Source: Hungatella sp. (GTDB lineage Bacteria > Bacillota > Clostridia > Lachnospirales > Lachnospiraceae). From it: a stretch of 64,000 nt of DNA. The position numbers were made by a program, and so were the translations under genes. The notes below the pieces were generated by a model. That model saw only the letters and a list, made by a program, of their open reading frames with translations, searched no databases and was not told where the DNA came from. Of the stretch, positions 1 to 64,000 are shown piece by piece. Each line of letters opens with the position of its first letter. Positions within the stretch are counted from its first letter, which is position 1. The stretch lies in assembly GCA_009712635.1 (NCBI GenBank), contig WASS01000029.1, positions 167,276-231,275 of the forward strand, given 5' to 3'.

Positions 1-64
1 TAAGTCTTTCTGAATGAAGTACTGGCTTATGATTGATATAATCTTTTAAGCTCATAAGCCCCCC

Positions 65-541
65 TTAAAAATTGAAGACTTCTTCCCAGGCAAAACAGGC
101 GGATTCTTCTGTACTATTAGGCCAATTGTTGCACCATGCAGGCACACCAGGAGTTTCAACTCTGTCAAAACTTGGTGTATAGGGTTTAATATCAATCACC
201 GGGGTATTGTGGTTAGCGTCGATAAAAGGAATTTGAATGATCCCTCTTTCATAGTCAATTTGGATCACATCTACTGTGGTCAAAGCAATTGGATTAGGAC
301 GCAGCGGTGATCTTGTGGCAAAAACACCTATTACTTCGGGAGCGCCTTTATAGGGCTGCTCTGCCTGCAGCGTTGAGCGGGATTGATCATCATCAAAATC
401 GCTGAACCACCAGAAGATATTAATATTGCTGAATCCTTCCAATGCTTGCAGCGCTGGAATATAGTGTTCATATACCTCAATAAACGTGCCGTCATTGTTG
501 TTATGAACTGTTCCAATTGGTTTCACTGTAAAATTATTCAT
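65..541 (-). CDS. tsaA: tRNA (adenine37-N6)-methyltransferase, TsaA/YaeB family
   Basis: The ORF 65..589 carries the TsaA/YaeB fold pattern (KPIG.V....., RSP.RPNPI). I trimmed the start to the ATG (MNNFTV) that sits 8 nt downstream of a GGAGG. Confidence 0.65.
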   Translation of the reverse strand: MNNFTVKPIGTVHNNNDGTFIEVYEHYIPALQALEGFSNINIFWWFSDFDDDQSRSTLQAEQPYKGAPEVIGVFATRSPLRPNPIALTTVDVIQIDYERGIIQIPFIDANHNTPVIDIKPYTPSFDRVETPGVPAWCNNWPNSTEESACFAWEEVFNF

Positions 542-627
542 GTGTTTTTCCTCCATGTTCTTGATTTCAAGCAGAGCATAATCCCTCACACCATGTGAGA
601 GTCAAGTGAATAAAAAGAGGAATTGGG

Positions 628-1443
628 TTATTTTATTTTAAGTGGTATCTGAATCTCGATCAGATATTTTTCAGGACTGTTTTCATTCCACGGCCCGCGG
701 TGAACGATTTGTCTGGTTGGGGAGGACATTTCATATTGGCTGTTTTCATGCAGCCATTGTGCAAATGTAAGGTAAGCATCAGCGATATTTGAAAAATCTC
801 CGTATACCATTGTGCAGGCCATCATTGGTACCGGCTCAACGTTTCTAAACATAAAACCATCCATATTTTCCCCCTGTTTTTTAACAGGTGCACATAACTC
901 AACGTCTACATCTTTTTCCCTGTATTCGGTATCATAGTAGATAGAGAACGTATTTTTTGATATTTGTATCTGATGTTCAGATGCAAAGGCGGATAACTCC
1001 TGCCATAAATCACCCTCCGCGTAATAATCGGGTATTGTGCGGCGTAAGGAAAGAACCGGACAACCTGGTATGGATTTAATTGAAATGTTATAATGCATTT
1101 CACTTTTTTTATTTAACAGTTCGCTTTTTGCAAGCTTTATTTTATTTAATTTTTCCTGTTCAGCCTGGATTGTCTGTTCCACCTCCAGCTTCTTCCTGTC
1201 CAGTTGCGTTACTAGAGAAGAGTCATCCTCCATATTTAGAGCTGCTGCAATTTCTGATACTGTAAAACCGCTGTCACGAAGATAGATGATTTTGTTCAGA
1301 ACCGGTATCTGGTCTGCAGAATACATACGATATCCCGTCCAAGGGTCGATTTCAGCGGGTTTTAAAAGCCCTGCCTCATCATAATATCGGAGCATGCGAA
1401 TTGTTATTTGTGTCAGCTTTGAAAATTCACCTATCTGAAACAT
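628..1443 (-). CDS. MerR-family transcriptional regulator with C-terminal GyrI-like effector-binding domain
   Basis: The N-terminus has a MerR HTH (FQIGEFSKLTQITIRMLRYYDEAGLL) followed by a coiled-coil linker and a GyrI-like C-terminus. The ATG at 1443 is preceded by AAAGGGGGG. Confidence 0.8.
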   Translation of the reverse strand: MFQIGEFSKLTQITIRMLRYYDEAGLLKPAEIDPWTGYRMYSADQIPVLNKIIYLRDSGFTVSEIAAALNMEDDSSLVTQLDRKKLEVEQTIQAEQEKLNKIKLAKSELLNKKSEMHYNISIKSIPGCPVLSLRRTIPDYYAEGDLWQELSAFASEHQIQISKNTFSIYYDTEYREKDVDVELCAPVKKQGENMDGFMFRNVEPVPMMACTMVYGDFSNIADAYLTFAQWLHENSQYEMSSPTRQIVHRGPWNENSPEKYLIEIQIPLKIK

Positions 1444-1562
1444 CAATTTATCCCCCCTTTTGGATTTCCACCTTTATTATAAACAGGATCTAGTGATACT
1501 TCAATTTTTTTGTGAGTTGTTTATTTCATAAAAATCTGTTATTATAGTCGACATCTTGGTAA

Positions 1563-2993
<1,431 letters not shown>

Positions 2994-3022
2994 AAGTTTA
3001 CAAATAGTAGTTGATTTCATTG

Positions 3023-3116
3023 ACACTCCTGTGATAAGCTTTAGATAGTTCACAGGAGTGTTACTATTAAATTAGGCAAGTCTGCATCTGTTTTTGGTGC
3101 ATACTTGTTTTTTTTA
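3023..3116 (+). promoter_or_regulatory. RAT (ribonucleic antiterminator)/terminator module upstream of the GH88 operon (copy A)
   Basis: An 11-bp perfect hairpin (cactcctgtga..tcacaggagtg) is followed by the RAT-like sequence GGAGTGTTACTATTAAATTAGGCAAGTCTGC and then a weak hairpin with a T8 run. About 95 nt are near-identical to the module at 5532..5626. Confidence 0.6.
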
Positions 3117-3151
3117 TTATAAAAAGGCAGGGTTTTAAGAAAGGGGTATCT

Positions 3152-4285
3152 ATGAAATTAACAGTGAGCCAGGAATTGTGGGTGAATGAAACTCTAGAAA
3201 AAATCAAATCAAAAATGATTTTTGTTGCAGAACGCAATCAGAACAAGATTCCATATACGGCGGAGAACGGAGTTTTCAATGATTACTCCGAGGAGAAGAT
3301 TTACTGGTGGACCAATGGTTTCTGGCCTGGAATCATGTGGCAGATGTATCATGTCACCGGAAATAATCTGTATAAAGAGATTGCAGTAAAAACAGAGCAG
3401 AAGATGGATCAAAATTTTATGATGCCGGCAAAACTGGATCACGATAATGGGTTTAAATGGCTTCCTTCGGCAGTGGCTGATTATCGTATTACGGGAAGCC
3501 AGGATTCCCGGAACAGAGGACTACTGGCGGCAGAACTGCTGGCGGGACGTTATAATCCGGACGGACATTTCCTTCGTGCATGGAATGAATGGGGAGGAGA
3601 AAAACACCTTGGCTGGGCAATTATTGACTGCATGATGAATCTGCCGCTGTTATACTGGGCATGGAAGGAAACTGAAGACCCCAGATTCCGCCATATAGCG
3701 GTTAACCATGCAGATATGGCACAGACCTGTTTTGTAAGGCCGGATGGTTCGGTCAACCATATCGTTGAATTTAATCCGGAAACCGGAGAAATGATAAAAT
3801 CCCACGGAGGTCAGGGATACGAAGAAGGATCTTCCTGGACAAGAGGACAGGCGTGGGGGATTTATGGGTTTGTTCTAAGTTACAGGCATACACAAAAAGA
3901 ATCTTATCTGAATACTGCCAAGGTCATTGCAAATTATTTTATTGCCAATATTCCGGACAGCAGCCTGATCCCTGTGGATTTCGCCCAGCCACAGACCTGC
4001 AGCTGGGAAGATTCTACGGCTGCAGCCTGTTCTGCCTGCGCAATGATTGAACTTTCCAAATATGTCAAAGAATCTGAGAAGCATGTTTACATTCATTCAG
4101 CCATTCGTCTTTTAAAGGCACTGGATGAGAGCCGTTGTAACTGGAATCCTCACATGGATAATCTTCTGGAGAACTGCTCTGCAGCTTACCACGATACGAG
4201 ACACAATTTCCCTATGATTTATGCTGATTATTATTTTATAGAGGCCATTTTAAAATTAGCCGAAAAAGATTTATTTATCTGGTAA
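3152..4285 (+). CDS. unsaturated glucuronyl hydrolase (GH88)
   Basis: The protein is 377 aa, and from memory it is strongly collinear with Bacillus GL1 UGL (WTNGFW.GI.W, IIDC.MNLPLL.WA, SSWTRGQAWGIYGF, IELSKY vs LEIAS). Confidence 0.85.
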   Translation: MKLTVSQELWVNETLEKIKSKMIFVAERNQNKIPYTAENGVFNDYSEEKIYWWTNGFWPGIMWQMYHVTGNNLYKEIAVKTEQKMDQNFMMPAKLDHDNGFKWLPSAVADYRITGSQDSRNRGLLAAELLAGRYNPDGHFLRAWNEWGGEKHLGWAIIDCMMNLPLLYWAWKETEDPRFRHIAVNHADMAQTCFVRPDGSVNHIVEFNPETGEMIKSHGGQGYEEGSSWTRGQAWGIYGFVLSYRHTQKESYLNTAKVIANYFIANIPDSSLIPVDFAQPQTCSWEDSTAAACSACAMIELSKYVKESEKHVYIHSAIRLLKALDESRCNWNPHMDNLLENCSAAYHDTRHNFPMIYADYYFIEAILKLAEKDLFIW

Positions 4286-4302
4286 AAGAAAGGAATCATA
4301 TT

Positions 4303-5445
4303 ATGTCCATGAAGACCGAGGTAAGAACATACTGGTTAAATACAATGCTCAAAATCTCTCTGCCGGTACTTGTAAATCTGGCAAATGACAGTTTAAAGGC
4401 GCGCCTGCCCAATACAAATCCCAGCTGCCATAAAAATGCATTGCTGGAGGCATTTGGGCGTACCGCTTATGGGATCAGTCCATGGCTGGAACTGGAGGGC
4501 CTCACCGGAGAAGAAAAAAAGATGCAGGATTCCTGTAGGAAGCTTTTTCATAAGGCACTGGCCAACGCAACCGATCCGAAAGCCAAAGATTATATGTTAT
4601 TCGGGGGAGAAGAGGATGAAAGACAGCCTCTGGTAGATGCAGCATTTTTATGCAGTGCCCTGGTAAGAGCACAAAACAGTCTCGTTGGGAATATGAATGA
4701 TAAAACAAAGGAACAGCTGATCCGCTGCCTGATGATTACCAGAAGAATTCAGCCGTTAGATAATAACTGGGTCTTATTCAGCGCCATGGTAGAGACAGGT
4801 CTTTATCTTCTGGGAGGAGATTATGACAAGGACCGGATCCGTAACCATGTCCGTAAGATGCTTGGCTGGTATAAAGGGGACGGACTTTACGGAGATGGAG
4901 AGGTGTTTCATTTTGACTATTACAACAGCTTTGTCATACAACCAATGTTGCTGGATATCATGAATTGCTTTATAGATATGGAACAGGAGATGCTGCCCGT
5001 AGTCTGGCAGCGTTCAAAACGGTATGCAGCGATTTTGGAGAGAATGATTTCTCCGGAGGGGGCATATCCAATCGTAGGGCGTTCCGTATGCTACCGGTTT
5101 GGCGCATTTCAGACTTTATCGCAGATGGCACTGTACCACAGTCTTCCAGAGGAACTTACCCCTGCGCAGGTGCGCTGTGCCCTGACTGCAGTGATGAAAC
5201 GGATCATCAATGGACCTGGTATATTTGATGAAAACGGATGGTTGAAAACCGGTGTCAGCGGTTATCAGCCGGATTTGGGAGAGCGGTATATCAATACTGG
5301 AAGTCTGTATTTATGTACTACAGTATATCTGGTTCTGGGGCTTTTGCAGGAGGATCCGTTCTGGTCAGATGAGGATCAGCCATGGACTTCGCAAAAAATA
5401 TACTCCGGTCAAAATATGGCTGCAGATAAAGCCATCAAGTTATAA
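4303..5445 (+). CDS. DUF2264-like protein (probable GH154-family glycoside hydrolase partner of GH88)
   Basis: The gene is co-transcribed 17 nt downstream of GH88. My assignment to DUF2264/GH154 is from recollection, not from a visible motif. Confidence 0.4.
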   Translation: MSMKTEVRTYWLNTMLKISLPVLVNLANDSLKARLPNTNPSCHKNALLEAFGRTAYGISPWLELEGLTGEEKKMQDSCRKLFHKALANATDPKAKDYMLFGGEEDERQPLVDAAFLCSALVRAQNSLVGNMNDKTKEQLIRCLMITRRIQPLDNNWVLFSAMVETGLYLLGGDYDKDRIRNHVRKMLGWYKGDGLYGDGEVFHFDYYNSFVIQPMLLDIMNCFIDMEQEMLPVVWQRSKRYAAILERMISPEGAYPIVGRSVCYRFGAFQTLSQMALYHSLPEELTPAQVRCALTAVMKRIINGPGIFDENGWLKTGVSGYQPDLGERYINTGSLYLCTTVYLVLGLLQEDPFWSDEDQPWTSQKIYSGQNMAADKAIKL

Positions 5446-5531
5446 AAAACAATCAATACATACGGTTAAAAACTGTAAATGTGTACAAAATATATGAATC
5501 AATATTGGTTAAAATACCGATTGCCTTTGCT

Positions 5532-5626
5532 GCACTCCTGTGATAAGCTTTACGTAGTTTACAGGAGTGTTACTATTAAATTAGGCAAGTCTGCATCTGT
5601 TTTATTTGGTGCATGCTTGTTTTTTT
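5532..5626 (+). promoter_or_regulatory. RAT/terminator module upstream of bglG (copy B, near-identical to copy A)
   Basis: Same architecture as copy A: hairpin gcactcctgtga..tacaggagtg, then the RAT core GTGTTACTATTAAATTAGGCAAGTCTGC, then gcatgcttgttttttt. Confidence 0.6.
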
Positions 5627-5683
5627 GTTTTTAAACCATCTGTAGCATTATGTTTTTTACACATTGAGATCGAGGAAACTTTT

Positions 5684-6523
5684 ATGAAAATGGTTATTAA
5701 GCAGATATTAAATACAAATGCTGTGATATCAAACGATGAAGATGGACAGGATGTCCTGCTGCTTGGAAGCGGACTTGGATTTAAAAGCCGTATCGGCGAT
5801 GCCATCGATCAGGAGCGGGTTGAAAAACAATTTATTCTGAAAGATAAAAACCATAAAAGTCAGTTCCGGGAAATACTTGATACAGTGCCCCAGGAGTACA
5901 TCATGGTTGCAGAGGATGTCATTGATTTTGCAGTTCAGGTCTTTGATATGACTCTCAATGAAACCATTCATATTTCCCTGGTCGATCATATTTATCATGC
6001 AGTAGAAAATTTTCAGCAGGGGCTAGTCGTACCCAATTCCATTTTACATGATATCATACGGTTTTATCCGGACGAATATAAGGTGGGACAAAAGATGCTG
6101 GATTTGATAGAGTCCAAATTCGGTTACCGGTTATCCAATGATGAGGCAGGATTTGTGGCTATGCATTTTGTAACAGCCCGGCATAATCAGATCAGCGGAA
6201 ATGCGAAAAAGATGATTGTCATGGTGAGCGAACTCAATGATCTGATTATGTCAGAATTGAATTTTCAGGTGAAGGAAGATTCCCTTCCCTATTACCGATA
6301 TATGACCCATTTGAAATTCTTTGCCCAGCGTGTCATGAAAAAGTATTATTATAAAGAGCATGGCGGGGCGCGTATGTTAGAAGAGCTTCTTAGGAACTAC
6401 CCCGATGAATATCGTTGCAGCCAGAAAGTATGCCAATACATTGAAGATAAATATCATTACAAAGCAGGACACGATGAATTAGTATATCTGGCAGTTCATC
6501 TGTCACAATTAAAAAACAGTTAG
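5684..6523 (+). CDS. BglG/LicT-family transcription antiterminator (CAT RNA-binding domain + PRD1 + PRD2)
   Basis: The N-terminus MKMVIKQILNTNAVISNDEDGQDVLLLGSGLGF is a CAT domain, and two PRD repeats with conserved His follow. I trimmed the start to the ATG at 5684, because the track's TTG lies in the terminator U-run. Confidence 0.85.
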   Translation: MKMVIKQILNTNAVISNDEDGQDVLLLGSGLGFKSRIGDAIDQERVEKQFILKDKNHKSQFREILDTVPQEYIMVAEDVIDFAVQVFDMTLNETIHISLVDHIYHAVENFQQGLVVPNSILHDIIRFYPDEYKVGQKMLDLIESKFGYRLSNDEAGFVAMHFVTARHNQISGNAKKMIVMVSELNDLIMSELNFQVKEDSLPYYRYMTHLKFFAQRVMKKYYYKEHGGARMLEELLRNYPDEYRCSQKVCQYIEDKYHYKAGHDELVYLAVHLSQLKNS

Positions 6524-6528
6524 ATTTT

Positions 6529-6599
6529 GGCAGTGTTATGATTCAGTTCAGCAAAGCCTGGTTATTCTCTTAAATAATAGGGGATAACCAGGCTTTTTT
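6529..6599 (+). promoter_or_regulatory. RAT-like element overlapping an intrinsic terminator between bglG and the PTS/gusA genes
   Basis: The RAT-like sequence GGCAGTGTTATGATTCAGTTCAGCAAAGCCTGG overlaps the 5' arm of the hairpin aaagcctggttat..ataaccaggcttttttt. Confidence 0.55.
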
Positions 6600-6614
6600 G
6601 ATAAAAAATTTTAG

Positions 6615-8000
<1,386 letters not shown>

Positions 8001-8050
8001 TAGAGAATGGTGAATTATGACAGCATAAAAAGATAACAGGAGAGTGAAAG

Positions 8051-9853
8051 ATGCTGAATTTTTCAGAATTATACCCATGCAGCAATCAGGCAAGAATGGC
8101 CCAGCTGTTAGATGGTATGTGGAAATTCCGGTTTGATCCGGAGGAAAAAGGACTGCAGGAGGGCTGGCAGCGTAAGCTGCCAGACCCCATCTCCATGCCG
8201 GTTCCCGCTAGTTTTTCCGACTTTTTTACCACAAAAGAAGAACGGGATTTTTGCGGAGATTTCTGGTATGAGACAGAAGTATTTGTACCACGGGAGTGGG
8301 AGAAACAGGAGGTGGAAATCCGTTTCGGAAGCATTACCCACCGCGCAAGCGTTTATTGCAATGGCAGTCTGACAGCAACCCATGAAGGTGGATTTTTGCC
8401 GGTGGTTGCCAGAGTGACGGATCATGTAAAATTTGGTGAAGTAAATACATTTATCGTAAAGGCCAATAACGAATTAAATGAAGAGAGTCTTCCCTGTGGA
8501 ACCACCATGGTGCTTAGTGACGGAAGAAAACTGGCCAAGCCTTATTTTGACTTTTTTAATTACTCCGGAATTCAGAGAAGCGTATGGCTTGTTTCAAAGC
8601 CCACAGAATCCATCGAAGATTTCAGTGTGGATTATGAGTTAAATGGAGAAGATGCCGTTGTTCATTATCAGATTATGACAAATGGAGATCATGAAGTTTC
8701 ATTTGAATTATTAGATGAGAATAAACAGCAGGTAGCGAAAAGCACAGGCACAAAAGGAAGCGTAACTGTTTCCAAAGCCCATTTGTGGAATGTAGGAAAA
8801 GCCTATCTCTATCAGGCAGTCATGCGTATCTGGGATGGAGAAACACTGATTGATGAGTATTCCTCTAAAATCGGGATCAGAACAGTAAAAATAGCAGGAA
8901 AAGAAATTCAGATTAACGGAAAGGCTGTTTATCTGAAAGGATTTGGAAAACACGAAGATTTTGAAGTGATTGGTCGTGGCTTCAACTGGGGTGTTTTAAA
9001 GAGAGATTTTGAATGCATGAAATGGATTGGTGCCAACTGCTTTCGAACCAGTCATTATCCTTATGCAGAAGAGTGGTATCAGTTCGCAGATGAAGAAGGC
9101 TTCCTGATTATTGATGAGGTACCGGCAGTGGGAATGATGAGATCCACCAGAAACTTTGCAGATGCAGGAACCGGGAAATTTACCAGATTTTTTGAAACAC
9201 CTACCGTACCAAATCTGTTAAAGAACCATCTTCAGGCAGTGGAAGAGATGATTGTAAGGGATAAAAACCATCCCAGTGTAATTGCATGGAGTCTGTTTAA
9301 TGAACCGGAAACCACCAGCGAAGAGTCGAAAGATTATTTCACTGCAGTATTTGATGCCGCCAGAGCCTTGGATCCACAGAATCGTCCGATGACAGGGGCA
9401 TTTGAAAAGAACAGTCAGCCGGAACTGTGTAAGTGCTACCAGCTTTGTGATTTTATCTGTTTGAACCGTTATTACGGGTGGTATATCAAAGGAGGACCGG
9501 AGCTTGTTGATGCAAGGGAAGCCTTCTTAATAGAGATGAATAAGTGGAAAGATAAAAATTTGAATATACCGTTTGTATTTACTGAATTTGGTACGGATAC
9601 CATGGCGGCAGAACATAAACTTCCCAGTATTATGTGGAGCCAGGAATACCAGAACGAATATCTGGATATGAATTTTGAAATATTTGACCAGTTTGACTTT
9701 GTGCAGGGAGAATTGGTTTGGAATTTTGCTGATTTCCAGACAACAGAGGGAATCATGCGTGTAAATGGGAACAAAAAGGGGATTTTCAATCGGGTAAGAC
9801 AGCCGAAAAGTGCTGCTTTCGTATTAAAAAAACGTTGGGAATCATTGGACTAA
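8051..9853 (+). CDS. uidA: beta-glucuronidase (GH2)
   Basis: From memory it is collinear with E. coli UidA along its length (LDG.W.F, NNEL, HYPY, ARDKNHPSV.MWS..NEP, NRYYGWY, NFADF.T..G..RV.GNKKGIF.R.R.PK.AAF.L.KRW). It is 600 aa. Confidence 0.9.
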   Translation: MLNFSELYPCSNQARMAQLLDGMWKFRFDPEEKGLQEGWQRKLPDPISMPVPASFSDFFTTKEERDFCGDFWYETEVFVPREWEKQEVEIRFGSITHRASVYCNGSLTATHEGGFLPVVARVTDHVKFGEVNTFIVKANNELNEESLPCGTTMVLSDGRKLAKPYFDFFNYSGIQRSVWLVSKPTESIEDFSVDYELNGEDAVVHYQIMTNGDHEVSFELLDENKQQVAKSTGTKGSVTVSKAHLWNVGKAYLYQAVMRIWDGETLIDEYSSKIGIRTVKIAGKEIQINGKAVYLKGFGKHEDFEVIGRGFNWGVLKRDFECMKWIGANCFRTSHYPYAEEWYQFADEEGFLIIDEVPAVGMMRSTRNFADAGTGKFTRFFETPTVPNLLKNHLQAVEEMIVRDKNHPSVIAWSLFNEPETTSEESKDYFTAVFDAARALDPQNRPMTGAFEKNSQPELCKCYQLCDFICLNRYYGWYIKGGPELVDAREAFLIEMNKWKDKNLNIPFVFTEFGTDTMAAEHKLPSIMWSQEYQNEYLDMNFEIFDQFDFVQGELVWNFADFQTTEGIMRVNGNKKGIFNRVRQPKSAAFVLKKRWESLD

Positions 9854-9873
9854 TTATATAGAGGACTGAGCGA

Positions 9874-10404
9874 ATGGGATTTTTAGATAATTTATTTGGT
9901 AATAAAGAGAAAAAAGAATCAGATACGCCTGTTATTAAGAGCATAACTTGTGAACCAAAAACAATTTACAGCCCTTTAAAGGGAACTGTAATACCTCTTT
10001 CTAACGTAAGCGATCCGGTATTTGCAGAAGAAGTTATGGGACCAGGTGTTGGCATCGAACCAGAAGAAGGAAAGTTATATGCTCCGGTTGACGGTGAGAT
10101 TGTATCCGTATTTCCAACCGGACATGCAATTGGTATGACAACCGGGGATGGAATGGAGGTATTACTTCATATCGGCATCGATACAGTACAATTGGAAGGT
10201 GATGGTTTTCATGCTTTGGTAAAACAGGGAGATCATGTGAAAGCAGGGGAGCTGCTGGTAGAATTCGATTGTGCTAAGATTAAAGAGAAAGGTTATCAGA
10301 CTACCACTATGGTTCTGGTGCCCAATGCCGCTATGTTGGGGGCTATGAGCCAGCCAAAATTAGGTTCGGTTGAACCTCTGGAACAAATCTTTCATTTTCT
10401 GTAA
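9874..10404 (+). CDS. PTS glucose-family EIIA component
   Basis: It carries the EIIA-Glc fold motifs (PL.G....L..V.D.VF, GDGFHALVK.GD.V..G..L.EFD). Confidence 0.85.
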   Translation: MGFLDNLFGNKEKKESDTPVIKSITCEPKTIYSPLKGTVIPLSNVSDPVFAEEVMGPGVGIEPEEGKLYAPVDGEIVSVFPTGHAIGMTTGDGMEVLLHIGIDTVQLEGDGFHALVKQGDHVKAGELLVEFDCAKIKEKGYQTTTMVLVPNAAMLGAMSQPKLGSVEPLEQIFHFL

Positions 10405-10451
10405 TAACGTTCAGGGGAGTATTAACAGAGATAGAGAACACATTATAACAT

Positions 10452-10496
10452 AAAAATGCGGGCAGCTTTCATGGAAGGAAGCTGCCCGCATTTTTT
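10452..10496. terminator. intrinsic terminator after the PTS/gusA operon
   Basis: Stem aaaatgcgggcagc..gctgcccgcatttttt, followed by T6. Confidence 0.7.
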
Positions 10497-10525
10497 GTAC
10501 TTAATTAATTTATATGGGAATTACA

Positions 10526-10563
10526 TAAAAACATATTGACAAATATCAATATGTTTTTATAAT
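10526..10563 (+). promoter_or_regulatory. ars promoter (TTGACA-17-TATAAT) embedded in a perfect palindrome (probable ArsR operator)
   Basis: TTGACA lies at 10535-10540 and TATAAT at 10558-10563, exactly 17 bp apart. The 13-nt inverted repeat aaaaacatattga / tcaatatgttttt spans the -35 element and the spacer. Confidence 0.6.
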
Positions 10564-10620
10564 TAAGACATAGATAAATATCTATATCATAAATTCTGAG
10601 CATATAAAAGGGAGAAGACG

Positions 10621-10938
10621 ATGGATCAGCATGTAGATTATGCGTCAGTATTTAAAGCATTAGGAGATACAACGAGGCTAAAAATTATCGAGATGTTATC
10701 CTGTGGTGAACTTTGTGCATGTAATATTCTGGAATCTTTTGAGATTACACAGCCCACATTATCTTATCACATGAAGATACTTACAGAATGCGGGCTTGTA
10801 ATAAGCCGTAAAGAAGGATCCTGGATGCATTACAGCAATAATACCCAGTTAATTGAGCTGATTAAAAATTACTGGACCAATATTACTACAGAAAAGGAAG
10901 ACTGTATCTGTAAATATAAGAAAGCAGACGGGCGATGA
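10621..10938 (+). CDS. arsR: ArsR-family arsenite-responsive repressor
   Basis: It has a winged HTH plus the ELCACNIL As(III)-binding Cys pair. The RBS is AAAGGGAG. Confidence 0.85.
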   Translation: MDQHVDYASVFKALGDTTRLKIIEMLSCGELCACNILESFEITQPTLSYHMKILTECGLVISRKEGSWMHYSNNTQLIELIKNYWTNITTEKEDCICKYKKADGR

Positions 10939-11044
10939 GACAAATGACAAGTTGGACTGATATTTTTTGTAACACACCAGTTCAAGCTGCATAGTATATG
11001 CATATATGCTCATATAGATATTAACTAAGAAAGGAGTGATATTT

Positions 11045-11407
11045 TTGACAGATATTTTTAAGGCACTGTCTGAGGAAAGCAGGCTGCGAATCCTGACCCT
11101 GCTGATGGAACGGGAAATGTGTGTCTGTGAGATAGAAATTTGTCTGAATATGACACAGTCAAACGCTTCCAGACATCTTACGGTGCTGAAAAACTGTGGG
11201 ATTTTATACGGTTATAAGAAGGCGCAATGGGCATATTTTGGAATCAGCGACAGTTTTAAAAAGGAACATAAAGAACTGTGGGAGTATCTGCAAAAAAAGA
11301 TAGTTGAATTACCCACCTATGAGTCCGACCACGAACAATGCGAGAAGTACAGAACCGTTGATGTCTGTGCCAGTTCAAAAATAACTCAGGAAGGGGAGGA
11401 AGAATGA
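11045..11407 (+). CDS. arsR: ArsR-family repressor, second paralog
   Basis: It has an HTH plus the EMCVCEIE Cys pair. The start is ambiguous: GTG at 11036 has 0-nt spacing to AAGGAG, while TTG at 11045 has about 9-nt spacing. Confidence 0.75.
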   Translation: MTDIFKALSEESRLRILTLLMEREMCVCEIEICLNMTQSNASRHLTVLKNCGILYGYKKAQWAYFGISDSFKKEHKELWEYLQKKIVELPTYESDHEQCEKYRTVDVCASSKITQEGEEE

Positions 11408-12453
11408 AGAAAGAAAAATCAGCAGAGATTGGTTTTTTTCAAAGATATTTAACCATATGGGTAGCCCTATGTATGGTTGCAGGAGTATTAATCGGAAAAT
11501 TTTTTCCTGTGGTACCTGGTTTTTTCAGTCAGTTTGAATATGCAAATGTATCGATTCCTACAGCCATATTAATCTGGATTATGATTTATCCAATGATGAT
11601 GAAGGTGGATTTTGAAAGTGTGAAGTATGTGGGGAGAAATCCCAAAGGATTATATGTAACGTGGATTACAAATTGGTTAATAAAACCCTTCACAATGTTT
11701 GCAATAGCTTCTTTCTTTTTCTACGTTGTATTTAAGGGATTGATTCCTGCAGATCTGGGAAAAGAATATCTGGCTGGTGCCGTTTTATTAGGAGCTGCGC
11801 CTTGTACAGCCATGGTTTTTGTATGGAGCCAGCTGACCAAAGGCAATCCGGCCTACACCGTGGTGCAGGTAGCAACCAATGACTTGATTATACTGATTGC
11901 CTTCGTACCCATTGTCAAATTTTTGCTTGGAGTGAGTAAGGTATCTGTCCCCTGGGATACTCTTATTTTATCAGTCGTCTTATTTGTTGTGGTACCTTTA
12001 TTGGCAGGTGTCTTAACAAGAATGTATGTAAGTAAGAAAAAAGGAAGAGATTACTTTGAAAATCAGTTTATTCCCAGGTTCGATCAGGCAACAATAGCCG
12101 GTTTGCTGCTGATGCTTGTACTTTTATTTTCTTTCCAGGGGGATGTTATTTTAAATAATCCTCTGCACATATTACTCATAGCAGTGCCGCTAACTATACA
12201 GACATTTTTAATTTTCTTTCTGGCGTACCTTGCAGCGAAAGTACTTAAACTTCCTCACAATATAGCAGCCCCTGCGGGCATGATCGGCGCTTCCAATTTC
12301 TTCGAGCTTGCAGTTGCAGTAGCCATAGCTCTGTTCGGCATGGATTCTCCGGCAGCACTTGCCACTGTAGTCGGTGTTTTGACCGAGGTACCGATTATGC
12401 TTATACTTGTTAAGATAGCAAATAAGACAACTCATTGGTTTGAAACAAAATAA
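11404..12453 (+). CDS. acr3: arsenite efflux transporter, ACR3 family
   Basis: The N-terminus FFQRYLTIWVALCMVAGVLIG and about 10 TM segments are typical of Acr3. The start overlaps the arsR2 stop. Confidence 0.9.
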   Translation: MKKEKSAEIGFFQRYLTIWVALCMVAGVLIGKFFPVVPGFFSQFEYANVSIPTAILIWIMIYPMMMKVDFESVKYVGRNPKGLYVTWITNWLIKPFTMFAIASFFFYVVFKGLIPADLGKEYLAGAVLLGAAPCTAMVFVWSQLTKGNPAYTVVQVATNDLIILIAFVPIVKFLLGVSKVSVPWDTLILSVVLFVVVPLLAGVLTRMYVSKKKGRDYFENQFIPRFDQATIAGLLLMLVLLFSFQGDVILNNPLHILLIAVPLTIQTFLIFFLAYLAAKVLKLPHNIAAPAGMIGASNFFELAVAVAIALFGMDSPAALATVVGVLTEVPIMLILVKIANKTTHWFETK

Positions 12454-12477
12454 TATTAGAAAAGGAAGTATCAGAAT

Positions 12478-12867
12478 ATGAAAAAAATGCAGATTTTTGA
12501 ACCAGCTATGTGCTGCTCAACAGGACTTTGCGGAGTTTCCGTTGATCCCGAATTATTAAGAGTTTCCACGGTACTGAATACATTAAAGAATAACGGAGTA
12601 CAGGTAGGCCGTTTTAATCTAACAAATGCACCTCAGGAATTTGTAGCAAATAAAACAGTAAATGAGTTTGTCAGAGAAAAAGGTGCAGATGGCTTACCAG
12701 TTATTATTGTGGATGGAAATATAGTGATAACCGGCAGATATCCATCAAATGAAGAGTTTATCAAGTTGCTTGAAGTTCCGGAACATTTTATTGGCAAAAT
12801 TGCAGGTGACGCAGAGGCTGAGAAATCAAAAGGCTGTGGCTGTTCTGGAGGGGGTTGCTGTAGTTAG
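12478..12867 (+). CDS. arsD: arsenical resistance metallochaperone/repressor ArsD
   Basis: MKKMQIFEPAMCCSTGLCG (Cys12-Cys13-Cys18) plus C-terminal Cys clusters. Confidence 0.9.
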   Translation: MKKMQIFEPAMCCSTGLCGVSVDPELLRVSTVLNTLKNNGVQVGRFNLTNAPQEFVANKTVNEFVREKGADGLPVIIVDGNIVITGRYPSNEEFIKLLEVPEHFIGKIAGDAEAEKSKGCGCSGGGCCS

Positions 12868-14603
12868 TGGAAACGTTCAATATAGAAAAAGAAATATTTA
12901 CAAAATATCTTTTCTTTACCGGAAAAGGCGGAGTGGGAAAAACTTCAACAGCTTGTGCCACAGCCGTATCCCTTGCTGATTCAGGAAAAAGGGTGATGCT
13001 GATCAGCACGGACCCGGCCTCCAATCTCCAGGATGTATTTGAAACAGAACTGAACAATAAAGGCGTCTCAATTGCTGGCGTGCCTGGTCTTGTGGTAGCG
13101 AACTTAGATCCCATAGAGGCGGCGGCAGAGTATCGGGAAAGTGTAATTGCCCCTTATCGGGGACAGCTGCCGGATGCTGTTCTGAAAAATATGGAGGAAC
13201 AGATGTCTGGTTCCTGCACAGTTGAAATTGCAGCTTTTAATGAATTTTCAAAGTTTATTACAGATGAGCAAATTCAGGCTGATTGTGATTATATTATCTT
13301 TGATACTGCACCTACGGGGCATACATTAAGAATGCTCCAGCTCCCATCAGCCTGGAGCAGCTTTATCAGCGAAAATACCCACGGAGCTTCCTGTTTAGGG
13401 CAGCTGTCGGGTCTGGAAAGCAAGAGGGAAATCTATAAAAAGGCTGTGAAAACACTATCTGATGGAACTCTTACAACCTTAATTCTGGTTTCAAGACCTG
13501 AGGTGACTCCGTTAAAAGAAGCTGCGAGAGCCTCTTATGAGCTCAAGGATATTGGGGTAAAGAACCAGATAATAATCATGAACGGATTATTGACAGGATA
13601 CGATGATACGATTTCAGAAAGTTTATATAAAAAGCAACAGGCAGCGCTTTCTAATATGCCAGAAGAACTTATGAATCTGAAATGCAGTTTCATACCTCTC
13701 AGATCTTATCCCATAACCGGATTGAAAAACGTAAGAGCTTTACTGGAAAATGACAGTGATACAGTCAGTGAGGATAAAGTTAATGCGGATATCATACCAG
13801 GGCTGAAAGATGTAATAGACGATTTATACCAATCTGGCAAAAAAGTCATATTTACCATGGGAAAAGGGGGTGTGGGGAAAACAACAATAGCCGCATCTGT
13901 TGCACTTGGTCTGGCAGCCAGAGGGAAAAAAGTACATCTGACGACTACCGATCCGGCTGCTCATCTTAAGTTTGTTATGAGCGAAACGGATAAAATTACA
14001 ATGAGCCATATCGATGAAAAAGAGGAGTTAAAGAAATATCAGCAGGAAGTACTTAATAAAGCGAGGGAAACGATGTCAGAAGAGGATCTTGCATATATAG
14101 AAGAAGATTTAAGATCCCCCTGTACCCAGGAAATAGCTGTATTCAGGGCATTTGCGGATATCGTTGAGAAGGCAGAAGATCAGATTGTAGTGATTGATAC
14201 CGCACCTACTGGACATACGTTATTACTTCTGGATTCAACCCAAAGCTATAATCAGGAGATAAAACGCTCCCAGGGTGATGTTCCTGATTCAGCCAAAAAA
14301 CTGCTTCCAAGATTAAGAAATAAAGGTGAGACAGAAGTTATTATAGTCAGTCTCGCTGAAACTACCCCGGTTTATGAAGCGCTTCGTCTGGAGGCGGATT
14401 TAAAGCGGGCGGGCATTGCCGCAAAGTGGTGGGTTATTAATTCATCCCTTTACCGTACCGGTACCACGAATCATTTGCTGTCAGCAAAAGCCAGTAATGA
14501 AATTGAATGGATTAATAAGGTGGATGCCCACTCCAATGGAAATTTTGCAGTGATCAGCTGGAGACCGGATGAAATAAAGGATGAGAGTTTATATTTGCTG
14601 TAG
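12867..14603 (+). CDS. arsA: arsenite-transporting ATPase ArsA (duplicated P-loop halves)
   Basis: Two halves, each with GKGGVGKT and DTAPTGHTL motifs. The GTG start overlaps the arsD stop by 1 nt. Confidence 0.9.
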   Translation: METFNIEKEIFTKYLFFTGKGGVGKTSTACATAVSLADSGKRVMLISTDPASNLQDVFETELNNKGVSIAGVPGLVVANLDPIEAAAEYRESVIAPYRGQLPDAVLKNMEEQMSGSCTVEIAAFNEFSKFITDEQIQADCDYIIFDTAPTGHTLRMLQLPSAWSSFISENTHGASCLGQLSGLESKREIYKKAVKTLSDGTLTTLILVSRPEVTPLKEAARASYELKDIGVKNQIIIMNGLLTGYDDTISESLYKKQQAALSNMPEELMNLKCSFIPLRSYPITGLKNVRALLENDSDTVSEDKVNADIIPGLKDVIDDLYQSGKKVIFTMGKGGVGKTTIAASVALGLAARGKKVHLTTTDPAAHLKFVMSETDKITMSHIDEKEELKKYQQEVLNKARETMSEEDLAYIEEDLRSPCTQEIAVFRAFADIVEKAEDQIVVIDTAPTGHTLLLLDSTQSYNQEIKRSQGDVPDSAKKLLPRLRNKGETEVIIVSLAETTPVYEALRLEADLKRAGIAAKWWVINSSLYRTGTTNHLLSAKASNEIEWINKVDAHSNGNFAVISWRPDEIKDESLYLL

Positions 14604-14623
14604 ATAAAAGAGGTGAAAGTGAT

Positions 14624-15040
14624 ATGAATCAAGATCATAAACCGAATGTTGCCTTCGTTTGTGTACACAACTCCTGCCGAAGCCAGATAGCGGAAGCGTT
14701 GGGAAAGCATCTTGCCAGTGATGTGTTTGAAAGCTATTCGGCAGGAACCGAATGTAAGGATCAGATCAATCAGGATGCAGTCCGGTTAATGAAAAAGATA
14801 TATGGAATTGATATGGAGGCATCACAGAAAAGTAAGTTAATAGAAGAGATACCAGATCCTGATGTGGTAATTACCATGGGATGCAATGTTAAGTGTCCGG
14901 TTCTTCCCTGTAAAATGAGAGAGGACTGGGGATTAGATGATCCTTCAGGGAAAGACGATGGTGCTTTTGAGAAAACCATTGGGATAATCGAGAATAAAAT
15001 CTTAGATTTAAGAAACAGGCTGAAAAATCAGTTGCTATAA
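14624..15040 (+). CDS. arsC: arsenate reductase, LMW-PTP/thioredoxin-coupled type
   Basis: The motif VAFVCVHNSCRSQIAEAL is the CX5R P-loop of low-molecular-weight PTPase-type ArsC. Confidence 0.85.
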   Translation: MNQDHKPNVAFVCVHNSCRSQIAEALGKHLASDVFESYSAGTECKDQINQDAVRLMKKIYGIDMEASQKSKLIEEIPDPDVVITMGCNVKCPVLPCKMREDWGLDDPSGKDDGAFEKTIGIIENKILDLRNRLKNQLL

Positions 15041-15041
15041 T

Positions 15042-15082
15042 AAAAAGTGGGCGGCTTAGAAACAACAGGCAGCCCACTTTTT
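15042..15082. terminator. bidirectional intrinsic terminator between arsC and the convergent AraC gene
   Basis: Stem aaaagtgggcggc..gcagcccacttttt. Confidence 0.6.
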
Positions 15083-15122
15083 GTTAATACTCAGCATACT
15101 TTTGATAATGAGACTTGATCTG

Positions 15123-16019
15123 TCAGATGGATTTGCGAATAACAGGTACATAAATTTCCATTACCGCATCTTCGGTCTCGTGGCAGCGCTCATCATAAAA
15201 TTCAAAATCCATCTTTGTTTCATCGAATTCATAATTGCTGAAAGGAAACCATTCGTTGAAAATGTATTTCCATGTCTGTTTTATTGCGGTTGAAAACGGA
15301 TCATGATCTTCTGTCTGGGCTGCAAGAATTTCTTTAACAGGTGGTGTTGTAAAAACAGCATATTCTGCTTCCGGTACAGTAATGGTCATCATATCCGGAG
15401 TTACTTTTTCAAAGTCATCAACAATAACACCCAATAAATAAACAGCGCTGCCATTTTCTGAATTAGGCACACAGATTCCAACTTCCCCATGATTGGGAGG
15501 ATTTAATTGTTGATACATTTTACTTTCCAGATTTTCTCCATCATAGGTATCCCAATATGCAGCGATATCCTTTGTATAATTTTCTGTAATACTTGTGTTA
15601 ATTCCATAGCCAGCAACCAGAAAAGCTGGTTTTCTTATGATAACAGGATTCATAATAATACCCCCTAAATTTGTTATAATTTCTTTCACATCACATCCAC
15701 TCATTCTGGAAATATAGGTAGTAGGGCTATAACCGAATTCTTTACGAAACGCTTTTGAATATCCGCTTGCAGTTTCGAATCCGTAATCAAGTGCAACTTC
15801 TATAATCTTTTTACTAATAAGAAGGTCTGCACGGGAAAGCAATAATCGCTTTTTACGGACGAATTCCATAAGCGGAATCCCTTGACTGACAGCAAATATT
15901 CTGCAAAAATGAAATACGGAATACCCCGCCTGCTGTGATAGTTGTTCCGCTGTCAATTCTTCTTTTATATTCCTTTCAATAAAGTGAATGCATTGTTCGA
16001 TTGTCTTACTATATTCCAA
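15123..16019 (-). CDS. AraC-family regulator with GyrI-like effector-binding domain
   Basis: An N-terminal AraC HTH pair is followed by a C-terminal GyrI-like domain. The start is TTG after AAGGAG. Confidence 0.8.
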   Translation of the reverse strand: MEYSKTIEQCIHFIERNIKEELTAEQLSQQAGYSVFHFCRIFAVSQGIPLMEFVRKKRLLLSRADLLISKKIIEVALDYGFETASGYSKAFRKEFGYSPTTYISRMSGCDVKEIITNLGGIIMNPVIIRKPAFLVAGYGINTSITENYTKDIAAYWDTYDGENLESKMYQQLNPPNHGEVGICVPNSENGSAVYLLGVIVDDFEKVTPDMMTITVPEAEYAVFTTPPVKEILAAQTEDHDPFSTAIKQTWKYIFNEWFPFSNYEFDETKMDFEFYDERCHETEDAVMEIYVPVIRKSI

Positions 16020-16105
16020 ATAATCTCCTTGCCTTTCCTCCGTACGGTAACTGTATTATATCAACTATTTTAGGGGTTTGCTGTTCCTGTTTTGCTAAAA
16101 CCAGT

Positions 16106-17011
16106 TCAGGTGAGATTTCTGAGCCAGATCTCCATATTTGTTGTATCAGGTGAATGGCTTGCATAGCGTTCCGCACAGAAAGCATCGGTCTGCAGTTTGT
16201 GTTTAGGAAGCCATGTATTATAAATATAATGCTGGGCTTTATAAAGCGCATCCATAACAAGGGCTTCAAAGCTCTCGGCTTCAAAAGAGCATATAATATA
16301 TTCTCCGGCAGGTAATTCCCAGCTCTTAAAAGCGCTTGGAATTTCTGCGTGCTCATAAGGCATACCAGCAAAATAACTAAAACATCCTTCTTTTAAACTG
16401 GAGTAAGCGGCTCCAATTTCCTCTGTGTCCTCAGAAACACAGGTCAATGCAGTTTTTTGTTTATGAAAGTCATCCCAAAGCGAGGCAAGCGGATCTATTC
16501 CGGATTCTGTTCCCAGACCGTCTATATGATGGATGGGTACATCCTTTATTAACCCCATATAATGGACGGGTTCTTTAAGTTCTTTTCTGTGTATTTCCAG
16601 AACAATGCCATCGGTAATCAGCGGCACTTCCTCATCGACCAGTGTGTAGTGAAGCAGAAGCTGGGGTTTTGTCATACGGTTGAGAGTCTGTGGTTTTTTG
16701 CGGTAATCATCTGGAGTCAGACCAAAGGTGTTTTTAAATGTGCGGGAAAAGTGTTCGTGAGAGGTAAATCCAAGCTCTAATGCAATATCCAGGATTCTTA
16801 TGTCTGATTGGAGTAAGCAGTCTGCTGCCCTTGCCATACGGCGGAGTTTGATATACTCGGTGACCGGTTTTTTGACAAGGCGGCTAAATAAGCGTTGATA
16901 ATAGAACGGAGACAGACAAGCTGTTTTTGCCAGATCCTCAATATTAATATCTTCATTTAAATGATCTTCAATATAATTGACTGTTTGTTGTATTTGTTCC
17001 CATGCGTGCAT
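16106..17011 (-). CDS. AraC-family regulator with GyrI-like effector-binding domain (paralog)
   Basis: Its AraC HTH is DLAKTACLSPFYYQRLF...LGFTSHEHFSRTFKNTFGLTP. An AAGGAGGTG RBS precedes the start. Confidence 0.8.
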   Translation of the reverse strand: MHAWEQIQQTVNYIEDHLNEDINIEDLAKTACLSPFYYQRLFSRLVKKPVTEYIKLRRMARAADCLLQSDIRILDIALELGFTSHEHFSRTFKNTFGLTPDDYRKKPQTLNRMTKPQLLLHYTLVDEEVPLITDGIVLEIHRKELKEPVHYMGLIKDVPIHHIDGLGTESGIDPLASLWDDFHKQKTALTCVSEDTEEIGAAYSSLKEGCFSYFAGMPYEHAEIPSAFKSWELPAGEYIICSFEAESFEALVMDALYKAQHYIYNTWLPKHKLQTDAFCAERYASHSPDTTNMEIWLRNLT

Positions 17012-17283
17012 ATTTAAGCACCTCCTTTTTTCCTACAGTATACCATGTCTGTTAGGGATACCGCTTGACTGTGAATGCTTTTTAATTGAGGATACCATGA
17101 AAGGAATCTGGAAGCAATGCTTGTGGATACACTGCTTTTATATTATTGACGAGAAGGTTAGCCTATGCTAATATAACGTGTAGTTAGTATAAACTAACAT
17201 TGCAAAATGAAATTGTATATATGAAGCACATATATAAGACTGATTGAAGTAACATCACAAAATTTTAGCAGGAGGTTTTATTT

Positions 17284-17832
17284 ATGACTGTCAGTGAGAT
17301 AATTCGGGAACGGCGAACAATACGTGAATTCAATGATAATAAAGTATCTTTGGATGCAATTACAGAACTGCTGGAAACCGCTGTCTGGGCACCGTACCAC
17401 GGGATTCCGGAGCCATGGAGGTTCCTTGTATTTTCTGATCATGGAATAGACCGTCTGAGCGATATGATTTATCAGGCTCTTTCTCAGACTGAGCGAAAAG
17501 AGTATGGGGATAAATTAAAGCAGCATCTCAGTACGGTTCCTGTTGCTGTTGTAGTAGTGGGAAAACTGGACCGAAATCAAAAAATCATGGATGAGGTTTC
17601 CGCATCCGTGAGTGCACTCATTCAAAATTTTCAATTAGCAGCCTGGGAGAAGGAGATTGGGGTTGTATGGAAAACACAATCTTATATGCATACACCTCAA
17701 ATCAGCAAAAGTCTGGAACTGAAACCGGATGAAAAATTAGCAGGAATTCTTCTATGTGGATATTTTGATAAAAAGCCATTGAAACATTCTCGCAATCCGG
17801 CAGTATCCAGAACCATATTTATAAAAGAATGA
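17284..17832 (+). CDS. nitroreductase-family FMN oxidoreductase
   Basis: It has the RRTIREF nitroreductase N-terminal motif and is 182 aa. Confidence 0.8.
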   Translation: MTVSEIIRERRTIREFNDNKVSLDAITELLETAVWAPYHGIPEPWRFLVFSDHGIDRLSDMIYQALSQTERKEYGDKLKQHLSTVPVAVVVVGKLDRNQKIMDEVSASVSALIQNFQLAAWEKEIGVVWKTQSYMHTPQISKSLELKPDEKLAGILLCGYFDKKPLKHSRNPAVSRTIFIKE

Positions 17833-17922
17833 TAAAACCTTTTAATCGTGTAATCATCAGGTGAAAAGTGCCATTAATATGGGTGAACAATGGTAGAATA
17901 AGAGCACAAAGGAGCACATATC

Positions 17923-17950
17923 ACGACTTGTCTATTTGCTGCATAAAATA
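17923..17950 (+). promoter_or_regulatory. candidate sigma-K-type (late mother-cell) promoter, AC-N17-CATAAAATA
   Basis: AC sits at 17923-24 and CATAAAATA at 17942-50 after a 17-nt spacer, matching the sigK consensus AC-N17-CATAnnnTA. This rests on a consensus match only. Confidence 0.3.
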
Positions 17951-17982
17951 TAGTGTACTCTATTTTGAAAGGAGTGAGTTTT

Positions 17983-18375
17983 ATGTGTTGCTGTAATTGT
18001 GGTTGCAGACGTAATGACAGATCTGACCGTGATGAAAATCGCGAATGGTGTGAAAGAAAATTTAGAGAGGCTTACCTGAATGGTTACGACAGAGGTCGCA
18101 GACCATGCTGGAGAGAACCATCGGAATCCGATGATGATTTTAACAATAACTTAAATGATAACTTTAGCGACAACTTCAGTCGTAACTTAAATGGCAATCT
18201 AAACGATAACTTAAGCCATAACTTAAATGGCAATCTAAACGATAACTTCAGTCGTAACTTAACTGACATACTAAGCGATAACTTTAGTAATAATTTTAAT
18301 GATAATTTTAGTGATAACTTTAGCAATAACATTATCGTTGTAATTGTTGACAGTTTTAACAATAACACAATTTAG
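17983..18375 (+). CDS. small Cys-rich protein with about 16 tandem Asn-x-x-x tetrapeptide repeats (possible spore-coat-like protein)
   Basis: AAAGGAG lies 8 nt before the ATG at 17983 (MCCCNCGCRRN...). The N-terminal 60 aa are unique, Cys- and Arg-rich. After that come repeats of NLND/NFSD/NLNG/NFSR. Confidence 0.5.
   Translation: MCCCNCGCRRNDRSDRDENREWCERKFREAYLNGYDRGRRPCWREPSESDDDFNNNLNDNFSDNFSRNLNGNLNDNLSHNLNGNLNDNFSRNLTDILSDNFSNNFNDNFSDNFSNNIIVVIVDSFNNNTI
18132..18330 (+). repeat. about 16 copies of a degenerate 12-nt tandem repeat (AACTTnARnGAy), coding
   Basis: The period-12 repeat is visible directly in the sequence. On the plus strand it encodes the N-x-x-x repeats; the minus-strand L-K repeat ORF is its mirror image. 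Confidence 0.85.
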
Positions 18376-18385
18376 TAAAGAATTT

Positions 18386-18417
18386 AAGGCAGGCAACCGG
18401 CAACGGTCCTGCCTTTT
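18386..18417. terminator. bidirectional intrinsic terminator
   Basis: Stem aaggcagg..cctgcctttt, lying between the convergent Cys-rich gene and the GntR gene. Confidence 0.6.
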
Positions 18418-18428
18418 AAATGAGTCGA

Positions 18429-19130
18429 TTAAAAAATCTGATGCCCGCCTTCCAGTGCTTCATTCAGCTGTTTGTCTGTGCACCTCCTCGCGGCGTTAGC
18501 ATCCCTTTCTTTAATACATTTATATAAACAAAGTACGCTGTCATAGAGCGCTTCTTTCCCGTATTTCAGACAGAAACGTTTCCAAAGCTGAGTTACAACA
18601 GGTTTAAAGGATATGTAAATCAAAGGAATAATACTGTTCCCGCTGATTACAGAAAGCTTGTGATGAAAAGAAAAGGTGGCAAGAACCGTATCATCAATAG
18701 TTTTCGCAGCTGCAACCTCTTCCAGCAAACCTTCCAGACCCAGAATATCCTCATTTGATGAATTTTTTACAATTGAATCAGTTGCCAGGTGTTCCAACGC
18801 ACGCCGCACTTCAATAATTGAGTAAATTTCACCCTGTCCAAGGGTATCTCCGTGATATTCCATAATGGCATTTAAAGTATTAATGTTGCCGTTTTTCCCA
18901 TAATCTGCAACAAAAACACCCTGCCTTGGATGGACTTCTAAAAAACCCTGTTTTTCAAGTTCGGAAAAGCCGCTGTTAACAACGGCACGGCTTACCTGCA
19001 TCTGCCTTGCAATTTCCCTTTCCGAAGGCAGCCGGCTTCCAACCGGCATTTGTCCCGATAAAATTAAATCACGGATCTGATGAATAAACATTTCTTTTAA
19101 GCTTAACGCACTTAGTTTCTGAAATTCCAT
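18429..19130 (-). CDS. GntR-family regulator with FCD (FadR-C-like) domain
   Basis: It has a GntR wHTH (LPSEREIARQMQVSRAVV) and an all-alpha FCD C-terminus. I trimmed the start to MEFQK, which has an AAGGGG RBS. Confidence 0.8.
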   Translation of the reverse strand: MEFQKLSALSLKEMFIHQIRDLILSGQMPVGSRLPSEREIARQMQVSRAVVNSGFSELEKQGFLEVHPRQGVFVADYGKNGNINTLNAIMEYHGDTLGQGEIYSIIEVRRALEHLATDSIVKNSSNEDILGLEGLLEEVAAAKTIDDTVLATFSFHHKLSVISGNSIIPLIYISFKPVVTQLWKRFCLKYGKEALYDSVLCLYKCIKERDANAARRCTDKQLNEALEGGHQIF

Positions 19131-19376
19131 ATTCTCACCCCTTATTCTGGCTCTGGTCATACCAGAGATTGATACTATTTTATCATACATTCTTACTAAA
19201 ATTCAACAAATTTATATGTGATTATCACAGTTATTTTTTGCATTATTGCCAGTACACTGAGAATATTTTATAATAATATTGTTATGACTGAACCAGTATA
19301 CTTATTAAGAAACCACCATGCACCTTTTGGTTAAAAAGATGGATGAGGAAAGAATAAAAAGAAGGGAGCGCGGCAC

Positions 19377-20045
19377 GTGAAAGATTTTAAAGTTCTGGAA
19401 ATAAAAACAAGTGTCTTTGCAGACAACAACTTACAGGCTGGAAAGCTTCGGGAAGAATTAAAAGAGAAAAAGGTATTTCTTCTTAATCTGATGTCCAGTC
19501 CCGGCGCAGGTAAGACAACCACTCTGGTCCGTACCATTAATGGATTAAAGGACGACTTAAAGATTGGAGTTATGGAAGCAGATATTGATTCTGACGTAGA
19601 TGCCCGGACTATATCACAGACCGGTGCAAAAGCCATTCAGCTTCATACAGGAGGTATGTGTCATCTGGATGCGCAAATGACCCGCCAGGGACTGGAGGGC
19701 CTTGATCCGGACGGTCTTGACCTTGTAATATTAGAAAATGTGGGCAACCTGGTATGCCCGGCTGAATTTGATACCGGCGCAGTAAAGAATGCCATGATCC
19801 TTTCGGTACCGGAAGGGGATGATAAGCCATTAAAATATCCTCTCATGTTTTCCATCTGCGATGTGGTGCTGATCAATAAGATGGATGTATTGCCGTATTT
19901 TAATTTTGATCTGGAAAAATGCAAAGAGAATATACGCCTGCGTAATCCAAATGCGATTATTATTCCCATCAGCGCATTGAAAAAGGAAGGAATAAAGGAG
20001 TGGACCGACTGGCTTCATAATGCGGTAAAATCCTGGTGTGAATAG
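19377..20045 (+). CDS. hypB: hydrogenase nickel-incorporation GTPase HypB
   Basis: G3E GTPase motifs SPGAGKTT, EADIDSD and ENVGNLVCPAEFD are present, with a GTG start. Confidence 0.85.
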   Translation: MKDFKVLEIKTSVFADNNLQAGKLREELKEKKVFLLNLMSSPGAGKTTTLVRTINGLKDDLKIGVMEADIDSDVDARTISQTGAKAIQLHTGGMCHLDAQMTRQGLEGLDPDGLDLVILENVGNLVCPAEFDTGAVKNAMILSVPEGDDKPLKYPLMFSICDVVLINKMDVLPYFNFDLEKCKENIRLRNPNAIIIPISALKKEGIKEWTDWLHNAVKSWCE

Positions 20046-20102
20046 CAAATAAGATAGATAAAAAAACTTCGAAAGCGCCATATAAGCGCGGGAAAGGGAA
20101 TT

Positions 20103-22793
20103 ATGAGTGAATTAAGACCTAAAATAGTAAAGCTTGCTAAAATGGTGGGCGGTATTGCAGGAGTCATGAACAAAATTGATGAAAATTCTCCCGAATACTA
20201 TTCACTGGACTGTGTTGTAACCGATGACATGGCTGATATTGCCATGATTATTGGACTGCGCAAACCCCGCACCTTCGAGTACATAGCAAAACGTTCCGGA
20301 AAAAGTAAGAAAGAAACAAAGCTCCTTTTAGAACAGCTGGCTTACACCGGTGTAGCCAAAGTATGGAAAGATAAGGAAGATCAGAAAGACCGCTACTTCG
20401 TAAATATCTTTGCTCCCGGTATGCTGGAGATGATGGTAAATAACCGAGAGCAGCTGAACGAGCACCCGGAAATCGGAAAAGCTTTTGAAGAATATACCAG
20501 GCTGCGTCTTGCACCCATGGCCGCCAAATTCCCTCAGGGAATGGCAATGATGCGTGTTATTCCTGTAGAAGAAGCCATAAAGGACATTAAAGGTACAAAA
20601 CCATGGGAGCATCTTTCCTACTATCTGGATAAGTATGATACATTTTCCGTATCTGACTGTTCCTGCCGCCAGTCACGCCGTGTGATTGAGGAGGGCTGCG
20701 GCCACCTGGAAAAAGATATCTGTATCCAGATGGGAGAAGGTGCTGAATATTATATCAAGACAGGCAGAGGCCGCCAGATTACCCGGGAAGAAGCAAAGGA
20801 AATTATCAAATTCGCAGAAAATAACGGCCTGATGCATGAAATGCCCCATACCGACGGACTGGGTGAATCAGCGGCAATCTGTAACTGCTGTGGCTGCGCA
20901 TGCTTTTCCCTGCGTCTTGCAACTCTTTTTAATACCCCGGATTCCATACGTTCCAATTTTACTGCCAGGGTTAAGAAAGAAAATTGTGTGGCCTGCGGAC
21001 AGTGTGTGGAGAACTGCCCCGTGAATGCGTTAACACTTGGCCAAAAGCTCTGCTCCAAAACACCTGTCACCATAAAGGCAGAACCGACTGCCCGCGACCA
21101 TATCTGGAAAGAAAGCAACTGGAATGTGGATTACCGGGAGAACCGGAAAGATGTTTCAGAAGAAGGTACCTCTCCATGTAAGACTGCCTGTCCGGCCCAT
21201 ATTTCCGTACAGGGATACATAAAGCTTGCTGCTTCCGGACGTTACCGGGAAGCATTGGAACTGATAAAAAAAGAAAACCCGTTCCCTGCTGTCTGCGGAC
21301 GGATCTGCCCCCACGGCTGCGAAAGTGAATGTACCCGCGGAGACATTGATGAACCGGTTTCCATTGATGAAATTAAAAAATTTATTGCGGATAAAGAACT
21401 GGATGAATCGGTTCGCTATATTCCGCCCATGCGTTATAATCTGGGCAATAAAATTGCTGTGGTTGGTTCTGGTCCCTCCGGACTTTCCTGTGCTTATTAC
21501 CTGGCAATTGACGGATACAAGGTAACTGTATTTGAAAAGGAAGAAAAACTGGGCGGTATGTTAACCCTTGGTATTCCTTCTTTCCGTCTGGAGAAAGAGG
21601 TTCTTAATGCTGAAATTGATGTTTTGCGGGAAATGGGTGTTTCCTTTAAAACGGGAGTTGAAGTTGGAAAAGATATTACCCTGAATCAGCTTCGTGAAGA
21701 AGGATATGAAGCGTTTTATCTGGCAATCGGAGCACAGGGCGGCAGACGTCTTGGTATTGAAGGGGAAGAAGCCCAGGGTGTCATTTCTGGAGTTGATTTC
21801 CTACGTAATGTGAATCTTGGAAGAAAGTCAGAATTATCCGGCAACGTAGTTGTGATCGGTGGAGGAAATGTAGCCATTGATGTGGCTCGTACTGCAAAAA
21901 GACAGGGGGCAGAGGAGATTCATCTTTACTGTCTGGAAAGTCCTGGTGAAATGCCGGCATTACCAGAGGAAATTGAAGAGGCGAAAGAAGACAGCGTATC
22001 CTTCCACAATGGCTGGGGGCCTAAGCGCATTCTGACGGAAGACGGTAAGGTAACCGGAGTGGAATTGAAACGGTGCACCAGTGTCTTTGACGCAGACCAC
22101 CGTTTTGCGCCTAAGTATGATGAGAACGATACGATCATTGTTAAAGCTGATTCTGTGCTGCTTTCCGTTGGTCAGTCAATAGAATGGGGCGGACTTCTTT
22201 CCGGCAGCAGGGTGGAACTGGGACGAGGCGGTAACGCATACGCTGACAGTCTCACATTACAGACAGCAGAGCCTGACGTTTTTGTAGGTGGAGACTGCTT
22301 TACCGGTCCTAAATTCGCAATCCATGCCATTGCATCTGGAAAAGAAGGTGCCATCTCCATTCACCGTTATGTACAGCCTGGTCAGTCTCTTGTATTTGGC
22401 CGTGACCGCCGTGAATATCACGCATTTGACAAGAACAACATTGCCATCGGGATACAGGATTTTGATATGACACCCCGCCAGAGACCGGGCCATTCTCCTG
22501 AGAAAAAAGGTACATTTCATGATGAACGAATGACCTTTACAGAGGAACAGTTAAAGAAAGAGACGGAACGCTGCCTTGGATGCGGTACGGTAGAAATCGA
22601 CAGCTACAAGTGTATTGGATGCGGCTTATGTACCACCAAATGTAAATTTGATGCAATCAGTCTGGAACGGACTTATGATACAGTTCCCAATACCTATGAA
22701 AAACTTCCTGTCAAGATTGCAACAAATGCAATTGTACGTACTGGAAAGATTGCTGCCACAACTCTCAAAGAAAGCGTCATTAATAGAAGCTGA
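20103..22793 (+). CDS. multidomain Fe-S flavoprotein: unusual N-terminal Cys-cluster domain + 4Fe-4S ferredoxin + GltD/NfnB/SudA-like NAD(P)H-FAD oxidoreductase + C-terminal 2x[4Fe-4S]
   Basis: The protein has five recognisable regions in order. aa 180-270 carry CSCRQSRR..CGH..DIC..AICNCCGCAC. CVACGQCVENCP follows. Then comes the GltD-like core, CKTACPAH...NPFPAVCGRICPHGCESECTRG. There are two Rossmann folds, VAVVGSGPSGL and VVVIGGGNVAIDVA. The C-terminus is CLGCGTVEIDSYKCIGCGLCTTKC. It is 896 aa. Confidence 0.7.
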   Translation: MSELRPKIVKLAKMVGGIAGVMNKIDENSPEYYSLDCVVTDDMADIAMIIGLRKPRTFEYIAKRSGKSKKETKLLLEQLAYTGVAKVWKDKEDQKDRYFVNIFAPGMLEMMVNNREQLNEHPEIGKAFEEYTRLRLAPMAAKFPQGMAMMRVIPVEEAIKDIKGTKPWEHLSYYLDKYDTFSVSDCSCRQSRRVIEEGCGHLEKDICIQMGEGAEYYIKTGRGRQITREEAKEIIKFAENNGLMHEMPHTDGLGESAAICNCCGCACFSLRLATLFNTPDSIRSNFTARVKKENCVACGQCVENCPVNALTLGQKLCSKTPVTIKAEPTARDHIWKESNWNVDYRENRKDVSEEGTSPCKTACPAHISVQGYIKLAASGRYREALELIKKENPFPAVCGRICPHGCESECTRGDIDEPVSIDEIKKFIADKELDESVRYIPPMRYNLGNKIAVVGSGPSGLSCAYYLAIDGYKVTVFEKEEKLGGMLTLGIPSFRLEKEVLNAEIDVLREMGVSFKTGVEVGKDITLNQLREEGYEAFYLAIGAQGGRRLGIEGEEAQGVISGVDFLRNVNLGRKSELSGNVVVIGGGNVAIDVARTAKRQGAEEIHLYCLESPGEMPALPEEIEEAKEDSVSFHNGWGPKRILTEDGKVTGVELKRCTSVFDADHRFAPKYDENDTIIVKADSVLLSVGQSIEWGGLLSGSRVELGRGGNAYADSLTLQTAEPDVFVGGDCFTGPKFAIHAIASGKEGAISIHRYVQPGQSLVFGRDRREYHAFDKNNIAIGIQDFDMTPRQRPGHSPEKKGTFHDERMTFTEEQLKKETERCLGCGTVEIDSYKCIGCGLCTTKCKFDAISLERTYDTVPNTYEKLPVKIATNAIVRTGKIAATTLKESVINRS

Positions 22794-22812
22794 ATAGAAG
22801 AGGAGAGGTAAT

Positions 22813-23154
22813 ATGCATGAGCTTGGTGTACTAAACTCTATGGTACATACCATTGAGCGTATCGTAAAAGAGCAGAACGTGACAGAGGTCAGCAAACTTG
22901 TCATTGAGGTAGGCGAGCTTTCCGGTATTGTTCCCAGATACTTGGAGCAGAGCTGGCCAGCTGCTTCCTATAAGACCTTTATGGAAAAAACAGAGCTGGA
23001 GCTTATTGTCATTCCAGGTATTGTAAAGTGCAAAGGGTGCGGCAGGGTATTTAATGCCGTTTACAGTGATTTATCCTGTCCTGACTGCGGCAGCAGTGAT
23101 ATGGAAATTTTAGAGGGTGATGACATGATAATTAAAGAGATCCTGTGCTGCTAA
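22813..23154 (+). CDS. hypA: hydrogenase nickel-insertion protein HypA
   Basis: It has the MHE N-terminus and the C-terminal Zn site CKGCG...CPDCGS. Confidence 0.85.
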   Translation: MHELGVLNSMVHTIERIVKEQNVTEVSKLVIEVGELSGIVPRYLEQSWPAASYKTFMEKTELELIVIPGIVKCKGCGRVFNAVYSDLSCPDCGSSDMEILEGDDMIIKEILCC

Positions 23155-23245
23155 AGATCCCAATTAAAAAACAGACGTTTTCTATAATGAAAAATGTACC
23201 TGACATGGAATTTCATTTAGAAAATGTCTGTTTTTACTATAATTT

Positions 23246-23992
23246 TTATAAAGGACATTGATAACGTGGTTTCCCTGCACTGCTTTTACCATATTCAATG
23301 GCTTCAACCGGACATTTACAGATACAAGCCATGCAGTGTGTGCAATTTTTACCCCACACAGGCTTATTTTCTTTTAATTCAATATTGTTCAAAGGGCATA
23401 CCACCTTGCACTTACCGCAACCGATACATTTGTCATTTTCTTTAAATTTATCCGCTTTTACAACAAAACGGTAAAACACAGGATTCGTAAAGGAGCTCTT
23501 AATCCTGTCAGCAGTAGATGGGGTTCGTTTCTGAAAGAAAGAATTATGTAAAATTACCTCCACACAATCCTCAATGGCTGGTTCAGCATGTTGAATGATA
23601 CGTTTTGCCTCTGCGGCTTCTGGTGCATCATAAAGAGCAATGTAATTTTCCGGCATTATGATCTCCTTTACACCCTTAAAAGAGAACGTCTTCGTTTGAC
23701 ATAGTCTTATCAGATACTTTTCCGCATTTCCAATATCGCTGCCACAATTCATGACAAAATAAGCATCTGTATTTGGTGAGAACTCTGTTCGGTTAATCCA
23801 CTCTTCAACAACTTTAGGAATTCTCCACGCATAGGTTGGTAAGACAAACACAAGTGGTTTCTTTGATTCTACCGGTGTATTGTCATTTTTCTTAATTCTG
23901 TCATTTATGCACAGTAATTCATCCTGTAATGCTTGTGATAATTTCTTCGCTATATATAAACTATTCCCTGTTCCTGTAAAATAAAGAATCAT
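23246..23992 (-). CDS. EFR1-family flavodoxin-like protein with C-terminal 2x[4Fe-4S] ferredoxin domain
   Basis: A flavodoxin-like N-terminus (ILYFTGTGNS) is followed by CIGCGKCKVVCP and CTHCMACICKCP. Confidence 0.6.
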   Translation of the reverse strand: MILYFTGTGNSLYIAKKLSQALQDELLCINDRIKKNDNTPVESKKPLVFVLPTYAWRIPKVVEEWINRTEFSPNTDAYFVMNCGSDIGNAEKYLIRLCQTKTFSFKGVKEIIMPENYIALYDAPEAAEAKRIIQHAEPAIEDCVEVILHNSFFQKRTPSTADRIKSSFTNPVFYRFVVKADKFKENDKCIGCGKCKVVCPLNNIELKENKPVWGKNCTHCMACICKCPVEAIEYGKSSAGKPRYQCPL

Positions 23993-24348
23993 ATCAATTC
24001 ACCACTCCGATCCGGCACGTCTTCCATAATTTTTTTAATATCTGAAAATAAAGTGATCAAGCTCCCCAGTGTATTATCATCAGGATCCAGATAGTAATAG
24101 ATGCAGGTCCCTTCTTTCCTTGATTTTACGATACCTGAATTTTTTAGAATCTGCATATGATGGGAAACCGCAGGTCTGGACAGATTTGTTTTTTGGGCGA
24201 TCTCTATCACACGGCTTCCGGAACACTCGCTTTTTAACATGATACAAAGTATATGCTGCCGCATTTCATCACCAAATGCAGTTAACACCTTCTGACAGGA
24301 TTGAAACTCGGCTTCTAATCGTTCAATATCCTCCAACGTATCTTTCAC
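23989..24348 (-). CDS. ArsR/SmtB-family HTH regulator
   Basis: It has a wHTH (IAQKTNLSRPAVSHHMQILKNSGIV) and a GTG start, and overlaps the EFR1 gene by 4 nt. Confidence 0.75.
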   Translation of the reverse strand: MKDTLEDIERLEAEFQSCQKVLTAFGDEMRQHILCIMLKSECSGSRVIEIAQKTNLSRPAVSHHMQILKNSGIVKSRKEGTCIYYYLDPDDNTLGSLITLFSDIKKIMEDVPDRSGELI

Positions 24349-24450
24349 ATGACACCTCCAAACTGTTTAAAAACTTGAACAATTAATAATATATCACAAT
24401 TATCAGCGGAAAGTTCATTTGTAAAGAAAATCGAGATGGTTATCAGATAT

Positions 24451-24993
24451 TTACATACCCGAAAGCTGTAATAGCTTTTTCGCTGTATTTGCATTTCTGA
24501 TTGTGACACTATTATATGCTGACCTCCCCACGATCTTTGACCACCTTGTTTTAGAAAATGTTTTTATGGGTGCTGACCAGAATATTATCTGTCCGTAATA
24601 ACTCACCTGTTCATATTCCTCTTTGGCAATACCAACCTCGTCTATAATCTCCGCCGCAGTGACAGGGGGTATGACAAAAATTGCATTGTGTTTTGATTGT
24701 TCATCGTGATCCCACCAGGCAGGTGCATTGTACAGGGCGGCGGATAAATCTTTGGCTGATATAATTGTAACAGCGATGTTTAAACGAAAACAATTTGATA
24801 TTGCTGATTCGCAAACCTTTTTGACTTCTTCTTTATCCTCGTTATCACAGGAGAAAATGACATTTCCACTGTTGATATAGGTGATAACATCTCCATATCC
24901 ACAATCCTCAAACATCTTTTTTAATTCTGGCATTGATATTTTATTTTTACCGCCAACGTTAATGCCACGTAACAACGCAATATATTTTTGCAT
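24451..24993 (-). CDS. DUF1697-family protein
   Basis: The motif ALLRGINVGGKNKI is the DUF1697 hallmark. I trimmed the start to the ATG with a GAAAGGA RBS. Confidence 0.65.
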   Translation of the reverse strand: MQKYIALLRGINVGGKNKISMPELKKMFEDCGYGDVITYINSGNVIFSCDNEDKEEVKKVCESAISNCFRLNIAVTIISAKDLSAALYNAPAWWDHDEQSKHNAIFVIPPVTAAEIIDEVGIAKEEYEQVSYYGQIIFWSAPIKTFSKTRWSKIVGRSAYNSVTIRNANTAKKLLQLSGM

Positions 24994-25119
24994 AAGCATA
25001 TCCTTTCTCAGCTTTTGATTAAAATGTATCATTGATAAAAACATCATATCACATGTATAATTAATCTTACCATAATAAAATAATTAGTTTTGCAGTTGGG
25101 GTGAAGGGAGCAAATTGAT

Positions 25120-25755
25120 ATGTATCATATTGTACAAATTAAAGCAGGGTCAAATTGTTATCTTGTTTCGGAAAATGATTCATCAATCCTTGTAGATACG
25201 GGATTAAAGGGAAATGAACAAAAAATATTAAATGCGTGCGAAGGAAAAAACGTAACACTTATCGTACTTACCCATGGTCACATCGATCATATACAAAATG
25301 CAGCATATCTTGCAAAACAACTGCAGGTTCCCATCGCCATGCACGAAAAAGATGTAGAGCTAATACAGAATAATTTGTGCCGTGTAATGAAATCAAATGG
25401 ATTTCCAGGCAATATAATAAGATTTTTCTCAGTTATCAGTGCTAAATACGCAAAAATCCAAACTTTTATGCCAGACGTTATGCTAAAGGAGGGGGATCAA
25501 CTACAGGATTATGGAATCGATGGGGAGATAATCGAATTGCCCGGACATACTCAGGGATCCATTGGAATTAAGCTAGGAGACCAAAGTCTATTGGCTGGTG
25601 ATGCATTAATGAATTTTTTTACACCAGGAATTTCGTTATTGTATGAAGATTATGAACAAATGCAAAAGAGTGCAAAAAGAATATCCAATATGGGCAGGCA
25701 CATGATTTATTTCGGACATGGAAATGCAGTAGAAAACCGGACATGGGTAAAATAA
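25120..25755 (+). CDS. MBL-fold metallo-hydrolase
   Basis: The metal-binding motif THGHIDH is present, along with downstream His/Asp ligands. Confidence 0.8.
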   Translation: MYHIVQIKAGSNCYLVSENDSSILVDTGLKGNEQKILNACEGKNVTLIVLTHGHIDHIQNAAYLAKQLQVPIAMHEKDVELIQNNLCRVMKSNGFPGNIIRFFSVISAKYAKIQTFMPDVMLKEGDQLQDYGIDGEIIELPGHTQGSIGIKLGDQSLLAGDALMNFFTPGISLLYEDYEQMQKSAKRISNMGRHMIYFGHGNAVENRTWVK

Positions 25756-25855
25756 TACTTGACTAATCATTCTAGAAAAGATATACTTGGGACGAATTAA
25801 GAACGATCGTTCTACAATTTGAAACAGTAAAATATATCATAAGGAGCAGATTAAA

Positions 25856-26662
25856 ATGGGTCTAATAACTGTAAATGAAGAAAGCTGTATTAAATGCGGG
25901 TTATGTGCAGAGGAATGTCCAAAAGCAATTATAAAAATGGAGACATCTGGTCCGGTAGAGGTGAACCCGGAAGGATGCATCGCCTGTGGTCATTGTGTTG
26001 CCATTTGTCCAAAGGAAGCCATGGACAACGTGAAATCACCCCTTGCACAGCAAGGTGCAATTGGAGATATGCCAAAATTGAGTCCTCAGGAAGCAAAGAA
26101 TTTTATCCGGACACGTCGTTCCATACGTTCCTATCAGAATAAACCAGTAGAAAGAGAAAAGCTGCTTCAGCTGGTTGAGGTGGCTAATTTAGCACCCACT
26201 GCCAGTAATACACAAGGAATTTCATACATGATTATAGACGATAAGAAAAAGATTGAAGCGATAGTAGAAGAATATGTGAACTGGGTTGAAAATCATGAGA
26301 TCTATGGTAAAATACTGAATGGAATTACAAAAGGATACAGAGAAAATAAGGTAGATACTATTTTAAGAAGCGCTCCCAGTATCATACTGGCATTAGCGGA
26401 TAAAAACTTTTCTCATGGCAGAGAAAACTCCATTTTCTCATTAACTTATCTTGAATTATTTGCTCCATCTCTGGATCTGGGATCTTGTTGGGCTGGATTA
26501 TTGGAAATTTGTGCACGAAGTGAAGGTTCCCCCATGCATAAGCTTCTAAATATACCGGAAGAAAAACAGATTACAGGTTGTGTCATGGTAGGTTATCCAA
26601 AGTATAGCTATAAACGTTTTACAGAAAGACAACCGGTATCTGTAACATTTTATCAGGAATAG
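25856..26662 (+). CDS. nitroreductase with N-terminal 2x[4Fe-4S] ferredoxin domain
   Basis: CIKCGLCAEECP and CIACGHCVAICP are followed by a nitroreductase fold (RRSIRSY). Confidence 0.8.
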   Translation: MGLITVNEESCIKCGLCAEECPKAIIKMETSGPVEVNPEGCIACGHCVAICPKEAMDNVKSPLAQQGAIGDMPKLSPQEAKNFIRTRRSIRSYQNKPVEREKLLQLVEVANLAPTASNTQGISYMIIDDKKKIEAIVEEYVNWVENHEIYGKILNGITKGYRENKVDTILRSAPSIILALADKNFSHGRENSIFSLTYLELFAPSLDLGSCWAGLLEICARSEGSPMHKLLNIPEEKQITGCVMVGYPKYSYKRFTERQPVSVTFYQE

Positions 26663-26717
26663 ATAAGAAGCCGCCGGTTCAGTCAATGTTACCATATAAA
26701 TATTGGGAGGTGATCAG

Positions 26718-27302
26718 ATGGGGCGAAATAAGGAATTTGAAGAAGAAGCTGTTCTCCAGAAAGCGATGGAATTGTTTTGGAAACAGGGATATGAAAAAAC
26801 TTCTATGAGCGATCTGGTAGAGTACATGGGGATTCATCGAAAAAGTCTTTATGACACATTCGGGGATAAGCATGCGCTGTATCTAAAGGCTATCGACTAC
26901 TATAGTGTCAGTATCTCTGAGAGATTAAAAACTGTGATATCACAGGCAGGTACTGCAAATGAGGGTATTAAAAATATATTTGATATCATGATTAATGGCA
27001 CTAATGAGAGACCATGGGGGTGTTTTATCGTAAACGCTGCTACTGAGCTGGCTCTTAGGGATAAAGAAGTAGAAGAAAAGATAGAAGCTGTATTCGCCCG
27101 ATCAGAAAAGCTTATGGGAGATTTAGTCCGAAAAGGACAGGAGACCGGTGAATTCTCATGCGGTTTAAGTGGGGAGGCATTGGGAGAAATTCTGCATTGT
27201 ACATTACTTGGTATCCGGGTATATACCAGGACTTCAACAAGCAGGGACAAGTTAAACCATTTAGCAGATAATTTCCTTCAATTACTAAAAAATCAGAATT
27301 AA
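26718..27302 (+). CDS. TetR/AcrR-family regulator
   Basis: It has a TetR HTH (GYEKTSMSDLVEYMGIHRKSLYDTFGDKHALY). I trimmed the start to the ATG after GGGAGG. Confidence 0.8.
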   Translation: MGRNKEFEEEAVLQKAMELFWKQGYEKTSMSDLVEYMGIHRKSLYDTFGDKHALYLKAIDYYSVSISERLKTVISQAGTANEGIKNIFDIMINGTNERPWGCFIVNAATELALRDKEVEEKIEAVFARSEKLMGDLVRKGQETGEFSCGLSGEALGEILHCTLLGIRVYTRTSTSRDKLNHLADNFLQLLKNQN

Positions 27303-27391
27303 GAGAAAAGCAAGAAGATTTTAACGGAAGATCATTGTCCGCTAAAATCTTCTTTTTAAAATCTTTAAAAATAAATAGAATATCCTTTACA

Positions 27392-27444
27392 AGCGACCGG
27401 TAGTCGCTATATAATGAATGTATAAGAAGCGACCGTTGGTCGCT
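27392..27444 (+). promoter_or_regulatory. two near-identical palindromic operators (AGCGACC-N3-GGTCGCT) flanking a TATATAAT box
   Basis: agcgaccggtagtcgct lies at 27392-408 and agcgaccgttggtcgct at 27428-444, with tatataat between them. This is typical TetR operator geometry. Confidence 0.5.
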
Positions 27445-27463
27445 ATAAGGGGGGTATTATCAC

Positions 27464-28075
27464 ATGCCAAAAGGAATTATGCTTTCACTTCAACAGCAGG
27501 AAGCGCGCAGGGAAGAAATTACCGGCATTGCCTTGCGGCTTATAGCCGAAAATGGATTTCAGAAAACATCGATGCGGGAAATTGCAGTTTTAGCCAACAT
27601 GGGAAAGTCCAGTTTGTATGATTATTTTAAAACCAAAGACGAGATTGTTGTATATGCATTTGAGAAGGTAATAGAAGAGAACATACAAAACATACACAAA
27701 ATCATTTCTGAGGAATCCTCTCCAGAGCAGTGTCTTAGAAAGATCATGCTGAATCATCTTACTGTTCCAAAACAGTATCGATCTGTGATGATTTGGTTAA
27801 ATGCGGAATCGGACTATTTAGAGGAAGATTACCGAAACAGGCTGAAAGCTGCACGTTACAAATATCAGGATAGTATTCAAGGGGTGATTGAAAACGGAGT
27901 GGATGCAGGCGTTTTTCGCAGGACTGATGCAGCCCTTATGACACGTTTGCTGCTAAATTCCGTTATAGCAATTGTCTACACGTCCCGTCCGTCTGCCAGT
28001 ATGGAGAAAATGCTGGATGAAACAATAAATATATTTCTGCACGGAATCATGAATGGGGGGAAGGATTATGATTGA
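27464..28075 (+). CDS. TetR/AcrR-family regulator
   Basis: It has a TetR HTH (GFQKTSMREIAVLANMGKSSLYDYFKTKDEI). The stop overlaps the next gene. Confidence 0.85.
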   Translation: MPKGIMLSLQQQEARREEITGIALRLIAENGFQKTSMREIAVLANMGKSSLYDYFKTKDEIVVYAFEKVIEENIQNIHKIISEESSPEQCLRKIMLNHLTVPKQYRSVMIWLNAESDYLEEDYRNRLKAARYKYQDSIQGVIENGVDAGVFRRTDAALMTRLLLNSVIAIVYTSRPSASMEKMLDETINIFLHGIMNGGKDYD

Positions 28076-30635
28076 ATATACACTGCCCCTTGCGCAAACG
28101 AAAGTGACTATTGAAATGGTTGGTGGAAAAGGTATGTCTTTATCAAAACTTCTGGCGGCGGGAATATCTGTACCAGATGGTTTTCATGTAACCACAGCTT
28201 CTTACCGGCTTTTTGTTGAAATGAACCACATCCAGCCTTACATTAACAAATTACTGGACGAAATTCATTTTAATGATTCCACCCAGCTGGAAGCTGCATC
28301 AGCCCAGATCGGAATACTTTTTCATAAAGGAAAGATGCCAGAGGAAGTGGCATCAGCGATTCAATCGGCTTATGTAGGATTAGGAAGCATCCCTGTTGCA
28401 GTCCGTTCTTCTGCAACTGCCGAAGATCTGCCGGAGGCTTCTTTTGCAGGACAGCAGGATACCTATCTAAATATACTGGGAGAGTCCCAGGTCCTTGATG
28501 CTGTAAAGCGGTGCTGGGCTTCTCTGTGGACAGCCCGCGCGATTGCTTACCGCATGAAGAATCATATAAAACAGGAGCAGGTTTCAATTGCTGTCGTAGT
28601 GCAAAAGCTGGTGTTTTCCCATGGGGCAGGCGTTATGTTTACTCAAAATCCTATTAATGGCAGACGGGGGGAGATGGTCATCAATGCAGCATGGGGGCTA
28701 GGTGAAGCAGTGGTATCCAGCTTAGTGACACCAGATACCATCATTGTGGATAAGAATGCCGGACGAATAGTTTCATATAAAGCAGCAGATAAAGAGATCA
28801 TGACGGTTCGTACCTCAAACGGAACGGAAGAAATTTCAACTCCTGGGAAGTTAAGGAAAAAACATACACTGACACGGGACCAGGTTATGCGGCTTGCACA
28901 GCTTGGAAAGAAAATTGAAACGTATTATGAAATGTCCATGGATGTAGAGTGGGCATTGGAAAAAAACGAATTGTATATTGTCCAGGCTCGTCCGATTACG
29001 GTCATGCCGCCGGAGTGGGTGCTGCCGGAAAAAGATGTAATATACACAAAGGGCAGTCTGGCAGAACACCTGCCCAATCCTGTTACACCTTTGTTCGCCA
29101 CGTTTGGCCTTGAAATCATTAACCGTGCATCGGCACTTTTATGGGCTGATATATTTGATAAAAGTGCAAAAAAACTGCTGCCGCAGAACGGGGCATATAC
29201 GGTGATTAATGGATATGTCTATCTGTCTGCAAAATCAAAGCCCCTTCTTATTGCTGCAAAATCACTTTCTCCCCGCTCCCTGCGAAAGACACTGACCAAC
29301 AGTATCTCTCGCTGGAAAGCGGCACGGGCAGAGTTTGAGTCAGTAGTGAAAGAATGGGAAGAAAAACCTCTGCATACGCTGCGTGCCCATCAATTGATGG
29401 AGGGAATTCAGTCTGTATTTTTTGCGGCATGTATTTATTTTACAAGAATCCAGCTTACTCTGCCCGCTGCTTCCCTCAGCGAAACATTATTTACAAAACT
29501 ATTTACTGGAACAGTTCGCCGTGCCGGTATAACAAATACTTCTGTATTCCTGCTTGGTTTTGATACCATTGCGCTGCAATCAGAGAAGAATCTGTGGAAG
29601 ATCTCGGAATGGGTAAAGAAAAACAACGCCCTCAATCATTATCTGCAAAACAATTCCACAATAAATATAGAGAGAGATACCATGTCACCAGCTGTACCAG
29701 CAGGAGTCACTGAGGAAGTATGGGGGGAATGGAAAAATCGAATCAATCTGTATTTCAAAGAATATGGCCGCACCGCGTATGAATTTGATTTTTTCTATCC
29801 AACACCACAGGAAATGCTTACTCCAACGCTGGAATCCATAAAATTATTTATGGAGGGGAAAGGGGATAGCCCATTTTTACGCCAGTCAGTATATGAAAAA
29901 CATAGGAAACAGGCAGAAGATGCAACATTAAAGCTGATAGATGGCTCCCGCAAAAAACTATTTTTAAAGCTGCTTAACTGGGCGCAGGAAACTGCTCCCA
30001 TGCGTGAAGATGCTATATATCTGATGGGTATGGGGCATCCGTTGATTCGAAGTATGTTCAGGGAAATTTCAGAACGCCTTATACGAGGCGGAGCCATTCT
30101 ACATATCGATGATATATACTGGCTCACAAAATCAGAATTGGATGCACTGGTAATCCAGTTAGATAAAAATATGCATTTATTGGATCTGAAAGGGATAATA
30201 CCTGTCAGAAGGGCAGTATTCAAAAAAACCCAGGGTTATGTACCACCCTCCAGATTACCGGAGAAAAATGAATATACTATGTTACATTTGCCACAGAATC
30301 GAAAAGATGGGAAAATTATATTGAAGGGAATAGGCACCAGCACCGGCGTTGTTACAGCACCAGCCTGTGTCGTCTACAGCCCTGCAGATTTTCAAGGCTT
30401 TAAGCCTGGAAGCGTGTTAATTGCCGTTACCACAACTCCGGCATGGACACCGTTGTTTTCTTTGGCAAGTGCCATTGTAACGGATATTGGCGGTCCGCTC
30501 AGCCATTCAAGCATTGTTGCCCGGGAATATGGAATCCCTGCAGTCATGGCTGCTCACAACGCGACACGAACGATCCAGAGCGGACAAATGATAACGGTGG
30601 ATGGAGCAGCGGGGACGGTGACCATCAGCGGGTAG
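28053..30635 (+). CDS. RPH-family PEP-utilising phosphotransferase (rifampin phosphotransferase-like; PPDK_N ATP-grasp + substrate domain + His swivel domain)
   Basis: From memory it aligns closely with Listeria RphLm, for example VRSSATAEDLPEASFAGQQDTYLNI and CWASLWTARAIAYR. The C-terminal swivel region TTPAWTPLF...GGPLSHSSIVAREYGIPAV also matches. The start is either 28053 or the ATG at 28068. Confidence 0.7.
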   Translation: MGGRIMIEYTLPLAQTKVTIEMVGGKGMSLSKLLAAGISVPDGFHVTTASYRLFVEMNHIQPYINKLLDEIHFNDSTQLEAASAQIGILFHKGKMPEEVASAIQSAYVGLGSIPVAVRSSATAEDLPEASFAGQQDTYLNILGESQVLDAVKRCWASLWTARAIAYRMKNHIKQEQVSIAVVVQKLVFSHGAGVMFTQNPINGRRGEMVINAAWGLGEAVVSSLVTPDTIIVDKNAGRIVSYKAADKEIMTVRTSNGTEEISTPGKLRKKHTLTRDQVMRLAQLGKKIETYYEMSMDVEWALEKNELYIVQARPITVMPPEWVLPEKDVIYTKGSLAEHLPNPVTPLFATFGLEIINRASALLWADIFDKSAKKLLPQNGAYTVINGYVYLSAKSKPLLIAAKSLSPRSLRKTLTNSISRWKAARAEFESVVKEWEEKPLHTLRAHQLMEGIQSVFFAACIYFTRIQLTLPAASLSETLFTKLFTGTVRRAGITNTSVFLLGFDTIALQSEKNLWKISEWVKKNNALNHYLQNNSTINIERDTMSPAVPAGVTEEVWGEWKNRINLYFKEYGRTAYEFDFFYPTPQEMLTPTLESIKLFMEGKGDSPFLRQSVYEKHRKQAEDATLKLIDGSRKKLFLKLLNWAQETAPMREDAIYLMGMGHPLIRSMFREISERLIRGGAILHIDDIYWLTKSELDALVIQLDKNMHLLDLKGIIPVRRAVFKKTQGYVPPSRLPEKNEYTMLHLPQNRKDGKIILKGIGTSTGVVTAPACVVYSPADFQGFKPGSVLIAVTTTPAWTPLFSLASAIVTDIGGPLSHSSIVAREYGIPAVMAAHNATRTIQSGQMITVDGAAGTVTISG

Positions 30636-30989
30636 TAAAGATTCTGTTAAAGTGGAATCTGAGGGTAGACTTGAGAAAGCGTTCGTTTTCCTTATTTGGT
30701 TAATAGCGTTATAATTGGTAAAAATACGAATTAAAATAATAAAAGTCTTCTTTCAGATTGCATAAAAATATGTTAAACTAAAAACAATTCCCCCTTGCTA
30801 AATGTGCATTGATGATATTTAGAGAATTTGGCATTTGTTACAAACCTGCAGTGAACAGTTGCAATCAGGAATTTTTTTATTTCAATGGAATAACAGTAAC
30901 ATAGCAGGTCTGATTTCCAAAATCAGAAGAAAAGAGGCATTTATCATGGAGCGCAAAGTATCAATTTTAGCTGACAGGAGGAATTACTC

Positions 30990-33011
30990 ATGGAAGAATG
31001 GCTGACATTGGCGGGAATTTCTGTAGGAACAATTGTGTTGCTTTACCTGTTTATTTTCAAGATACTTGGATTAAGAGTTATTAACTCAAACGAGGTAGCA
31101 GTCGTAGAAAAGTGGTGGAGTCTTAAGGGATCACTGAAGGATTCCATTATTGCCTTAAACGGAGAAGCCGGGTATGCACCTGGACTTTTGAGGGGCGGTA
31201 TCCATTTCAAATCCGTACTGATGTACAAGATACATAAATATCCTCTCATTACGATTCCCCAGGGGCAGATTGCCTATTTATTTGCCCGTGACGGCGCTCC
31301 GCTTTCCCCAGTGCAGACTCTGGGGCGGATTGTGCCTGAAGCCAACAATTTTCAGGATGTTTCCGGATTCTTAAAAAATGGCGGACAGCGTGGACCACAG
31401 AGAGGAATCTTAAGAGAGGGTACCTACGCCATCAATCTGGCACAATTCATTGTGATCACACCCAGCGCGATCAAATCCATATCCAGCAATTTAAAGCAGG
31501 AGCGTAATGAATTGGTCAGCATGCAGAAAACTCTGGCTGAAAGAGAAGGCTTCTCACCCGTGGTAATTATGGGCAGAGGGGGCAGTGAGTCCAGCGACAT
31601 GATGGGAATTGTTACAGTGCATGACGGAACTCCTATTTCCCAGGGAGAAATCATCGCTCCGGATGTGGGCGAAGACCATGCCAGTTTTCAGGATCCGGAG
31701 AAGTTTCTGGAGCTTGGCGGAAGGCGGGGAAAACAGATCCAGATTTTAACAGATGGTACTTATTATATCAATCGTCTTTTTGCCACAGTTGAATTCCGCC
31801 CTAAAACAGTGGTTCCCATTGGTTTTGTAGGCGTCGTGGTTTCTTTCTTTGGCAGTGAGGGAGTGGATACCTCGGGAGAAAACTATAAGCACGGAGAATT
31901 AGTCAGCGTAGGCTCCAAGGGTGTACTGGAAAAACCTCTGATGCCAGGTAAATATGCGTTCAATACCGATGCGGGCAAAGTTGTACTTGTTCCCACCACA
32001 AACATCATCTTAAAGTGGAACAAAACTGAAACCGGTGACCATAAGTATGATGAAAATCTTACGGAAGTGGATATTATCACGAAGGATGCGTTTGAGCCTT
32101 CCCTTCCATTGTCCGTAGTCATGCATATCGACTACAAGCAGGCACCATGGGTCATTCAGCGCTTTGGTGATATTGGGATGCTGGTAAACCAGTCTCTTGA
32201 TCCGCTGGTCAGTGCATATTTTAAAGATGTGGCGCAGACGAAGACACTCATCGAACTGATTCAGGAACGTAGTGCTATTCGTGAACGGGCTGTTCTTGAA
32301 ATGAAAGAGAAATTTGAAAAATATAATCTTCAGCTTGAGGAAGTTTTGATCGGCACACCGAAAACCACAGTAGCTGACACTCAGATTGAGAATATTCTGA
32401 TGCAGCTTCGGGAACGTCAGATTGCAGAGGAAAAAAAGGTCACCTACCAAAAACAGCAATCTGCGGCGGAAAGTGAGAAATCCCTGCGTGAAGCCCAGGC
32501 AGTAGCTGAACAGCAAAGTTTCCTGACCAAATCCAAGATTCAGATTGAGATTGAGGGTAACAATGGTGCAGCACTTGCAAGCCGTGCAGAGCAGGAATCC
32601 AATCAGATCATTGCTCTTGCGAAAGCCAATGCATCTAAAATCAAGCTGGAAGGCGAGGCGGAAGCTTCCAAGGAATCCAATGTGGGATTAGCCAAAGCTC
32701 AAGCCATTGAGGCACAGGTAAAAGCTTATGGCGGTGCTGAATACCGGGTCATTCAGGAGATTACGGATAAGCTGGCCGATGCTGTTAAAAATGCGACTGT
32801 TGATATCGTTCCGAAAACGGTTGTGCAGATGGGGAGCGGAGAAAACGGAAACGGTGCTGGCGGAACCGGAACTGTAATGGATACACTGCTGAAATTTATT
32901 ACTTTGGATAAACTCGGCGTATCCCTGCAGCATATGAATGAGCCGTCTGCAGTGACTTCAGAAGAAGAGCCCCTGGTCAAATCAGAACAAGTGGAAGAGA
33001 AAACAGTTTAA
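30990..33011 (+). CDS. flotillin-like SPFH/band-7 protein
   Basis: An N-terminal TM is followed by an SPFH domain and then a long coiled-coil, E/A/K-rich C-terminus. The RBS is GGAGG. Confidence 0.75.
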   Translation: MEEWLTLAGISVGTIVLLYLFIFKILGLRVINSNEVAVVEKWWSLKGSLKDSIIALNGEAGYAPGLLRGGIHFKSVLMYKIHKYPLITIPQGQIAYLFARDGAPLSPVQTLGRIVPEANNFQDVSGFLKNGGQRGPQRGILREGTYAINLAQFIVITPSAIKSISSNLKQERNELVSMQKTLAEREGFSPVVIMGRGGSESSDMMGIVTVHDGTPISQGEIIAPDVGEDHASFQDPEKFLELGGRRGKQIQILTDGTYYINRLFATVEFRPKTVVPIGFVGVVVSFFGSEGVDTSGENYKHGELVSVGSKGVLEKPLMPGKYAFNTDAGKVVLVPTTNIILKWNKTETGDHKYDENLTEVDIITKDAFEPSLPLSVVMHIDYKQAPWVIQRFGDIGMLVNQSLDPLVSAYFKDVAQTKTLIELIQERSAIRERAVLEMKEKFEKYNLQLEEVLIGTPKTTVADTQIENILMQLRERQIAEEKKVTYQKQQSAAESEKSLREAQAVAEQQSFLTKSKIQIEIEGNNGAALASRAEQESNQIIALAKANASKIKLEGEAEASKESNVGLAKAQAIEAQVKAYGGAEYRVIQEITDKLADAVKNATVDIVPKTVVQMGSGENGNGAGGTGTVMDTLLKFITLDKLGVSLQHMNEPSAVTSEEEPLVKSEQVEEKTV

Positions 33012-33107
33012 ATAGCTGACATGAATAAAAGACCCGATAAAAGCCAATTTACTTTATCGGGTCTTATTATTTCAATCCTGTTATACTGGGCACAGAAAGG
33101 GGGCAGG

Positions 33108-33968
33108 ATGGACTATTTAAAAGATATGAATCATGCACTTGACTATATTGAAAGCAATTTGGATGGAGAGATTGATTACTCCACGGTAGCAAAGCTGGCT
33201 TGCTGTTCCATCAGCTGTTTTCAACGGATGTTTTCCTATATCGCAGATATACGGTTGTCAGAATATATCCGGCGCCGGCGAATGTCTTTAGCTGCATTTG
33301 AACTGCGAAACAGCAATGTAAAGGTAATAGACCTGGCTGTTAAATATGGTTATGAATCCCCGGATTCTTTCTCCCGTGCATTCCAAGCAGTTCATGGAGT
33401 GATTCCCTCTGTGGCACGCAGTGACGGGAAGTCTTTAAAAGCTTATCCTCGTATAACCTTTCATATTTCTGTTAAAGGAGATGCTGAGATGAATTACAGG
33501 ATTGAGAAAAAGGAAGCGTTTAGAGTTGTAGGAATGAAGAGACATTTTCACGCACCGGAGGATGATCCGGGTGCTGTGGACAAATTTTGGAGGGAAGTCT
33601 TTAAAGACGGTACTTACGAAGCATTAAACGGTTTATCCAATGGTGCCCCAAAAGGTGTTCACGGATTTATTCAGGTGTTAAGTGAGGAAAACGTGGATTA
33701 TACCATAGCATGTATCACGGATCAGGAGCCGCTGGACGGAATGGAAAGCTTTGTCATAGGGGAATCGACCTGGGCTGTTTTTGAACTGGAAGGTCCGGTG
33801 AGTAAAACATTGGAGGTTGCATGGAAATGTATTTTCAGTGAGTGGCTTCCTGCTTCAGGCTATCAATATGCAGAATCTGTGGATATTGAATGCTTTCCTC
33901 ATGAGGGAGACAGAGGTGCCAAAGATTTCAAATTTGAAATATGGCTGCCGGTTAAAAAAGAATCATGA
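33108..33968 (+). CDS. AraC-family regulator with GyrI-like domain (third paralog)
   Basis: I trimmed the start to MDYLKDM after AAAGGGGG. It has an AraC HTH and a GyrI-like C-terminus. Confidence 0.8.
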   Translation: MDYLKDMNHALDYIESNLDGEIDYSTVAKLACCSISCFQRMFSYIADIRLSEYIRRRRMSLAAFELRNSNVKVIDLAVKYGYESPDSFSRAFQAVHGVIPSVARSDGKSLKAYPRITFHISVKGDAEMNYRIEKKEAFRVVGMKRHFHAPEDDPGAVDKFWREVFKDGTYEALNGLSNGAPKGVHGFIQVLSEENVDYTIACITDQEPLDGMESFVIGESTWAVFELEGPVSKTLEVAWKCIFSEWLPASGYQYAESVDIECFPHEGDRGAKDFKFEIWLPVKKES

Positions 33969-34027
33969 TAGTGAGATACCGCCAGGGATTTAACAGGTCC
34001 TGACGGTATCTTTTTTTGAAACGTTTG

Positions 34028-35689
34028 TTAACGGCTTCCGCCGCCGCCGCCTCCAGAAAAACCGCCGCCGCCCATAGAGCTGACTCCGCCTCCGGTTCCG
34101 TCCATGTTTGCGCTTGGGGATGCAGCACTGGAAACATGGTTTGTCATGGTCATTAGATATAACATACTATAGGAATTGCAGCCGTACAGACCTGCAAAGG
34201 AATTAAAATATACTGGGTCAAGTGTTTTCATACTTTTGAGAACCTGTTCTCCCATATGAAACAGGGTGGCGAAGACCAGATAATCACCCCATAATGCTCC
34301 CTGGGAGGTCTGGTATTGTTTTTGCCCGCTCATATCTTTTAAATATTTTTGAAACCCAAGTATTCTGACAGCCTGATCAAATCCAGAAGAAGTGAAACGA
34401 AGAGAGCCTTTTATGTCTGTGGCGGCTGCGTTTAAGTGCATTAATTCATTGTCGCCTTCCAGTTTCACTGCTTTTTCCCAGGCAGTGAGCTTCTTATGAA
34501 ATTCTTCTGAACGCTTTCCAATATCAGAAATCCGAAGAATACCATTTTTGTCAGCCTGACTGGCTAAGATCTGATACAGGGAATTCTCCGCTTCAGTTCC
34601 ATGAGGTTTATTCTGACCGAATACCACCGCTTCTTCTTTTTTCAGCTTTTTTCCGTCCTCATTTTCCCCATTCTCCAAGCGGATATACCCTGCTTCCTGC
34701 CAGCGGATAAGATATGCGCCCAGCGCATCTAAGGGAATACCCCTGCGCAGCAGATGCATAGCGGAATAAACGGCAGGAATACTGCCTCCAAAGGGAATGG
34801 TCCAGTTGATATCTATATGTTTCATTCCAGGAAGCCGCATAACGGTTCCATCTGCCAGCTTATATCTGGAATAAAAGAAGACACTTGGAAGAATGACAGC
34901 CGCTGCCGCTGCTAAAATGGAAAAGAGGATCGTTTTAGCCATATCAGATTTATCATTATCAGCCGATTTCTGCAATTTTTCAAATGACATACCGCTTGCT
35001 TTTGCTGTGGGAAATAAGCTTCTATCAAAGCGGCAGAGCACATTTCCGTAATCATTTTTTTCCAACGCTTCTAAAGAATAAGCGATCAGACTGCCGTCCG
35101 GATCTATTTCCACCTGACCTGTAAAACCATATGCCCAGATTCTGGAGTTGTCCTGGGTTAATTGTGTATCAGGCATCCGGATTTTCATGGAAATCGATTG
35201 AGGAGCGCTTGAAAGTTCTGATATAAACTGATGGTAAAATCCGGCATAGTCACCGTAATCTTTCACCAGACCATCCAGTGTATATTGTATAGTATATTGA
35301 TGGTCGCCATAGTTGCCGATTCCCCAGCAAAGTTCATATCCCTGTGAGGTTTTTAATATGCCGCAGGTACCGGCCTTTTCTTCTCTGGAACGCTTTGTAT
35401 CCCAGTTTTCCAGGGTTTTGTATTGCTTTCCTGATTCGTCAGATACAAGAAGAGAATGAACGCTCATTCCTTTCATATTGTACAACGCTTTGTAATATTC
35501 CGTACCGTCAGATACACCGCGGACATCCCAGACTTCTGTTATAACGGCAGATCCATCTTTCTTTAACAAGACGTCTACATTGATTGATGGAATTGCTTCC
35601 TCTGCTGCAAATACCGGGACTGCATTCATGAAAAGGACAACTGCAATCAGTAAAAAAAAGTGGAATAAACTTTTTGGCTTTATTTTCAT
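34028..35689 (-). CDS. DUF2207-family membrane protein with Gly-rich C-terminal tail
   Basis: A signal peptide is followed by an extracellular domain, TM segments and a C-terminal GGGVSSMGGGGFSGGGGGG tail. Confidence 0.6.
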   Translation of the reverse strand: MKIKPKSLFHFFLLIAVVLFMNAVPVFAAEEAIPSINVDVLLKKDGSAVITEVWDVRGVSDGTEYYKALYNMKGMSVHSLLVSDESGKQYKTLENWDTKRSREEKAGTCGILKTSQGYELCWGIGNYGDHQYTIQYTLDGLVKDYGDYAGFYHQFISELSSAPQSISMKIRMPDTQLTQDNSRIWAYGFTGQVEIDPDGSLIAYSLEALEKNDYGNVLCRFDRSLFPTAKASGMSFEKLQKSADNDKSDMAKTILFSILAAAAAVILPSVFFYSRYKLADGTVMRLPGMKHIDINWTIPFGGSIPAVYSAMHLLRRGIPLDALGAYLIRWQEAGYIRLENGENEDGKKLKKEEAVVFGQNKPHGTEAENSLYQILASQADKNGILRISDIGKRSEEFHKKLTAWEKAVKLEGDNELMHLNAAATDIKGSLRFTSSGFDQAVRILGFQKYLKDMSGQKQYQTSQGALWGDYLVFATLFHMGEQVLKSMKTLDPVYFNSFAGLYGCNSYSMLYLMTMTNHVSSAASPSANMDGTGGGVSSMGGGGFSGGGGGGSR

Positions 35690-35945
35690 TTTCTTCTCCT
35701 GTCTTATAATTAGGTCAATATGTAACGAAATGGTAGTTTAAAATTTACTTATAGTAGAGTATACCACAATTTTAAAATCATATCACATTTAAAAAAATGC
35801 TGCGAAAACTGGAGGAGCACTTCCTGTATCCTTTGCATATCATATAAGGGGAGGCGATAATTAACAGATTTGCGAAATTGTGTCGGACAGCCAGTGGAAA
35901 TCACCAGGGATAAAGGGCAGAAAAATGTATTAAGGGAGAGAGTAT

Positions 35946-36863
35946 ATGATGAAGAAGCTATTAAGTGCAACAGCAGTATCCAATCCAACATGGTATGCAG
36001 ATGAGAGAGTTATTTTTCATGGACAAGCAAACCCCTATGATTATTATGGCGCAAAGGATCCTACCATTGTTTATTATGGAGGAAAGTATCATGTATTTTA
36101 TACCGGTGCCAATCAGGGCGGTGGATGGCAGATGCTTTATACATCAGCCTCTACGATTTCAGGTCTTAAAAATGCTGCACGCACCTATATGAGTTCTATT
36201 GGAGAAAATTATTTTTGTGCGCCTCAGGTATTTTACTTTGAACCAAAGAAGCTATGGTTTTTGGTTTATCAGGATGGAACCCATGGAGCAGCATACGCAA
36301 CAACAACGAATATTGCTGATCCAAAATCCTGGTCAGGGCCTAAATCCTTTGGCATTTCCGGAAACATGGGGTGGGATTATTTTGTGATTTGTGATAATTC
36401 CTATGCTTATATGTATAATACTCCAAGTGATGGTTCCGGTAAATTATATGTTCGAAGAACTTCACTTTCTAATTTCCCGTCAGGCTGGGGATCTCCATCC
36501 GTAGCCATATCAGACACGTTCGAAGGTGCAAATGTCTATAAGTCTCTGGCAGATGGTAAATACTATCTCGCGATTGAAGATCAAAAGGATGGCCGGTATT
36601 ATGAATTATGGCAGTCTGGCAGCGCCGGAGGTCCGTGGAGCAAAGTGGCTGAGAAATGGGCATGGAGAGGAAATTTACAATATAATGCTGACAGGTGGAC
36701 CACCAATGTATCTCATGGTGAATTCATCCGTGCCGGATATAATCAGAAGATGGAGATCAATGATATTAATCGTGTTGATTTTCTTATCCAGGGTACAAAC
36801 AACTTATCAGGACCATATCAGAAGATTAACTGGGATCTGGGAGTGATTAGAAATTACAAATAG
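35946..36863 (+). CDS. five-bladed beta-propeller glycoside hydrolase (GH43/GH62-like, arabinofuranosidase-type)
   Basis: An Asp-containing N-terminal blade (KDPTIVYYGGKYHVFYTG) is present. There is no clear signal peptide. The family call is tentative. Confidence 0.45.
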   Translation: MMKKLLSATAVSNPTWYADERVIFHGQANPYDYYGAKDPTIVYYGGKYHVFYTGANQGGGWQMLYTSASTISGLKNAARTYMSSIGENYFCAPQVFYFEPKKLWFLVYQDGTHGAAYATTTNIADPKSWSGPKSFGISGNMGWDYFVICDNSYAYMYNTPSDGSGKLYVRRTSLSNFPSGWGSPSVAISDTFEGANVYKSLADGKYYLAIEDQKDGRYYELWQSGSAGGPWSKVAEKWAWRGNLQYNADRWTTNVSHGEFIRAGYNQKMEINDINRVDFLIQGTNNLSGPYQKINWDLGVIRNYK

Positions 36864-36878
36864 AGAAATGGTACAAGC

Positions 36879-36909
36879 AATCCCGGGCGCTATATGGCCC
36901 GGGATTTTC
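36879..36909. terminator. bidirectional intrinsic terminator
   Basis: Stem aatcccgggc..gcccgggatttt. Confidence 0.6.
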
Positions 36910-36926
36910 TGCACCACCATTGTTAT

Positions 36927-37340
36927 TTAAAGAGTTTTGGTAAAGTAATAGCGCTTTCCTGTTACTGGATAGTTCTCTAATGTGAAGACTTCCCTGTATC
37001 CATGCTTCTTATAAAACACAGGTGCCTGAAAACTAAAAGTATCTAAAAATGAATACTTACATCCACGTTCTTTTGCGGTTTCTTCCGCCTGTTTTAAAAT
37101 TTCACTTCCGATCTGTTTTCCCCGTAACTCTTTGCTTACCCAGAGATACTTTACAAACAGCCAGTTTCCATGGGTGCTGCCAATTAACCCTGCAATCTTT
37201 CTGCCTGTTTCATCCGGAAGATAGATTGCCAGATCCCTGGGATTTTTGTCTTCAATTCTTTCTAAATTATACTCCAGCAGGCCATCGAAAATATATTTTT
37301 CATCGGATTCATTTATGGTGTCAGTTATCTCAAAAATCAT
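36927..37340 (-). CDS. GNAT-family N-acetyltransferase
   Basis: A GNAT motif A (RGKQIGSEILKQAEETAKERG) is present. It is 137 aa. Confidence 0.8.
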   Translation of the reverse strand: MIFEITDTINESDEKYIFDGLLEYNLERIEDKNPRDLAIYLPDETGRKIAGLIGSTHGNWLFVKYLWVSKELRGKQIGSEILKQAEETAKERGCKYSFLDTFSFQAPVFYKKHGYREVFTLENYPVTGKRYYFTKTL

Positions 37341-37496
37341 TAATTTTAATCTCCTTTATCCTCAGACGGTTTCATTTTTACTTTATGAGAGCATATCACA
37401 TTAACAAACAGGATTCTACCGTTTTTATACAGTTATTTACAGTAGTGTACTTGACAAGGGTTGAAAAAAAAAGTAAACTTAGTTCTATTATTGTAT

Positions 37497-37600
37497 TGGG
37501 AATGAGGCTCTCCCTGGATGGTTATATCCAAACCGCACTTTGCTGATGGCTTCTGTATATTTATGCTGAATATACGGAAGTGATCAGTTGTTTTTTTGTT
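37497..37600 (+). ncRNA. fluoride riboswitch (crcB motif) with terminator expression platform
   Basis: GGGAAUGAGGCUCUCC...AAACCGC...GCUGAUGGCUUCUG matches the crcB-motif aptamer as I recall it from B. cereus and T. petrophila. The 3' aptamer strand CUGAUGGCUUC doubles as the 5' arm of a terminator (gaagtgatcag + T7). The promoter is TTGACA-17-TAAACT at 37451-79. Confidence 0.7.
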
Positions 37601-37616
37601 AAGGAGTAAAATTACT

Positions 37617-38831
37617 ATGTTTGAAGAAAAGTTGGAACATATAAGGCAACTTTTTATATTTGGGATATGCGCAGTAATAATTGGAGCTGTAGTAGGGGCA
37701 CTTGATACAGGCTTTGGTAAAATGTTGATTTATTTAACGGGTGTCCGGGAACGCTATTTTTTTCCCCTTATATTATTTTTACCGGCAGCAGGGGTAATCA
37801 TAGCAAAAGCATATTCTTTGTTTGGGGGAAAATGTGTAAAAGGAATGGGGCTGATTTTTCAGGTAGGTCATGGAGAAGAGGATGTAATTCCGCTGCGGCT
37901 GATTCCTCTCACGGTAATCGGTACCTGGCTGACCCATCTTTTTGGCGGCAGCGCTGGACGTGAAGGTGTGGCGGTACAGATTGGTGCAACCGTTTCTCAC
38001 TGGGTTGGACGTAGACTTAATATGGTTTCCGATCCAAAGGTATTTCTTGTAACAGGTATGGCGGCTGGATTCTCCGGATTGTTCCAGACACCCGTTGCCG
38101 CGAGCTTCTTTGCACTTGAAGTTTTAATCGCGGGCTCTTTGCAGTATACGGCTCTATTTCCAGCAGTAATTGCAGCCTTTGTGGCTAATTGGGTTTCCGG
38201 CAGCCTGGGTCTGGAAAAATTTCATTATAATCTTCAGACACAGATACAGCTGGATCCTGTTTTCCTTATAAAAATAATCTTATCAGGGATTATTTTTGGC
38301 TTAGTGGGTGCAATGTTTGCCCATGGCTTAAAATTGGTGAAGGATAAATTAAATAACCGATTTAAGAGTCCGGTCAGTAAAATAGCCATAGTAGGAACAT
38401 TTCTGGTGATTTTACTCATTCTGTCAGGAATGGGACGGTATTCCGGGCTTGGTACAAACTTGATTTCAGCAAGCTTTCATGGAGATAAGATATACCAGTG
38501 GGACTGGATTTTAAAATTTATTTTAACAATTATTACATTGGCAGCCGGATTTCAGGGAGGAGAAGTTACTCCTCTGTTTTCCATTGGATCAAGTCTTGGA
38601 GCTGCCTTGGCGGTTATACTTGGCATGCCCGTTGAGTTTGCTGCAGCATTGGGATATACGGCAGTTTTCGGCAGTGCCACCAATACTCTTTTAGCTCCTG
38701 TTTTTATAGGAGCAGAGGTTTTTGGATATTCTTATATACCGTATTTTTTCCTGGTATGCTGCGTTGCTTATGTATTTAACGATAACAAGTCTATCTATTC
38801 GGCACAAAAAAATCTACAGGATATGCTTTAA
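37617..38831 (+). CDS. CLC-family fluoride/proton antiporter (CLC-F type)
   Basis: It is a ClC-fold membrane protein with GREGVAVQIG and GGEVTP motifs. It lies immediately downstream of the fluoride riboswitch. I trimmed the start to the ATG after AAGGAG. Confidence 0.75.
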   Translation: MFEEKLEHIRQLFIFGICAVIIGAVVGALDTGFGKMLIYLTGVRERYFFPLILFLPAAGVIIAKAYSLFGGKCVKGMGLIFQVGHGEEDVIPLRLIPLTVIGTWLTHLFGGSAGREGVAVQIGATVSHWVGRRLNMVSDPKVFLVTGMAAGFSGLFQTPVAASFFALEVLIAGSLQYTALFPAVIAAFVANWVSGSLGLEKFHYNLQTQIQLDPVFLIKIILSGIIFGLVGAMFAHGLKLVKDKLNNRFKSPVSKIAIVGTFLVILLILSGMGRYSGLGTNLISASFHGDKIYQWDWILKFILTIITLAAGFQGGEVTPLFSIGSSLGAALAVILGMPVEFAAALGYTAVFGSATNTLLAPVFIGAEVFGYSYIPYFFLVCCVAYVFNDNKSIYSAQKNLQDML

Positions 38832-38843
38832 TCTATATACAAA

Positions 38844-38890
38844 AAGCAGGCTGACTTCATTTCTTTTGAAGTCAGCCTGTTTCCTTTTTT
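38844..38890. terminator. intrinsic terminator (caggctgacttc-type hairpin)
   Basis: Stem aagcaggctgacttca..tgaagtcagcctgtttcctttttt. Nearly the same stem recurs at 47525. Confidence 0.7.
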
Positions 38891-38914
38891 GTTCTGTTGC
38901 AGGCACCATTTTAT

Positions 38915-38963
38915 CTTGACACTTTCTTGATACCTGGCATGATGAATTGACACATTCTTGACA
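38915..38963 (+). promoter_or_regulatory. tandem direct repeats (TTGACACwTTCTTGAyA x2), candidate KdpE box, plus kdp promoter
   Basis: cttgacactttcttgata lies at 38915-32 and attgacacattcttgaca at 38946-63, 31 nt apart. TTGACA-16-TATGAT follows downstream. Confidence 0.4.
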
Positions 38964-39014
38964 TCTTTTCTGATATTATTATGATTGCAAATAACAAAAA
39001 AGGAGTTGAGAGTA

Positions 39015-39104
39015 ATGGAAATCGTACTGGTAATATCAGGATGTATTGGTCTGGCTTTGCTGATTTACTTATTCTATATTTTATTTCGAGGTGAGAATTT
39101 ATGA
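39015..39104 (+). CDS. kdpF: potassium-transporting ATPase subunit KdpF (29 aa)
   Basis: It encodes [29 protein letters not shown], a single hydrophobic TM peptide. AGGAG lies 8 nt upstream. The stop overlaps the kdpA ATG (ATGA). It is absent from the ORF track. Confidence 0.6.
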
Positions 39105-40783
39105 AGATGATAATCCTTCAGGACATTTTATACGTTTCTCTTCTTATTGGGTTGTCCATTCCACTGGGCATTTATATATATAAAGTGATGACTGGTCAGA
39201 ATGTGTTTCTGACCCCAATACTTTCACCTGTGGAGTCTGGAATCTATAAGCTTATGGGAGTGAAATGTGACGAAGAAATGGGGGCAAAGAGATATGCTCT
39301 ATCTGTCCTTGTATTCAGCGGAATCGGTTTTATCTTTCTCTGGCTGATGCAGATGCTCCAGGGCATTCTGCCGTTTCATGAGGCAGGGATAAAAGGCACA
39401 AGCTGGCATCTGGCCTTTAATACGGCTGCAAGCTTTGTATCCAATACCAACTGGCAGGCGTATTCTGGTGAAACAGGTATGACTTATTTCACCCAGTTCA
39501 CAGGGCTCACCGTTCAGAATTTTGTCTCAGCGGCAACGGGAATCGCGGTGGTATTTGCCCTGATCAGAGGTTTGGTTGCGAAAGAGAAAAAGACAATCGG
39601 AAGTTTCTGGGTTGATCTGACCAGAACTACGCTCTATGTACTGCTTCCATTGCCCATGGTTCTTGCCATTGTGCTGGTTTCACAGGGCGTGGTCCAGACC
39701 TTTGGACCTTATAAAGAGGTTGCCATGGTGGAAAACGGGGCGGTCCAGACCATTCCCCTGGGACCGGCGGCAAGCCAGATTGCCATTAAACAGCTTGGAA
39801 CAAACGGCGGCGGATTTTTTGGAGCAAATTCGGCATTTCCCCTTGAGAATCCCACGGCATTATCGAACCTTCTGCAGGTACTGTCCATTCTTCTGATTCC
39901 CGCATCGCTGTGCGTGTCTTTTGGAAAAGCGGTAAAGGACAGCAGCCAGGGAAGAGTCATCTATCTTGTCATGATGTTTTTCTTTGCTGTTTCCCTGATT
40001 GCGGTAACAGCCAGTGAGCAGTTTACCGCTCCATACTTTGTGGGAGCAGCAGCTTCTGCCAACATGGAAGGGAAAGAGGTGATTCATGGAGCAGGTGCCT
40101 CATCCTTATGGGCGGTGGCGACGACTGCCGCTTCAAACGGTTCAGTTAACTCCATGCACGACAGCTTTACGCCCCTTGGCGGCATGGTTTTAATGTTTCT
40201 GATGCAGCTGGGAGAAATTGTTTTTGGCGGTGTGGGCAGCGGTCTTTATGGAATGCTGGCATTTGTCCTTCTCACCGTATTTATTGCAGGGCTGATGGTG
40301 GGCAGGACTCCGGAATATTTAGGGAAAAAGGTGGAGCCTTATGATATGAAAATAGTTTGTCTGCTTGTGCTCGTTCCGCCCCTGGTAACACTGATTGGTA
40401 CCGCAGCAGCAGTTTCCATGCCTGCCGCTTCGTCGTGGCTGACCAATTCAGGTGCTCATGGTTTTTCTGAGATTTTATATGCCTTCACTTCAATGGGAAA
40501 TAACAATGGCAGCGCTTTTTCCGGTTTTAACGCGGATACCGTTTTCACCAATTTAACAGGTGGTATCATAATGCTGCTTGCCCGTTTTCTACCCATGACT
40601 GCTGCAATTTATCTTGCCGGTAATATGGCTGGTAAGAAAACAGTTGCTGGCGGTGAGGGAACGTTATCAACCAGTAACGCCATGTTTGCAGGGCTTTTAA
40701 TCGGAGTAATCTTTATCATCGGAGCGCTGAGCTTTTTACCGGCTTTAGCTCTGGGACCGATTGCCGATTATTTTACGATGTAA
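39101..40783 (+). CDS. kdpA: potassium-transporting ATPase subunit KdpA
   Basis: It shows classic KdpA features across its 560 aa. Confidence 0.95.
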
Positions 40784-40801
40784 CAGAGTGAGGTGATCAA
40801 A

Positions 40802-42859
40802 ATGGAAAAGAAACGTGTAAATAAAAATATTTTTGCGGATGCGCTGAAACAGTCCTTTGTGAAGCTGGCTCCCGGCGTACAAGTGAAAAATCCCGTTATG
40901 CTGGTAGTCTATATGGGCGCGATTCTCACATCAGTTCTTTATATCCTGTCATTTATGGGAGTCAAAGATGAGAACGGAGGCTATATCCTGGCCATATCGC
41001 TGATTTTGTGGTTTACCGTTTTATTCGCTAATTTTGCAGAAGCCATCGCAGAAGGGCGGGGGAGGGCTCAGGCCGATACTCTTCGTAAGGCGCGTAAGGA
41101 TGTGAGGGCGAGAAAGCTTAAATCCCCAGGGAATACAGATGAATTTACAGAAGTACTGTCTGCCGATCTGAAAAAAGGGGATATCGTTTATGTAAAAGCG
41201 GGAGAGCAGATTCCCATGGATGGGGAAGTAATCGACGGTGCTGCATCTGTGGATGAAAGTGCAATTACCGGTGAATCGGCTCCTGTTATCCGTGAATCAG
41301 GCGGTGACAGAAGCGCGGTGACAGGAGGAACCACACTGGTATCTGACTGGCTTGTAATAGAGGTGACGGCGGAAGCTGGAGAGAGCTTTCTTGATAAGAT
41401 GATTGCCATGGTGGAAGGTGCTTCCAGAAAAAAGACACCCAATGAGATCGCACTGCAGATCTTGCTGGTGACTTTAACCATTATATTTCTGGTGGTTACA
41501 GCGGCTCTTTTGCCCTTTTCAGGATTTGCAAGCCTTCAGGCCGGCAGGGGTTCGGCTATTTCCATCACAAATGTGATCGCCCTTCTGGTCTGCCTTGCCC
41601 CCACTACCATTGGTGCGCTGCTGTCCTCCATCGGCATAGCCGGTATGAGCCGGTTAAATCAGGCGAATGTACTGGCAATGAGCGGCCGGGCGATTGAAGC
41701 CGCAGGCGATGTGGATGTACTTTTGCTGGATAAGACCGGAACAATCACTTTGGGAAACCGTCAGGCAAGTGAATTTATTCCGGTAAATGGTGTGACCGAG
41801 CAGGAACTGGCAGACGCAGCCCAGCTTTCTTCTCTTGCCGATGAAACGGCAGAGGGGCGAAGCATTGTGGTTCTGGCTAAGGAGAGGTTTGGAATACGTG
41901 GGAGAGAACTTTCCCGGCTGAATGCAGAATTTGTGGAATTTACAGCGAAAACCAGGATGAGCGGCATTGACTATCAGGGAATACAGATCCGGAAAGGCGC
42001 GGCAGAATCAGTAAAGGCATTTGTGACAGAACAGGGCGGCATCTATCCGGAGGAATGCCAGCAGATTGTAAAACGTGTTGCAGGTGCAGGAGGAACACCC
42101 CTTGTTGTTGCAAAAAACAGCCAGGTCATGGGTGTGATCTATCTGAAGGATATTGTAAAAAATGGCGTGAAGGAACGTTTTGAAGATTTACGTAAAATGG
42201 GCATCAGAACAATCATGATTACCGGCGATAATCCCATGACTGCTGCGGCAATCGCCGCTGAAGCAGGAGTGGATGATTTTCTTGCAGAGGCAACACCGGA
42301 AACCAAGCTGGCACTCATCCGTGACTATCAGTTAAAAGGACATCTGGTTGCCATGACCGGTGACGGAACCAACGATGCTCCGGCTCTGGCACAGGCAGAC
42401 GTGGCTGTGGCAATGAATTCCGGTACACAGGCAGCAAAGGAAGCAGGCAATATGGTGGATCTGGACTCCAGTCCTACGAAGCTGATTGATATTGTACGGA
42501 TAGGAAAACAGCTTCTGATGACAAGGGGCTCACTGACCACGTTTAGTGTGGCAAACGATGTAGCGAAATATTTTGCCATAATCCCTGTTTTATTCTTTGG
42601 GATATATCCCCAGCTGGCTGCCTTAAACTTTATGGGCCTGACCAGTTCAAAGACTGCCATTCTTTCGGCAATTATTTATAACGCGCTGATTATTATAGCG
42701 CTCATCCCACTGGCACTGAAAGGTGTAAAATACCGTGAACTGCCTGCAGGGAAGCTGCTGAAAAGAAATATGCTGATTTATGGTCTGGGCGGAATTACAG
42801 CACCGTTTATTGCAATAAAACTGATTGATATGCTGCTGACTGCCGGGAAAATTGTGTGA
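40802..42859 (+). CDS. kdpB: potassium-transporting ATPase subunit KdpB (P-type)
   Basis: The P-type ATPase motifs DKTGTIT and [11 protein letters not shown] are present. I trimmed the start to the ATG at 40802. Confidence 0.95.
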
Positions 42860-42868
42860 GGTGAAACG

Positions 42869-43429
42869 ATGATGGGAAAAACAAATATATTGAGACCCGC
42901 TTTTATCTGTTTCTGCGTAATGACAGTATTGTGCGGAATACTTTATACAGCAGCCATTACAGGGATTGCGCAGATTTTATTTCCGAAACAGGCAAATGGA
43001 AGTATGATTACAGTTACATTAAAGGATGGTTCAAAAAAAGAGTACGGATCTGAACTCATAGCCCAGGAATTTACAAAGCCGGAATATTTAATAGGAAGAC
43101 CTATGGGTACGTCCAACTTATCTCCTATAGGGAAGGAGCAAAAAGATCTGGTGCAGGAGCGGATTGAATGGTGGCATTCCATTGATCCGGAAAATACAGC
43201 AAAAATACCAATGGATCTGATAACAGCTTCGGGAAGCGGAGCAGATCCCCATATTTCACCAGAAGCAGCACAGTATCAGACCGCACGGATTGCCAGGGAA
43301 CGAAATATAAGTGAGGATGCTGTAAAAGCATTGATTGAAAAATATACTACAGAGCCATTTCTTGGTATCTGGGGTGAGCGGGCTGTTAATGTCCTGAAAG
43401 TAAATTTAGCCCTTGATGGATTGCTGTAA
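42869..43429 (+). CDS. kdpC: potassium-transporting ATPase subunit KdpC
   Basis: It has the KdpC fold and a single N-terminal TM. Confidence 0.9.
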   Translation: MMGKTNILRPAFICFCVMTVLCGILYTAAITGIAQILFPKQANGSMITVTLKDGSKKEYGSELIAQEFTKPEYLIGRPMGTSNLSPIGKEQKDLVQERIEWWHSIDPENTAKIPMDLITASGSGADPHISPEAAQYQTARIARERNISEDAVKALIEKYTTEPFLGIWGERAVNVLKVNLALDGLL

Positions 43430-43496
43430 TTCAAAGTGATTCAGCTTGTTTATTATAGAGAACAATGGTGATATAATAGGGGAGAGGTGAGAAATA

Positions 43497-46202
43497 ATGG
43501 AAATAGAGGAAGCGCGTCCGGATCCCGATGCCATTTTAGATGAAATCAGGGCTCATCAGGAAACGGATGGTGGGAAGCTGAAAATTTTTTTCGGCTATGC
43601 AGCGGGAGTAGGCAAAACCTATGCCATGCTTGACGATGCACAGGAACAGTACCGGTGCGGGAAGAACGTACTGGTTGGTTATATTGAACCACATACACGC
43701 CCGGATACCATGCAGTTTTTGCAGGGGCTGCCTGCAATGCCGCCCAGAAAGATATTATACCGCAATATAGAGCTTCAGGAATTTGATCTGGACGAAGCGT
43801 TAAGACGCAGACCGGAGCTGATTCTGGTTGATGAACTTGCCCATACAAATGCGGAAGGTGTCAGAAACAGGAAACGATTTCAGGATATAGAGGAGCTTTT
43901 AAATGCAGGAATTGACGTTTATACCACGGTCAATGTTCAGCACATGGAAAGTCTGAATGATGTGATTGAGGATATAACAAAGGTAAGGGTAAAAGAAACG
44001 GTTCCTGACTATATCTTTGAGCGTGCCGATATGATAAAGCTTGTTGATATCGAACCACAGGAGCTGCTCCGGCGCTTTGAGGAAGGTAAAATCTACAGAA
44101 TTAATCAGGCACAGACTGCCATGCTCAATTTCTTCTCCCTCGCCAACTTAAAGCTGCTGCGTGAAATTGCGATGCGAAAAGCAGCTGACAGAATCAGCAA
44201 TGAAAATCAGAATGAACGGCGGTTATCTCAAAAACTGGCCAATACCAAGATGTTAGTCTGTATCGGACCGTCTCCCTCCTCCGCCAGATGTATCAGGTGG
44301 ACGGCGCGGGCGGCGGATGCGTTTCATGCACATTGGGTGGCTCTCTATGTTGAGCGTATTGACAACAATGATCTGACGAAAGAGCAGCAAAAGACAATCC
44401 GTACAAACCTGGATCTGGCTGAAAAACTGGGCGCGGAAATTGTTACTCTTTCTGGTCATGATATTGCGGAAACGGTCTCCGAGTACGCAAAGCTGTCGGG
44501 AATCACCAACATAGTCGTAGGAAAAAGCCGGAATAAAAAATCCATCAGAAATCTGTTTGAATTGGACTTTGAGGATAAGCTGATTTCACTTCTGCCTAAT
44601 ATTGAGATATACATTATACCTGGCAGCACAATCCGCCGGAATTATAAAAAGCCCCGCAAAACAATCCCCATTAAAAAATTCAACTTTACCTGGCTGGATT
44701 TTACTAAGACTATGGGCCTTTTAACGGCTGCCACTGTTCTGAGTCTGGGACTTCGGAGGCTGGATATCGGTGATCAGAATATTATAATGGCTTATATTCT
44801 CTCAGTCCTGATCATTTCAAGAATTACCTCAGGGCATGTATATGGAGTGATTGCGTCGGTTATAAGCGTATTGGCCTTTAATTTCTTTTTCACGGAACCC
44901 TACTACACGTTTAACACCATACAGGCTGGATATTCCGTTACATTTCTCATCATGCTGCTGGCAGCTCTGATAACAAGTACTCTGACGGTGAGAATTAAGA
45001 CCCAGGCAAGTCTGGCAGTACAAAGGGAACGCCGTACGGAGGTTCTCTATGAAATTAACAAAAAGCTTCTTATAACAAGAGGACTTGAACAGATCGTTTC
45101 CCTGACAAATGAATACATTGTTAATTTGTTTGGCCGTTCCGTTGTATTTTTTGCTGCTGATCCGGAACCTGGAGACGATGGAAGTGTGATACAGGGACCG
45201 GATGACGTAGATGGCTCTGTACTTAACTCAGCAGATGAGAAGGCTGTGGCTCACTGGGTTTTTCTCAATCAGAAACGGGCGGGAGCTGGAACGGATACAC
45301 TTATGGGAGCCTCTGCATTTTACATGCCGGTTATTTCTCAGGGAAAGGTGCTTGCCGTTTTAGGTATTTCCTGTTTAAAAGGCACATTGGATCACAATAC
45401 CCGGCTGTTTCTGCGGATGATAGCCTCTCAGGTGGCCATGTCCCTGGAACGCCAGCGCCTGTCAGATGAACAGAGAAGTATCATTGTCGAGGCGGAAAAA
45501 GAAAAAATGCGGAGCAATCTTCTGCGGGCAATCGCACATGATCTTCGAACACCTCTTGCCGGGATTCTTGGTGCCAGCTCTGCCATTCGTGAAAATAAGA
45601 ATACGCTTGATGAGAAAACCTGTGAGAAGCTGAATGGGGATATTCAGGAGGAGGCACAGTGGCTCCTGCGTATGGTGGAAAATCTTCTGTCCGTAACCCG
45701 TATTAATGAGAGTGCATCCAAAGTAACAAAAAGTCCGGAAGCCGCTGAGGAAGTGATTGCTGAAGCAGTTGGACGGATTAAAAAGAGATTCCCCCAGCGT
45801 AAAATAATTGTCCGTGTGCCCGATGAGCTGCTGGAAGTTCCTATGGATGGAACCCTGATTGCCCAGGTGCTCATTAATTTACTGGAAAATGCCATTAAAC
45901 ATTCAACGGATGACTCTTTTGTAGAAGTCATTTTAAAAAAGACAGGAGAGAATGCCCTGTTTCAGGTGATTGACCATGGGAAAGGAATCGCAGACGAGGA
46001 TTATCCTTATCTTTTTACAAGTTATGTACCAAACGGAAACAAAAGCTCTGATTCTTCCAGGGGTATGGGGATCGGTCTTTCTATCTGCATGACAATTATA
46101 AAAGCACATAACGGTACGATGGAAGCGTATAACCGGTTAGAAGGTGGGGCAGTCTTCCAATTCTCTTTACCGCTGGAAGGAAGTGAATCGTATGGATATT
46201 AA
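43497..46202 (+). CDS. kdpD: sensor histidine kinase KdpD (KdpD N-domain + Usp + TM + GAF + HisKA/HATPase)
   Basis: The domains in order are an N-terminal P-loop-like KdpD domain (GYAAGVGKTYAML), a Usp-like region, 4 TM segments, an H-box (AIAHDLRTPL) and a GxGxG ATPase motif. It is 901 aa. Confidence 0.9.
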   Translation: MEIEEARPDPDAILDEIRAHQETDGGKLKIFFGYAAGVGKTYAMLDDAQEQYRCGKNVLVGYIEPHTRPDTMQFLQGLPAMPPRKILYRNIELQEFDLDEALRRRPELILVDELAHTNAEGVRNRKRFQDIEELLNAGIDVYTTVNVQHMESLNDVIEDITKVRVKETVPDYIFERADMIKLVDIEPQELLRRFEEGKIYRINQAQTAMLNFFSLANLKLLREIAMRKAADRISNENQNERRLSQKLANTKMLVCIGPSPSSARCIRWTARAADAFHAHWVALYVERIDNNDLTKEQQKTIRTNLDLAEKLGAEIVTLSGHDIAETVSEYAKLSGITNIVVGKSRNKKSIRNLFELDFEDKLISLLPNIEIYIIPGSTIRRNYKKPRKTIPIKKFNFTWLDFTKTMGLLTAATVLSLGLRRLDIGDQNIIMAYILSVLIISRITSGHVYGVIASVISVLAFNFFFTEPYYTFNTIQAGYSVTFLIMLLAALITSTLTVRIKTQASLAVQRERRTEVLYEINKKLLITRGLEQIVSLTNEYIVNLFGRSVVFFAADPEPGDDGSVIQGPDDVDGSVLNSADEKAVAHWVFLNQKRAGAGTDTLMGASAFYMPVISQGKVLAVLGISCLKGTLDHNTRLFLRMIASQVAMSLERQRLSDEQRSIIVEAEKEKMRSNLLRAIAHDLRTPLAGILGASSAIRENKNTLDEKTCEKLNGDIQEEAQWLLRMVENLLSVTRINESASKVTKSPEAAEEVIAEAVGRIKKRFPQRKIIVRVPDELLEVPMDGTLIAQVLINLLENAIKHSTDDSFVEVILKKTGENALFQVIDHGKGIADEDYPYLFTSYVPNGNKSSDSSRGMGIGLSICMTIIKAHNGTMEAYNRLEGGAVFQFSLPLEGSESYGY

Positions 46203-46896
46203 ACCAATGGTTCTGGTTATAGAGGATGAAAATGCCATCTGCAACTTTATCACAGCAATCTTAAATTCCAACGGGTATCGGGTGGCAAAATCAAACACCG
46301 GTAAGACAGGGCTTTCTATGGCAGTTTCTTATAATCCTGATGTGATTCTCCTTGATTTAGGGCTTCCGGATATGGACGGTGTGGAAGTATTAAAGTGCAT
46401 AAGGGAGTGGTCCAGAATACCGGTGGTCGTAGTTTCCGCCCGGGGGCATGAAAGGGAGAAAGTAGAAGTACTTGATTTAGGTGCAGACGATTATATCGTA
46501 AAACCATTTGGGACATCGGAACTGCTTGCCCGTATACGGACAGCGCTTCGGCACAGCCCCCAAAGCATGGGAGGGGAATCAAATGGAACTGAGAAGATAA
46601 CCATTGGTGATCTTGAAATTGATTTCGGAAAACGGCTGGTACTTCTTGACGGAAATATGGTTCATCTGACGCCGGTAGAGTATAAAATCCTTGCTTTGCT
46701 GTCAAAAAACCCAGGAAAAGTGCTTACCCATGATTATATTATCAAGGAGATATGGGGAGCTTATGCGGATGACAGCCATACTCTGCGTGTTAATATGGCG
46801 AATATCCGGAGAAAAATTGAATCAAACCCGGGATTCCCTAAATATATTTTAACGGAAATGGGAGTAGGATACCGAATGGCAGAGGAAGTAAATTAA
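46192..46896 (+). CDS. kdpE: response regulator KdpE (OmpR family)
   Basis: The start ATG (MDIKPMVLVIEDE) overlaps the kdpD end. A receiver domain is followed by a winged-helix domain. Confidence 0.85.
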   Translation: MDIKPMVLVIEDENAICNFITAILNSNGYRVAKSNTGKTGLSMAVSYNPDVILLDLGLPDMDGVEVLKCIREWSRIPVVVVSARGHEREKVEVLDLGADDYIVKPFGTSELLARIRTALRHSPQSMGGESNGTEKITIGDLEIDFGKRLVLLDGNMVHLTPVEYKILALLSKNPGKVLTHDYIIKEIWGAYADDSHTLRVNMANIRRKIESNPGFPKYILTEMGVGYRMAEEVN

Positions 46897-46919
46897 AACA
46901 GGACAGGAGTGTGGTAAAT

Positions 46920-47507
46920 ATGAAACGACTGATTTTGGTAACATCCCCGCCGGCAAGCGGAAAAACATATATATCCAAACAGCTTGCCAGGAATTTAAAG
47001 CACGTTGTTTATCTTGATAAGGATACTCTGATCGTTTTATCCAAGCAGATATTCGTGGCAGCCGGTCAGGAATACAACAGAAGTTCTGATTTTTTTGAGG
47101 CCAATATCCGGGACTATGAGTATATGGCAATCGTTGATCTTGCCATGGAAGCTTTGGACTATGATGACATTGTTCTGATTAATGCTCCATTTACAAGAGA
47201 AATACGAGATATCGGGTATATGAATGCCCTGCGGGAAAGACTGGCAGAAAAAGATGCAAAGCTTACCGTAATATGGGTTCAGACGGATGTGGAAGTATGC
47301 AGGCAGAGAATGATTGAGCGAAACAGTGACCGGGATCAGTGGAAGCTGGATCATTGGGAAGAATATATTGCAGGTGTTAATTTTGACATACCAGAAGAAT
47401 TAGATGACCCAGACTGTAACGATGATCTGTTAATCTTTAAAAATTCCTCGGATACTGAATTTCAGGCATCCATGAAAGAAATATTAGAAATTATTGAAAG
47501 TGAATAG
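46920..47507 (+). CDS. P-loop NTPase, AAA_33/zeta-toxin-like small kinase
   Basis: A Walker A motif (SPPASGKTY) is present. I trimmed the start to the ATG at 46920, 10 nt after AGGAG. Confidence 0.5.
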   Translation: MKRLILVTSPPASGKTYISKQLARNLKHVVYLDKDTLIVLSKQIFVAAGQEYNRSSDFFEANIRDYEYMAIVDLAMEALDYDDIVLINAPFTREIRDIGYMNALRERLAEKDAKLTVIWVQTDVEVCRQRMIERNSDRDQWKLDHWEEYIAGVNFDIPEELDDPDCNDDLLIFKNSSDTEFQASMKEILEIIESE

Positions 47508-47524
47508 TTTTTACTTTTATATGT

Positions 47525-47567
47525 AAACAGGCTGACTCCAGAATAAGGAAGTCAGCCTGTTTTTTTA
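47525..47567. terminator. intrinsic terminator (caggctgactcc-type hairpin), sibling of 38844
   Basis: Stem aaacaggctgactcc..ggaagtcagcctgttttttt. Confidence 0.7.
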
Positions 47568-47704
47568 TAACAAGTGAAAACAAAATATTAAAAACTGTAT
47601 TGACTAATATATCATGATGTTATATCATTAAAATACATTAAATAGATCCGGTAACTGCCATCATAGCAATAGCAGACCGGTTATTAAAAAAGGAGTATAC
47701 TATA

Positions 47705-48412
47705 ATGAGACAACGGGTTCGCAAAGGTATATTGGTTTTTTCTGCTTTAATGTTTCCAATGACATTTTTTCTTTTATCCCCTTTTGTAATTGTTTTATCT
47801 GCCACACAAGGTGTTTTGAATGGAAGTGCAATGATTTTTGGTTTTCTCCTGATATTTTCGGTCATTGGAAGCCGGCTTTTCTGCGGCTGGCTTTGCCCCG
47901 GAGGAGCTGTCCAGGATTATATTTCCGGTGCTAACAGCCGCCACTGGAACAGTAGGTGGAAGAATGTGACCAAGTATATGATCTGGCTGGTGTGGTTTTC
48001 ATTTATCGTTTTTCTTTGGATACATAATCGTCCCCTAAAAGCAGATTTCCTGTATTTTATAGACATTAATACACTATACCTTATCATTTATGGAATTGTA
48101 ATGTCCATTATATATTTGTTTACTTTAATGACTGGTAAACGTGGAATGTGCCACAGCCTTTGCTGGATGGCTCCGTTTATGATAATTGGCGAAACAATTG
48201 CGGACGCTCTTCATATACCAAGATTCCGGTTGAAAGCGAGACCCGATAACTGCGTCTCCTGTGGTAAATGCAGCAGAATCTGTCCAATGGGGCTGAATAT
48301 AGCTGAGATGGTTAAATCAGGACGTGCAGATAGTAAGGAATGTATTAACTGCCTGGAATGTGTGGATGGTTGTCCAAAGAAAGCAATAGAATTTGGAATA
48401 TGCAAGAAATAA
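47705..48412 (+). CDS. membrane-bound 4Fe-4S polyferredoxin (NapH/MauN-like)
   Basis: About 6 TM segments are followed by a C-terminal CVSCGKCSRICP...CINCLECVDGCP region. Confidence 0.6.
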   Translation: MRQRVRKGILVFSALMFPMTFFLLSPFVIVLSATQGVLNGSAMIFGFLLIFSVIGSRLFCGWLCPGGAVQDYISGANSRHWNSRWKNVTKYMIWLVWFSFIVFLWIHNRPLKADFLYFIDINTLYLIIYGIVMSIIYLFTLMTGKRGMCHSLCWMAPFMIIGETIADALHIPRFRLKARPDNCVSCGKCSRICPMGLNIAEMVKSGRADSKECINCLECVDGCPKKAIEFGICKK

Positions 48413-48607
48413 TCTTATGAAAATCTTAGGTAATTCTAATGCAAATAATTATAAATAAAGCAGTTGTCTTTGATACGGTATTTCTTTTTCTGACCGTGCA
48501 GACTTATTGCAGTCATCAGGTTGATTAGAGATTTCTTTTCCCGGCTTTGAACAGTATAAAAGCTTAAATAAGCTTTATACTAATAAAAAAGTCAAATTGG
48601 AGTTAAT

Positions 48608-49504
48608 ATGAAAGCAAATAAGAGACTGACAAAAGCATTTAAAAACGCCGAAACCATAACCTTTGATAAGAATTCTAAATTTATATTTTTTAGTGACAGC
48701 CACCGTGGAGATGACAGTGTATCAGATGAGTTTATCCGGAACCAGAACATTTTTTTACATGCTTTAAATTATTATTACAAAGAAAACTATGTTTATGTAG
48801 AAGTGGGCGACGGCGATGAATTATGGGAATATAAAAATTTCAGTGTCATCCGGCTGGCCCATACGGATGTGTTCACTGCAATAAAGAAGTTTTATGATTC
48901 CGGACGGTTCATTATGTTATATGGGAATCATAATATTTATCTTAAGTCCAAACATTTTGTAAAATCCAATTATTATCAATTTTATGATTATTACAATCAA
49001 AAGACGGTAGATTTATTTAAGGGAATCAAACCAAAAGAGGCTTTGGTTTTACAATATAAAGAAAACGGGCAGAAGATCTTTGTACTTCATGGACATCAGG
49101 GAGATGTTATGAACGATCAGCTATGGATTGTGTCCATGCTGCTTCTGCGTTATTTTTGGAGATATCTCCATCTGGTGGGTTTTGACAATCCCACAAGCCC
49201 TGCCCGTAATTTATTTAAAAGGCATAAGATAGAACGGATCTATGATGAATGGATTAAGAAAAAAAAGGTTATGCTGATCTGCGGTCATACCCACAGGCCT
49301 AAATTCCCAAAAGCAAATGATCTTCCCTATTTTAACACCGGCTGCTGTACCCGGACAAGAGGAATATCAGGCATTGAGATAATTAATGGTGAGATCCTGA
49401 TGGTTGACTGGAGGATCGCAGCCGATGAAGAAGGAGGGCTGAAAGTCCTCCGTACTGTAGTCAGAGGACCAGAGCCCATAGAAAAATACAATAACAGGAA
49501 ATAG
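48608..49504 (+). CDS. calcineurin-like metallophosphoesterase
   Basis: The metallophosphoesterase motifs FFSDSHRGDD, GDGDE, GNHN and GHTHR are present. Confidence 0.8.
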   Translation: MKANKRLTKAFKNAETITFDKNSKFIFFSDSHRGDDSVSDEFIRNQNIFLHALNYYYKENYVYVEVGDGDELWEYKNFSVIRLAHTDVFTAIKKFYDSGRFIMLYGNHNIYLKSKHFVKSNYYQFYDYYNQKTVDLFKGIKPKEALVLQYKENGQKIFVLHGHQGDVMNDQLWIVSMLLLRYFWRYLHLVGFDNPTSPARNLFKRHKIERIYDEWIKKKKVMLICGHTHRPKFPKANDLPYFNTGCCTRTRGISGIEIINGEILMVDWRIAADEEGGLKVLRTVVRGPEPIEKYNNRK

Positions 49505-49514
49505 ACCAGACTTT

Positions 49515-50906
49515 TTAAAAGGATATTTCAAAAACAGCTCCCTGTTCCTGGTTATACGCTTTAATTTTGCCGTTCAGCAGCTCGGCAGCAGATTTTGCGA
49601 TGGCAAGCCCTAAACCGAAATTACCATTTTTCCCTTTATAGAAACGGTCGAAGATAAAGGGAATGTCGTTTAGGGGAATTCCATCCCCGTCATCTGATAT
49701 GATTAAAGATACGATTCCTCCTTTTTTTTCCAGGGAAATGGTGACCTTCTGCCTGGCATAGCGCATGCAGTTGGACACGATGTTAATAACTGCCTGGGAG
49801 AGGATCACATCGTCAGTCTGAATCACTACGTCATATTCTGGCAGAAGCAGCTCTAACTGTTTCTCTGATTTAGCTGCCAGCCCCATAAGACGCTGGGTAT
49901 AATCTTTTAATAAATGACAAAGGTTGACCTCTTCCCACTGGGGTTTATACGTTCCGCTTTCGTAGCGGGAGAGTGTGAGCAGTTCACTTACAAGTTCGTT
50001 TAAGCGTATGCTTTCACGTTTGATTATCTGAGCTGCTTCTTTTGTATCGGGGAATATACCGCTTTCAATTCCTTCGGCATACCCCTGAATGGACATGAGT
50101 GGGGTTCGAAGTTCATGAGAAGCATTTTGCAGAAATGTCTTCTGATTTTTATCATAGGTCTCCAGCCTTCCCACCATGATACTGATGTTATCATAAAGCT
50201 GCTTAAACTCCAGTGTATCCTGGGGAATGTTAAAATGGCTCACATCAAAATCCCCCTGTCCGATCTGCAGGGAAAGAACACCAAGCCTGGTGATGGGTAC
50301 TGTAATATGTGCCGCGATTTTCTCTGAAAAGTAGATGGCGATCAGGATACCAAGAAGCATGATGGCAAAAAGGATGAGATTGACTGCTCCCAGATATTTA
50401 TTCATTCGGTCTGCCGGAAGGACAAATACGGCGGTCAGATTGCTTAAATCGTCATTGTTCAGGGAATAGGCGATGGTGAAGTACTTTTTACCGTTTACAG
50501 GAATGGTGTAAACGGTGCCCTGGTTCATCTTAAGGTACTGATCCTTTATCACATCTAAATATGCAATCTGGGAGGGGGCAAGCTTTATCTGTGATGGAAA
50601 TACAGGTTTTGCATCCCGATCCATAAGATAGAAATCCATACCTTGTGAAAAATGGGAGGATTTAAGTGCCATGAGGATATTCCTTGCCATACTCAATGCT
50701 TTCTTCTCTGAGGGCTGGCCTCCGTCTGTTTCCAGTTCGCTTTTTATTTCCTTTTCCACTGCACGGATTGTAGTTTTTAATTCATTTTTGGCAGTAGCAT
50801 TGCTGTAGATCCGAAAGGAAAGATTAAATAATATAAGGGTAGCCAGCGGAATCAGTATGAGAAGGGTTAAAAATGGCTTCTGAATTTTATTTTTTATACT
50901 CTTCAT
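49515..50906 (-). CDS. sensor histidine kinase (TM-sensor-TM-HAMP-HisKA-HATPase)
   Basis: It has an H-box (ASHELRTPL), N/G1/G2 boxes and 2 TM segments. Confidence 0.85.
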   Translation of the reverse strand: MKSIKNKIQKPFLTLLILIPLATLILFNLSFRIYSNATAKNELKTTIRAVEKEIKSELETDGGQPSEKKALSMARNILMALKSSHFSQGMDFYLMDRDAKPVFPSQIKLAPSQIAYLDVIKDQYLKMNQGTVYTIPVNGKKYFTIAYSLNNDDLSNLTAVFVLPADRMNKYLGAVNLILFAIMLLGILIAIYFSEKIAAHITVPITRLGVLSLQIGQGDFDVSHFNIPQDTLEFKQLYDNISIMVGRLETYDKNQKTFLQNASHELRTPLMSIQGYAEGIESGIFPDTKEAAQIIKRESIRLNELVSELLTLSRYESGTYKPQWEEVNLCHLLKDYTQRLMGLAAKSEKQLELLLPEYDVVIQTDDVILSQAVINIVSNCMRYARQKVTISLEKKGGIVSLIISDDGDGIPLNDIPFIFDRFYKGKNGNFGLGLAIAKSAAELLNGKIKAYNQEQGAVFEISF

Positions 50907-51600
50907 GGGTATCTCCTAATTCCAGGCGGAAGCCAAAACCCCAGACAGACTGTATTTTTACGTCTGCTTCCGCAGCCGCCAGTTTTTTTCGCAGTCTTTT
51001 AATCACATCATCGGTTGCTCTGGTATCTGCTTCAAAATCAAATTTCCAGACATGCTTTAGCAGTTCTTCCCTGGACACTGCCTGTTCCTTTTTTTCCAAT
51101 AAATAGATCATAAGGGCAAATTCCGTGGGGGTAACATCAAGTGTCTTTCCGTTAACGGAAAACTCTCTTTTATTTACATCAGCCTTTACATTTCCAAAAA
51201 GATAGATTTCTCCCTTGTTGCTGCCTAAGTCCAGCTCCATTCTCCGAAATAGTGCTTTTACTCTGGTTACAAGCTCCATAGGAGAAAAAGGCTTTGTTAA
51301 GTAATCATCAGACCCTAAGGTGATTCCTGCTATGCGGTCTGCTTCGCTGTCTCTGGCAGAAACAATTACAATCAGTGCATTACTTCTTTTCCGGATCTCC
51401 CGGCACAACACCAGTCCGTCCGTACCAGGCATCATAACATCTAAGATTACCATATCTGAAGGATTTTTATCAAAGGCGGCAAACAATTGGTCTCCGTCTG
51501 GAAATGTCTGTACCTCAAACCCCTCAGCAGCCAGAAAAAGCTGTATTAAATCCCTGATGGGCTGTTCGTCATCTGCAAGGTAAATTCGTTTCTTTTCCAT
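50887..51600 (-). CDS. OmpR-family response regulator
   Basis: Its receiver domain (YLADDEQPI...DVMMP) is followed by a winged-helix domain. It overlaps the HK gene by 20 nt. Confidence 0.85.
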   Translation of the reverse strand: MEKKRIYLADDEQPIRDLIQLFLAAEGFEVQTFPDGDQLFAAFDKNPSDMVILDVMMPGTDGLVLCREIRKRSNALIVIVSARDSEADRIAGITLGSDDYLTKPFSPMELVTRVKALFRRMELDLGSNKGEIYLFGNVKADVNKREFSVNGKTLDVTPTEFALMIYLLEKKEQAVSREELLKHVWKFDFEADTRATDDVIKRLRKKLAAAEADVKIQSVWGFGFRLELGDTHEEYKK

Positions 51601-51771
51601 TTATCTATAACCCTTCCTTTCGGCTGTTTCGTATATTTTATCATTTTCTTTTTCGAATTCATAGAGCTGCCACAATTTTGCCACAGTTTCACCTTTGAAA
51701 TGCGTCAGTAAAAGGTAGTATGATTTCAAGCAGAAAAGAAAAAATCCCCCTCAATGAAAGGAGTCACAATT

Positions 51772-52251
51772 ATGAAGAAATCAATGAAATCAATCACCTC
51801 TCTTTTAACAACCGCTATGCTTATTACAGGAACAGTAGCCATTCCCGCTCAGGCAGCGACAACAGCAGTAAATCCGACGAAAGCAGCAGCAACAACACAG
51901 GCAAGTAAGGCAGGCACAGCAGCCAAGGCAACGGAAGCAGCAAAAACAGCAGTAGCGGCTAAAACAACAGAGGCAGCTAAGACAACAGAGGCAGCAAAAG
52001 CTGATTCCGCAAAGGCAGCAGCAGCTAAAACAGATAAGAAAGCCGTCACAAAAAAGGCAGCTAAAGTAAAGAAACATAAAAAAGCAGTTGCAAAGAAGAC
52101 CAGCAAGGCTAAAACACATAAAAAAGCAGCTGCAAAAAAGACAAAAGCAGTAAAAAATCAGAAAAAAGCAGCAAAGACAGCGACTACAAAAACTGCAGCA
52201 ACTACAAAAACTGCAGCAACAACAAAAGCTGCAGCTACTACAAAAAAGTAA
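51772..52251 (+). CDS. secreted low-complexity Lys/Ala/Thr-rich basic protein (histone-H1-tail-like)
   Basis: AAAGGAG lies 8 nt before the ATG at 51772. The signal peptide MKKSMKSITSLLTTAMLITGTVAIPAQA is followed by AAKTTEAAK and KKAAKVKKHKK repeats. Confidence 0.5.
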   Translation: MKKSMKSITSLLTTAMLITGTVAIPAQAATTAVNPTKAAATTQASKAGTAAKATEAAKTAVAAKTTEAAKTTEAAKADSAKAAAAKTDKKAVTKKAAKVKKHKKAVAKKTSKAKTHKKAAAKKTKAVKNQKKAAKTATTKTAATTKTAATTKAAATTKK

Positions 52252-52482
52252 TACATAAGAATATATAAATATTTTTTCATCATCCACTGCACTATTAATA
52301 GAATTGAGACCGAATTTTTCTGATTCTCAAATATATTAAATAGTGCAGTTTTTCTAAACATTTCTCCAATCTTCAATAAAAAACCCATCTTGTGTATAAT
52401 GCACAAATAATAACTGCTATTTTAATTAGATTTTACACGTTGACATAACGCTGTTTTTTCACTATACTTAATCCATTATAAA

Positions 52483-52546
52483 GGATTGTTACTCTTTGAG
52501 GCATTACCTGTTTTATTTGGTATGCTTTCAGAGAGTTTTTTTGTTT
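52483..52546 (+). promoter_or_regulatory. RAT-like element/terminator upstream of second bglG; promoter TTGACA-17-TATACT at 52440-68
   Basis: The RAT-like sequence is AGGATTGTTACTCTTTGAGGCATTACCTG, followed by a T-rich hairpin. Confidence 0.5.
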
Positions 52547-52575
52547 ATTTACGTACTTTCAAGTGAGGAAATATT

Positions 52576-53412
52576 ATGAAGGTTATAAAAAAGATTAACA
52601 ATAATGTTGCATTATGTGTAGATAATCATAAAAAAGAGTTAATCGCTTTTGGCAAAGGAATCGGTTTTCCCGATATGCCTTATGAGATCAAGGATCTTAG
52701 TTCCATTTCAATGACCTTTTATCGAATGGATCAGAGTTTTTATAAATTATTAGAGGAAATACCAGAGGAAGTTTTTGAGGTATCGGCTCTTATTGTGAAA
52801 AAAGCTCAAATGACACTGGATTGCAGTTTGAATCCCAATCTTTTGCCAGGACTTGCGGATCATATTCATTTTGCATTAAAGCGTATAGAAAAATACAAAG
52901 AAATGAAAATGCTTTTTTCCTATGACATCGAACAATTGTATCCGGCAGAAACTTCCTTGGCAAGATATGCAGTTGGGCTGATTGAGAGGAAGCTGAGCGT
53001 AAAGCTGCCCGACAGCGAAATAACTAACATCGCAATGCATTTTGTAAATGCAGAAGAAGAAAACATGGTTGAAACCAACGGGGAGATCCAAACGGATCAG
53101 CTGATTGATGAAGTCACTAAAATGATTGAACAGACATTTGAAACAGAGATAGACCGGGAAGGGTTTAATTATAACAGGTTTGTCATGCATTTCAGATATT
53201 TTCTGAAGCGAATTATAGAAAAAAAGCAGTTCATAGATGATAATGGAGCTTTATTTGAAACACTGAAAGCTGAAAAACCGGAGATCTACGATTGTGCCGT
53301 ACAAATCAGCGACTGGGTGGTTGACCGGCTGCATGCAGAGATAACTCAGGATGAGATACTATATCTGATGATACACATTAATAGGATTATAAAAAATAAT
53401 ACAATCAATTAA
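52576..53412 (+). CDS. BglG/LicT-family antiterminator (second paralog)
   Basis: The CAT domain is MKVIKKINNNVALCVDNHKKELIAFGKGIGF, followed by two PRD domains. Confidence 0.85.
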   Translation: MKVIKKINNNVALCVDNHKKELIAFGKGIGFPDMPYEIKDLSSISMTFYRMDQSFYKLLEEIPEEVFEVSALIVKKAQMTLDCSLNPNLLPGLADHIHFALKRIEKYKEMKMLFSYDIEQLYPAETSLARYAVGLIERKLSVKLPDSEITNIAMHFVNAEEENMVETNGEIQTDQLIDEVTKMIEQTFETEIDREGFNYNRFVMHFRYFLKRIIEKKQFIDDNGALFETLKAEKPEIYDCAVQISDWVVDRLHAEITQDEILYLMIHINRIIKNNTIN

Positions 53413-53421
53413 GGAGATAAG

Positions 53422-53910
53422 ATGGGATTATTTGATAAAATAGGACAGAAATTCAGCAGCAGAAAAATTGTTTATATGCCGATTACCGGTAAAGTAATTT
53501 CATTAAGCGAAATTAAGGATGGTGTGTTTTCGGAAGGCATTCTTGGAAAAGGAGTTGGTATTATACCTGAGGAAGGTATTGTATACGCGCCGTTTGACGG
53601 AGAGGTTATTTTGATTGCAGACACAAAGCATGCCATTGGTTTAAAAAGTACACAGGGTGTTGAACTCATCATACATGTGGGAATGGACACAGTGGAAATG
53701 AATGGGAAAGGCTTTAGCCAGCAGGTAAAAGTTGGGGATTCAATAAAATGCGGACAGCAGATTATGACATTTTCTTTAGAGGAAATAAGTAAAAGCGGCT
53801 ATGTGTCCACAACGGCAGTGATTGTAACCAATTCAGATAAATTTAAAACAATTGAAGTTCTTTTAGAAGGCGATCAGGAAAAACAGAAAGAGCTGCTTAG
53901 TCTTTCTTAA
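53422..53910 (+). CDS. PTS glucose-family EIIA component (second copy)
   Basis: It has the EIIA-Glc fold motifs (GEVILIADTKHAIGLKS..G.E..IH.G.DTV). Confidence 0.85.
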   Translation: MGLFDKIGQKFSSRKIVYMPITGKVISLSEIKDGVFSEGILGKGVGIIPEEGIVYAPFDGEVILIADTKHAIGLKSTQGVELIIHVGMDTVEMNGKGFSQQVKVGDSIKCGQQIMTFSLEEISKSGYVSTTAVIVTNSDKFKTIEVLLEGDQEKQKELLSLS

Positions 53911-53914
53911 TGAT

Positions 53915-53955
53915 CAGCCCGGTTCCTATGAATGGAACCGGGCTGTTTCCTTTTG
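53915..53955. terminator. bidirectional intrinsic terminator
   Basis: Stem cagcccggttcc..ggaaccgggctg plus a T-rich tail. Confidence 0.7.
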
Positions 53956-53969
53956 GGTTATTTTAATGA

Positions 53970-56519
53970 TTATAAACTGGTTGACCGTTCTTCCGTCTTA
54001 ACCGCTTTTTCATTCACCTTGGTCAGCTTTACCAGCTCATACCACAGGACCGATGCGGCTGCCAGCCCCAGTGCAGTTAACATCTGCAAGGCAGAGAGGG
54101 GAGCCAGCTTTAAAAGTCCTGCTAGAGGTGAATAGAGGATGACAGCAAGAAGAATAACGGTACCTGCGTTGACAGCCCACATAACCTTATCATTTAGAAG
54201 CTGTCTGATGGAACAAAAGATGTTGTCATAGTCTGAGCTGTTGACCTGTACAAGGAATAAATTTGCCAGCATGATTATGGATAGACCCATGGAACGGGCA
54301 GCAGGCGCATGGGCAGGGCTGTTTTTCAGAGTGAAGTAATATGCTCCAAAGGAAGCTGCAAAGACAAACAGACCCTGGAAAATACTTTTTGAAAGCAGTT
54401 TCCCAGTCAGCAGCTTTTCTTTTGGATTGCGGGGATTGCGTTTCATAATGTTGGTTTCGGCTGGCTGACGCTCCAGTACAATGGAACAGGTGGGGTCAAT
54501 CAGCACTTCCAGAAGCACCACATGAAGAGGCAGGAGTAAAAGAGAAGCAGGGGCAATGCCAAGGAATGGGCCCAGCAGGGAGGAGAAAGCGATGGGAATG
54601 TGGATTGTAAACACGTAACCAACAGCTTTGCGGATGTTATCATAGATGCGGCGTCCGTCCCTGATGGTTTCCACGATGGTGGTAAAGTTATCATCCATTA
54701 AGATAAGGTCGGCGGCCTCTCTGGACACCTCGCTGCCTCGTTTCCCCATAGCAATCCCAATGTCGGCATATTTAAGGGCGGGAGCGTCATTGACACCGTC
54801 GCCGGTCATAGCTACAATATCTCCATTTTCCTTAAATGCTTTTACAATCCGCATCTTGTGCTCCGGGATAACCCTGGAGAAGATGGAAACGTTTTTAACA
54901 GCCTCCTGCAGCTGGTTATCCGTCATGGCTTCCAGCATTTCTCCCGTAATAATACGGTCGCTGCCGGGAATACCGATTTTCCTTGCAATTGCGGAAGCAG
55001 TAATACCATTGTCACCAGTTATCATGACGACACGGATTCCAGCTTCCTTACATACGGCTATATCATTTTTCACACTTTCCCTGGGAGGGTCTGCCAGGCC
55101 CACCAGTCCCAGAAACGTCAGGCGGCAGTCTGTAATAGAGGCAGGAATCGCCTCGTCGTCTACAGGGTTTGCAGTTGCAATTCCAATCACCCGTAATCCT
55201 TCGCTGGATAAATCGTTAATTTGTTTTTCAGCAATTTCTCGTTCCTCAGCGGTGAGTTCACAGATTGTCAGGATTCGTTCCGGGCTTCCTTTTGCTGCGA
55301 TAACCAGCTGTCCGTTCCGGCGCCAGACATGCCCCATCATTTTCAATTCATTGGTAAAGGTGTATTCGGTCACAAATTCATTATGAAACAGACTTTCTTT
55401 TGATATACCATGCTCTTCACAGTAGGTGAGCATGGCTTTTTCCATAGGATCATAGGTGTCCGTCTCACAGCCCAGTCCCATTGTTTCTATCAGTTTTTGT
55501 TCCTGTTGGTTTTCAGTCCATACTTTTTGAACTGTCATCTGATTCATGGTGATCGTACCGGTTTTATCCACACACAGGACTGATACGGCACCAAGTGTCT
55601 CTACACTTGGCAATTTGCGAACAAGTGAATTCTTCTTAGCCAGTCTCCAGGCTCCCATAGAAAGAAAGACGGTGAGGATGACTGGAAACTCCTCCGGGAT
55701 CATAGCCATGGCAAGAGTCACTCCGGAAAGGATACTTTCAATCAGCCGGTCACTGAATCTGTGATCAGGGATATTAAACCAGGTAAAGATTCCTACCATC
55801 AGGAAAAGAACACCTGCTATTACGGCGCAGGTCTTCACCAGCTTTCCGGTCTGCTTTTGCAGCGGGGTATCTTCCTGGGGTGTGATGGCAACTCCCAGAC
55901 CGATCTTGCCGTATTCGGACTGTGCTCCGATCTTATCCACTTTAATGGCCCCGGTGCCCTGCATAACCAGTGTTCCGGCATAGCAGTAGTCCTTTCGCCA
56001 ATAGTCTTTTGCAGACAATTCATTTCCTACCGGTATTTTATAGACTCTTTCAGCCTCGCCTGTCAGAGTGGATTCATCAATACATAAATCAGCACAGCGA
56101 ATCACCTCACCATCAGCCGGAATCTTTACACCTTCGTGAATCATCATTAAATCACCAGGCACAAGATCTGCGCTGGCAATCAGTTTTTCAACCCCATCCC
56201 GTATTACCGGAATTGTGGGTGCAGAAAGGTCTTTCAGAGCGTTTAATGTTTTATCTGTTTTCCATTCCTGAATTACATCAATGCTGATTATGCCGATAAC
56301 AAAAATAAGCATAATGGCACCATCTCTGGGTTCTCCCAGAATAAAATAAATGACAGCTGCAATGATTAGTAAAAGGAACATGGGTTCGCAGATAATGTGA
56401 AAAACCTTCTTGAAAAAGCTTTCCTTCTTCTGCGGTATCAGTTCATTTTTACCATACTGATGCTGTCTTAGTCTGGCCTCCTCGCTGGATAGGCCATTGT
56501 AATTTGGGGTGTCTGTCAT
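53970..56519 (-). CDS. cation-translocating P-type ATPase, P2 (Ca2+/Mg2+-type)
   Basis: The P-type motifs DKTGTIT, TGDGVNDAPAL and MITGD are present with a 10-TM topology. The SERCA/PMCA-like N-terminus begins MTDTPNYNGLSSEEARLRQHQYGKNEL. Confidence 0.85.
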   Translation of the reverse strand: MTDTPNYNGLSSEEARLRQHQYGKNELIPQKKESFFKKVFHIICEPMFLLLIIAAVIYFILGEPRDGAIMLIFVIGIISIDVIQEWKTDKTLNALKDLSAPTIPVIRDGVEKLIASADLVPGDLMMIHEGVKIPADGEVIRCADLCIDESTLTGEAERVYKIPVGNELSAKDYWRKDYCYAGTLVMQGTGAIKVDKIGAQSEYGKIGLGVAITPQEDTPLQKQTGKLVKTCAVIAGVLFLMVGIFTWFNIPDHRFSDRLIESILSGVTLAMAMIPEEFPVILTVFLSMGAWRLAKKNSLVRKLPSVETLGAVSVLCVDKTGTITMNQMTVQKVWTENQQEQKLIETMGLGCETDTYDPMEKAMLTYCEEHGISKESLFHNEFVTEYTFTNELKMMGHVWRRNGQLVIAAKGSPERILTICELTAEEREIAEKQINDLSSEGLRVIGIATANPVDDEAIPASITDCRLTFLGLVGLADPPRESVKNDIAVCKEAGIRVVMITGDNGITASAIARKIGIPGSDRIITGEMLEAMTDNQLQEAVKNVSIFSRVIPEHKMRIVKAFKENGDIVAMTGDGVNDAPALKYADIGIAMGKRGSEVSREAADLILMDDNFTTIVETIRDGRRIYDNIRKAVGYVFTIHIPIAFSSLLGPFLGIAPASLLLLPLHVVLLEVLIDPTCSIVLERQPAETNIMKRNPRNPKEKLLTGKLLSKSIFQGLFVFAASFGAYYFTLKNSPAHAPAARSMGLSIIMLANLFLVQVNSSDYDNIFCSIRQLLNDKVMWAVNAGTVILLAVILYSPLAGLLKLAPLSALQMLTALGLAAASVLWYELVKLTKVNEKAVKTEERSTSL

Positions 56520-56521
56520 AA

Positions 56522-56810
56522 AAAAAATCCTCCATCTCTCGCCAATGCGGCGGTGTCATGATTTCTCCTATGGCACTCCATTTGAGTTCGTTGTTCCGTA
56601 AATGCGTATAAAAAAAACACACCGGCGGAACATACTACTGTCCCGCAGATGTGCATAAATTGCAATCCGCTGCCGTTCGTTGGACGGCCCAGCCCCACGC
56701 CCATTCGGGCATCGCCTGCTCAGTTTGTACTGTTGATCTCGAATTCCATTGGAATATAATGCAGTGCAAAGAGATTTATATATTATATGAAGAGGAATAG
56801 AAAATGTCAA
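56522..56810 (-). promoter_or_regulatory. perfect sigma-A promoter (TTGACA-17-TATAAT) plus about 260-nt leader containing an intrinsic terminator upstream of the P-type ATPase
   Basis: On the minus strand, TTGACA lies at 56810-05 and TATAAT at 56788-83. The leader contains a hairpin and then U8 (plus-strand aaaaaaaacacaccggcggaac...) about 120 nt before the ATG. Confidence 0.5.
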
Positions 56811-56824
56811 CTACTTTTATATGA

Positions 56825-57466
56825 CTAATTTTTTGATTGGTTCACTTTTTCTTTCATAAAGGTCACGACTCCTGGAAGCAGGGAAATCAAAACAATAAAA
56901 ATTACAATCAAAGAAAAATTCTGCTTTACAAAAGGCAGTTCACCGATAAAAAAACCCAGACTCAGCATAAGTGCAACCCATAGAAAGCCGCCTATAATAT
57001 TATTTACAATGAACTGGGAGTATTTCATTTTTATCATGCCAGCCGTAAATGGCACAAAAGTTCTTATTATGGGGGCAAACCTGCCTAATACAATTGTTAA
57101 ATAGCCATGTTTTTCATAAAACAACTGAGCTGCTTCTGCATGGGATCTTAATTTTTCAAATCTGTTTAATATGTGGCTGCCGATTGATTTTCCGATTGCA
57201 TAGTTTACGGTATCCCCTAAAACTGCTGCGATAAAAATAGTGAAAAACAAAGAATAAATGTTTAAGGAACCAATGGAAGCCAGAGCCCCGGCTGCAAAAA
57301 GAATAGAGTCTCCTGGCAGAAAAGGTGTAAATACAAGCCCCGTTTCACAGAAAATAATCATAAATAAAAGCATGTAAGTCCATACTCCGTAGTTTTGCAG
57401 AATCATATTAAGATATTGGTCCAGGTGCAGTATAATGTCTAGTATCATTTCTGTTATATTTTGCAT
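56825..57466 (-). CDS. DedA-family (VTT domain) membrane protein
   Basis: The DedA motif F.ETGLVFTPFLPGDSILFAAG is present. Confidence 0.8.
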   Translation of the reverse strand: MQNITEMILDIILHLDQYLNMILQNYGVWTYMLLFMIIFCETGLVFTPFLPGDSILFAAGALASIGSLNIYSLFFTIFIAAVLGDTVNYAIGKSIGSHILNRFEKLRSHAEAAQLFYEKHGYLTIVLGRFAPIIRTFVPFTAGMIKMKYSQFIVNNIIGGFLWVALMLSLGFFIGELPFVKQNFSLIVIFIVLISLLPGVVTFMKEKVNQSKN

Positions 57467-57719
57467 TGGTATTGAAACCTATACCAATACATTTCCTTTC
57501 ACGAAGATCATAACGCTATTCAGGAACATTGATGATTCCATACGAACAGCTTTTGTATTTTATCATTATTATGGGAAAAACAAAACACTGTTATATGTTA
57601 AAGTTTAGCTAAACTTTTTTATAATAATGAATTTGAATAAATTCCATTCTCCGTCTTGACGTGTGACGGAAGAATTACGTATAATTAATAAATTGAAGTA
57701 TAGAAGGGATACTGTGTGC

Positions 57720-58082
57720 ATGGGAGATTCAATTAATAAATGTGATTGTCAGGCGATTAACGAGGAATTGGCAGAAAGAGTGAAATCAGAGATGGAAGAC
57801 GACGGCTGTTTTTCCCTTCTCTCTGCATTTTTTAAAATAATCAGCGATGATACCAGAATAAAGATTATGTATGCGTTATCAAAAAGTGAATTATGTGTAA
57901 ATGATCTGGCTGTAATTTTAGATATGACGAAATCTGCAATCTCTCATCAATTAAGGCTTCTTAAGGGATCAGGCCAGGTGAAATCCAGAAAAGAGGGTAA
58001 ATTTGTTTATTATTCTTTAGACGATGAACACGTATTTGAAATTATAGAGAATGCTTTAATCCATGTAAAGCACCAAAAATAG
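57720..58082 (+). CDS. ArsR/SmtB-family metalloregulator with CadC-like N-terminal Cys pair
   Basis: It has a wHTH and an alpha3N-type metal site (CDC near the N-terminus plus ELCVNDL). I trimmed the start to the ATG after AGAAGGGA, because the GTG at 57663 lies inside a TTGACG-18-TATAAT promoter. Confidence 0.7.
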   Translation: MGDSINKCDCQAINEELAERVKSEMEDDGCFSLLSAFFKIISDDTRIKIMYALSKSELCVNDLAVILDMTKSAISHQLRLLKGSGQVKSRKEGKFVYYSLDDEHVFEIIENALIHVKHQK

Positions 58083-58227
58083 GATACCATACAGCGCCTG
58101 TGCTTTTGCATAAGGCGCTGTATTAAAATTTTATGCAATGATCATATTTTTCTCATAATATTTTGATATGATTGGTTTTAAAACGTTTCATTTTATAAGA
58201 TTACAGGTAAAAAGGGAGGAAACAGGT

Positions 58228-58929
58228 ATGAAAAAGAACAGAACAATCCTTATTGTGGATGATGAAGAAAAAATAGTGGAGGTATTGAAGGCGTATTTAG
58301 AGAAAGCGGAATATGAAATCCTTTGTGCTTATGATGGAGCAACGGCTATACAGCTGTTTCGGGAGAATGACGTATCCCTGATGCTATTGGATTTAATGCT
58401 GCCGGATATGATGGGAGAAGATGTGTGTCATATGATCCGCCTTCACTCCCGGGTGCCGATTATCATGCTGACAGCAAAAACAGAGGAAAAAGATTTAATT
58501 AATGGACTTAAGATGGGGGCAGATGATTATATATTTAAACCGTTCAGTCCAAGAACAGTAGTAGCTAAGGTGGAAGCAGTCCTAAGAAGAGTTGAAAGCG
58601 ATCAGTTAACTGGAGTGCCTGTGTCATTTCACCAGGGAGAACTGGTCATTGATTTTAAAAATGGAGATGTAAGGGTCAGGGGGGAAGATGCAGGTCTGAC
58701 GCCTACCGAGTATAAGATTCTGATTACCCTGGCAAAAGCCCCCAACCGGATTTTCACAAGAGAGCAGCTGATTATGTACGCCCTTGATAATAATTTTGAT
58801 GGTTATGACAGAAGTATCGATACTTATATAAAAAGCATTCGCACAAAGATTGAGCATGACAGGAAAAAGCCGGTTTATATTCTCACGGTTCACGGGATGG
58901 GATATAAGTTTGCCGGAGAAAAGCCATGA
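58228..58929 (+). CDS. OmpR-family response regulator
   Basis: I trimmed the start to MKKNRTILIVDDEEK after AAGGGAGG. A receiver domain is followed by a winged-helix domain. Confidence 0.85.
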   Translation: MKKNRTILIVDDEEKIVEVLKAYLEKAEYEILCAYDGATAIQLFRENDVSLMLLDLMLPDMMGEDVCHMIRLHSRVPIIMLTAKTEEKDLINGLKMGADDYIFKPFSPRTVVAKVEAVLRRVESDQLTGVPVSFHQGELVIDFKNGDVRVRGEDAGLTPTEYKILITLAKAPNRIFTREQLIMYALDNNFDGYDRSIDTYIKSIRTKIEHDRKKPVYILTVHGMGYKFAGEKP

Positions 58930-60317
58930 AAAGAACGTTAAAGAACACGCTGATTCTATCCTATTCAGCTCTGGCATTGCTGATCGTTTTCGGATTGAGT
59001 TTTTTGTTTAATCTGACAGCAGACAATATATTTGAACAGTATGCAAAGAAGCAGCATAAAAACCAGATTCAGCAGATTATTTCACAAATCGATCAGCTTT
59101 ATCTTCCTGCTTCCGCAACCTATGATCTGGAAGGTCTTAAAATAATCGGTTATGCTACGCTGCAGAACGGAATCCTGATTCATGTACAGACTATTAACAA
59201 AGAAATCGATTGGGATATAAAAAACCATAGAAGACAGGAATGCAATATGGTACTCAGCCATGCAAAAGATCTGATGCAAAGCAGGTATCCCAATTTTAAC
59301 GGAAGTTACCTGGAAGAAACTTATCCTCTAACATATGAAGGTACAAAAACAGGTACTCTGAAAATAGGCTACTATGGTCCCTATTCCCTCAGTGATGATG
59401 AGCTGGATTTGCTGAAGAGCTTAAACCATTCCCTTGTATTGATCGGCTGTGCAGCTCTTTTTATTGTCATTGTCCTGGGATTTTTAATAGCCCGGTCGGT
59501 GTCAGAACCAATTACCAGCGTCATTGATGTGGCTCAGAGAATTGCAGGGGGAGAGTACGGTGCTCTGATAGAAAAAAAATCTCCGGTGCAGGAAACAAGC
59601 AGGATGATTGAATCCATTAATGAAATGTCACTGGCTCTGAAACTGGAAGAAAAACAGAAGAGCCAGATCACTTCCGATGTGGCCCATGAACTAAGAACAC
59701 CCTTAGCCAACTTACAAAGTCATATGGAAGCCATGATAGACGGTGTATGGGATCCGACGACGGACCGGCTGGAGAGCTGCCATGGAGAAATTCTGCGTCT
59801 GGTAGGGATTGTTGAGCAGTTAAAGGAATTGTATGATTTAGAAAACAGAAATCAGGCTCTGGATCAGTCGGAGTTTGAATTCGGGGATTTATGCAGGGCG
59901 GTATTTCGGGATTTTGAGATAACTGCAAAAGAGAAAGAGATCAGTCTGATTCGGATTCTTCCAGACAAAGCTCCGGTTTATGGAGATTATTACCGTTTAA
60001 AACAATGTATGGTAAATCTTATATCCAACGCACTGACCTATACCAGTCAGGGTGGAGAAATTACAGTAGAATACCAGAATCGGGGAAGTGAGGTCCGGAT
60101 TATGGTATCCGACAACGGAATTGGAATACCCGGGGAAGAACTGCCTTATTTATTCGACCGGTTTTACCGGGTTGATAAGTCAAGAAGCAAGAAAACTGGG
60201 GGTATGGGAATCGGACTGTCCATTACAAGGGCAATTGTTGAAAATCATGGAGGAACGATAGAAGCAGCAAACCGGTCAGAAAAAGGGGCTGTATTTACAA
60301 TGATACTGCCCCGTTAA
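58926..60317 (+). CDS. sensor histidine kinase (HAMP-HisKA-HATPase)
   Basis: It has 2 TM segments, an H-box (VAHELRTPL) and a G-box. It overlaps the RR gene by 4 nt. Confidence 0.85.
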   Translation: MKRTLKNTLILSYSALALLIVFGLSFLFNLTADNIFEQYAKKQHKNQIQQIISQIDQLYLPASATYDLEGLKIIGYATLQNGILIHVQTINKEIDWDIKNHRRQECNMVLSHAKDLMQSRYPNFNGSYLEETYPLTYEGTKTGTLKIGYYGPYSLSDDELDLLKSLNHSLVLIGCAALFIVIVLGFLIARSVSEPITSVIDVAQRIAGGEYGALIEKKSPVQETSRMIESINEMSLALKLEEKQKSQITSDVAHELRTPLANLQSHMEAMIDGVWDPTTDRLESCHGEILRLVGIVEQLKELYDLENRNQALDQSEFEFGDLCRAVFRDFEITAKEKEISLIRILPDKAPVYGDYYRLKQCMVNLISNALTYTSQGGEITVEYQNRGSEVRIMVSDNGIGIPGEELPYLFDRFYRVDKSRSKKTGGMGIGLSITRAIVENHGGTIEAANRSEKGAVFTMILPR

Positions 60318-60331
60318 TATTGTGAGAAAAG

Positions 60332-60365
60332 AGCATCGTCAGCAGGCTGCTGACGGTGCTTTTTC
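60332..60365. terminator. intrinsic terminator
   Basis: Stem agcatcgtcagc agg gctgacggtgct, then tttt. Confidence 0.65.
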
Positions 60366-60449
60366 CATCTCCATAAAATCCCCATATTTATATGATAAAT
60401 TGAAAAACGAGTCTGAATATCGCCTATGGTGAAAAAGGAGAGTGTTAAT

Positions 60450-62018
60450 ATGCGCCAAGATGGCGGTAGAGAAAAAAGGAAATACGGTAAACAGAGTAAG
60501 GTAAAAAATGGTAACAGGACACTGCCGGTAATACTTGTGGGATGTATCTTTGCTATGGCAGCTCTTTCAATGACGTTTGCTTTCTATAGAATAGAAAAGC
60601 AAAAAGAGACAGAAGGTCCGGCCGTTTCTCAGGGAAAAGAAATCATCATAGAAACAGAGACAGAAAAGAAGATTCCTGATGATCTGAAAATCGATGGCAT
60701 TTCTCTTACAGGGTTAAACAAAAAAGAATCGAAAGAGAAATTACTGGATCATTATCCATGGGATTTAAAACTGAAGTATAAGGAACAGACAATTGCCTTA
60801 AAAAATCCGCTGTCCGGGCTTATTGATCAGCAGCTGGAGGAAATTTTTTCACAGAATAAAGGCGGTGAATATAATCTGGACCTGACTTCTGCGAAAGAGG
60901 AAGTGGTACTTCAGGTGGAAGATGCCGCCGCTAAGTGGAATAAAAAGCCCCGGAATGCCCAGCTGTCAGGCCGTGATAATAAGAATAACACATGGATCTA
61001 TTCAGAAGGCGAGAGTGGAATCCAGATTGATGAAGAAAAAACAGTTAACAAGATCATGAAGCTGATTACGGAAAAGAGTTTTCAAGGAGAGGTGGAAGCG
61101 GAGACTGAAGTAAAATCTCCAGAATTAACCGTTTCCAAAGCCAAAGAAGCTTATCAGGTAATTGGTACGTTTACCACAGCTGCCACAAGTAATCAAAATA
61201 GAAACAATAATATCCAGCTGGCGGTAAATGCATTAGACGGCCTTATTATTTATCCGGGAGAGGAATTTTCATTTAATAAAACCACTGGAAACCGTACGAT
61301 AGAGCGTGGGTATAAACCGGCAGGAGCTTATAGAAACGGAGAATTTGTGGAAGAACCGGGAGGTGGTGTATGCCAGGTATCCTCTACACTTTACAATGCA
61401 ATCATAGGTTCAGGATTAACTACAACGGAGCGTCACCCTCACAGCTTTGAGCCTTCTTATGTAATTCCTGGAGAAGATGCAATGGTAAGTTATGATGGTT
61501 ATAGCGGACCGGATCTTCGATTTGTTAATAAAGATACCACTTCCATTGCAATACGGGCTGTTTTTAAAGATAAGAAGATAACTATTTCCATAATCGCAAG
61601 ACCGGTTCTGGAAAAAGGAGTTACGGTATCCATGCGCTCTGAGAAGACAAAAGAATATGATCCGCCAGAGCCAAAATACGAGGAAGACCAGACCCTTAAG
61701 TCAGACCAGAATGTGGTAATTACACAAGGGGTTAAGGGAAGTACCTGGAAGACCTATTTAGTTACATCAAAAAGTGGCGGACAGGCGGAAGAAGTCTATC
61801 TTCATACCAGTACTTATAAAGGAAAACCAGGTCTGGTAAAAAGGAATACAACTGGTGTTGTAATTCCGGCGGAAACAAAAGAGACCATCAAAGAGACAGT
61901 TACTGAGGAACCTCCTGTGCCATCACAAGAAACAGAGCAGGAAACGGAAGCGGTCGTAAGTCCTTCCATTGCAGAAACGAAAGAGAGCAAGGCCCAGAAC
62001 CTGGGACCTGGGGCATAA
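60450..62018 (+). CDS. VanW-family protein (TM + PG-binding + VanW + G5 domains)
   Basis: The VanW core is GGGVCQVSSTLYNA, and a G5-like module lies at the C-terminus. I trimmed the start to the ATG at 60450 (AAAGGAGAG + 8 nt). Confidence 0.7.
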   Translation: MRQDGGREKRKYGKQSKVKNGNRTLPVILVGCIFAMAALSMTFAFYRIEKQKETEGPAVSQGKEIIIETETEKKIPDDLKIDGISLTGLNKKESKEKLLDHYPWDLKLKYKEQTIALKNPLSGLIDQQLEEIFSQNKGGEYNLDLTSAKEEVVLQVEDAAAKWNKKPRNAQLSGRDNKNNTWIYSEGESGIQIDEEKTVNKIMKLITEKSFQGEVEAETEVKSPELTVSKAKEAYQVIGTFTTAATSNQNRNNNIQLAVNALDGLIIYPGEEFSFNKTTGNRTIERGYKPAGAYRNGEFVEEPGGGVCQVSSTLYNAIIGSGLTTTERHPHSFEPSYVIPGEDAMVSYDGYSGPDLRFVNKDTTSIAIRAVFKDKKITISIIARPVLEKGVTVSMRSEKTKEYDPPEPKYEEDQTLKSDQNVVITQGVKGSTWKTYLVTSKSGGQAEEVYLHTSTYKGKPGLVKRNTTGVVIPAETKETIKETVTEEPPVPSQETEQETEAVVSPSIAETKESKAQNLGPGA

Positions 62019-62055
62019 TCATACATCGGACAACGGAAAGGATTAAAGATACAGC

Positions 62056-63582
62056 ATGTTGAATATCATAAAAGCACATAAGCAGGCAGTAATTATTCTC
62101 ACTGCAGCTGCATTGCTGGCAGCAGTCTACGCCATATTTATATATAGTCGACCCACAGCAAATTCTCCGACCCAGCAGAAAGAAGCAGCAACTGCTGCAG
62201 ACGAGAGCAGTCCGGTTGTAAAGCTGGAAACAGAAAGTGAACCGGTTTTGCCTGCAACAGAAAGTGAAGCACAGGAAATCCCCATGCCGGATAATTTAAA
62301 AGAGGGTGTGGAACACCAATTTGTAGCAAAATTACAGGAACGTCTGATGGAACTGGGATTTATGGAAAATGATGAACCCACTTTGTTCTACGGACCTGTA
62401 ACGGCGGGTGCCATAAAGACCTATCAAAGGCAGAATAATCTGACTCAGGATGGGGTCGCGGGACAGGAGACACTGGCAGCCCTTTTCTCTGAGGAGGCAA
62501 AATATTATGCAGTGTCTCTGGGAATCTCCGGAGAAGATGTAAAACGAATCCAAAACAGGCTGTATGAGCTGGGGTATCTGACTAAGAAAGAGGAAGTGAA
62601 CGGAGACTTTAATGAGATAACCCAGAAAGCAGTAATGAAGCTTCAGGAGCTGAACCAGCTGTCAATAGACGGAAAGGTAGGGCGGCAGACAATTAATCTG
62701 CTTTACAGCGAAGAGGTAAAGCCCGATTATCTGGCGTACGGAGAGAAGAATGATGTAGTTCTAGACGCTCAGAAACGTTTAAAAAGTCTTGGTTATTTAA
62801 CAACTGTACCTGATGGTAATTATGGGAATGACACGGTTATGGCGGTAAAACAGTTCCAGTCCAGAAATGATCTGGTTGTAGACGGATTTTTAGGTCCTTC
62901 TACAAGAATTGCCTTAGAACAAGGGGAAGCCACGCCCAATGGGATCGTACTGGGAGAACAGGGAGAGAGCGTAAAACGGATTCAGGAGCTTTTAAACAAA
63001 TACGGATATCTGTCTTCTTCCAATGCAACCGGTTATTTTGGAGAGATAACAGAGCAGGCAGTGAAGCGTTTTCAGACGGACAATGGTCTGAAATCTGATG
63101 GATCGGTTGGAGTACAGACGCTTTCCCTGCTGACAGGAGATAAGGGAGTAAAAGCGGGCACGGGCTCCCGCCCCAGTGCAGGAGAGTCAGGTAATGGCGG
63201 CGGAGGCAAAACTGTAAATGGAAATATAAAAGCGTTGATTGATGTTGCGGCATCAAAGGTGGGGTCAAAATATGTATGGGGATCAAAAGGACCAAGCTCC
63301 TTTGACTGTTCCGGCTTTGTTTACTGGAGTCTGAATCAGGTTGGAGTAAGACAGAGCTATCTTACCTCAAGCGGGTGGAAAAGCATGGGAAAATATAAAC
63401 GCATATCCAATTATGACGATATAAAGCCAGGTGATATTGTTGTGGAAAAGGGTCATATGGGTATTGCCGCAGAGGGCGGAAAGGTGATTGATGCCTCCTC
63501 AGGCAACGGGAAAGTAGTTTACCGGCAGCGTTCTGACTGGTGGAGAAACAACTTTATTGTGGCGTGGAGAATATTCGAATAG
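62056..63582 (+). CDS. cell-wall hydrolase: N-terminal TM, five PG_binding_1 repeats, C-terminal NlpC/P60 peptidase
   Basis: It has repeated L..LGY...DG.YG..T..AV..FQ modules. The catalytic Cys lies in SFDCSGFVYW, with a His downstream. Confidence 0.8.
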   Translation: MLNIIKAHKQAVIILTAAALLAAVYAIFIYSRPTANSPTQQKEAATAADESSPVVKLETESEPVLPATESEAQEIPMPDNLKEGVEHQFVAKLQERLMELGFMENDEPTLFYGPVTAGAIKTYQRQNNLTQDGVAGQETLAALFSEEAKYYAVSLGISGEDVKRIQNRLYELGYLTKKEEVNGDFNEITQKAVMKLQELNQLSIDGKVGRQTINLLYSEEVKPDYLAYGEKNDVVLDAQKRLKSLGYLTTVPDGNYGNDTVMAVKQFQSRNDLVVDGFLGPSTRIALEQGEATPNGIVLGEQGESVKRIQELLNKYGYLSSSNATGYFGEITEQAVKRFQTDNGLKSDGSVGVQTLSLLTGDKGVKAGTGSRPSAGESGNGGGGKTVNGNIKALIDVAASKVGSKYVWGSKGPSSFDCSGFVYWSLNQVGVRQSYLTSSGWKSMGKYKRISNYDDIKPGDIVVEKGHMGIAAEGGKVIDASSGNGKVVYRQRSDWWRNNFIVAWRIFE

Positions 63583-63635
63583 GAAAATTATTTATCTTGC
63601 TAAATTCATTCTTTTGTATTATACTATGGTCAAAT

Positions 63636-63723
63636 GGATGGTGATTGCATTCGCAAGCTATACCTGTTTATTATGTTATTGTGGCATTTTTTGCCCATAA
63701 TACATGATAAACAGGTTTTTTTT
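63636..63723 (+). promoter_or_regulatory. RAT-like element/terminator upstream of third bglG; promoter TTGCTA-17-TATACT at 63597-625
   Basis: The hairpin acctgtttat..ataaacaggt is followed by T8. The 5' arm overlaps the RAT-like sequence GATTGCATTCGCAAGCTATACCTG. Confidence 0.4.
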
Positions 63724-63776
63724 CGCCAAAAACAGGAACTTGAGGATTATTATTACATTGGACAGGGGTGAGAAGC

Positions 63777-64000
63777 ATGATCATTTACAAAATTTTTAAT
63801 AACAACGCAGTCGTAATCAGAGATGAAAACGGGGTGGAGAAGGTTGTTATGGGCTGCGGTCTGGCATTTAAAAAGAAGAATGGAGATGAGCTTGATGAAA
63901 GCAAAATCGATAAGATCTTTGTTTTGTCTGATCCCTTAATTAACAACCGGTTTCAGGAGCTGGTTGCCAATATTCCCATCGGTTATGTGGAACTGGGAGA
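63777..64000 (+). CDS. BglG/LicT-family antiterminator, third paralog (5' partial, runs off window)
   Basis: The CAT domain MIIYKIFNNNAVVIRDENGVEKVVMGCGLAFKKK is present. It is not in the ORF track because no stop falls inside the window. Confidence 0.7.
   Translation, partial: MIIYKIFNNNAVVIRDENGVEKVVMGCGLAFKKKNGDELDESKIDKIFVLSDPLINNRFQELVANIPIGYVELG

Follow-up and report, generated by a model that had tools for sequence, protein, structure and literature searches.

How does a sugar phosphotransferase system (PTS) come to be encoded in one operon with a beta-glucuronidase, when glucose-family PTS substrates are phosphorylated at C6 and this position is a carboxylate in glucuronic acid (GlcA)? 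The question is raised by a locus at positions 1587–10497 of the window, i.e., the whole 64-kb stretch of Lacrimispora DNA that was analysed. The difficulty, which was pointed out in the original prediction, is real, as no known PTS handles a sugar modified at C6 (PMC6837340). The explanation that we favour, and to which we would give about an even chance, is that the locus serves the PTS-coupled utilisation of beta-glucuronides and that, in the biochemistry that we propose, the PTS would phosphorylate the hexose attached to GlcA and the beta-glucuronidase (GUS) would act on the phosphorylated glucuronide.

Gene order and antitermination control

The genes that were originally predicted here, and their coordinates, were all recovered by profile and PDB matches, and from GH1 to EIIA they lie on the + strand (Table 1). 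The bgl-type unit has the order RAT/terminator, bglG, RAT/terminator, EIIBC, gusA and EIIA, and it is closed by a strong terminator. The GH1 gene, an accessory partner of the locus, lies upstream of this unit and has a promoter of its own without a RAT; the phosphate-binding signature of its product is formed by residues 421–432. In this strain, a 2.5-kb cassette encoding unsaturated glucuronyl hydrolase (UGL) together with a DUF2264 protein (GDH) is located between GH1 and the bgl-type unit. The bglG reading frame spans 5606–6523, but its true start is the ATG at 5684, and the PRD histidines are present in the protein.

Table 1. Positions in the window of the genes and regulatory elements of the locus.
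Feature	Position	Strand	Evidence or remark
cre-like palindrome TGTAAAAGTTTACA	2989..3002	.	overlaps GH1 stop codon; present in all Lacrimispora spacers
Promoter P1, TTGACA-N18-GATAGT	3020..3049	+	10/12 matches
Perfect 11-bp palindrome CACTCCTGTGA-N15-TCACAGGAGTG	3024..3060	+	right arm is the RAT1 5' strand
RAT1, A-type ribonucleic antiterminator	3053..3084	+	motif, fold
Terminator T1	3074..3115	+	-19.1 kcal/mol, z -3.8; U-tract at end; 5' arm shares 11 nt with RAT1
Second cre-like box TGTAAATGTGTACA	5474..5487	.	second copy of the 2989..3002 box
Palindrome, second copy	5533..5569	+	one mismatch
RAT2	5562..5593	+	core identical to RAT1
Terminator T2	5583..5628	+	overlaps RAT2
RAT3, B-type	6529..6558	+	motif, fold
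Terminator T3	6548..6601	+	repeat I3; -31 kcal/mol, z -5.75; overlaps RAT3 by 11 nt
GH1 6-phospho-beta-glucosidase	1587..2993	+	NF007158 647.9 bits, cut-off 639
Unsaturated glucuronyl hydrolase (GH88, UGL)	3152..4285	+	Pfam weak; PDB 1vd5 E 1.9e-63
Beta-D-glucuronate dehydratase (DUF2264, former GH154, GDH)	4303..5445	+	DUF2264 356 bits; PDB 9o4u E 6.8e-82
BglG/LicT-family antiterminator, 279 aa	5684..6523	+	CAT_RBD and two PRD domains; LicT model 292 bits
PTS EIIBC, beta-glucoside subfamily	6627..8000	+	member of GusA-linked clade
Loop-1 GH2 beta-glucuronidase GusA	8051..9853	+	NF007538 694 bits, cut-off 544; orthologue of R. gnavus GUS
PTS EIIA, glucose type (EIIA-Glc)	9874..10404	+	both His motifs (FPTGH, LLHIG) visible
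Operon-end terminator	10452..10497	+	repeat I8, 17-bp perfect stem; -34 kcal/mol, z -9.1

The three predicted RAT-plus-terminator modules (RAT cores at 3058, 5567, and 6533) were confirmed by both motif count and terminator folds. The motif GTGTTAYK-N6-16-AGSMAAR has three matches on both strands of the 64 kb, where 0.07 are expected by chance, and this count was reached in none of 100 shuffles. In every module, the RAT and the 5' arm of its terminator share 11 nt, and the consensus RAT fold, based upon nine copies from three genera, has nine pairs of which five show compensatory changes. The layout shows a predicted regulation of the classical E. coli bglGFB design, with bglG placed between two such modules. 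As in bglGFB and in B. subtilis licT/sacY, the antiterminator consists of CAT, PRD1, and PRD2 domains, there is overlap between the RAT (about 30 nt) and an intrinsic terminator, and the role of negative sensor is expected to fall to the EII. In contrast to these systems, a glucuronidase rather than a phospho-beta-glucosidase is encoded downstream of the transporter, a third RAT module precedes the inserted cassette, and an 11-bp palindrome includes the RAT 5' strand, which it would sequester provided that the palindrome is transcribed. The -10 position of P1 reads GATAAT or TATAAT in three related loci (L008, L009, L026). Promoter-like matches occur at chance level, and internal promoters may lie upstream of gusA, which is a point against the explanation that we favour. 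We infer that the cre-like palindrome at the GH1 stop codon is a candidate CcpA site.

The UGL–GDH cassette

The GH88 and DUF2264 genes had been read as an operon of their own with its own RAT. The RAT is present and is identical to that preceding bglG, which upholds the predicted control of both by the same antiterminator; however, the two genes probably do not form a separate operon; they are an insertion that differs between strains and by which the leader of the operon was duplicated. Modules 1 and 2 form a direct repeat of about 100 nt with 96% identity, and comparison of Lacrimispora-type loci identifies the cassette as an indel bounded by this leader repeat. It is missing from 11 such loci that span the junction, including one in another L. 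xylanisolvens strain, and it carries internal deletions in two others (L008 and L022); it varies between strains and is decaying in some relatives. The cassette was inserted between GH1 and bglG, accompanied by a leader copy (cre-like box, hairpin, RAT, and terminator); the second cre-like box is a leftover of the ancestral GH1–bglG spacer. The first leader copy has a strong promoter, whereas the -10 element of the second is degraded in most cassette-bearing genomes. As the good promoter now lies on the first copy, the same antiterminator gates first the cassette and then the remainder of the operon.

DUF2264 proteins, formerly GH154, are beta-D-glucuronate dehydratases that convert a saturated terminal GlcA to the delta-4,5 form that GH88 cleaves, and this two-step route for glucuronide removal was published in 2025 (PMC12269599). 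Since saturated glucuronides are thereby made accessible to GH88, the cassette would provide a second, lyase-independent route of glucuronide cleavage. The window UGL retains the Asp residues equivalent to the catalytic D88 and D149 (compared with PDB 1vd5), and GDH retains all ten active-site residues that were mutated in BcGDH of Bacteroides caccae PUL25, where adjacent genes follow the same dehydratase-then-GH88 logic (PMC12269599). The B. caccae enzymes, however, are secreted, are encoded in a PUL of the Sus type that includes a PL35 lyase, and act on chondroitin (PMC12269599), whereas the pair in the window acts downstream of a PTS, is RAT-controlled and is joined by a GH2 GUS. No signal peptide was found by sequence check in UGL, GDH, or the other locus enzymes, and UGL and GDH are predicted to be cytoplasmic.

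Linkage of PTS and GUS and the aglycone site

The occurrence of gusA–PTS linkage in relatives, a point raised in the original prediction, was borne out by genome comparison, although the linkage itself is already known from the work of 2005 on R. gnavus. The gus operon of R. gnavus E1, as summarised in PMC10112845 (Beaud 2005), contains a beta-glucuronidase with a PTS transporter and a beta-glucosidase; a GH2 Loop-1 GUS with a beta-glucoside-type PTS and a beta-glucosidase is thus common to both. The alignment of the window GusA with RgGUS (structures 6EC6, 5Z18, and 6JZ1) is gap-free across 598 residues and scores 985 bits. Relative to the operon as summarised there, the window differs in having EIIA after gusA, GH1 upstream and outside the RAT-controlled unit, and the UGL–GDH cassette with its duplicated leader. 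What appears to be new is that EIIBC–GusA is a core conserved across several families, with three types of regulator. This adjacency is kept in Lachnospiraceae, Faecalibacterium/Lawsonibacter, Fusobacteriaceae, Solobacterium, and Lactobacillaceae, where the regulator is BglG or a 396-aa AraC protein, and the most frequent module consists of AraC and EIIBC–GusA alone, without GH1 or another enzyme. Three of three EIIBC homologues that were sampled blind adjoin GUS. The joining of a second, unrelated PTS family (Lac-type) to UGL–GDH–GUS, seen in L095 and L096, also appears to be new. These observations (adjacency, blind sampling, and the independent Lac-family case) support a functional coupling of PTS and GUS. 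Of the 120 clade members, all carry the EIIB Cys motif and 119 carry [IV]TEP, and together with control by BglG or LicR this supports genuine phosphotransfer by the predicted transporters, since PRD-type control is sensible only if the substrate drains EIIB~P. In the EIIC of this clade, Arg411 is invariant and clade-specific, and a family-conserved Gln at 342 is lost.

The GUS enzymes linked to a PTS are also distinguished at the aglycone site, where hydrophobic residues (EcGUS L361, G362, and M447) have been replaced by Thr, Arg/His/Lys, and Lys, respectively, in two independent lineages, which likewise appears to be new. All 17 PTS-linked enzymes have Thr plus Arg/His/Lys/Gln at L361/G362 and Lys at M447, compared with 0 and 10, respectively, of 45 unlinked enzymes. 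The two Lac-PTS-linked GUS gained all three residues independently within a hydrophobic 'L-M-M' clade, the Thr+basic pair was lost in nested unlinked subclades, and three of three predictions made from this association were confirmed. The Thr+basic association nevertheless reflects few independent events (about two gains and two or three losses), and Lys at M447 is the ancestral state of a broader clade to which the 10 unlinked enzymes also belong, which weakens the argument. The signature supports a phosphorylated or otherwise anionic aglycone for PTS-linked GUS, and acidic residues in the pocket of LrGUS count against this. Glucuronides are similarly imported for cytoplasmic hydrolysis by a Loop-1 GH2 GUS with identical catalytic and carboxylate-binding residues in the gus operon of E. 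coli (uidR-uidA-uidB-uidC) and in the UidB-type clusters known from C. perfringens and streptococci. These operons, however, combine a GPH-family H+ symporter (plus a porin) with a TetR-type repressor, phosphorylation is not involved, and at the positions of Thr and Lys in the PTS-linked enzymes their GUS have the hydrophobic L361 and M447.

Candidate substrates and routes

In the mechanism that we prefer, EIIBC/EIIA would import a glycoside with a terminal beta-GlcA, e.g., a disaccharide of the glucuronosyl-beta-glucose type or a glucuronosyl-glucoside, and the phosphate would be placed on the neighbouring hexose, at its 6-OH, rather than on GlcA. GlcA would then be removed in the cytoplasm, either through hydrolysis by GusA or through dehydration to delta-4,5-GlcA by GDH followed by hydration and cleavage by UGL, giving a hexose-6-phosphate or a 6-phospho-beta-glucoside that GH1 would finish. 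The phosphate drain from EIIB to the substrate would activate BglG. In PTS of the Bgl and Lac families the non-reducing sugar is normally phosphorylated, and as this sugar is GlcA in a GlcA-beta-hexose, the proposal needs an unusual binding mode. A precedent is provided by the streptococcal GAG cluster (hyaluronate lyase, Man-family PTS, UGL, and DhuI/DhuD), where a uronide disaccharide enters by a PTS, the phosphate is assigned to C6 of the amino sugar, i.e., the non-uronate sugar, and UGL cleaves in the cytoplasm; it differs in its Man-type EIIABCD, its requirement for a lyase and the absence of GUS and GDH (PMC6837340).

Less likely, though deserving some weight, is that ordinary aryl or alkyl beta-glucuronides enter by the PTS without C6 phosphorylation and are trapped by cleavage through GusA or GDH plus UGL; possible means are facilitated diffusion via an EIIC that EIIB~P only activates, phosphorylation at a different hydroxyl, or an acyl phosphate formed transiently at the carboxylate. 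This would suit the commonest module of only AraC and EIIBC–GusA, the intact N-x-K carboxylate-recognition motif and both catalytic Glu of the window GusA, and the hydrolysis of pNP-glucuronide by RgGUS, and the gain of Arg411 or loss of Gln 342 could serve carboxylate recognition. However, it leaves unexplained the convergent cationic changes on the GUS aglycone side, and it is opposed by the strictly conserved EIIB Cys and GITE-type Glu, by PRD-type regulators that require a substrate-directed phosphate drain for induction, by the lack of any PTS known to accept a C6-modified sugar and by the poor activity of RgGUS and FpGUS on simple glucuronides.

We consider a substrate with the reverse arrangement, beta-Glc-(1->x)-beta-GlcA-R (e.g., fragments of the saponin type or the gellan/type-3-capsule type), rather improbable; here the terminal glucose would be phosphorylated, Glc-6-P freed by GH1 and GlcA then removed by GusA or GDH plus UGL. 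Every enzyme would act at its textbook specificity and the PTS in its canonical binding mode, and a beta-glucosidase is also present in the R. gnavus operon. The partnership of GH1, raised in the original prediction, is indeed plausible: L088 has the order BglG-EIIBC-EIIA-GusA-GH1, with GH1 translationally coupled behind GusA and the two proteins 71% and 76% identical, respectively, to those of the window, indicating co-inheritance in the Lacrimispora/L088 lineage, and GH1 also lies downstream of GusA in L075. Nevertheless, a phospho-beta-glucosidase is missing from most EIIBC–GusA modules and from both Lac-PTS-UGL-GDH-GUS operons, the Lacrimispora GH1 is outside RAT control, and the cationic aglycone-site residues would have no reason.

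Still more doubtful is the earlier suggestion of a regulon for unsaturated uronide oligosaccharides that lyases release from glycosaminoglycans or gums, with GH88 as key enzyme and GusA as auxiliary. GH88 enzymes do cleave lyase products, unsaturated hyaluronan disaccharide enters streptococci via a PTS (PMC6837340), and a GH88 gene with an ABC transporter adjoins the EIIBC–GusA module in L086. However, no polysaccharide lyase and no DhuI/DhuD or KduI/KduD gene was found in the annotated part of the window (1–39 kb), and the cassette is dispensable and often lost while EIIBC–GusA is the conserved core. As GDH makes the GH88 substrate in situ from saturated GlcA, the pair needs no lyase and is not specific to such products (PMC12269599). 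The scenario that had been named as a refutation, an ordinary neutral beta-glucoside transporter serving the adjoining GH1 with gusA and the cassette as unlinked passengers, fits the best family matches of EIIBC (beta-glucoside PTS models) but is very unlikely, because the EIIBC–GusA adjacency holds across distant families and through regulator changes and the loss of GH1 and EIIA, usually without GH1 in the operon, the same coupling occurs in an independent PTS family and the GUS signature follows PTS linkage.

Three features count against phosphorylation of the neighbouring hexose, which we still prefer: the mobile-loop aglycone contact of GDH, Tyr175 in BcGDH, is Asp in the window, the window UGL lacks the streptococcal residues that bind a 6-O-anionic (sulfate) group, and genes for the catabolism of GlcA or DHU are absent from the annotated part of the window (1–39 kb). 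RgGUS and FpGUS, the closest solved homologues of the window GusA, belong to the signature-bearing group, and their efficiency on pNP-glucuronide is 10–100 times lower and they resist hydrophobic inhibitors (PMC6351562). If PTS-linked GUS act on phosphorylated glucuronides, their poor showing in drug-glucuronide assays would be explained.

Gene content and predicted antiterminator control of the locus

All of the genes that the original prediction had assigned to this locus were recovered by profile and family searches, and all of them lie on the forward strand. The functional statements made here are based throughout upon homology and gene context. The window is from a Lacrimispora (Lachnospiraceae). 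In their best matches, proteins encoded in the window were 98–100% identical to those of L. xylanisolvens DSM 3808 and related genomes. The features of the locus and its surroundings, together with an operon type found in two other genomes, are listed in the table below.

Table. Features of the glucuronidase locus, of its surroundings in the window, and of the related operons L095 and L096 from other genomes
Feature	Position	Strand	Basis or remarks
GyrI-like effector-binding regulator	628–1446	-	
GH1 6-phospho-beta-glucosidase	1587–2993	+	NF007158, 647.9 vs cut-off 639; phosphate-binding signature present
cre-like palindrome, two copies	2989–3002; 5474–5487		
Perfect 11-bp palindrome, two copies	3024–3060; 5533–5569		
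RAT-like elements	3053–3084; 5562–5593; 6529–6558	+	motif and fold
GH88-type UGL	3152–4285	+	PDB 1vd5 match
DUF2264 protein (GDH)	4303–5445	+	PF10022, 356 bits
BglG/LicT antiterminator	ORF from 5606, real start ATG 5684	+	family domains
Beta-glucoside-family EIIBC	6627–8000	+	family domains, motifs
EIIBC residues 342 and 411	about 7650–7652 and 7857–7859	+	clade comparison
Beta-glucuronidase GusA	8051–9853	+	NF007538, 694 vs cut-off 544
Glucose-type EIIA	9874–10404	+	family domains, His motifs
Terminator, perfect 17-bp stem	10452–10497	+	repeat and fold analysis
Perfect 15-bp palindrome	10525–10539 / 10546–10560		
ars cluster	10525–15040		
GyrI-like effector-binding regulators	15123–16019; 16106–17011	-	
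Nitroreductases	17284–17832; 25856–26662		
GyrI-like effector-binding regulator	33021–33968	+	
Fluoride riboswitch	37489–37562	+	38.5 bits
CLC-type channel gene	37596–38831	+	
NiCo (nickel/cobalt) riboswitch	56636–56733	-	77.9 bits
LicR/Mga-type PRD activator, EIIA, EIIB, EIIC (Lac/cellobiose family), GH88, GDH, GH2 GUS	L095:1775–9973; L096:1783–9964		

The flanks of the locus are unrelated to it, consisting of a divergent MerR/GyrI regulator upstream and the ars cluster (two ArsR, an ACR3/SBF-type permease, an ArsA ATPase and two small ORFs) downstream. The perfect palindrome ahead of the ars cluster overlaps a 12/12 consensus promoter and is probably the ArsR operator. With its four GyrI-domain regulators (one MerR-type, three AraC-type) and two nitroreductases, this neighbourhood gives the impression of dealing with xenobiotic or aromatic compounds, and this may have a bearing on the aglycones that the locus sets free. 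Elsewhere in the window, a CLC-type channel gene directly follows a fluoride riboswitch, as is usual for fluoride export, and a NiCo riboswitch is also present.

The antiterminator consists of a CAT RNA-binding domain (PF03123, 8.3e-19) followed by two PRDs (PF00874, two copies at 9.4e-36), and its score with the LicT equivalog model, 292.4 bits, is slightly under the cut-off of 300. Its putative regulatory histidines lie in the motifs DHIYH, AMHF, MTHL, and AVHL, which were assigned to PRD1 and PRD2 by eye. Control by BglG and RAT is textbook knowledge, and bglG in the window is flanked by two RAT/terminators, like that of E. coli bglGFB, where this is the design of the operon. The motif GTGTTAYK-N6-16-AGSMAAR is present in three copies in the window vs 0.07 expected, and each of these RATs, when folded alone, forms a lower stem of 3–4 bp, an internal loop and a middle stem of U-A, G-C, and U-G pairs; the upper part in all three comprises a 2-nt bulge, a 3-bp top stem and a 6-nt loop. 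Every RAT has 11 nt in common with the 5' arm of a far stronger terminator hairpin with a U-tract, and this predicted overlap is the classical mutually exclusive arrangement. In a consensus fold of nine copies, nine pairs were kept throughout, five with compensatory changes, and both RAT types recur in loci of other genera (L088, L090/L017), ahead of bglG and between bglG and EIIBC. No curated RAT family exists in Rfam, and the matches of the window to that database were sub-threshold chance ones. Promoter and terminator consensus scans of the window were at chance level overall; hence, such matches were counted only where comparative conservation supports them.

The A-type leader contains two further conserved elements, each present twice. 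A cre-like palindrome, TGTAAAAGTTTACA in the first copy, which overlaps the GH1 stop codon, and TGTAAATGTGTACA in the second, is kept across all Lacrimispora spacers and may be a CcpA site through which the operon is subject to catabolite repression. The other element is a perfect 11-bp palindrome, CACTCCTGTGA-N15-TCACAGGAGTG, the right arm of which is the 5' strand of the A-type RAT itself. The first copy covers the promoter spacer and -10, and the second would form, in read-through RNA, a strong hairpin masking half of the RAT. The palindrome, which the RAT leaders of L088 and L090 lack, might act as an anti-antiterminator or as a DNA operator.

Predicted function and probable origin of the UGL and GDH cassette

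The UGL aligns with that of Bacillus GL1 (1vd5, E 1.9e-63) and keeps both catalytic aspartates (D88 and D149, Bacillus GL1 numbering) in the motifs DHDNGF and IIDC. Streptococcal UGL, as studied by Nakamichi in 2011, is said to bind a 6-O-anionic group via R236, S365, S368, and K370; at those sites the window UGL has G, A, D, and R, three of the four residues being absent, which lends no support to binding of such a group. The adjacent GDH matches PDB entries 9o4u (E 6.8e-82) and 9nwf, which were deposited as beta-D-glucuronic acid dehydratase, and also 8oi4. Work on B. caccae PUL25 (JBC 2025) has shown that the DUF2264 family, formerly GH154, is not a hydrolase and that its members act on a saturated beta-GlcA at the non-reducing end, from which they remove water to give the delta-4,5 form, the product being cleaved by GH88; BT3677 carries out the same dehydration on methyl beta-glucuronide (PMC12269599). 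All ten sites at which mutation inactivates BcGDH are conserved in the window GDH (E74, R78, N176, N177, W178, F181, Y229, R285, Y289, and Y354), and the mobile-loop residue Tyr175 of BcGDH, which touches the aglycone, is replaced by Asp. A signal peptide was not found in UGL, GDH or GusA. Due to this dehydratase and GH88 chemistry and the lack of signal peptides, the pair is predicted to do the work of a glucuronidase in two cytoplasmic steps, with no need of a lyase.

The RAT module that had been proposed to belong to the cassette itself is present in a leader copy ahead of UGL, and its history could be followed by comparison of related loci. A short form of the locus, GH1-bglG-EIIBC-gusA-EIIA, was found in Lacrimispora (L002, L005, L007, L010–L012, L014–L016, L031, and L081), whereas the window and L003, L004, L009, L013, and L026 have the long form with UGL and GDH between GH1 and bglG. 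As L003 and L031 are both from L. xylanisolvens, this difference exists between strains of one species. The short-form spacer consists, in order, of the cre-like box, the promoter TTGGTT-17-TATAAC, the palindrome, the RAT and the terminator. In the long forms, this entire spacer, including the remnant after the GH1 stop codon, precedes bglG, with its -10 degraded (TGCTGC) in all except L013, and the leader copy before UGL lacks 24 nt and has gained a strong promoter, TTGACA-18-GATAGT (TATAAT in L026). The leader repeat and the pattern of these indels indicate that the leader was duplicated when the cassette arrived. Transcription of the array now probably starts at 3020–3049 and crosses three BglG-dependent terminators.

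Sequence comparison also depicts the locus as plastic. In L013, where the first RAT is degenerate, an AraC/GyrI-type gene and a duplicated 3' fragment of GH1 (aa 354–463) are present ahead of the cassette (L013:1631–3712), an internal deletion in L008 joins UGL 1–334 to GDH 72–380 (L008:5457–7392), and GDH is down to 45 residues in L022 (6039–7332). Outside Lacrimispora, the genes most similar to the cassette are in operons of the L095 type (UGL 82%, GDH 75%), which are plausible donors of it. Forms of GDH of about 380 aa without a signal peptide are widespread (viz. in Paenibacillus, Eisenbergiella, Cohnella, and others), often beside GH88 (e.g., L097), and all of the close GDH homologues (P0241–P0360) are named either "DUF2264 domain-containing" or "hypothetical" in public sources.

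Linkage of EIIBC with GusA and residues typical of the linked glucuronidases

A comparative search for linkage of gusA with PTS genes, as had been proposed originally, found EIIBC-GusA adjacency across several families. This pair is the invariant core of the compared loci. From the GusA side, an EIIBC of 52–61% identity adjoins the gene in Faecalibacterium, Lawsonibacter, Fusobacteriaceae, Solobacterium, Companilactobacillus, and Oribacterium. In the reverse direction, the best 120 homologues of the EIIBC are all EIIBC-only proteins of at least 53% identity, and the three that were sampled without regard to GusA, a limited sample obtained by protein look-ups in place of a metagenome scan, all lie directly upstream of a GH2 GUS; the metagenome scan with EIIBC gave one locus only. 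EIIA and GH1 are optional, and in L088 a GH1 71% identical to that of the window is translationally coupled behind GusA.

The regulators of these loci differ. Control by BglG and RAT was observed in Lacrimispora, in L088 and in the abundant human-gut Faecalibacterium type (L017/L090), the GusA of L090 being recorded in 621 blocks of the collection. Most of the other loci (L019, L020, L023, L024, L027, L029, L033, L075, and L082–L087) have instead a conserved divergent AraC-family regulator of about 396 aa (e.g., L082:5637–6827, reverse strand). The N-terminal domain of this protein, about 300 aa, has no Pfam match, and the regulator, or this domain of it, is probably the sensor of the inducer. 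A homologue of this AraC-family regulator in L096, which is 39–44% identical to those of L020, L075, and L082, adjoins a Lac-PTS-UGL-GDH-GUS operon. The Lac-type PTS of L095 and L096 is unrelated to the PTS family of the window, and the closest relatives of the window cassette lie within these operons. Thus, as judged from gene order, enzymes that cleave glucuronides have recruited two PTS families and three types of regulator.

A PTS neighbour is lacking for most of the other GUS genes of Lachnospiraceae, which are about 60% identical. The contexts of GUS enzymes that lost the PTS are heterogeneous, and gain of a GusB-type symporter by them was not seen. In E. coli uidRABC, a UidR repressor and a UidB symporter adjoin GUS, whereas neither a TetR-type GusR/UidR repressor nor a GPH-family GusB/UidB symporter was found at 1–16 kb of the window.

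The window EIIBC contains the phospho-cysteine motif HCITRLR (Cys27) and the motif GGVTEP (Glu376), and both His motifs of EIIA are intact. Its scores with the beta-glucoside-specific models are under their cut-offs (TIGR01995, 479.7 vs 614.7; NF007335, 407 vs 894), which is partly due to the IIA domain being a separate gene, and its assignment to a specificity is accordingly tentative. Within the clade of this EIIBC, the EIIB Cys motif is present in 120 of 120 members and the GITE-type Glu motif in 119. Upon comparison with an outgroup of 141 diverse Bgl-family EIIBC(A) proteins, 33–46% identical, the GusA-linked clade was distinguished by an invariant Arg411 (Arg in 5% of the outgroup), Ile342 (Gln in 94 of the 141), an additional Gly ahead of VTEP and several Gly-to-Asn changes. 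Ile342 and Arg411 are candidate specificity determinants and serve as leads only, alignments in a profile search of PDB having been confined to the EIIA and EIIB domains.

Over 598 residues, R. gnavus GUS (6EC6) and the window GusA can be aligned with zero gaps, and the latter has the long Loop 1, the catalytic Glu pair, the tyrosines and the N-x-K carboxylate motif of the Loop-1 class (E418, TEF, Y474/Y478, and N574/K576, corresponding to EcGUS E413, TEY504, Y468/Y472, and N566/K568). Fifteen non-redundant PTS-linked and 41 unlinked GusA sequences were compared, and the discriminating columns were mapped onto E. coli uidA. At EcGUS L361, Thr is present in 100% of the linked vs 2% of the unlinked proteins, G362 is replaced by Arg, His, Lys or Gln in the former and by Met, Ala or Leu in the latter, and Lys at M447 occurs in 100% vs 15%. 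In the full tally, all 17 linked proteins have both the Thr+basic pair and Lys at M447, whereas among the 45 unlinked ones the pair was never found and the Lys was present in 10. In a plain NJ distance tree, constructed without support values, Lys at M447 is ancestral to a wider clade, and the Thr+basic pair follows PTS linkage exactly, with unlinked subclades nested among linked ones having hydrophobic residues. For three GUS homologues without the pair, absence of a PTS neighbour was predicted, and this was observed for all three. P0136 (locus L089), with the motif "MN", has a sucrose-type EIIBCA and GH32 as neighbours, but not the clade EIIBC. Additionally, the GUS proteins of the Lac-PTS operons branch inside a large hydrophobic "L-M-M" clade yet have T-K-K, which points to convergent acquisition.

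EcGUS L361 and M447, studied by Wallace et al. in 2010, reportedly take part in contacts with inhibitors and the aglycone. In Loop-1 enzymes, it is mainly Loop 1 that touches the aglycone, and Biernat et al. reported FpGUS, RgGUS, and LrGUS, the closest solved homologues of the window GusA, as anomalous members of this class, with an efficiency on pNP-glucuronide that is 10–100-fold lower and with no inhibition by Inhibitor 1 or UNC10201652; operons and PTS are not mentioned there (PMC6351562). The Loop-1 enzymes that are efficient, those of E. coli, C. perfringens, and streptococci, are in UidB-permease clusters.

A possible route for phosphorylated glucuronides

The conserved adjacency of EIIBC and GusA despite changes of regulator, together with the convergence with a second PTS family, suggests that the substrate of the PTS would also be that of GUS. 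The strictly conserved EIIB Cys and GITE Glu, along with the presence of PRD regulators, which are activated by phosphate drain, argue that phosphotransfer to this substrate may be real. As GlcA is without a 6-OH, the phosphate would most likely be placed on the neighbouring hexose, as is assumed for the streptococcal GAG-PTS. GlcA would then be taken off the phosphorylated intermediate either by GusA or by GDH and then UGL. The cationic aglycone pocket of GUS may be an adaptation to the substrate phosphate, and GH1, where present, may clear the leftover 6-phospho-beta-glucoside. For these steps taken together, we consider the case for and the case against to be about evenly balanced. Against them are the facts that the non-reducing sugar is the one that PTSs of the Bgl and Lac families normally phosphorylate, that only a small number of independent evolutionary events lie behind the GUS signature, and that no matching cationic adaptation is apparent in the UGL or GDH sequences.

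Movement of plain glucuronides without C6 phosphorylation is at odds with the conserved phosphotransfer residues, and we regard it as rather unlikely. The normal preference for the non-reducing sugar would suit an inverse substrate, Glc-beta-GlcA-R, upon which GH1 acts first, but since GH1 is optional among these loci this possibility seems less probable still. The co-occurrence of UGL and DUF2264 had originally been read as the sign of a regulon for GAG- or gum-derived uronides. This pair need not be a marker of lyase products, because the dehydratase family makes delta-4,5-GlcA from saturated GlcA. In contrast to the streptococcal GAG-PTS cluster, with its Man-family EIIABCD, lyase and DhuI/DhuD, the window has Glc-family EIIBC and EIIA only; no polysaccharide lyase or isomerase/reductase (DhuI/DhuD) gene was found in the locus or at 10–39 kb, and no uronate or DHU catabolic gene at 10–39 kb of the window. 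Uptake of lyase products is therefore doubtful in the extreme. A neutral beta-glucoside PTS with the other genes as passengers is the least credible reading, given the conserved EIIBC-GusA pair.

Returning to phosphorylated glucuronides, a broader proposal may tentatively be made, although we consider it more doubtful than the route itself. It is that the Firmicutes and Fusobacteria possess a new class of PTS substrate, glucuronide-bearing glycosides, and a matching "phospho-glucuronide" class of GUS, which would have arisen two or more times, together with PTSs of two unrelated families, and for which Thr and Arg/His/Lys at EcGUS L361/G362 with Lys at M447 would serve as the marker. If so, the substrates used so far in assays of FpGUS and RgGUS, both abundant in the gut, would be the wrong ones, since they are unphosphorylated. 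An even more radical version would place the phosphate on GlcA itself, at another hydroxyl or as an acyl phosphate.

The presence of a gus gene within a PTS operon has been known since work on R. gnavus E1 (Beaud 2005, as reviewed in PMC10112845), and the GDH and GH88 bypass was published in 2025 (PMC12269599). In the searchable literature, comprising journals other than subscription ones, we found nothing specific on a PTS route for glucuronides, and no description of how general the EIIBC-GusA core is, of its convergence with a PTS of the Lac type, of GDH and UGL in cytoplasmic PTS operons of Firmicutes, of leader duplication as the means by which the cassette joined the regulon, or of the GUS pocket signature and its coincidence with kinetically odd enzymes.

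The beta-glucuronidases of gut bacteria reactivate drugs, hormones, and carcinogens, and how glucuronides enter Firmicutes is an open question, as are the true substrates of the abundant Faecalibacterium- and R. gnavus-type enzymes; for SN-38G, no entry mechanism is established (PMC5665930). The locus also provides a clean natural example of the growth of a regulon through duplication of a RAT leader, and it appears to place the newly described dehydratase and GH88 bypass, still annotated publicly as DUF2264, in the cytoplasm of Firmicutes. For the questions of entry and of true substrates, a concrete and testable answer is suggested by the locus together with its relatives, viz. PTS uptake giving a phosphorylated glucuronide. 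If true, this would explain the poor activity of these enzymes on standard substrates, their insensitivity to current GUS inhibitors and their PTS neighbours. An old and unexplained gene linkage may in this way be turned into a specific, testable biochemical hypothesis.

Follow-up and report, generated by a model that had tools for sequence, protein, structure and literature searches.

The repeat-rich open reading frame (ORF) shown here raises two questions: (i) whether it is a gene at all, and (ii) if it is, what its product does. It lies in a 64,000-nucleotide stretch of DNA that was analyzed as a whole (the window; positions are counted from its first letter). The earlier note on this DNA had pointed to a Cys-rich mini-protein with Asn-rich repeats behind a sigK-like promoter and had likened it to spore-coat or crust proteins. 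Lachnospiraceae are abundant gut and environmental spore-formers, and outer spore layers are largely built from lineage-specific proteins. To our knowledge, almost nothing is known of the outer spore-layer proteins of this bacterial family.

The ORF described in the earlier note, 130 amino acids (aa) long with a good ribosome binding site (RBS) and an MCCCNCGC start, is present at 17,983-18,375 on the plus strand, stop codon included. Read directly from the sequence, the start codon ATG is at 17,983 and the stop codon TAG at 18,373-18,375. The RBS, AGGAGTG (17,970-17,976, plus strand), ends before the ATG, with its core AGGAG at 17,970-17,974, 8 nt upstream, and the upstream alignment showed that GAAAGGAGTG or GAAGGGAGT is kept at this site in all loci. 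The product has the layout MCCCNCGCRRNDRSDRDENREWCERKFREAYLNGYDRGRRPCWREPSESDDD-(16 tetrapeptides)-IIVVIVDSFNNNTI. Residues 1-52 (17,983-18,138, plus strand), delimited by family alignment, form a non-repetitive, Cys- and charge-rich N-terminal domain, which contains the MCCCNCGC cluster (codons 2-8, 17,986-18,006), a DRDENREWCERxFREAY motif, and a SESDDD linker. In the alignment M1, C2, C3, R9, N19, C23, R25, S49, and D51 are invariant, and C4, R16, R20, E24, R28, E29, and A30 nearly so. Across the family the N-terminal cluster reads MCC[C/F]x[C]xC[C]; the MCC start is family-wide, with MCYSRCACC listed among the variants. Cys23 lies within a DRDENREWCER-like motif throughout the family, and locus L012 carries an in-frame deletion there.

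At the other end, residues 117-130 form a hydrophobic, Asn-flanked tail, IIVVIVDSFNNNTI (18,331-18,372, plus strand), recognized by its conservation in the family; read together with N116 it is NIIVVIVDSFNNNTI. The tail consensus is NNI[IV][IV][IV][IV][DN]SFNNNT[ILV], and one sub-lineage ends in the variant FFINFNVDDNIEV. The tail is too short to span a membrane and is likely a beta-strand or self-association element. The earlier note had asked whether the N-terminal Cys domain is conserved in related genomes; it is kept, as is the C-terminus.

Between the two ends lies the tetrapeptide array (aa 53-116; 18,139-18,330, plus strand), which Tandem Repeats Finder and unit statistics resolve into 16 units of the form [F/L]-[N/S]-[D/N]-N. 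In order, the units are FNNN LNDN FSDN FSRN LNGN LNDN LSHN LNGN, followed by LNDN FSRN LTDI LSDN FSNN FNDN FSDN FSNN. The count of about 16 imperfect repeats on a 12-nt DNA unit thus agrees with what had been noticed earlier. Tandem Repeats Finder reported the 12-nt period at 18,146-18,320 (14.6 copies, 64% matches), and the higher-order periods of 36 nt (78% matches, score 173) and 72 nt (score 229) fit better. The number of repeats differs between strains and species, with 5-22 units in the family; it changes by whole 4-aa units and stays in frame in all intact copies. Between the window and its nearest relatives (P0001, found on more than 20 contigs), the difference is a clean in-frame 36-nt indel at a perfect duplication. 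We propose that array length shifts via slippage or recombination of the 12/36-nt DNA repeat.

We searched for relatives at several depths. A word-indexed search of 5.8 billion proteins returned nine, of 73-136 aa, and a scan of one genome per species gave 13 loci, with further metagenome contigs also carrying the gene. All 13 loci belong to Lacrimispora or to mislabeled or renamed relatives (such as 'Clostridium boliviensis' and two metagenome-assembled genomes labeled Paenibacillaceae). Exhaustive comparison of a family profile with 1.84 billion cluster representatives, using HMMER, recovered only four full-length clusters (P0004, P0008, P0009, and P0056) and no full-length relative beyond Lacrimispora; its other matches were to the repeats only. 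Pfam, NCBIfam, PHROG, and PDB sequence searches gave no meaningful match to the mini-protein, which bears out the expectation that it belongs to no annotated family, and an Rfam scan of 17,000-19,400 found no overlapping element. One source only names the protein ('hypothetical protein') and most NCBI records give it no accession or name, so the gene is probably often missed by genome annotation. By this distribution it is an orphan gene restricted to the genus Lacrimispora, endospore-forming Lachnospiraceae (PMC11316579).

The first question, whether this is a gene, was addressed by comparing the copies. The ORF is intact in 12 of the 13 genome loci, all 12 lengths are divisible by 3, and deletions in the N-terminal domain are likewise in frame among homologues. 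Variable sites fall at codon positions 1, 2, and 3 in the numbers 31, 30, and 46, the third position being the most variable. Pairwise codon differences comprise 774 synonymous versus 1,363 non-synonymous changes, suggesting that purifying selection on the gene is only modest. The sole disrupted copy, in locus L010, has one extra G inside a G-run, and the same assembly also carries frameshifts in the flanking HypB, FeS-oxidoreductase/FeS flavoprotein, and AraC genes; because this assembly shows many frame breaks, the disruption is most simply a sequencing error. The earlier note had reasoned that a frame disrupted in relatives while the repeat DNA persists would mark a non-coding minisatellite, and such a pattern is not what the relatives show. 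Taken together, the comparisons show a real protein-coding gene under coding constraint.

We then considered how the gene might be expressed. Upstream of it, alignment and pattern matching define a conserved block, TCACGACTTGTCT-N7-GCATAAAATATAGTGTA (17,921-17,957, plus strand). Within this block ACGACTTGTCTATTTGCTGCATAAAATA, at 17,923-17,950 and 33 nt before the ATG, is a perfect match to AC-N17-CATAnnnTA: a sigK-type -35 'AC' (17,923-17,924) and a -10 'CATAAAATA' (17,942-17,950) lie 17 nt apart on the plus strand. This agrees with the 16-17 nt that separate the two elements in the sigK consensus, which is that of C. difficile and B. subtilis. In C. difficile and B. subtilis alike, the -10 is of the CATA type for both sigma factors, and the -35 tells them apart, with ATA in sigE promoters and AC in sigK promoters (PMC3789822); here AC is present and ATA is absent, and sigK therefore fits better than sigE.

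The minimal motif alone is not beyond chance. AC-N17-CATAAAATA is the sole match in the window, where 1.79 matches are expected by chance, and at least one match occurred in 85 of 100 shuffles. Support for the motif therefore rests on its position and conservation. Each of the 15 loci read, comprising the window, 13 genome loci, and L026, keeps TCAC-N17-GCATAAAATATAGT, and the aligned block is sharply bounded: it runs TCAC[G/T/A]ACTTGTCT-N7-GCATAA[A/T][A/G/T]TATAGT[G/A]T, is followed by the RBS, and is preceded by sequence that diverges between species groups. The non-syntenic locus L011 keeps TCAC-N17-GCATAAATTATAGT and little else there, and the most divergent member of the family, P0009 (about 50% identity, locus L026), has the whole block exact. 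Because most loci belong to one genus and share synteny, only L011/L014, L013, and L026 serve as semi-independent promoter comparisons. The extended motif CATAnnnTATAGT has no further copy in the window or in loci L001-L013, and positions 1-43 kb of the window hold no sporulation genes. The upstream gene is divergent in the nearest relatives, and the mini-protein gene thus needs a promoter of its own. Of the sigK-consensus promoter claimed earlier, then, the match and its conservation in 15 loci stand, but the minimal pattern is not statistically exceptional. We consider that the odds somewhat favor a mother-cell sporulation promoter upstream of the gene.

Downstream, the earlier note had seen a clean terminator. 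RNA folding predicts an intrinsic-terminator-like hairpin followed by a short T run (18,386-18,417, plus strand). The hairpin, AAGGCAGG...CCTGCCTT (18,386-18,415), is stable at -18.8 kcal/mol, with z = -3.7 versus shuffles, but only four T follow the stem (TTTTAAAT), and the rule-based terminator scan did not list it, the loop probably being over the limit of that scan. 'Clean' is therefore mostly, though not wholly, an accurate word. The ORF of the neighboring GntR gene ends at 18,429 on the minus strand, and the hairpin, lying between the two convergent genes, may act bidirectionally.

The composition of the protein is as uneven as its layout. Members of the family have a pI of 4.1-4.8, contain 22-32% Asn and 0-1 Lys per whole protein, and carry 6-10 Cys, mostly among the first nine residues. 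No signal peptide, secretion signal, or membrane span was found in the family protein sequences. From the family alignment AlphaFold2 produced no fold with confidence (mean pLDDT 39.8), and a fold search was left out because matches at that confidence would be meaningless; the monomer is probably disordered.

Based on these observations, our leading but tentative proposal, to which we give somewhat less than an even chance, is that the product is a spore coat or exosporium protein, expressed in the mother cell and specific to the genus. A place in the outer spore layers appears to fit best, by analogy, with the architecture of the protein, the sporulation-type promoter, and the endospore-forming genus. 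Outer spore-layer proteins typically occur in one genus only and are missing from curated family libraries, as is the case here. A sigK-type promoter of the gene's own (a sigE promoter being less likely) would drive transcription in the mother cell, late in sporulation, and the mini-protein would be deposited in the coat or exosporium. In these layers its N-terminal cysteines would either cross-link it via disulfides or bind metal, the C-terminal strand would make it self-associate, and the Asn-rich array would serve as a spacer, or as a segment exposed on the surface, whose length varies.

A more daring proposal, which we regard as a long shot, is that the array, the Cys cap, and the hydrophobic strand together make up an undescribed self-assembling repeat that forms a genus-specific filament or lattice on the spore surface, with a dimension set by the 5-22 units. 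Such a repeat could take the form of an Asn-ladder beta-solenoid or of an amyloid-like fiber, with a pentapeptide-like logic at period 4, and the N-terminal thiolates would anchor it via disulfides or bound metal.

The rival to a spore-surface protein that survives best starts from the promoter block, which is longer than the sigK elements and also includes ACTTGTCT and TATAGT. An alternative reading of the same bases gives a poor sigA promoter, TTGTCT-15 nt-TATAGT, or a regulator site, and in that case the product would be a vegetative protein of the surface or matrix, self-assembling or amyloid-like, or would have some other non-sporulation role. TTGTCT (17,928-17,933) and TATAGT (17,949-17,954) are both conserved and resemble sigA hexamers, L011 retains TTGATT-15 nt-TATAGT, and Asn-rich repeats with an IIVVIV strand may be aggregation-prone by composition. 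However, the 15-nt spacer is outside the 16-18 nt of functional sigA promoters, a rule-based scan found no sigA-type promoter with 16-18 nt spacing upstream on the plus strand, and the invariant GCATA would be an unexplained spacer. A vegetative surface protein would also need another export route, given the lack of a signal peptide or secretion signal. We therefore hold a vegetative role to be unlikely.

Further alternatives draw on the gene neighborhood. Upstream in the window are an ars operon (an ACR3-type transporter, ArsA, and ArsC), two AraC/GyrI regulators, and, directly upstream of the mini-protein gene, a nitroreductase-family gene (17,284-17,832, plus strand; Pfam PF00881). Downstream are a convergent GntR/FCD regulator, a HypB-like GTPase two genes from the mini-protein gene (19,377-20,045; Pfam cobW), and an 896-aa FeS flavoprotein. 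In 12 of the 13 genome loci the mini-protein gene converges on this GntR-HypB-flavoprotein unit. Six genome loci have the nitroreductase and 7 lack it (6 of the 12 syntenic ones), and none of the eight contigs from the nearest relative carries it. AraC genes are present at some loci and not at others, and an arsC or PTS EIIA gene adjoins in some species, with arsC directly upstream on the same strand in L008, L009, and L012. In the L011/L014 lineage the flanking genes instead encode an ABM monooxygenase and an HD-domain protein, and the neighborhood contains neither ars nor hyp genes. With neighbors this variable, none can be used to infer function, and the gene shows no functional linkage to those around it.

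A cytosolic mini-protein that binds a metal or metalloid would give the Cys cluster a different purpose, as a site for Ni(II), As(III), or another thiophilic ion, with a link to ars or to HypB/HypA. The N-terminal extension of E. coli HypB carries CxxCGC, a picomolar Ni(II) site (PMC12284835), and the window protein, M-C-C3-C-N-C6-G7-C8, contains the same motif; in both, a disordered segment carries the Cys cluster at its very start. The HypB-like GTPase in the window has no such N-terminal extension, HypA is encoded further down the same cluster in L017, and the arsC genes noted above lie next to the gene. Against this, the exact CxxCGC is not conserved: the family variants MCCCRCACC, MCCCNRSCY, MCCCNPCY, MCCFNNGCC, and MCYSRCACC replace Gly by A or V, or change the spacing. 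Even in the window protein C-x-x-C-G-C starts at Cys3, not Cys2, one residue off from the N-terminal amine ligand used by HypB. Linkage to hypB is inconsistent: the gene is convergent to hypB, with the GntR gene between, and the L011/L014 lineage lacks both kinds of neighbor. Because all loci are within one genus, synteny carries little functional weight here, and a metal-binding role would leave the Asn repeats and the sporulation-type promoter block unexplained. We judge it improbable.

Still less probable, to the point where we give it little room, is that the locus is a non-coding minisatellite with a spurious ORF, or that its true gene is on the other strand. The earlier note had described an LKLS repeat ORF there as an artifact; it exists in the ORF list at 18,084-18,368 on the minus strand (94 aa, GTG start). 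AT-rich repeat DNA is open on the antisense strand too, for up to 152 of 155 codons in L003, the gene is unannotated in most NCBI records, and one genome copy (L010) is frameshifted. The antisense frame is nearly stop-free across the gene in L003, L004, L006-L009, and L012, so that interruption of this frame is by itself not a decisive test. It is interrupted in 6 of the 13 copies examined (the window, L001, L002, L005, L011, and L013), where the stop-free stretch spans 59-95 codons, well below the sense ORF, and its start is not conserved. On the sense strand the ATG, RBS, stop codon, and both non-repetitive termini are kept in every lineage, the indels are all in frame, and the one frameshifted copy reflects a homopolymer error in an error-rich assembly. 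We rejected the antisense ORF as a gene on these grounds and judge it a by-product of repeat composition.

The weakest alternative, now largely refuted, is a ribosomally synthesized and modified peptide (RiPP) precursor with the nitroreductase-family neighbor as dehydrogenase: the peptide is Cys-rich and that gene is directly upstream on the same strand, but the gene is missing from the 7 genome loci and eight nearest-relative contigs mentioned above, the flanking genes of the loci examined (ars genes, AraC/GyrI regulators, GntR, HypB, and FeS flavoprotein) include no peptide-maturation enzyme (over about 8-10 kb there is no cyclodehydratase/YcaO, no radical-SAM, lanthipeptide, or further maturase, and no transporter or protease), the Cys cluster occupies the extreme N-terminus, the expected place of a leader peptide, and 4-aa repeats are too short for repeated core peptides. 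The doubt that the earlier note had itself voiced about a modified peptide was thus well placed, and we rejected the idea on the non-conserved synteny. Whatever likelihood remains falls to a real protein with some other role.

If the spore-surface proposal is true, the gene would offer a way into the spore-surface architecture of Lacrimispora and be a natural case of a length-tunable Asn-rich tetrapeptide module. Repeat polymorphism could also serve as a strain marker. Should the proposal fail, an ordinary orphan small protein remains. Nothing that we found contradicts expectations from spore coat biology.

We compared the mini-protein with several known systems, beginning with its repeats, whose period of 4 with Asn is unusual. 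Among its repeat-only matches, the family profile scores best on xNLx arrays of DUF6745 proteins, at E-values of 1e-16 to 1e-12, in the repeat region only. Both arrays have period 4 and a core of Asn followed by Leu/Phe, but the DUF6745 proteins are 300-500 aa long with Arg/Ala/Trp/Gly-rich repeats, and the DUF6745 domain (PF20530), found in P0011, P0013, and P0017, is absent from the mini-protein. AlphaFold2 predicts one long helix for P0017, which is not transferable to Asn-rich repeats because the composition is too different. Pentapeptide repeats, A(D/N)LXX, share the Asn-Leu/Phe core dipeptide but have period 5 rather than 4, and no Pfam pentapeptide family matched the mini-protein even at E <= 1.

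Among spore proteins, no homology to known coat or exosporium proteins was found in the word-indexed search, the profile search of 1.84 billion representatives, or the PDB search. In BclA-type exosporium collagen-like glycoproteins, repeat number sets filament length. The mini-protein shares with them repeat-number polymorphism, but lacks collagen GXX triplets and the BclA C-terminal domain. In C. difficile, coat and bclA genes are sigK-dependent (PMC3789822). In locus L011 a gene 3 kb away from the family member encodes a BclA-like protein whose N-terminus is Cys-rich. That N-terminus is not significantly similar to the N-terminus of the mini-protein (BLASTP E 0.27), the adjacency is not conserved in L014, and the promoter block does not recur upstream of the BclA-like gene in L011, so we did not take the pair as linked.

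CotG and CotB of Bacillus subtilis are transcribed late in the mother cell under sigK. They are modular coat proteins with tandem repeats (PMC9765600, PMC7821199); as in the mini-protein, the ends are non-repetitive and enclose a module of tandem repeats that differs between species and is probably disordered. Their repeats are rich in Lys/Arg/Ser and are phosphorylated by the kinase CotH, whereas those of the mini-protein are rich in Asn/Asp/Phe/Leu, in a protein with at most one Lys; there is no homology to CotG/CotB, and no CotH-like gene is among the neighbors examined.

In overall character, CdeC and CdeM, self-assembling Cys-rich exosporium morphogenetic proteins of C. difficile (PMC7677010), provide a further parallel. 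Like the mini-protein they are Cys-rich and lineage-restricted, have no relatives outside a narrow taxon, and come from a spore-forming clostridial lineage. They are made in the mother cell and organize the outermost spore layer. The mini-protein shares no sequence similarity with them, and does not group by homology with CdeC/CdeM or with CotY/ExsY-type Cys-rich spore proteins; it is also smaller, has its Cys bunched in the first 8 residues, and carries an Asn-rich tetrapeptide array that CdeC/CdeM do not have. The relation to CdeC/CdeM and to CotG/CotB would accordingly be one of analogy, not homology, and this family without sequence relatives is most plausibly another lineage-specific spore-surface protein.

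Upstream of the mini-protein gene lies an ars operon (window 11404-15040), with genes for a transporter of the ACR3/SBF type, an ArsA ATPase that has two domains, and an ArsC of the LMWP type. The segment separating arsC from the mini-protein gene (window 15123-17832) is a variable island, which we compared with the 13 homologue-bearing loci (L001-L013) and eight further loci or contigs (L018-L025). The genes of the island encode a nitroreductase and two AraC/GyrI-like regulators; depending on the Lacrimispora species or strain, they are present, present in part or missing. Across the same comparison both flanks are constant, with the ars operon on one side and a GntR-HypB-flavoprotein cluster on the other. 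A kdpABC operon is also present in the window (39101-43429).

Two loci in this set, L001 (SVDS01000157.1) and L006 (CAURBV010000001.1), come from MAGs labeled Paenibacillaceae. Their proteins are 88-99% identical to those of the window's Lacrimispora genes, and the labels are probably wrong. In L010 (L. xylanisolvens ASCUSBR21, CP070896.1), at least four genes (AraC, the mini-protein, HypB, and the FeS flavoprotein) are frame-broken within approximately 7 kb (locus 6000-12700). The one break that we inspected is a homopolymer-length error, and this "complete genome" assembly looks unpolished and would give rise to false pseudogenes.

The conserved cluster (window 18429-22793; 8337-12978 in a further locus, L017) consists of a GntR/FCD regulator, a HypB-like GTPase, and an FeS flavoprotein (896 aa, GltD-like). 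The HypB-like GTPase lacks the N-terminal CxxCGC extension, and in L017 the cluster is followed by a HypA gene. Nickel chaperone genes in this setting are unusual for a Lachnospiraceae genome.

We also observed repeat proteins outside the mini-protein family and outside the window. P0011, P0013, P0017, and P0038 combine a C-terminal DUF6745 domain with long xNLx tetrapeptide arrays, e.g., DNLRDNLWDNLG. The P0017 array was modeled by AlphaFold2 from single-sequence input as one unbroken helix of approximately 155 residues (central pLDDT, 72-89).

A separate observation concerns Lacrimispora algidixylanolytica SPL73 (L011), where a gene for a BclA-like protein of 751 aa (2727-4982, minus strand) lies 3 kb from that genome's mini-protein copy. 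This adjacency is absent in L014, a locus of the same lineage, and the N-termini of the two proteins have no significant similarity (E 0.27). The N-terminus of the BclA-like protein is itself very Cys-rich (CNCGGGKKCSSDRCCNNGCINCEPCRCKCCRC). Its match to BclA_C is weak and under the cut-off, and its long arrays of GPT/GAT triplets match Pfam Collagen (E 2e-83).
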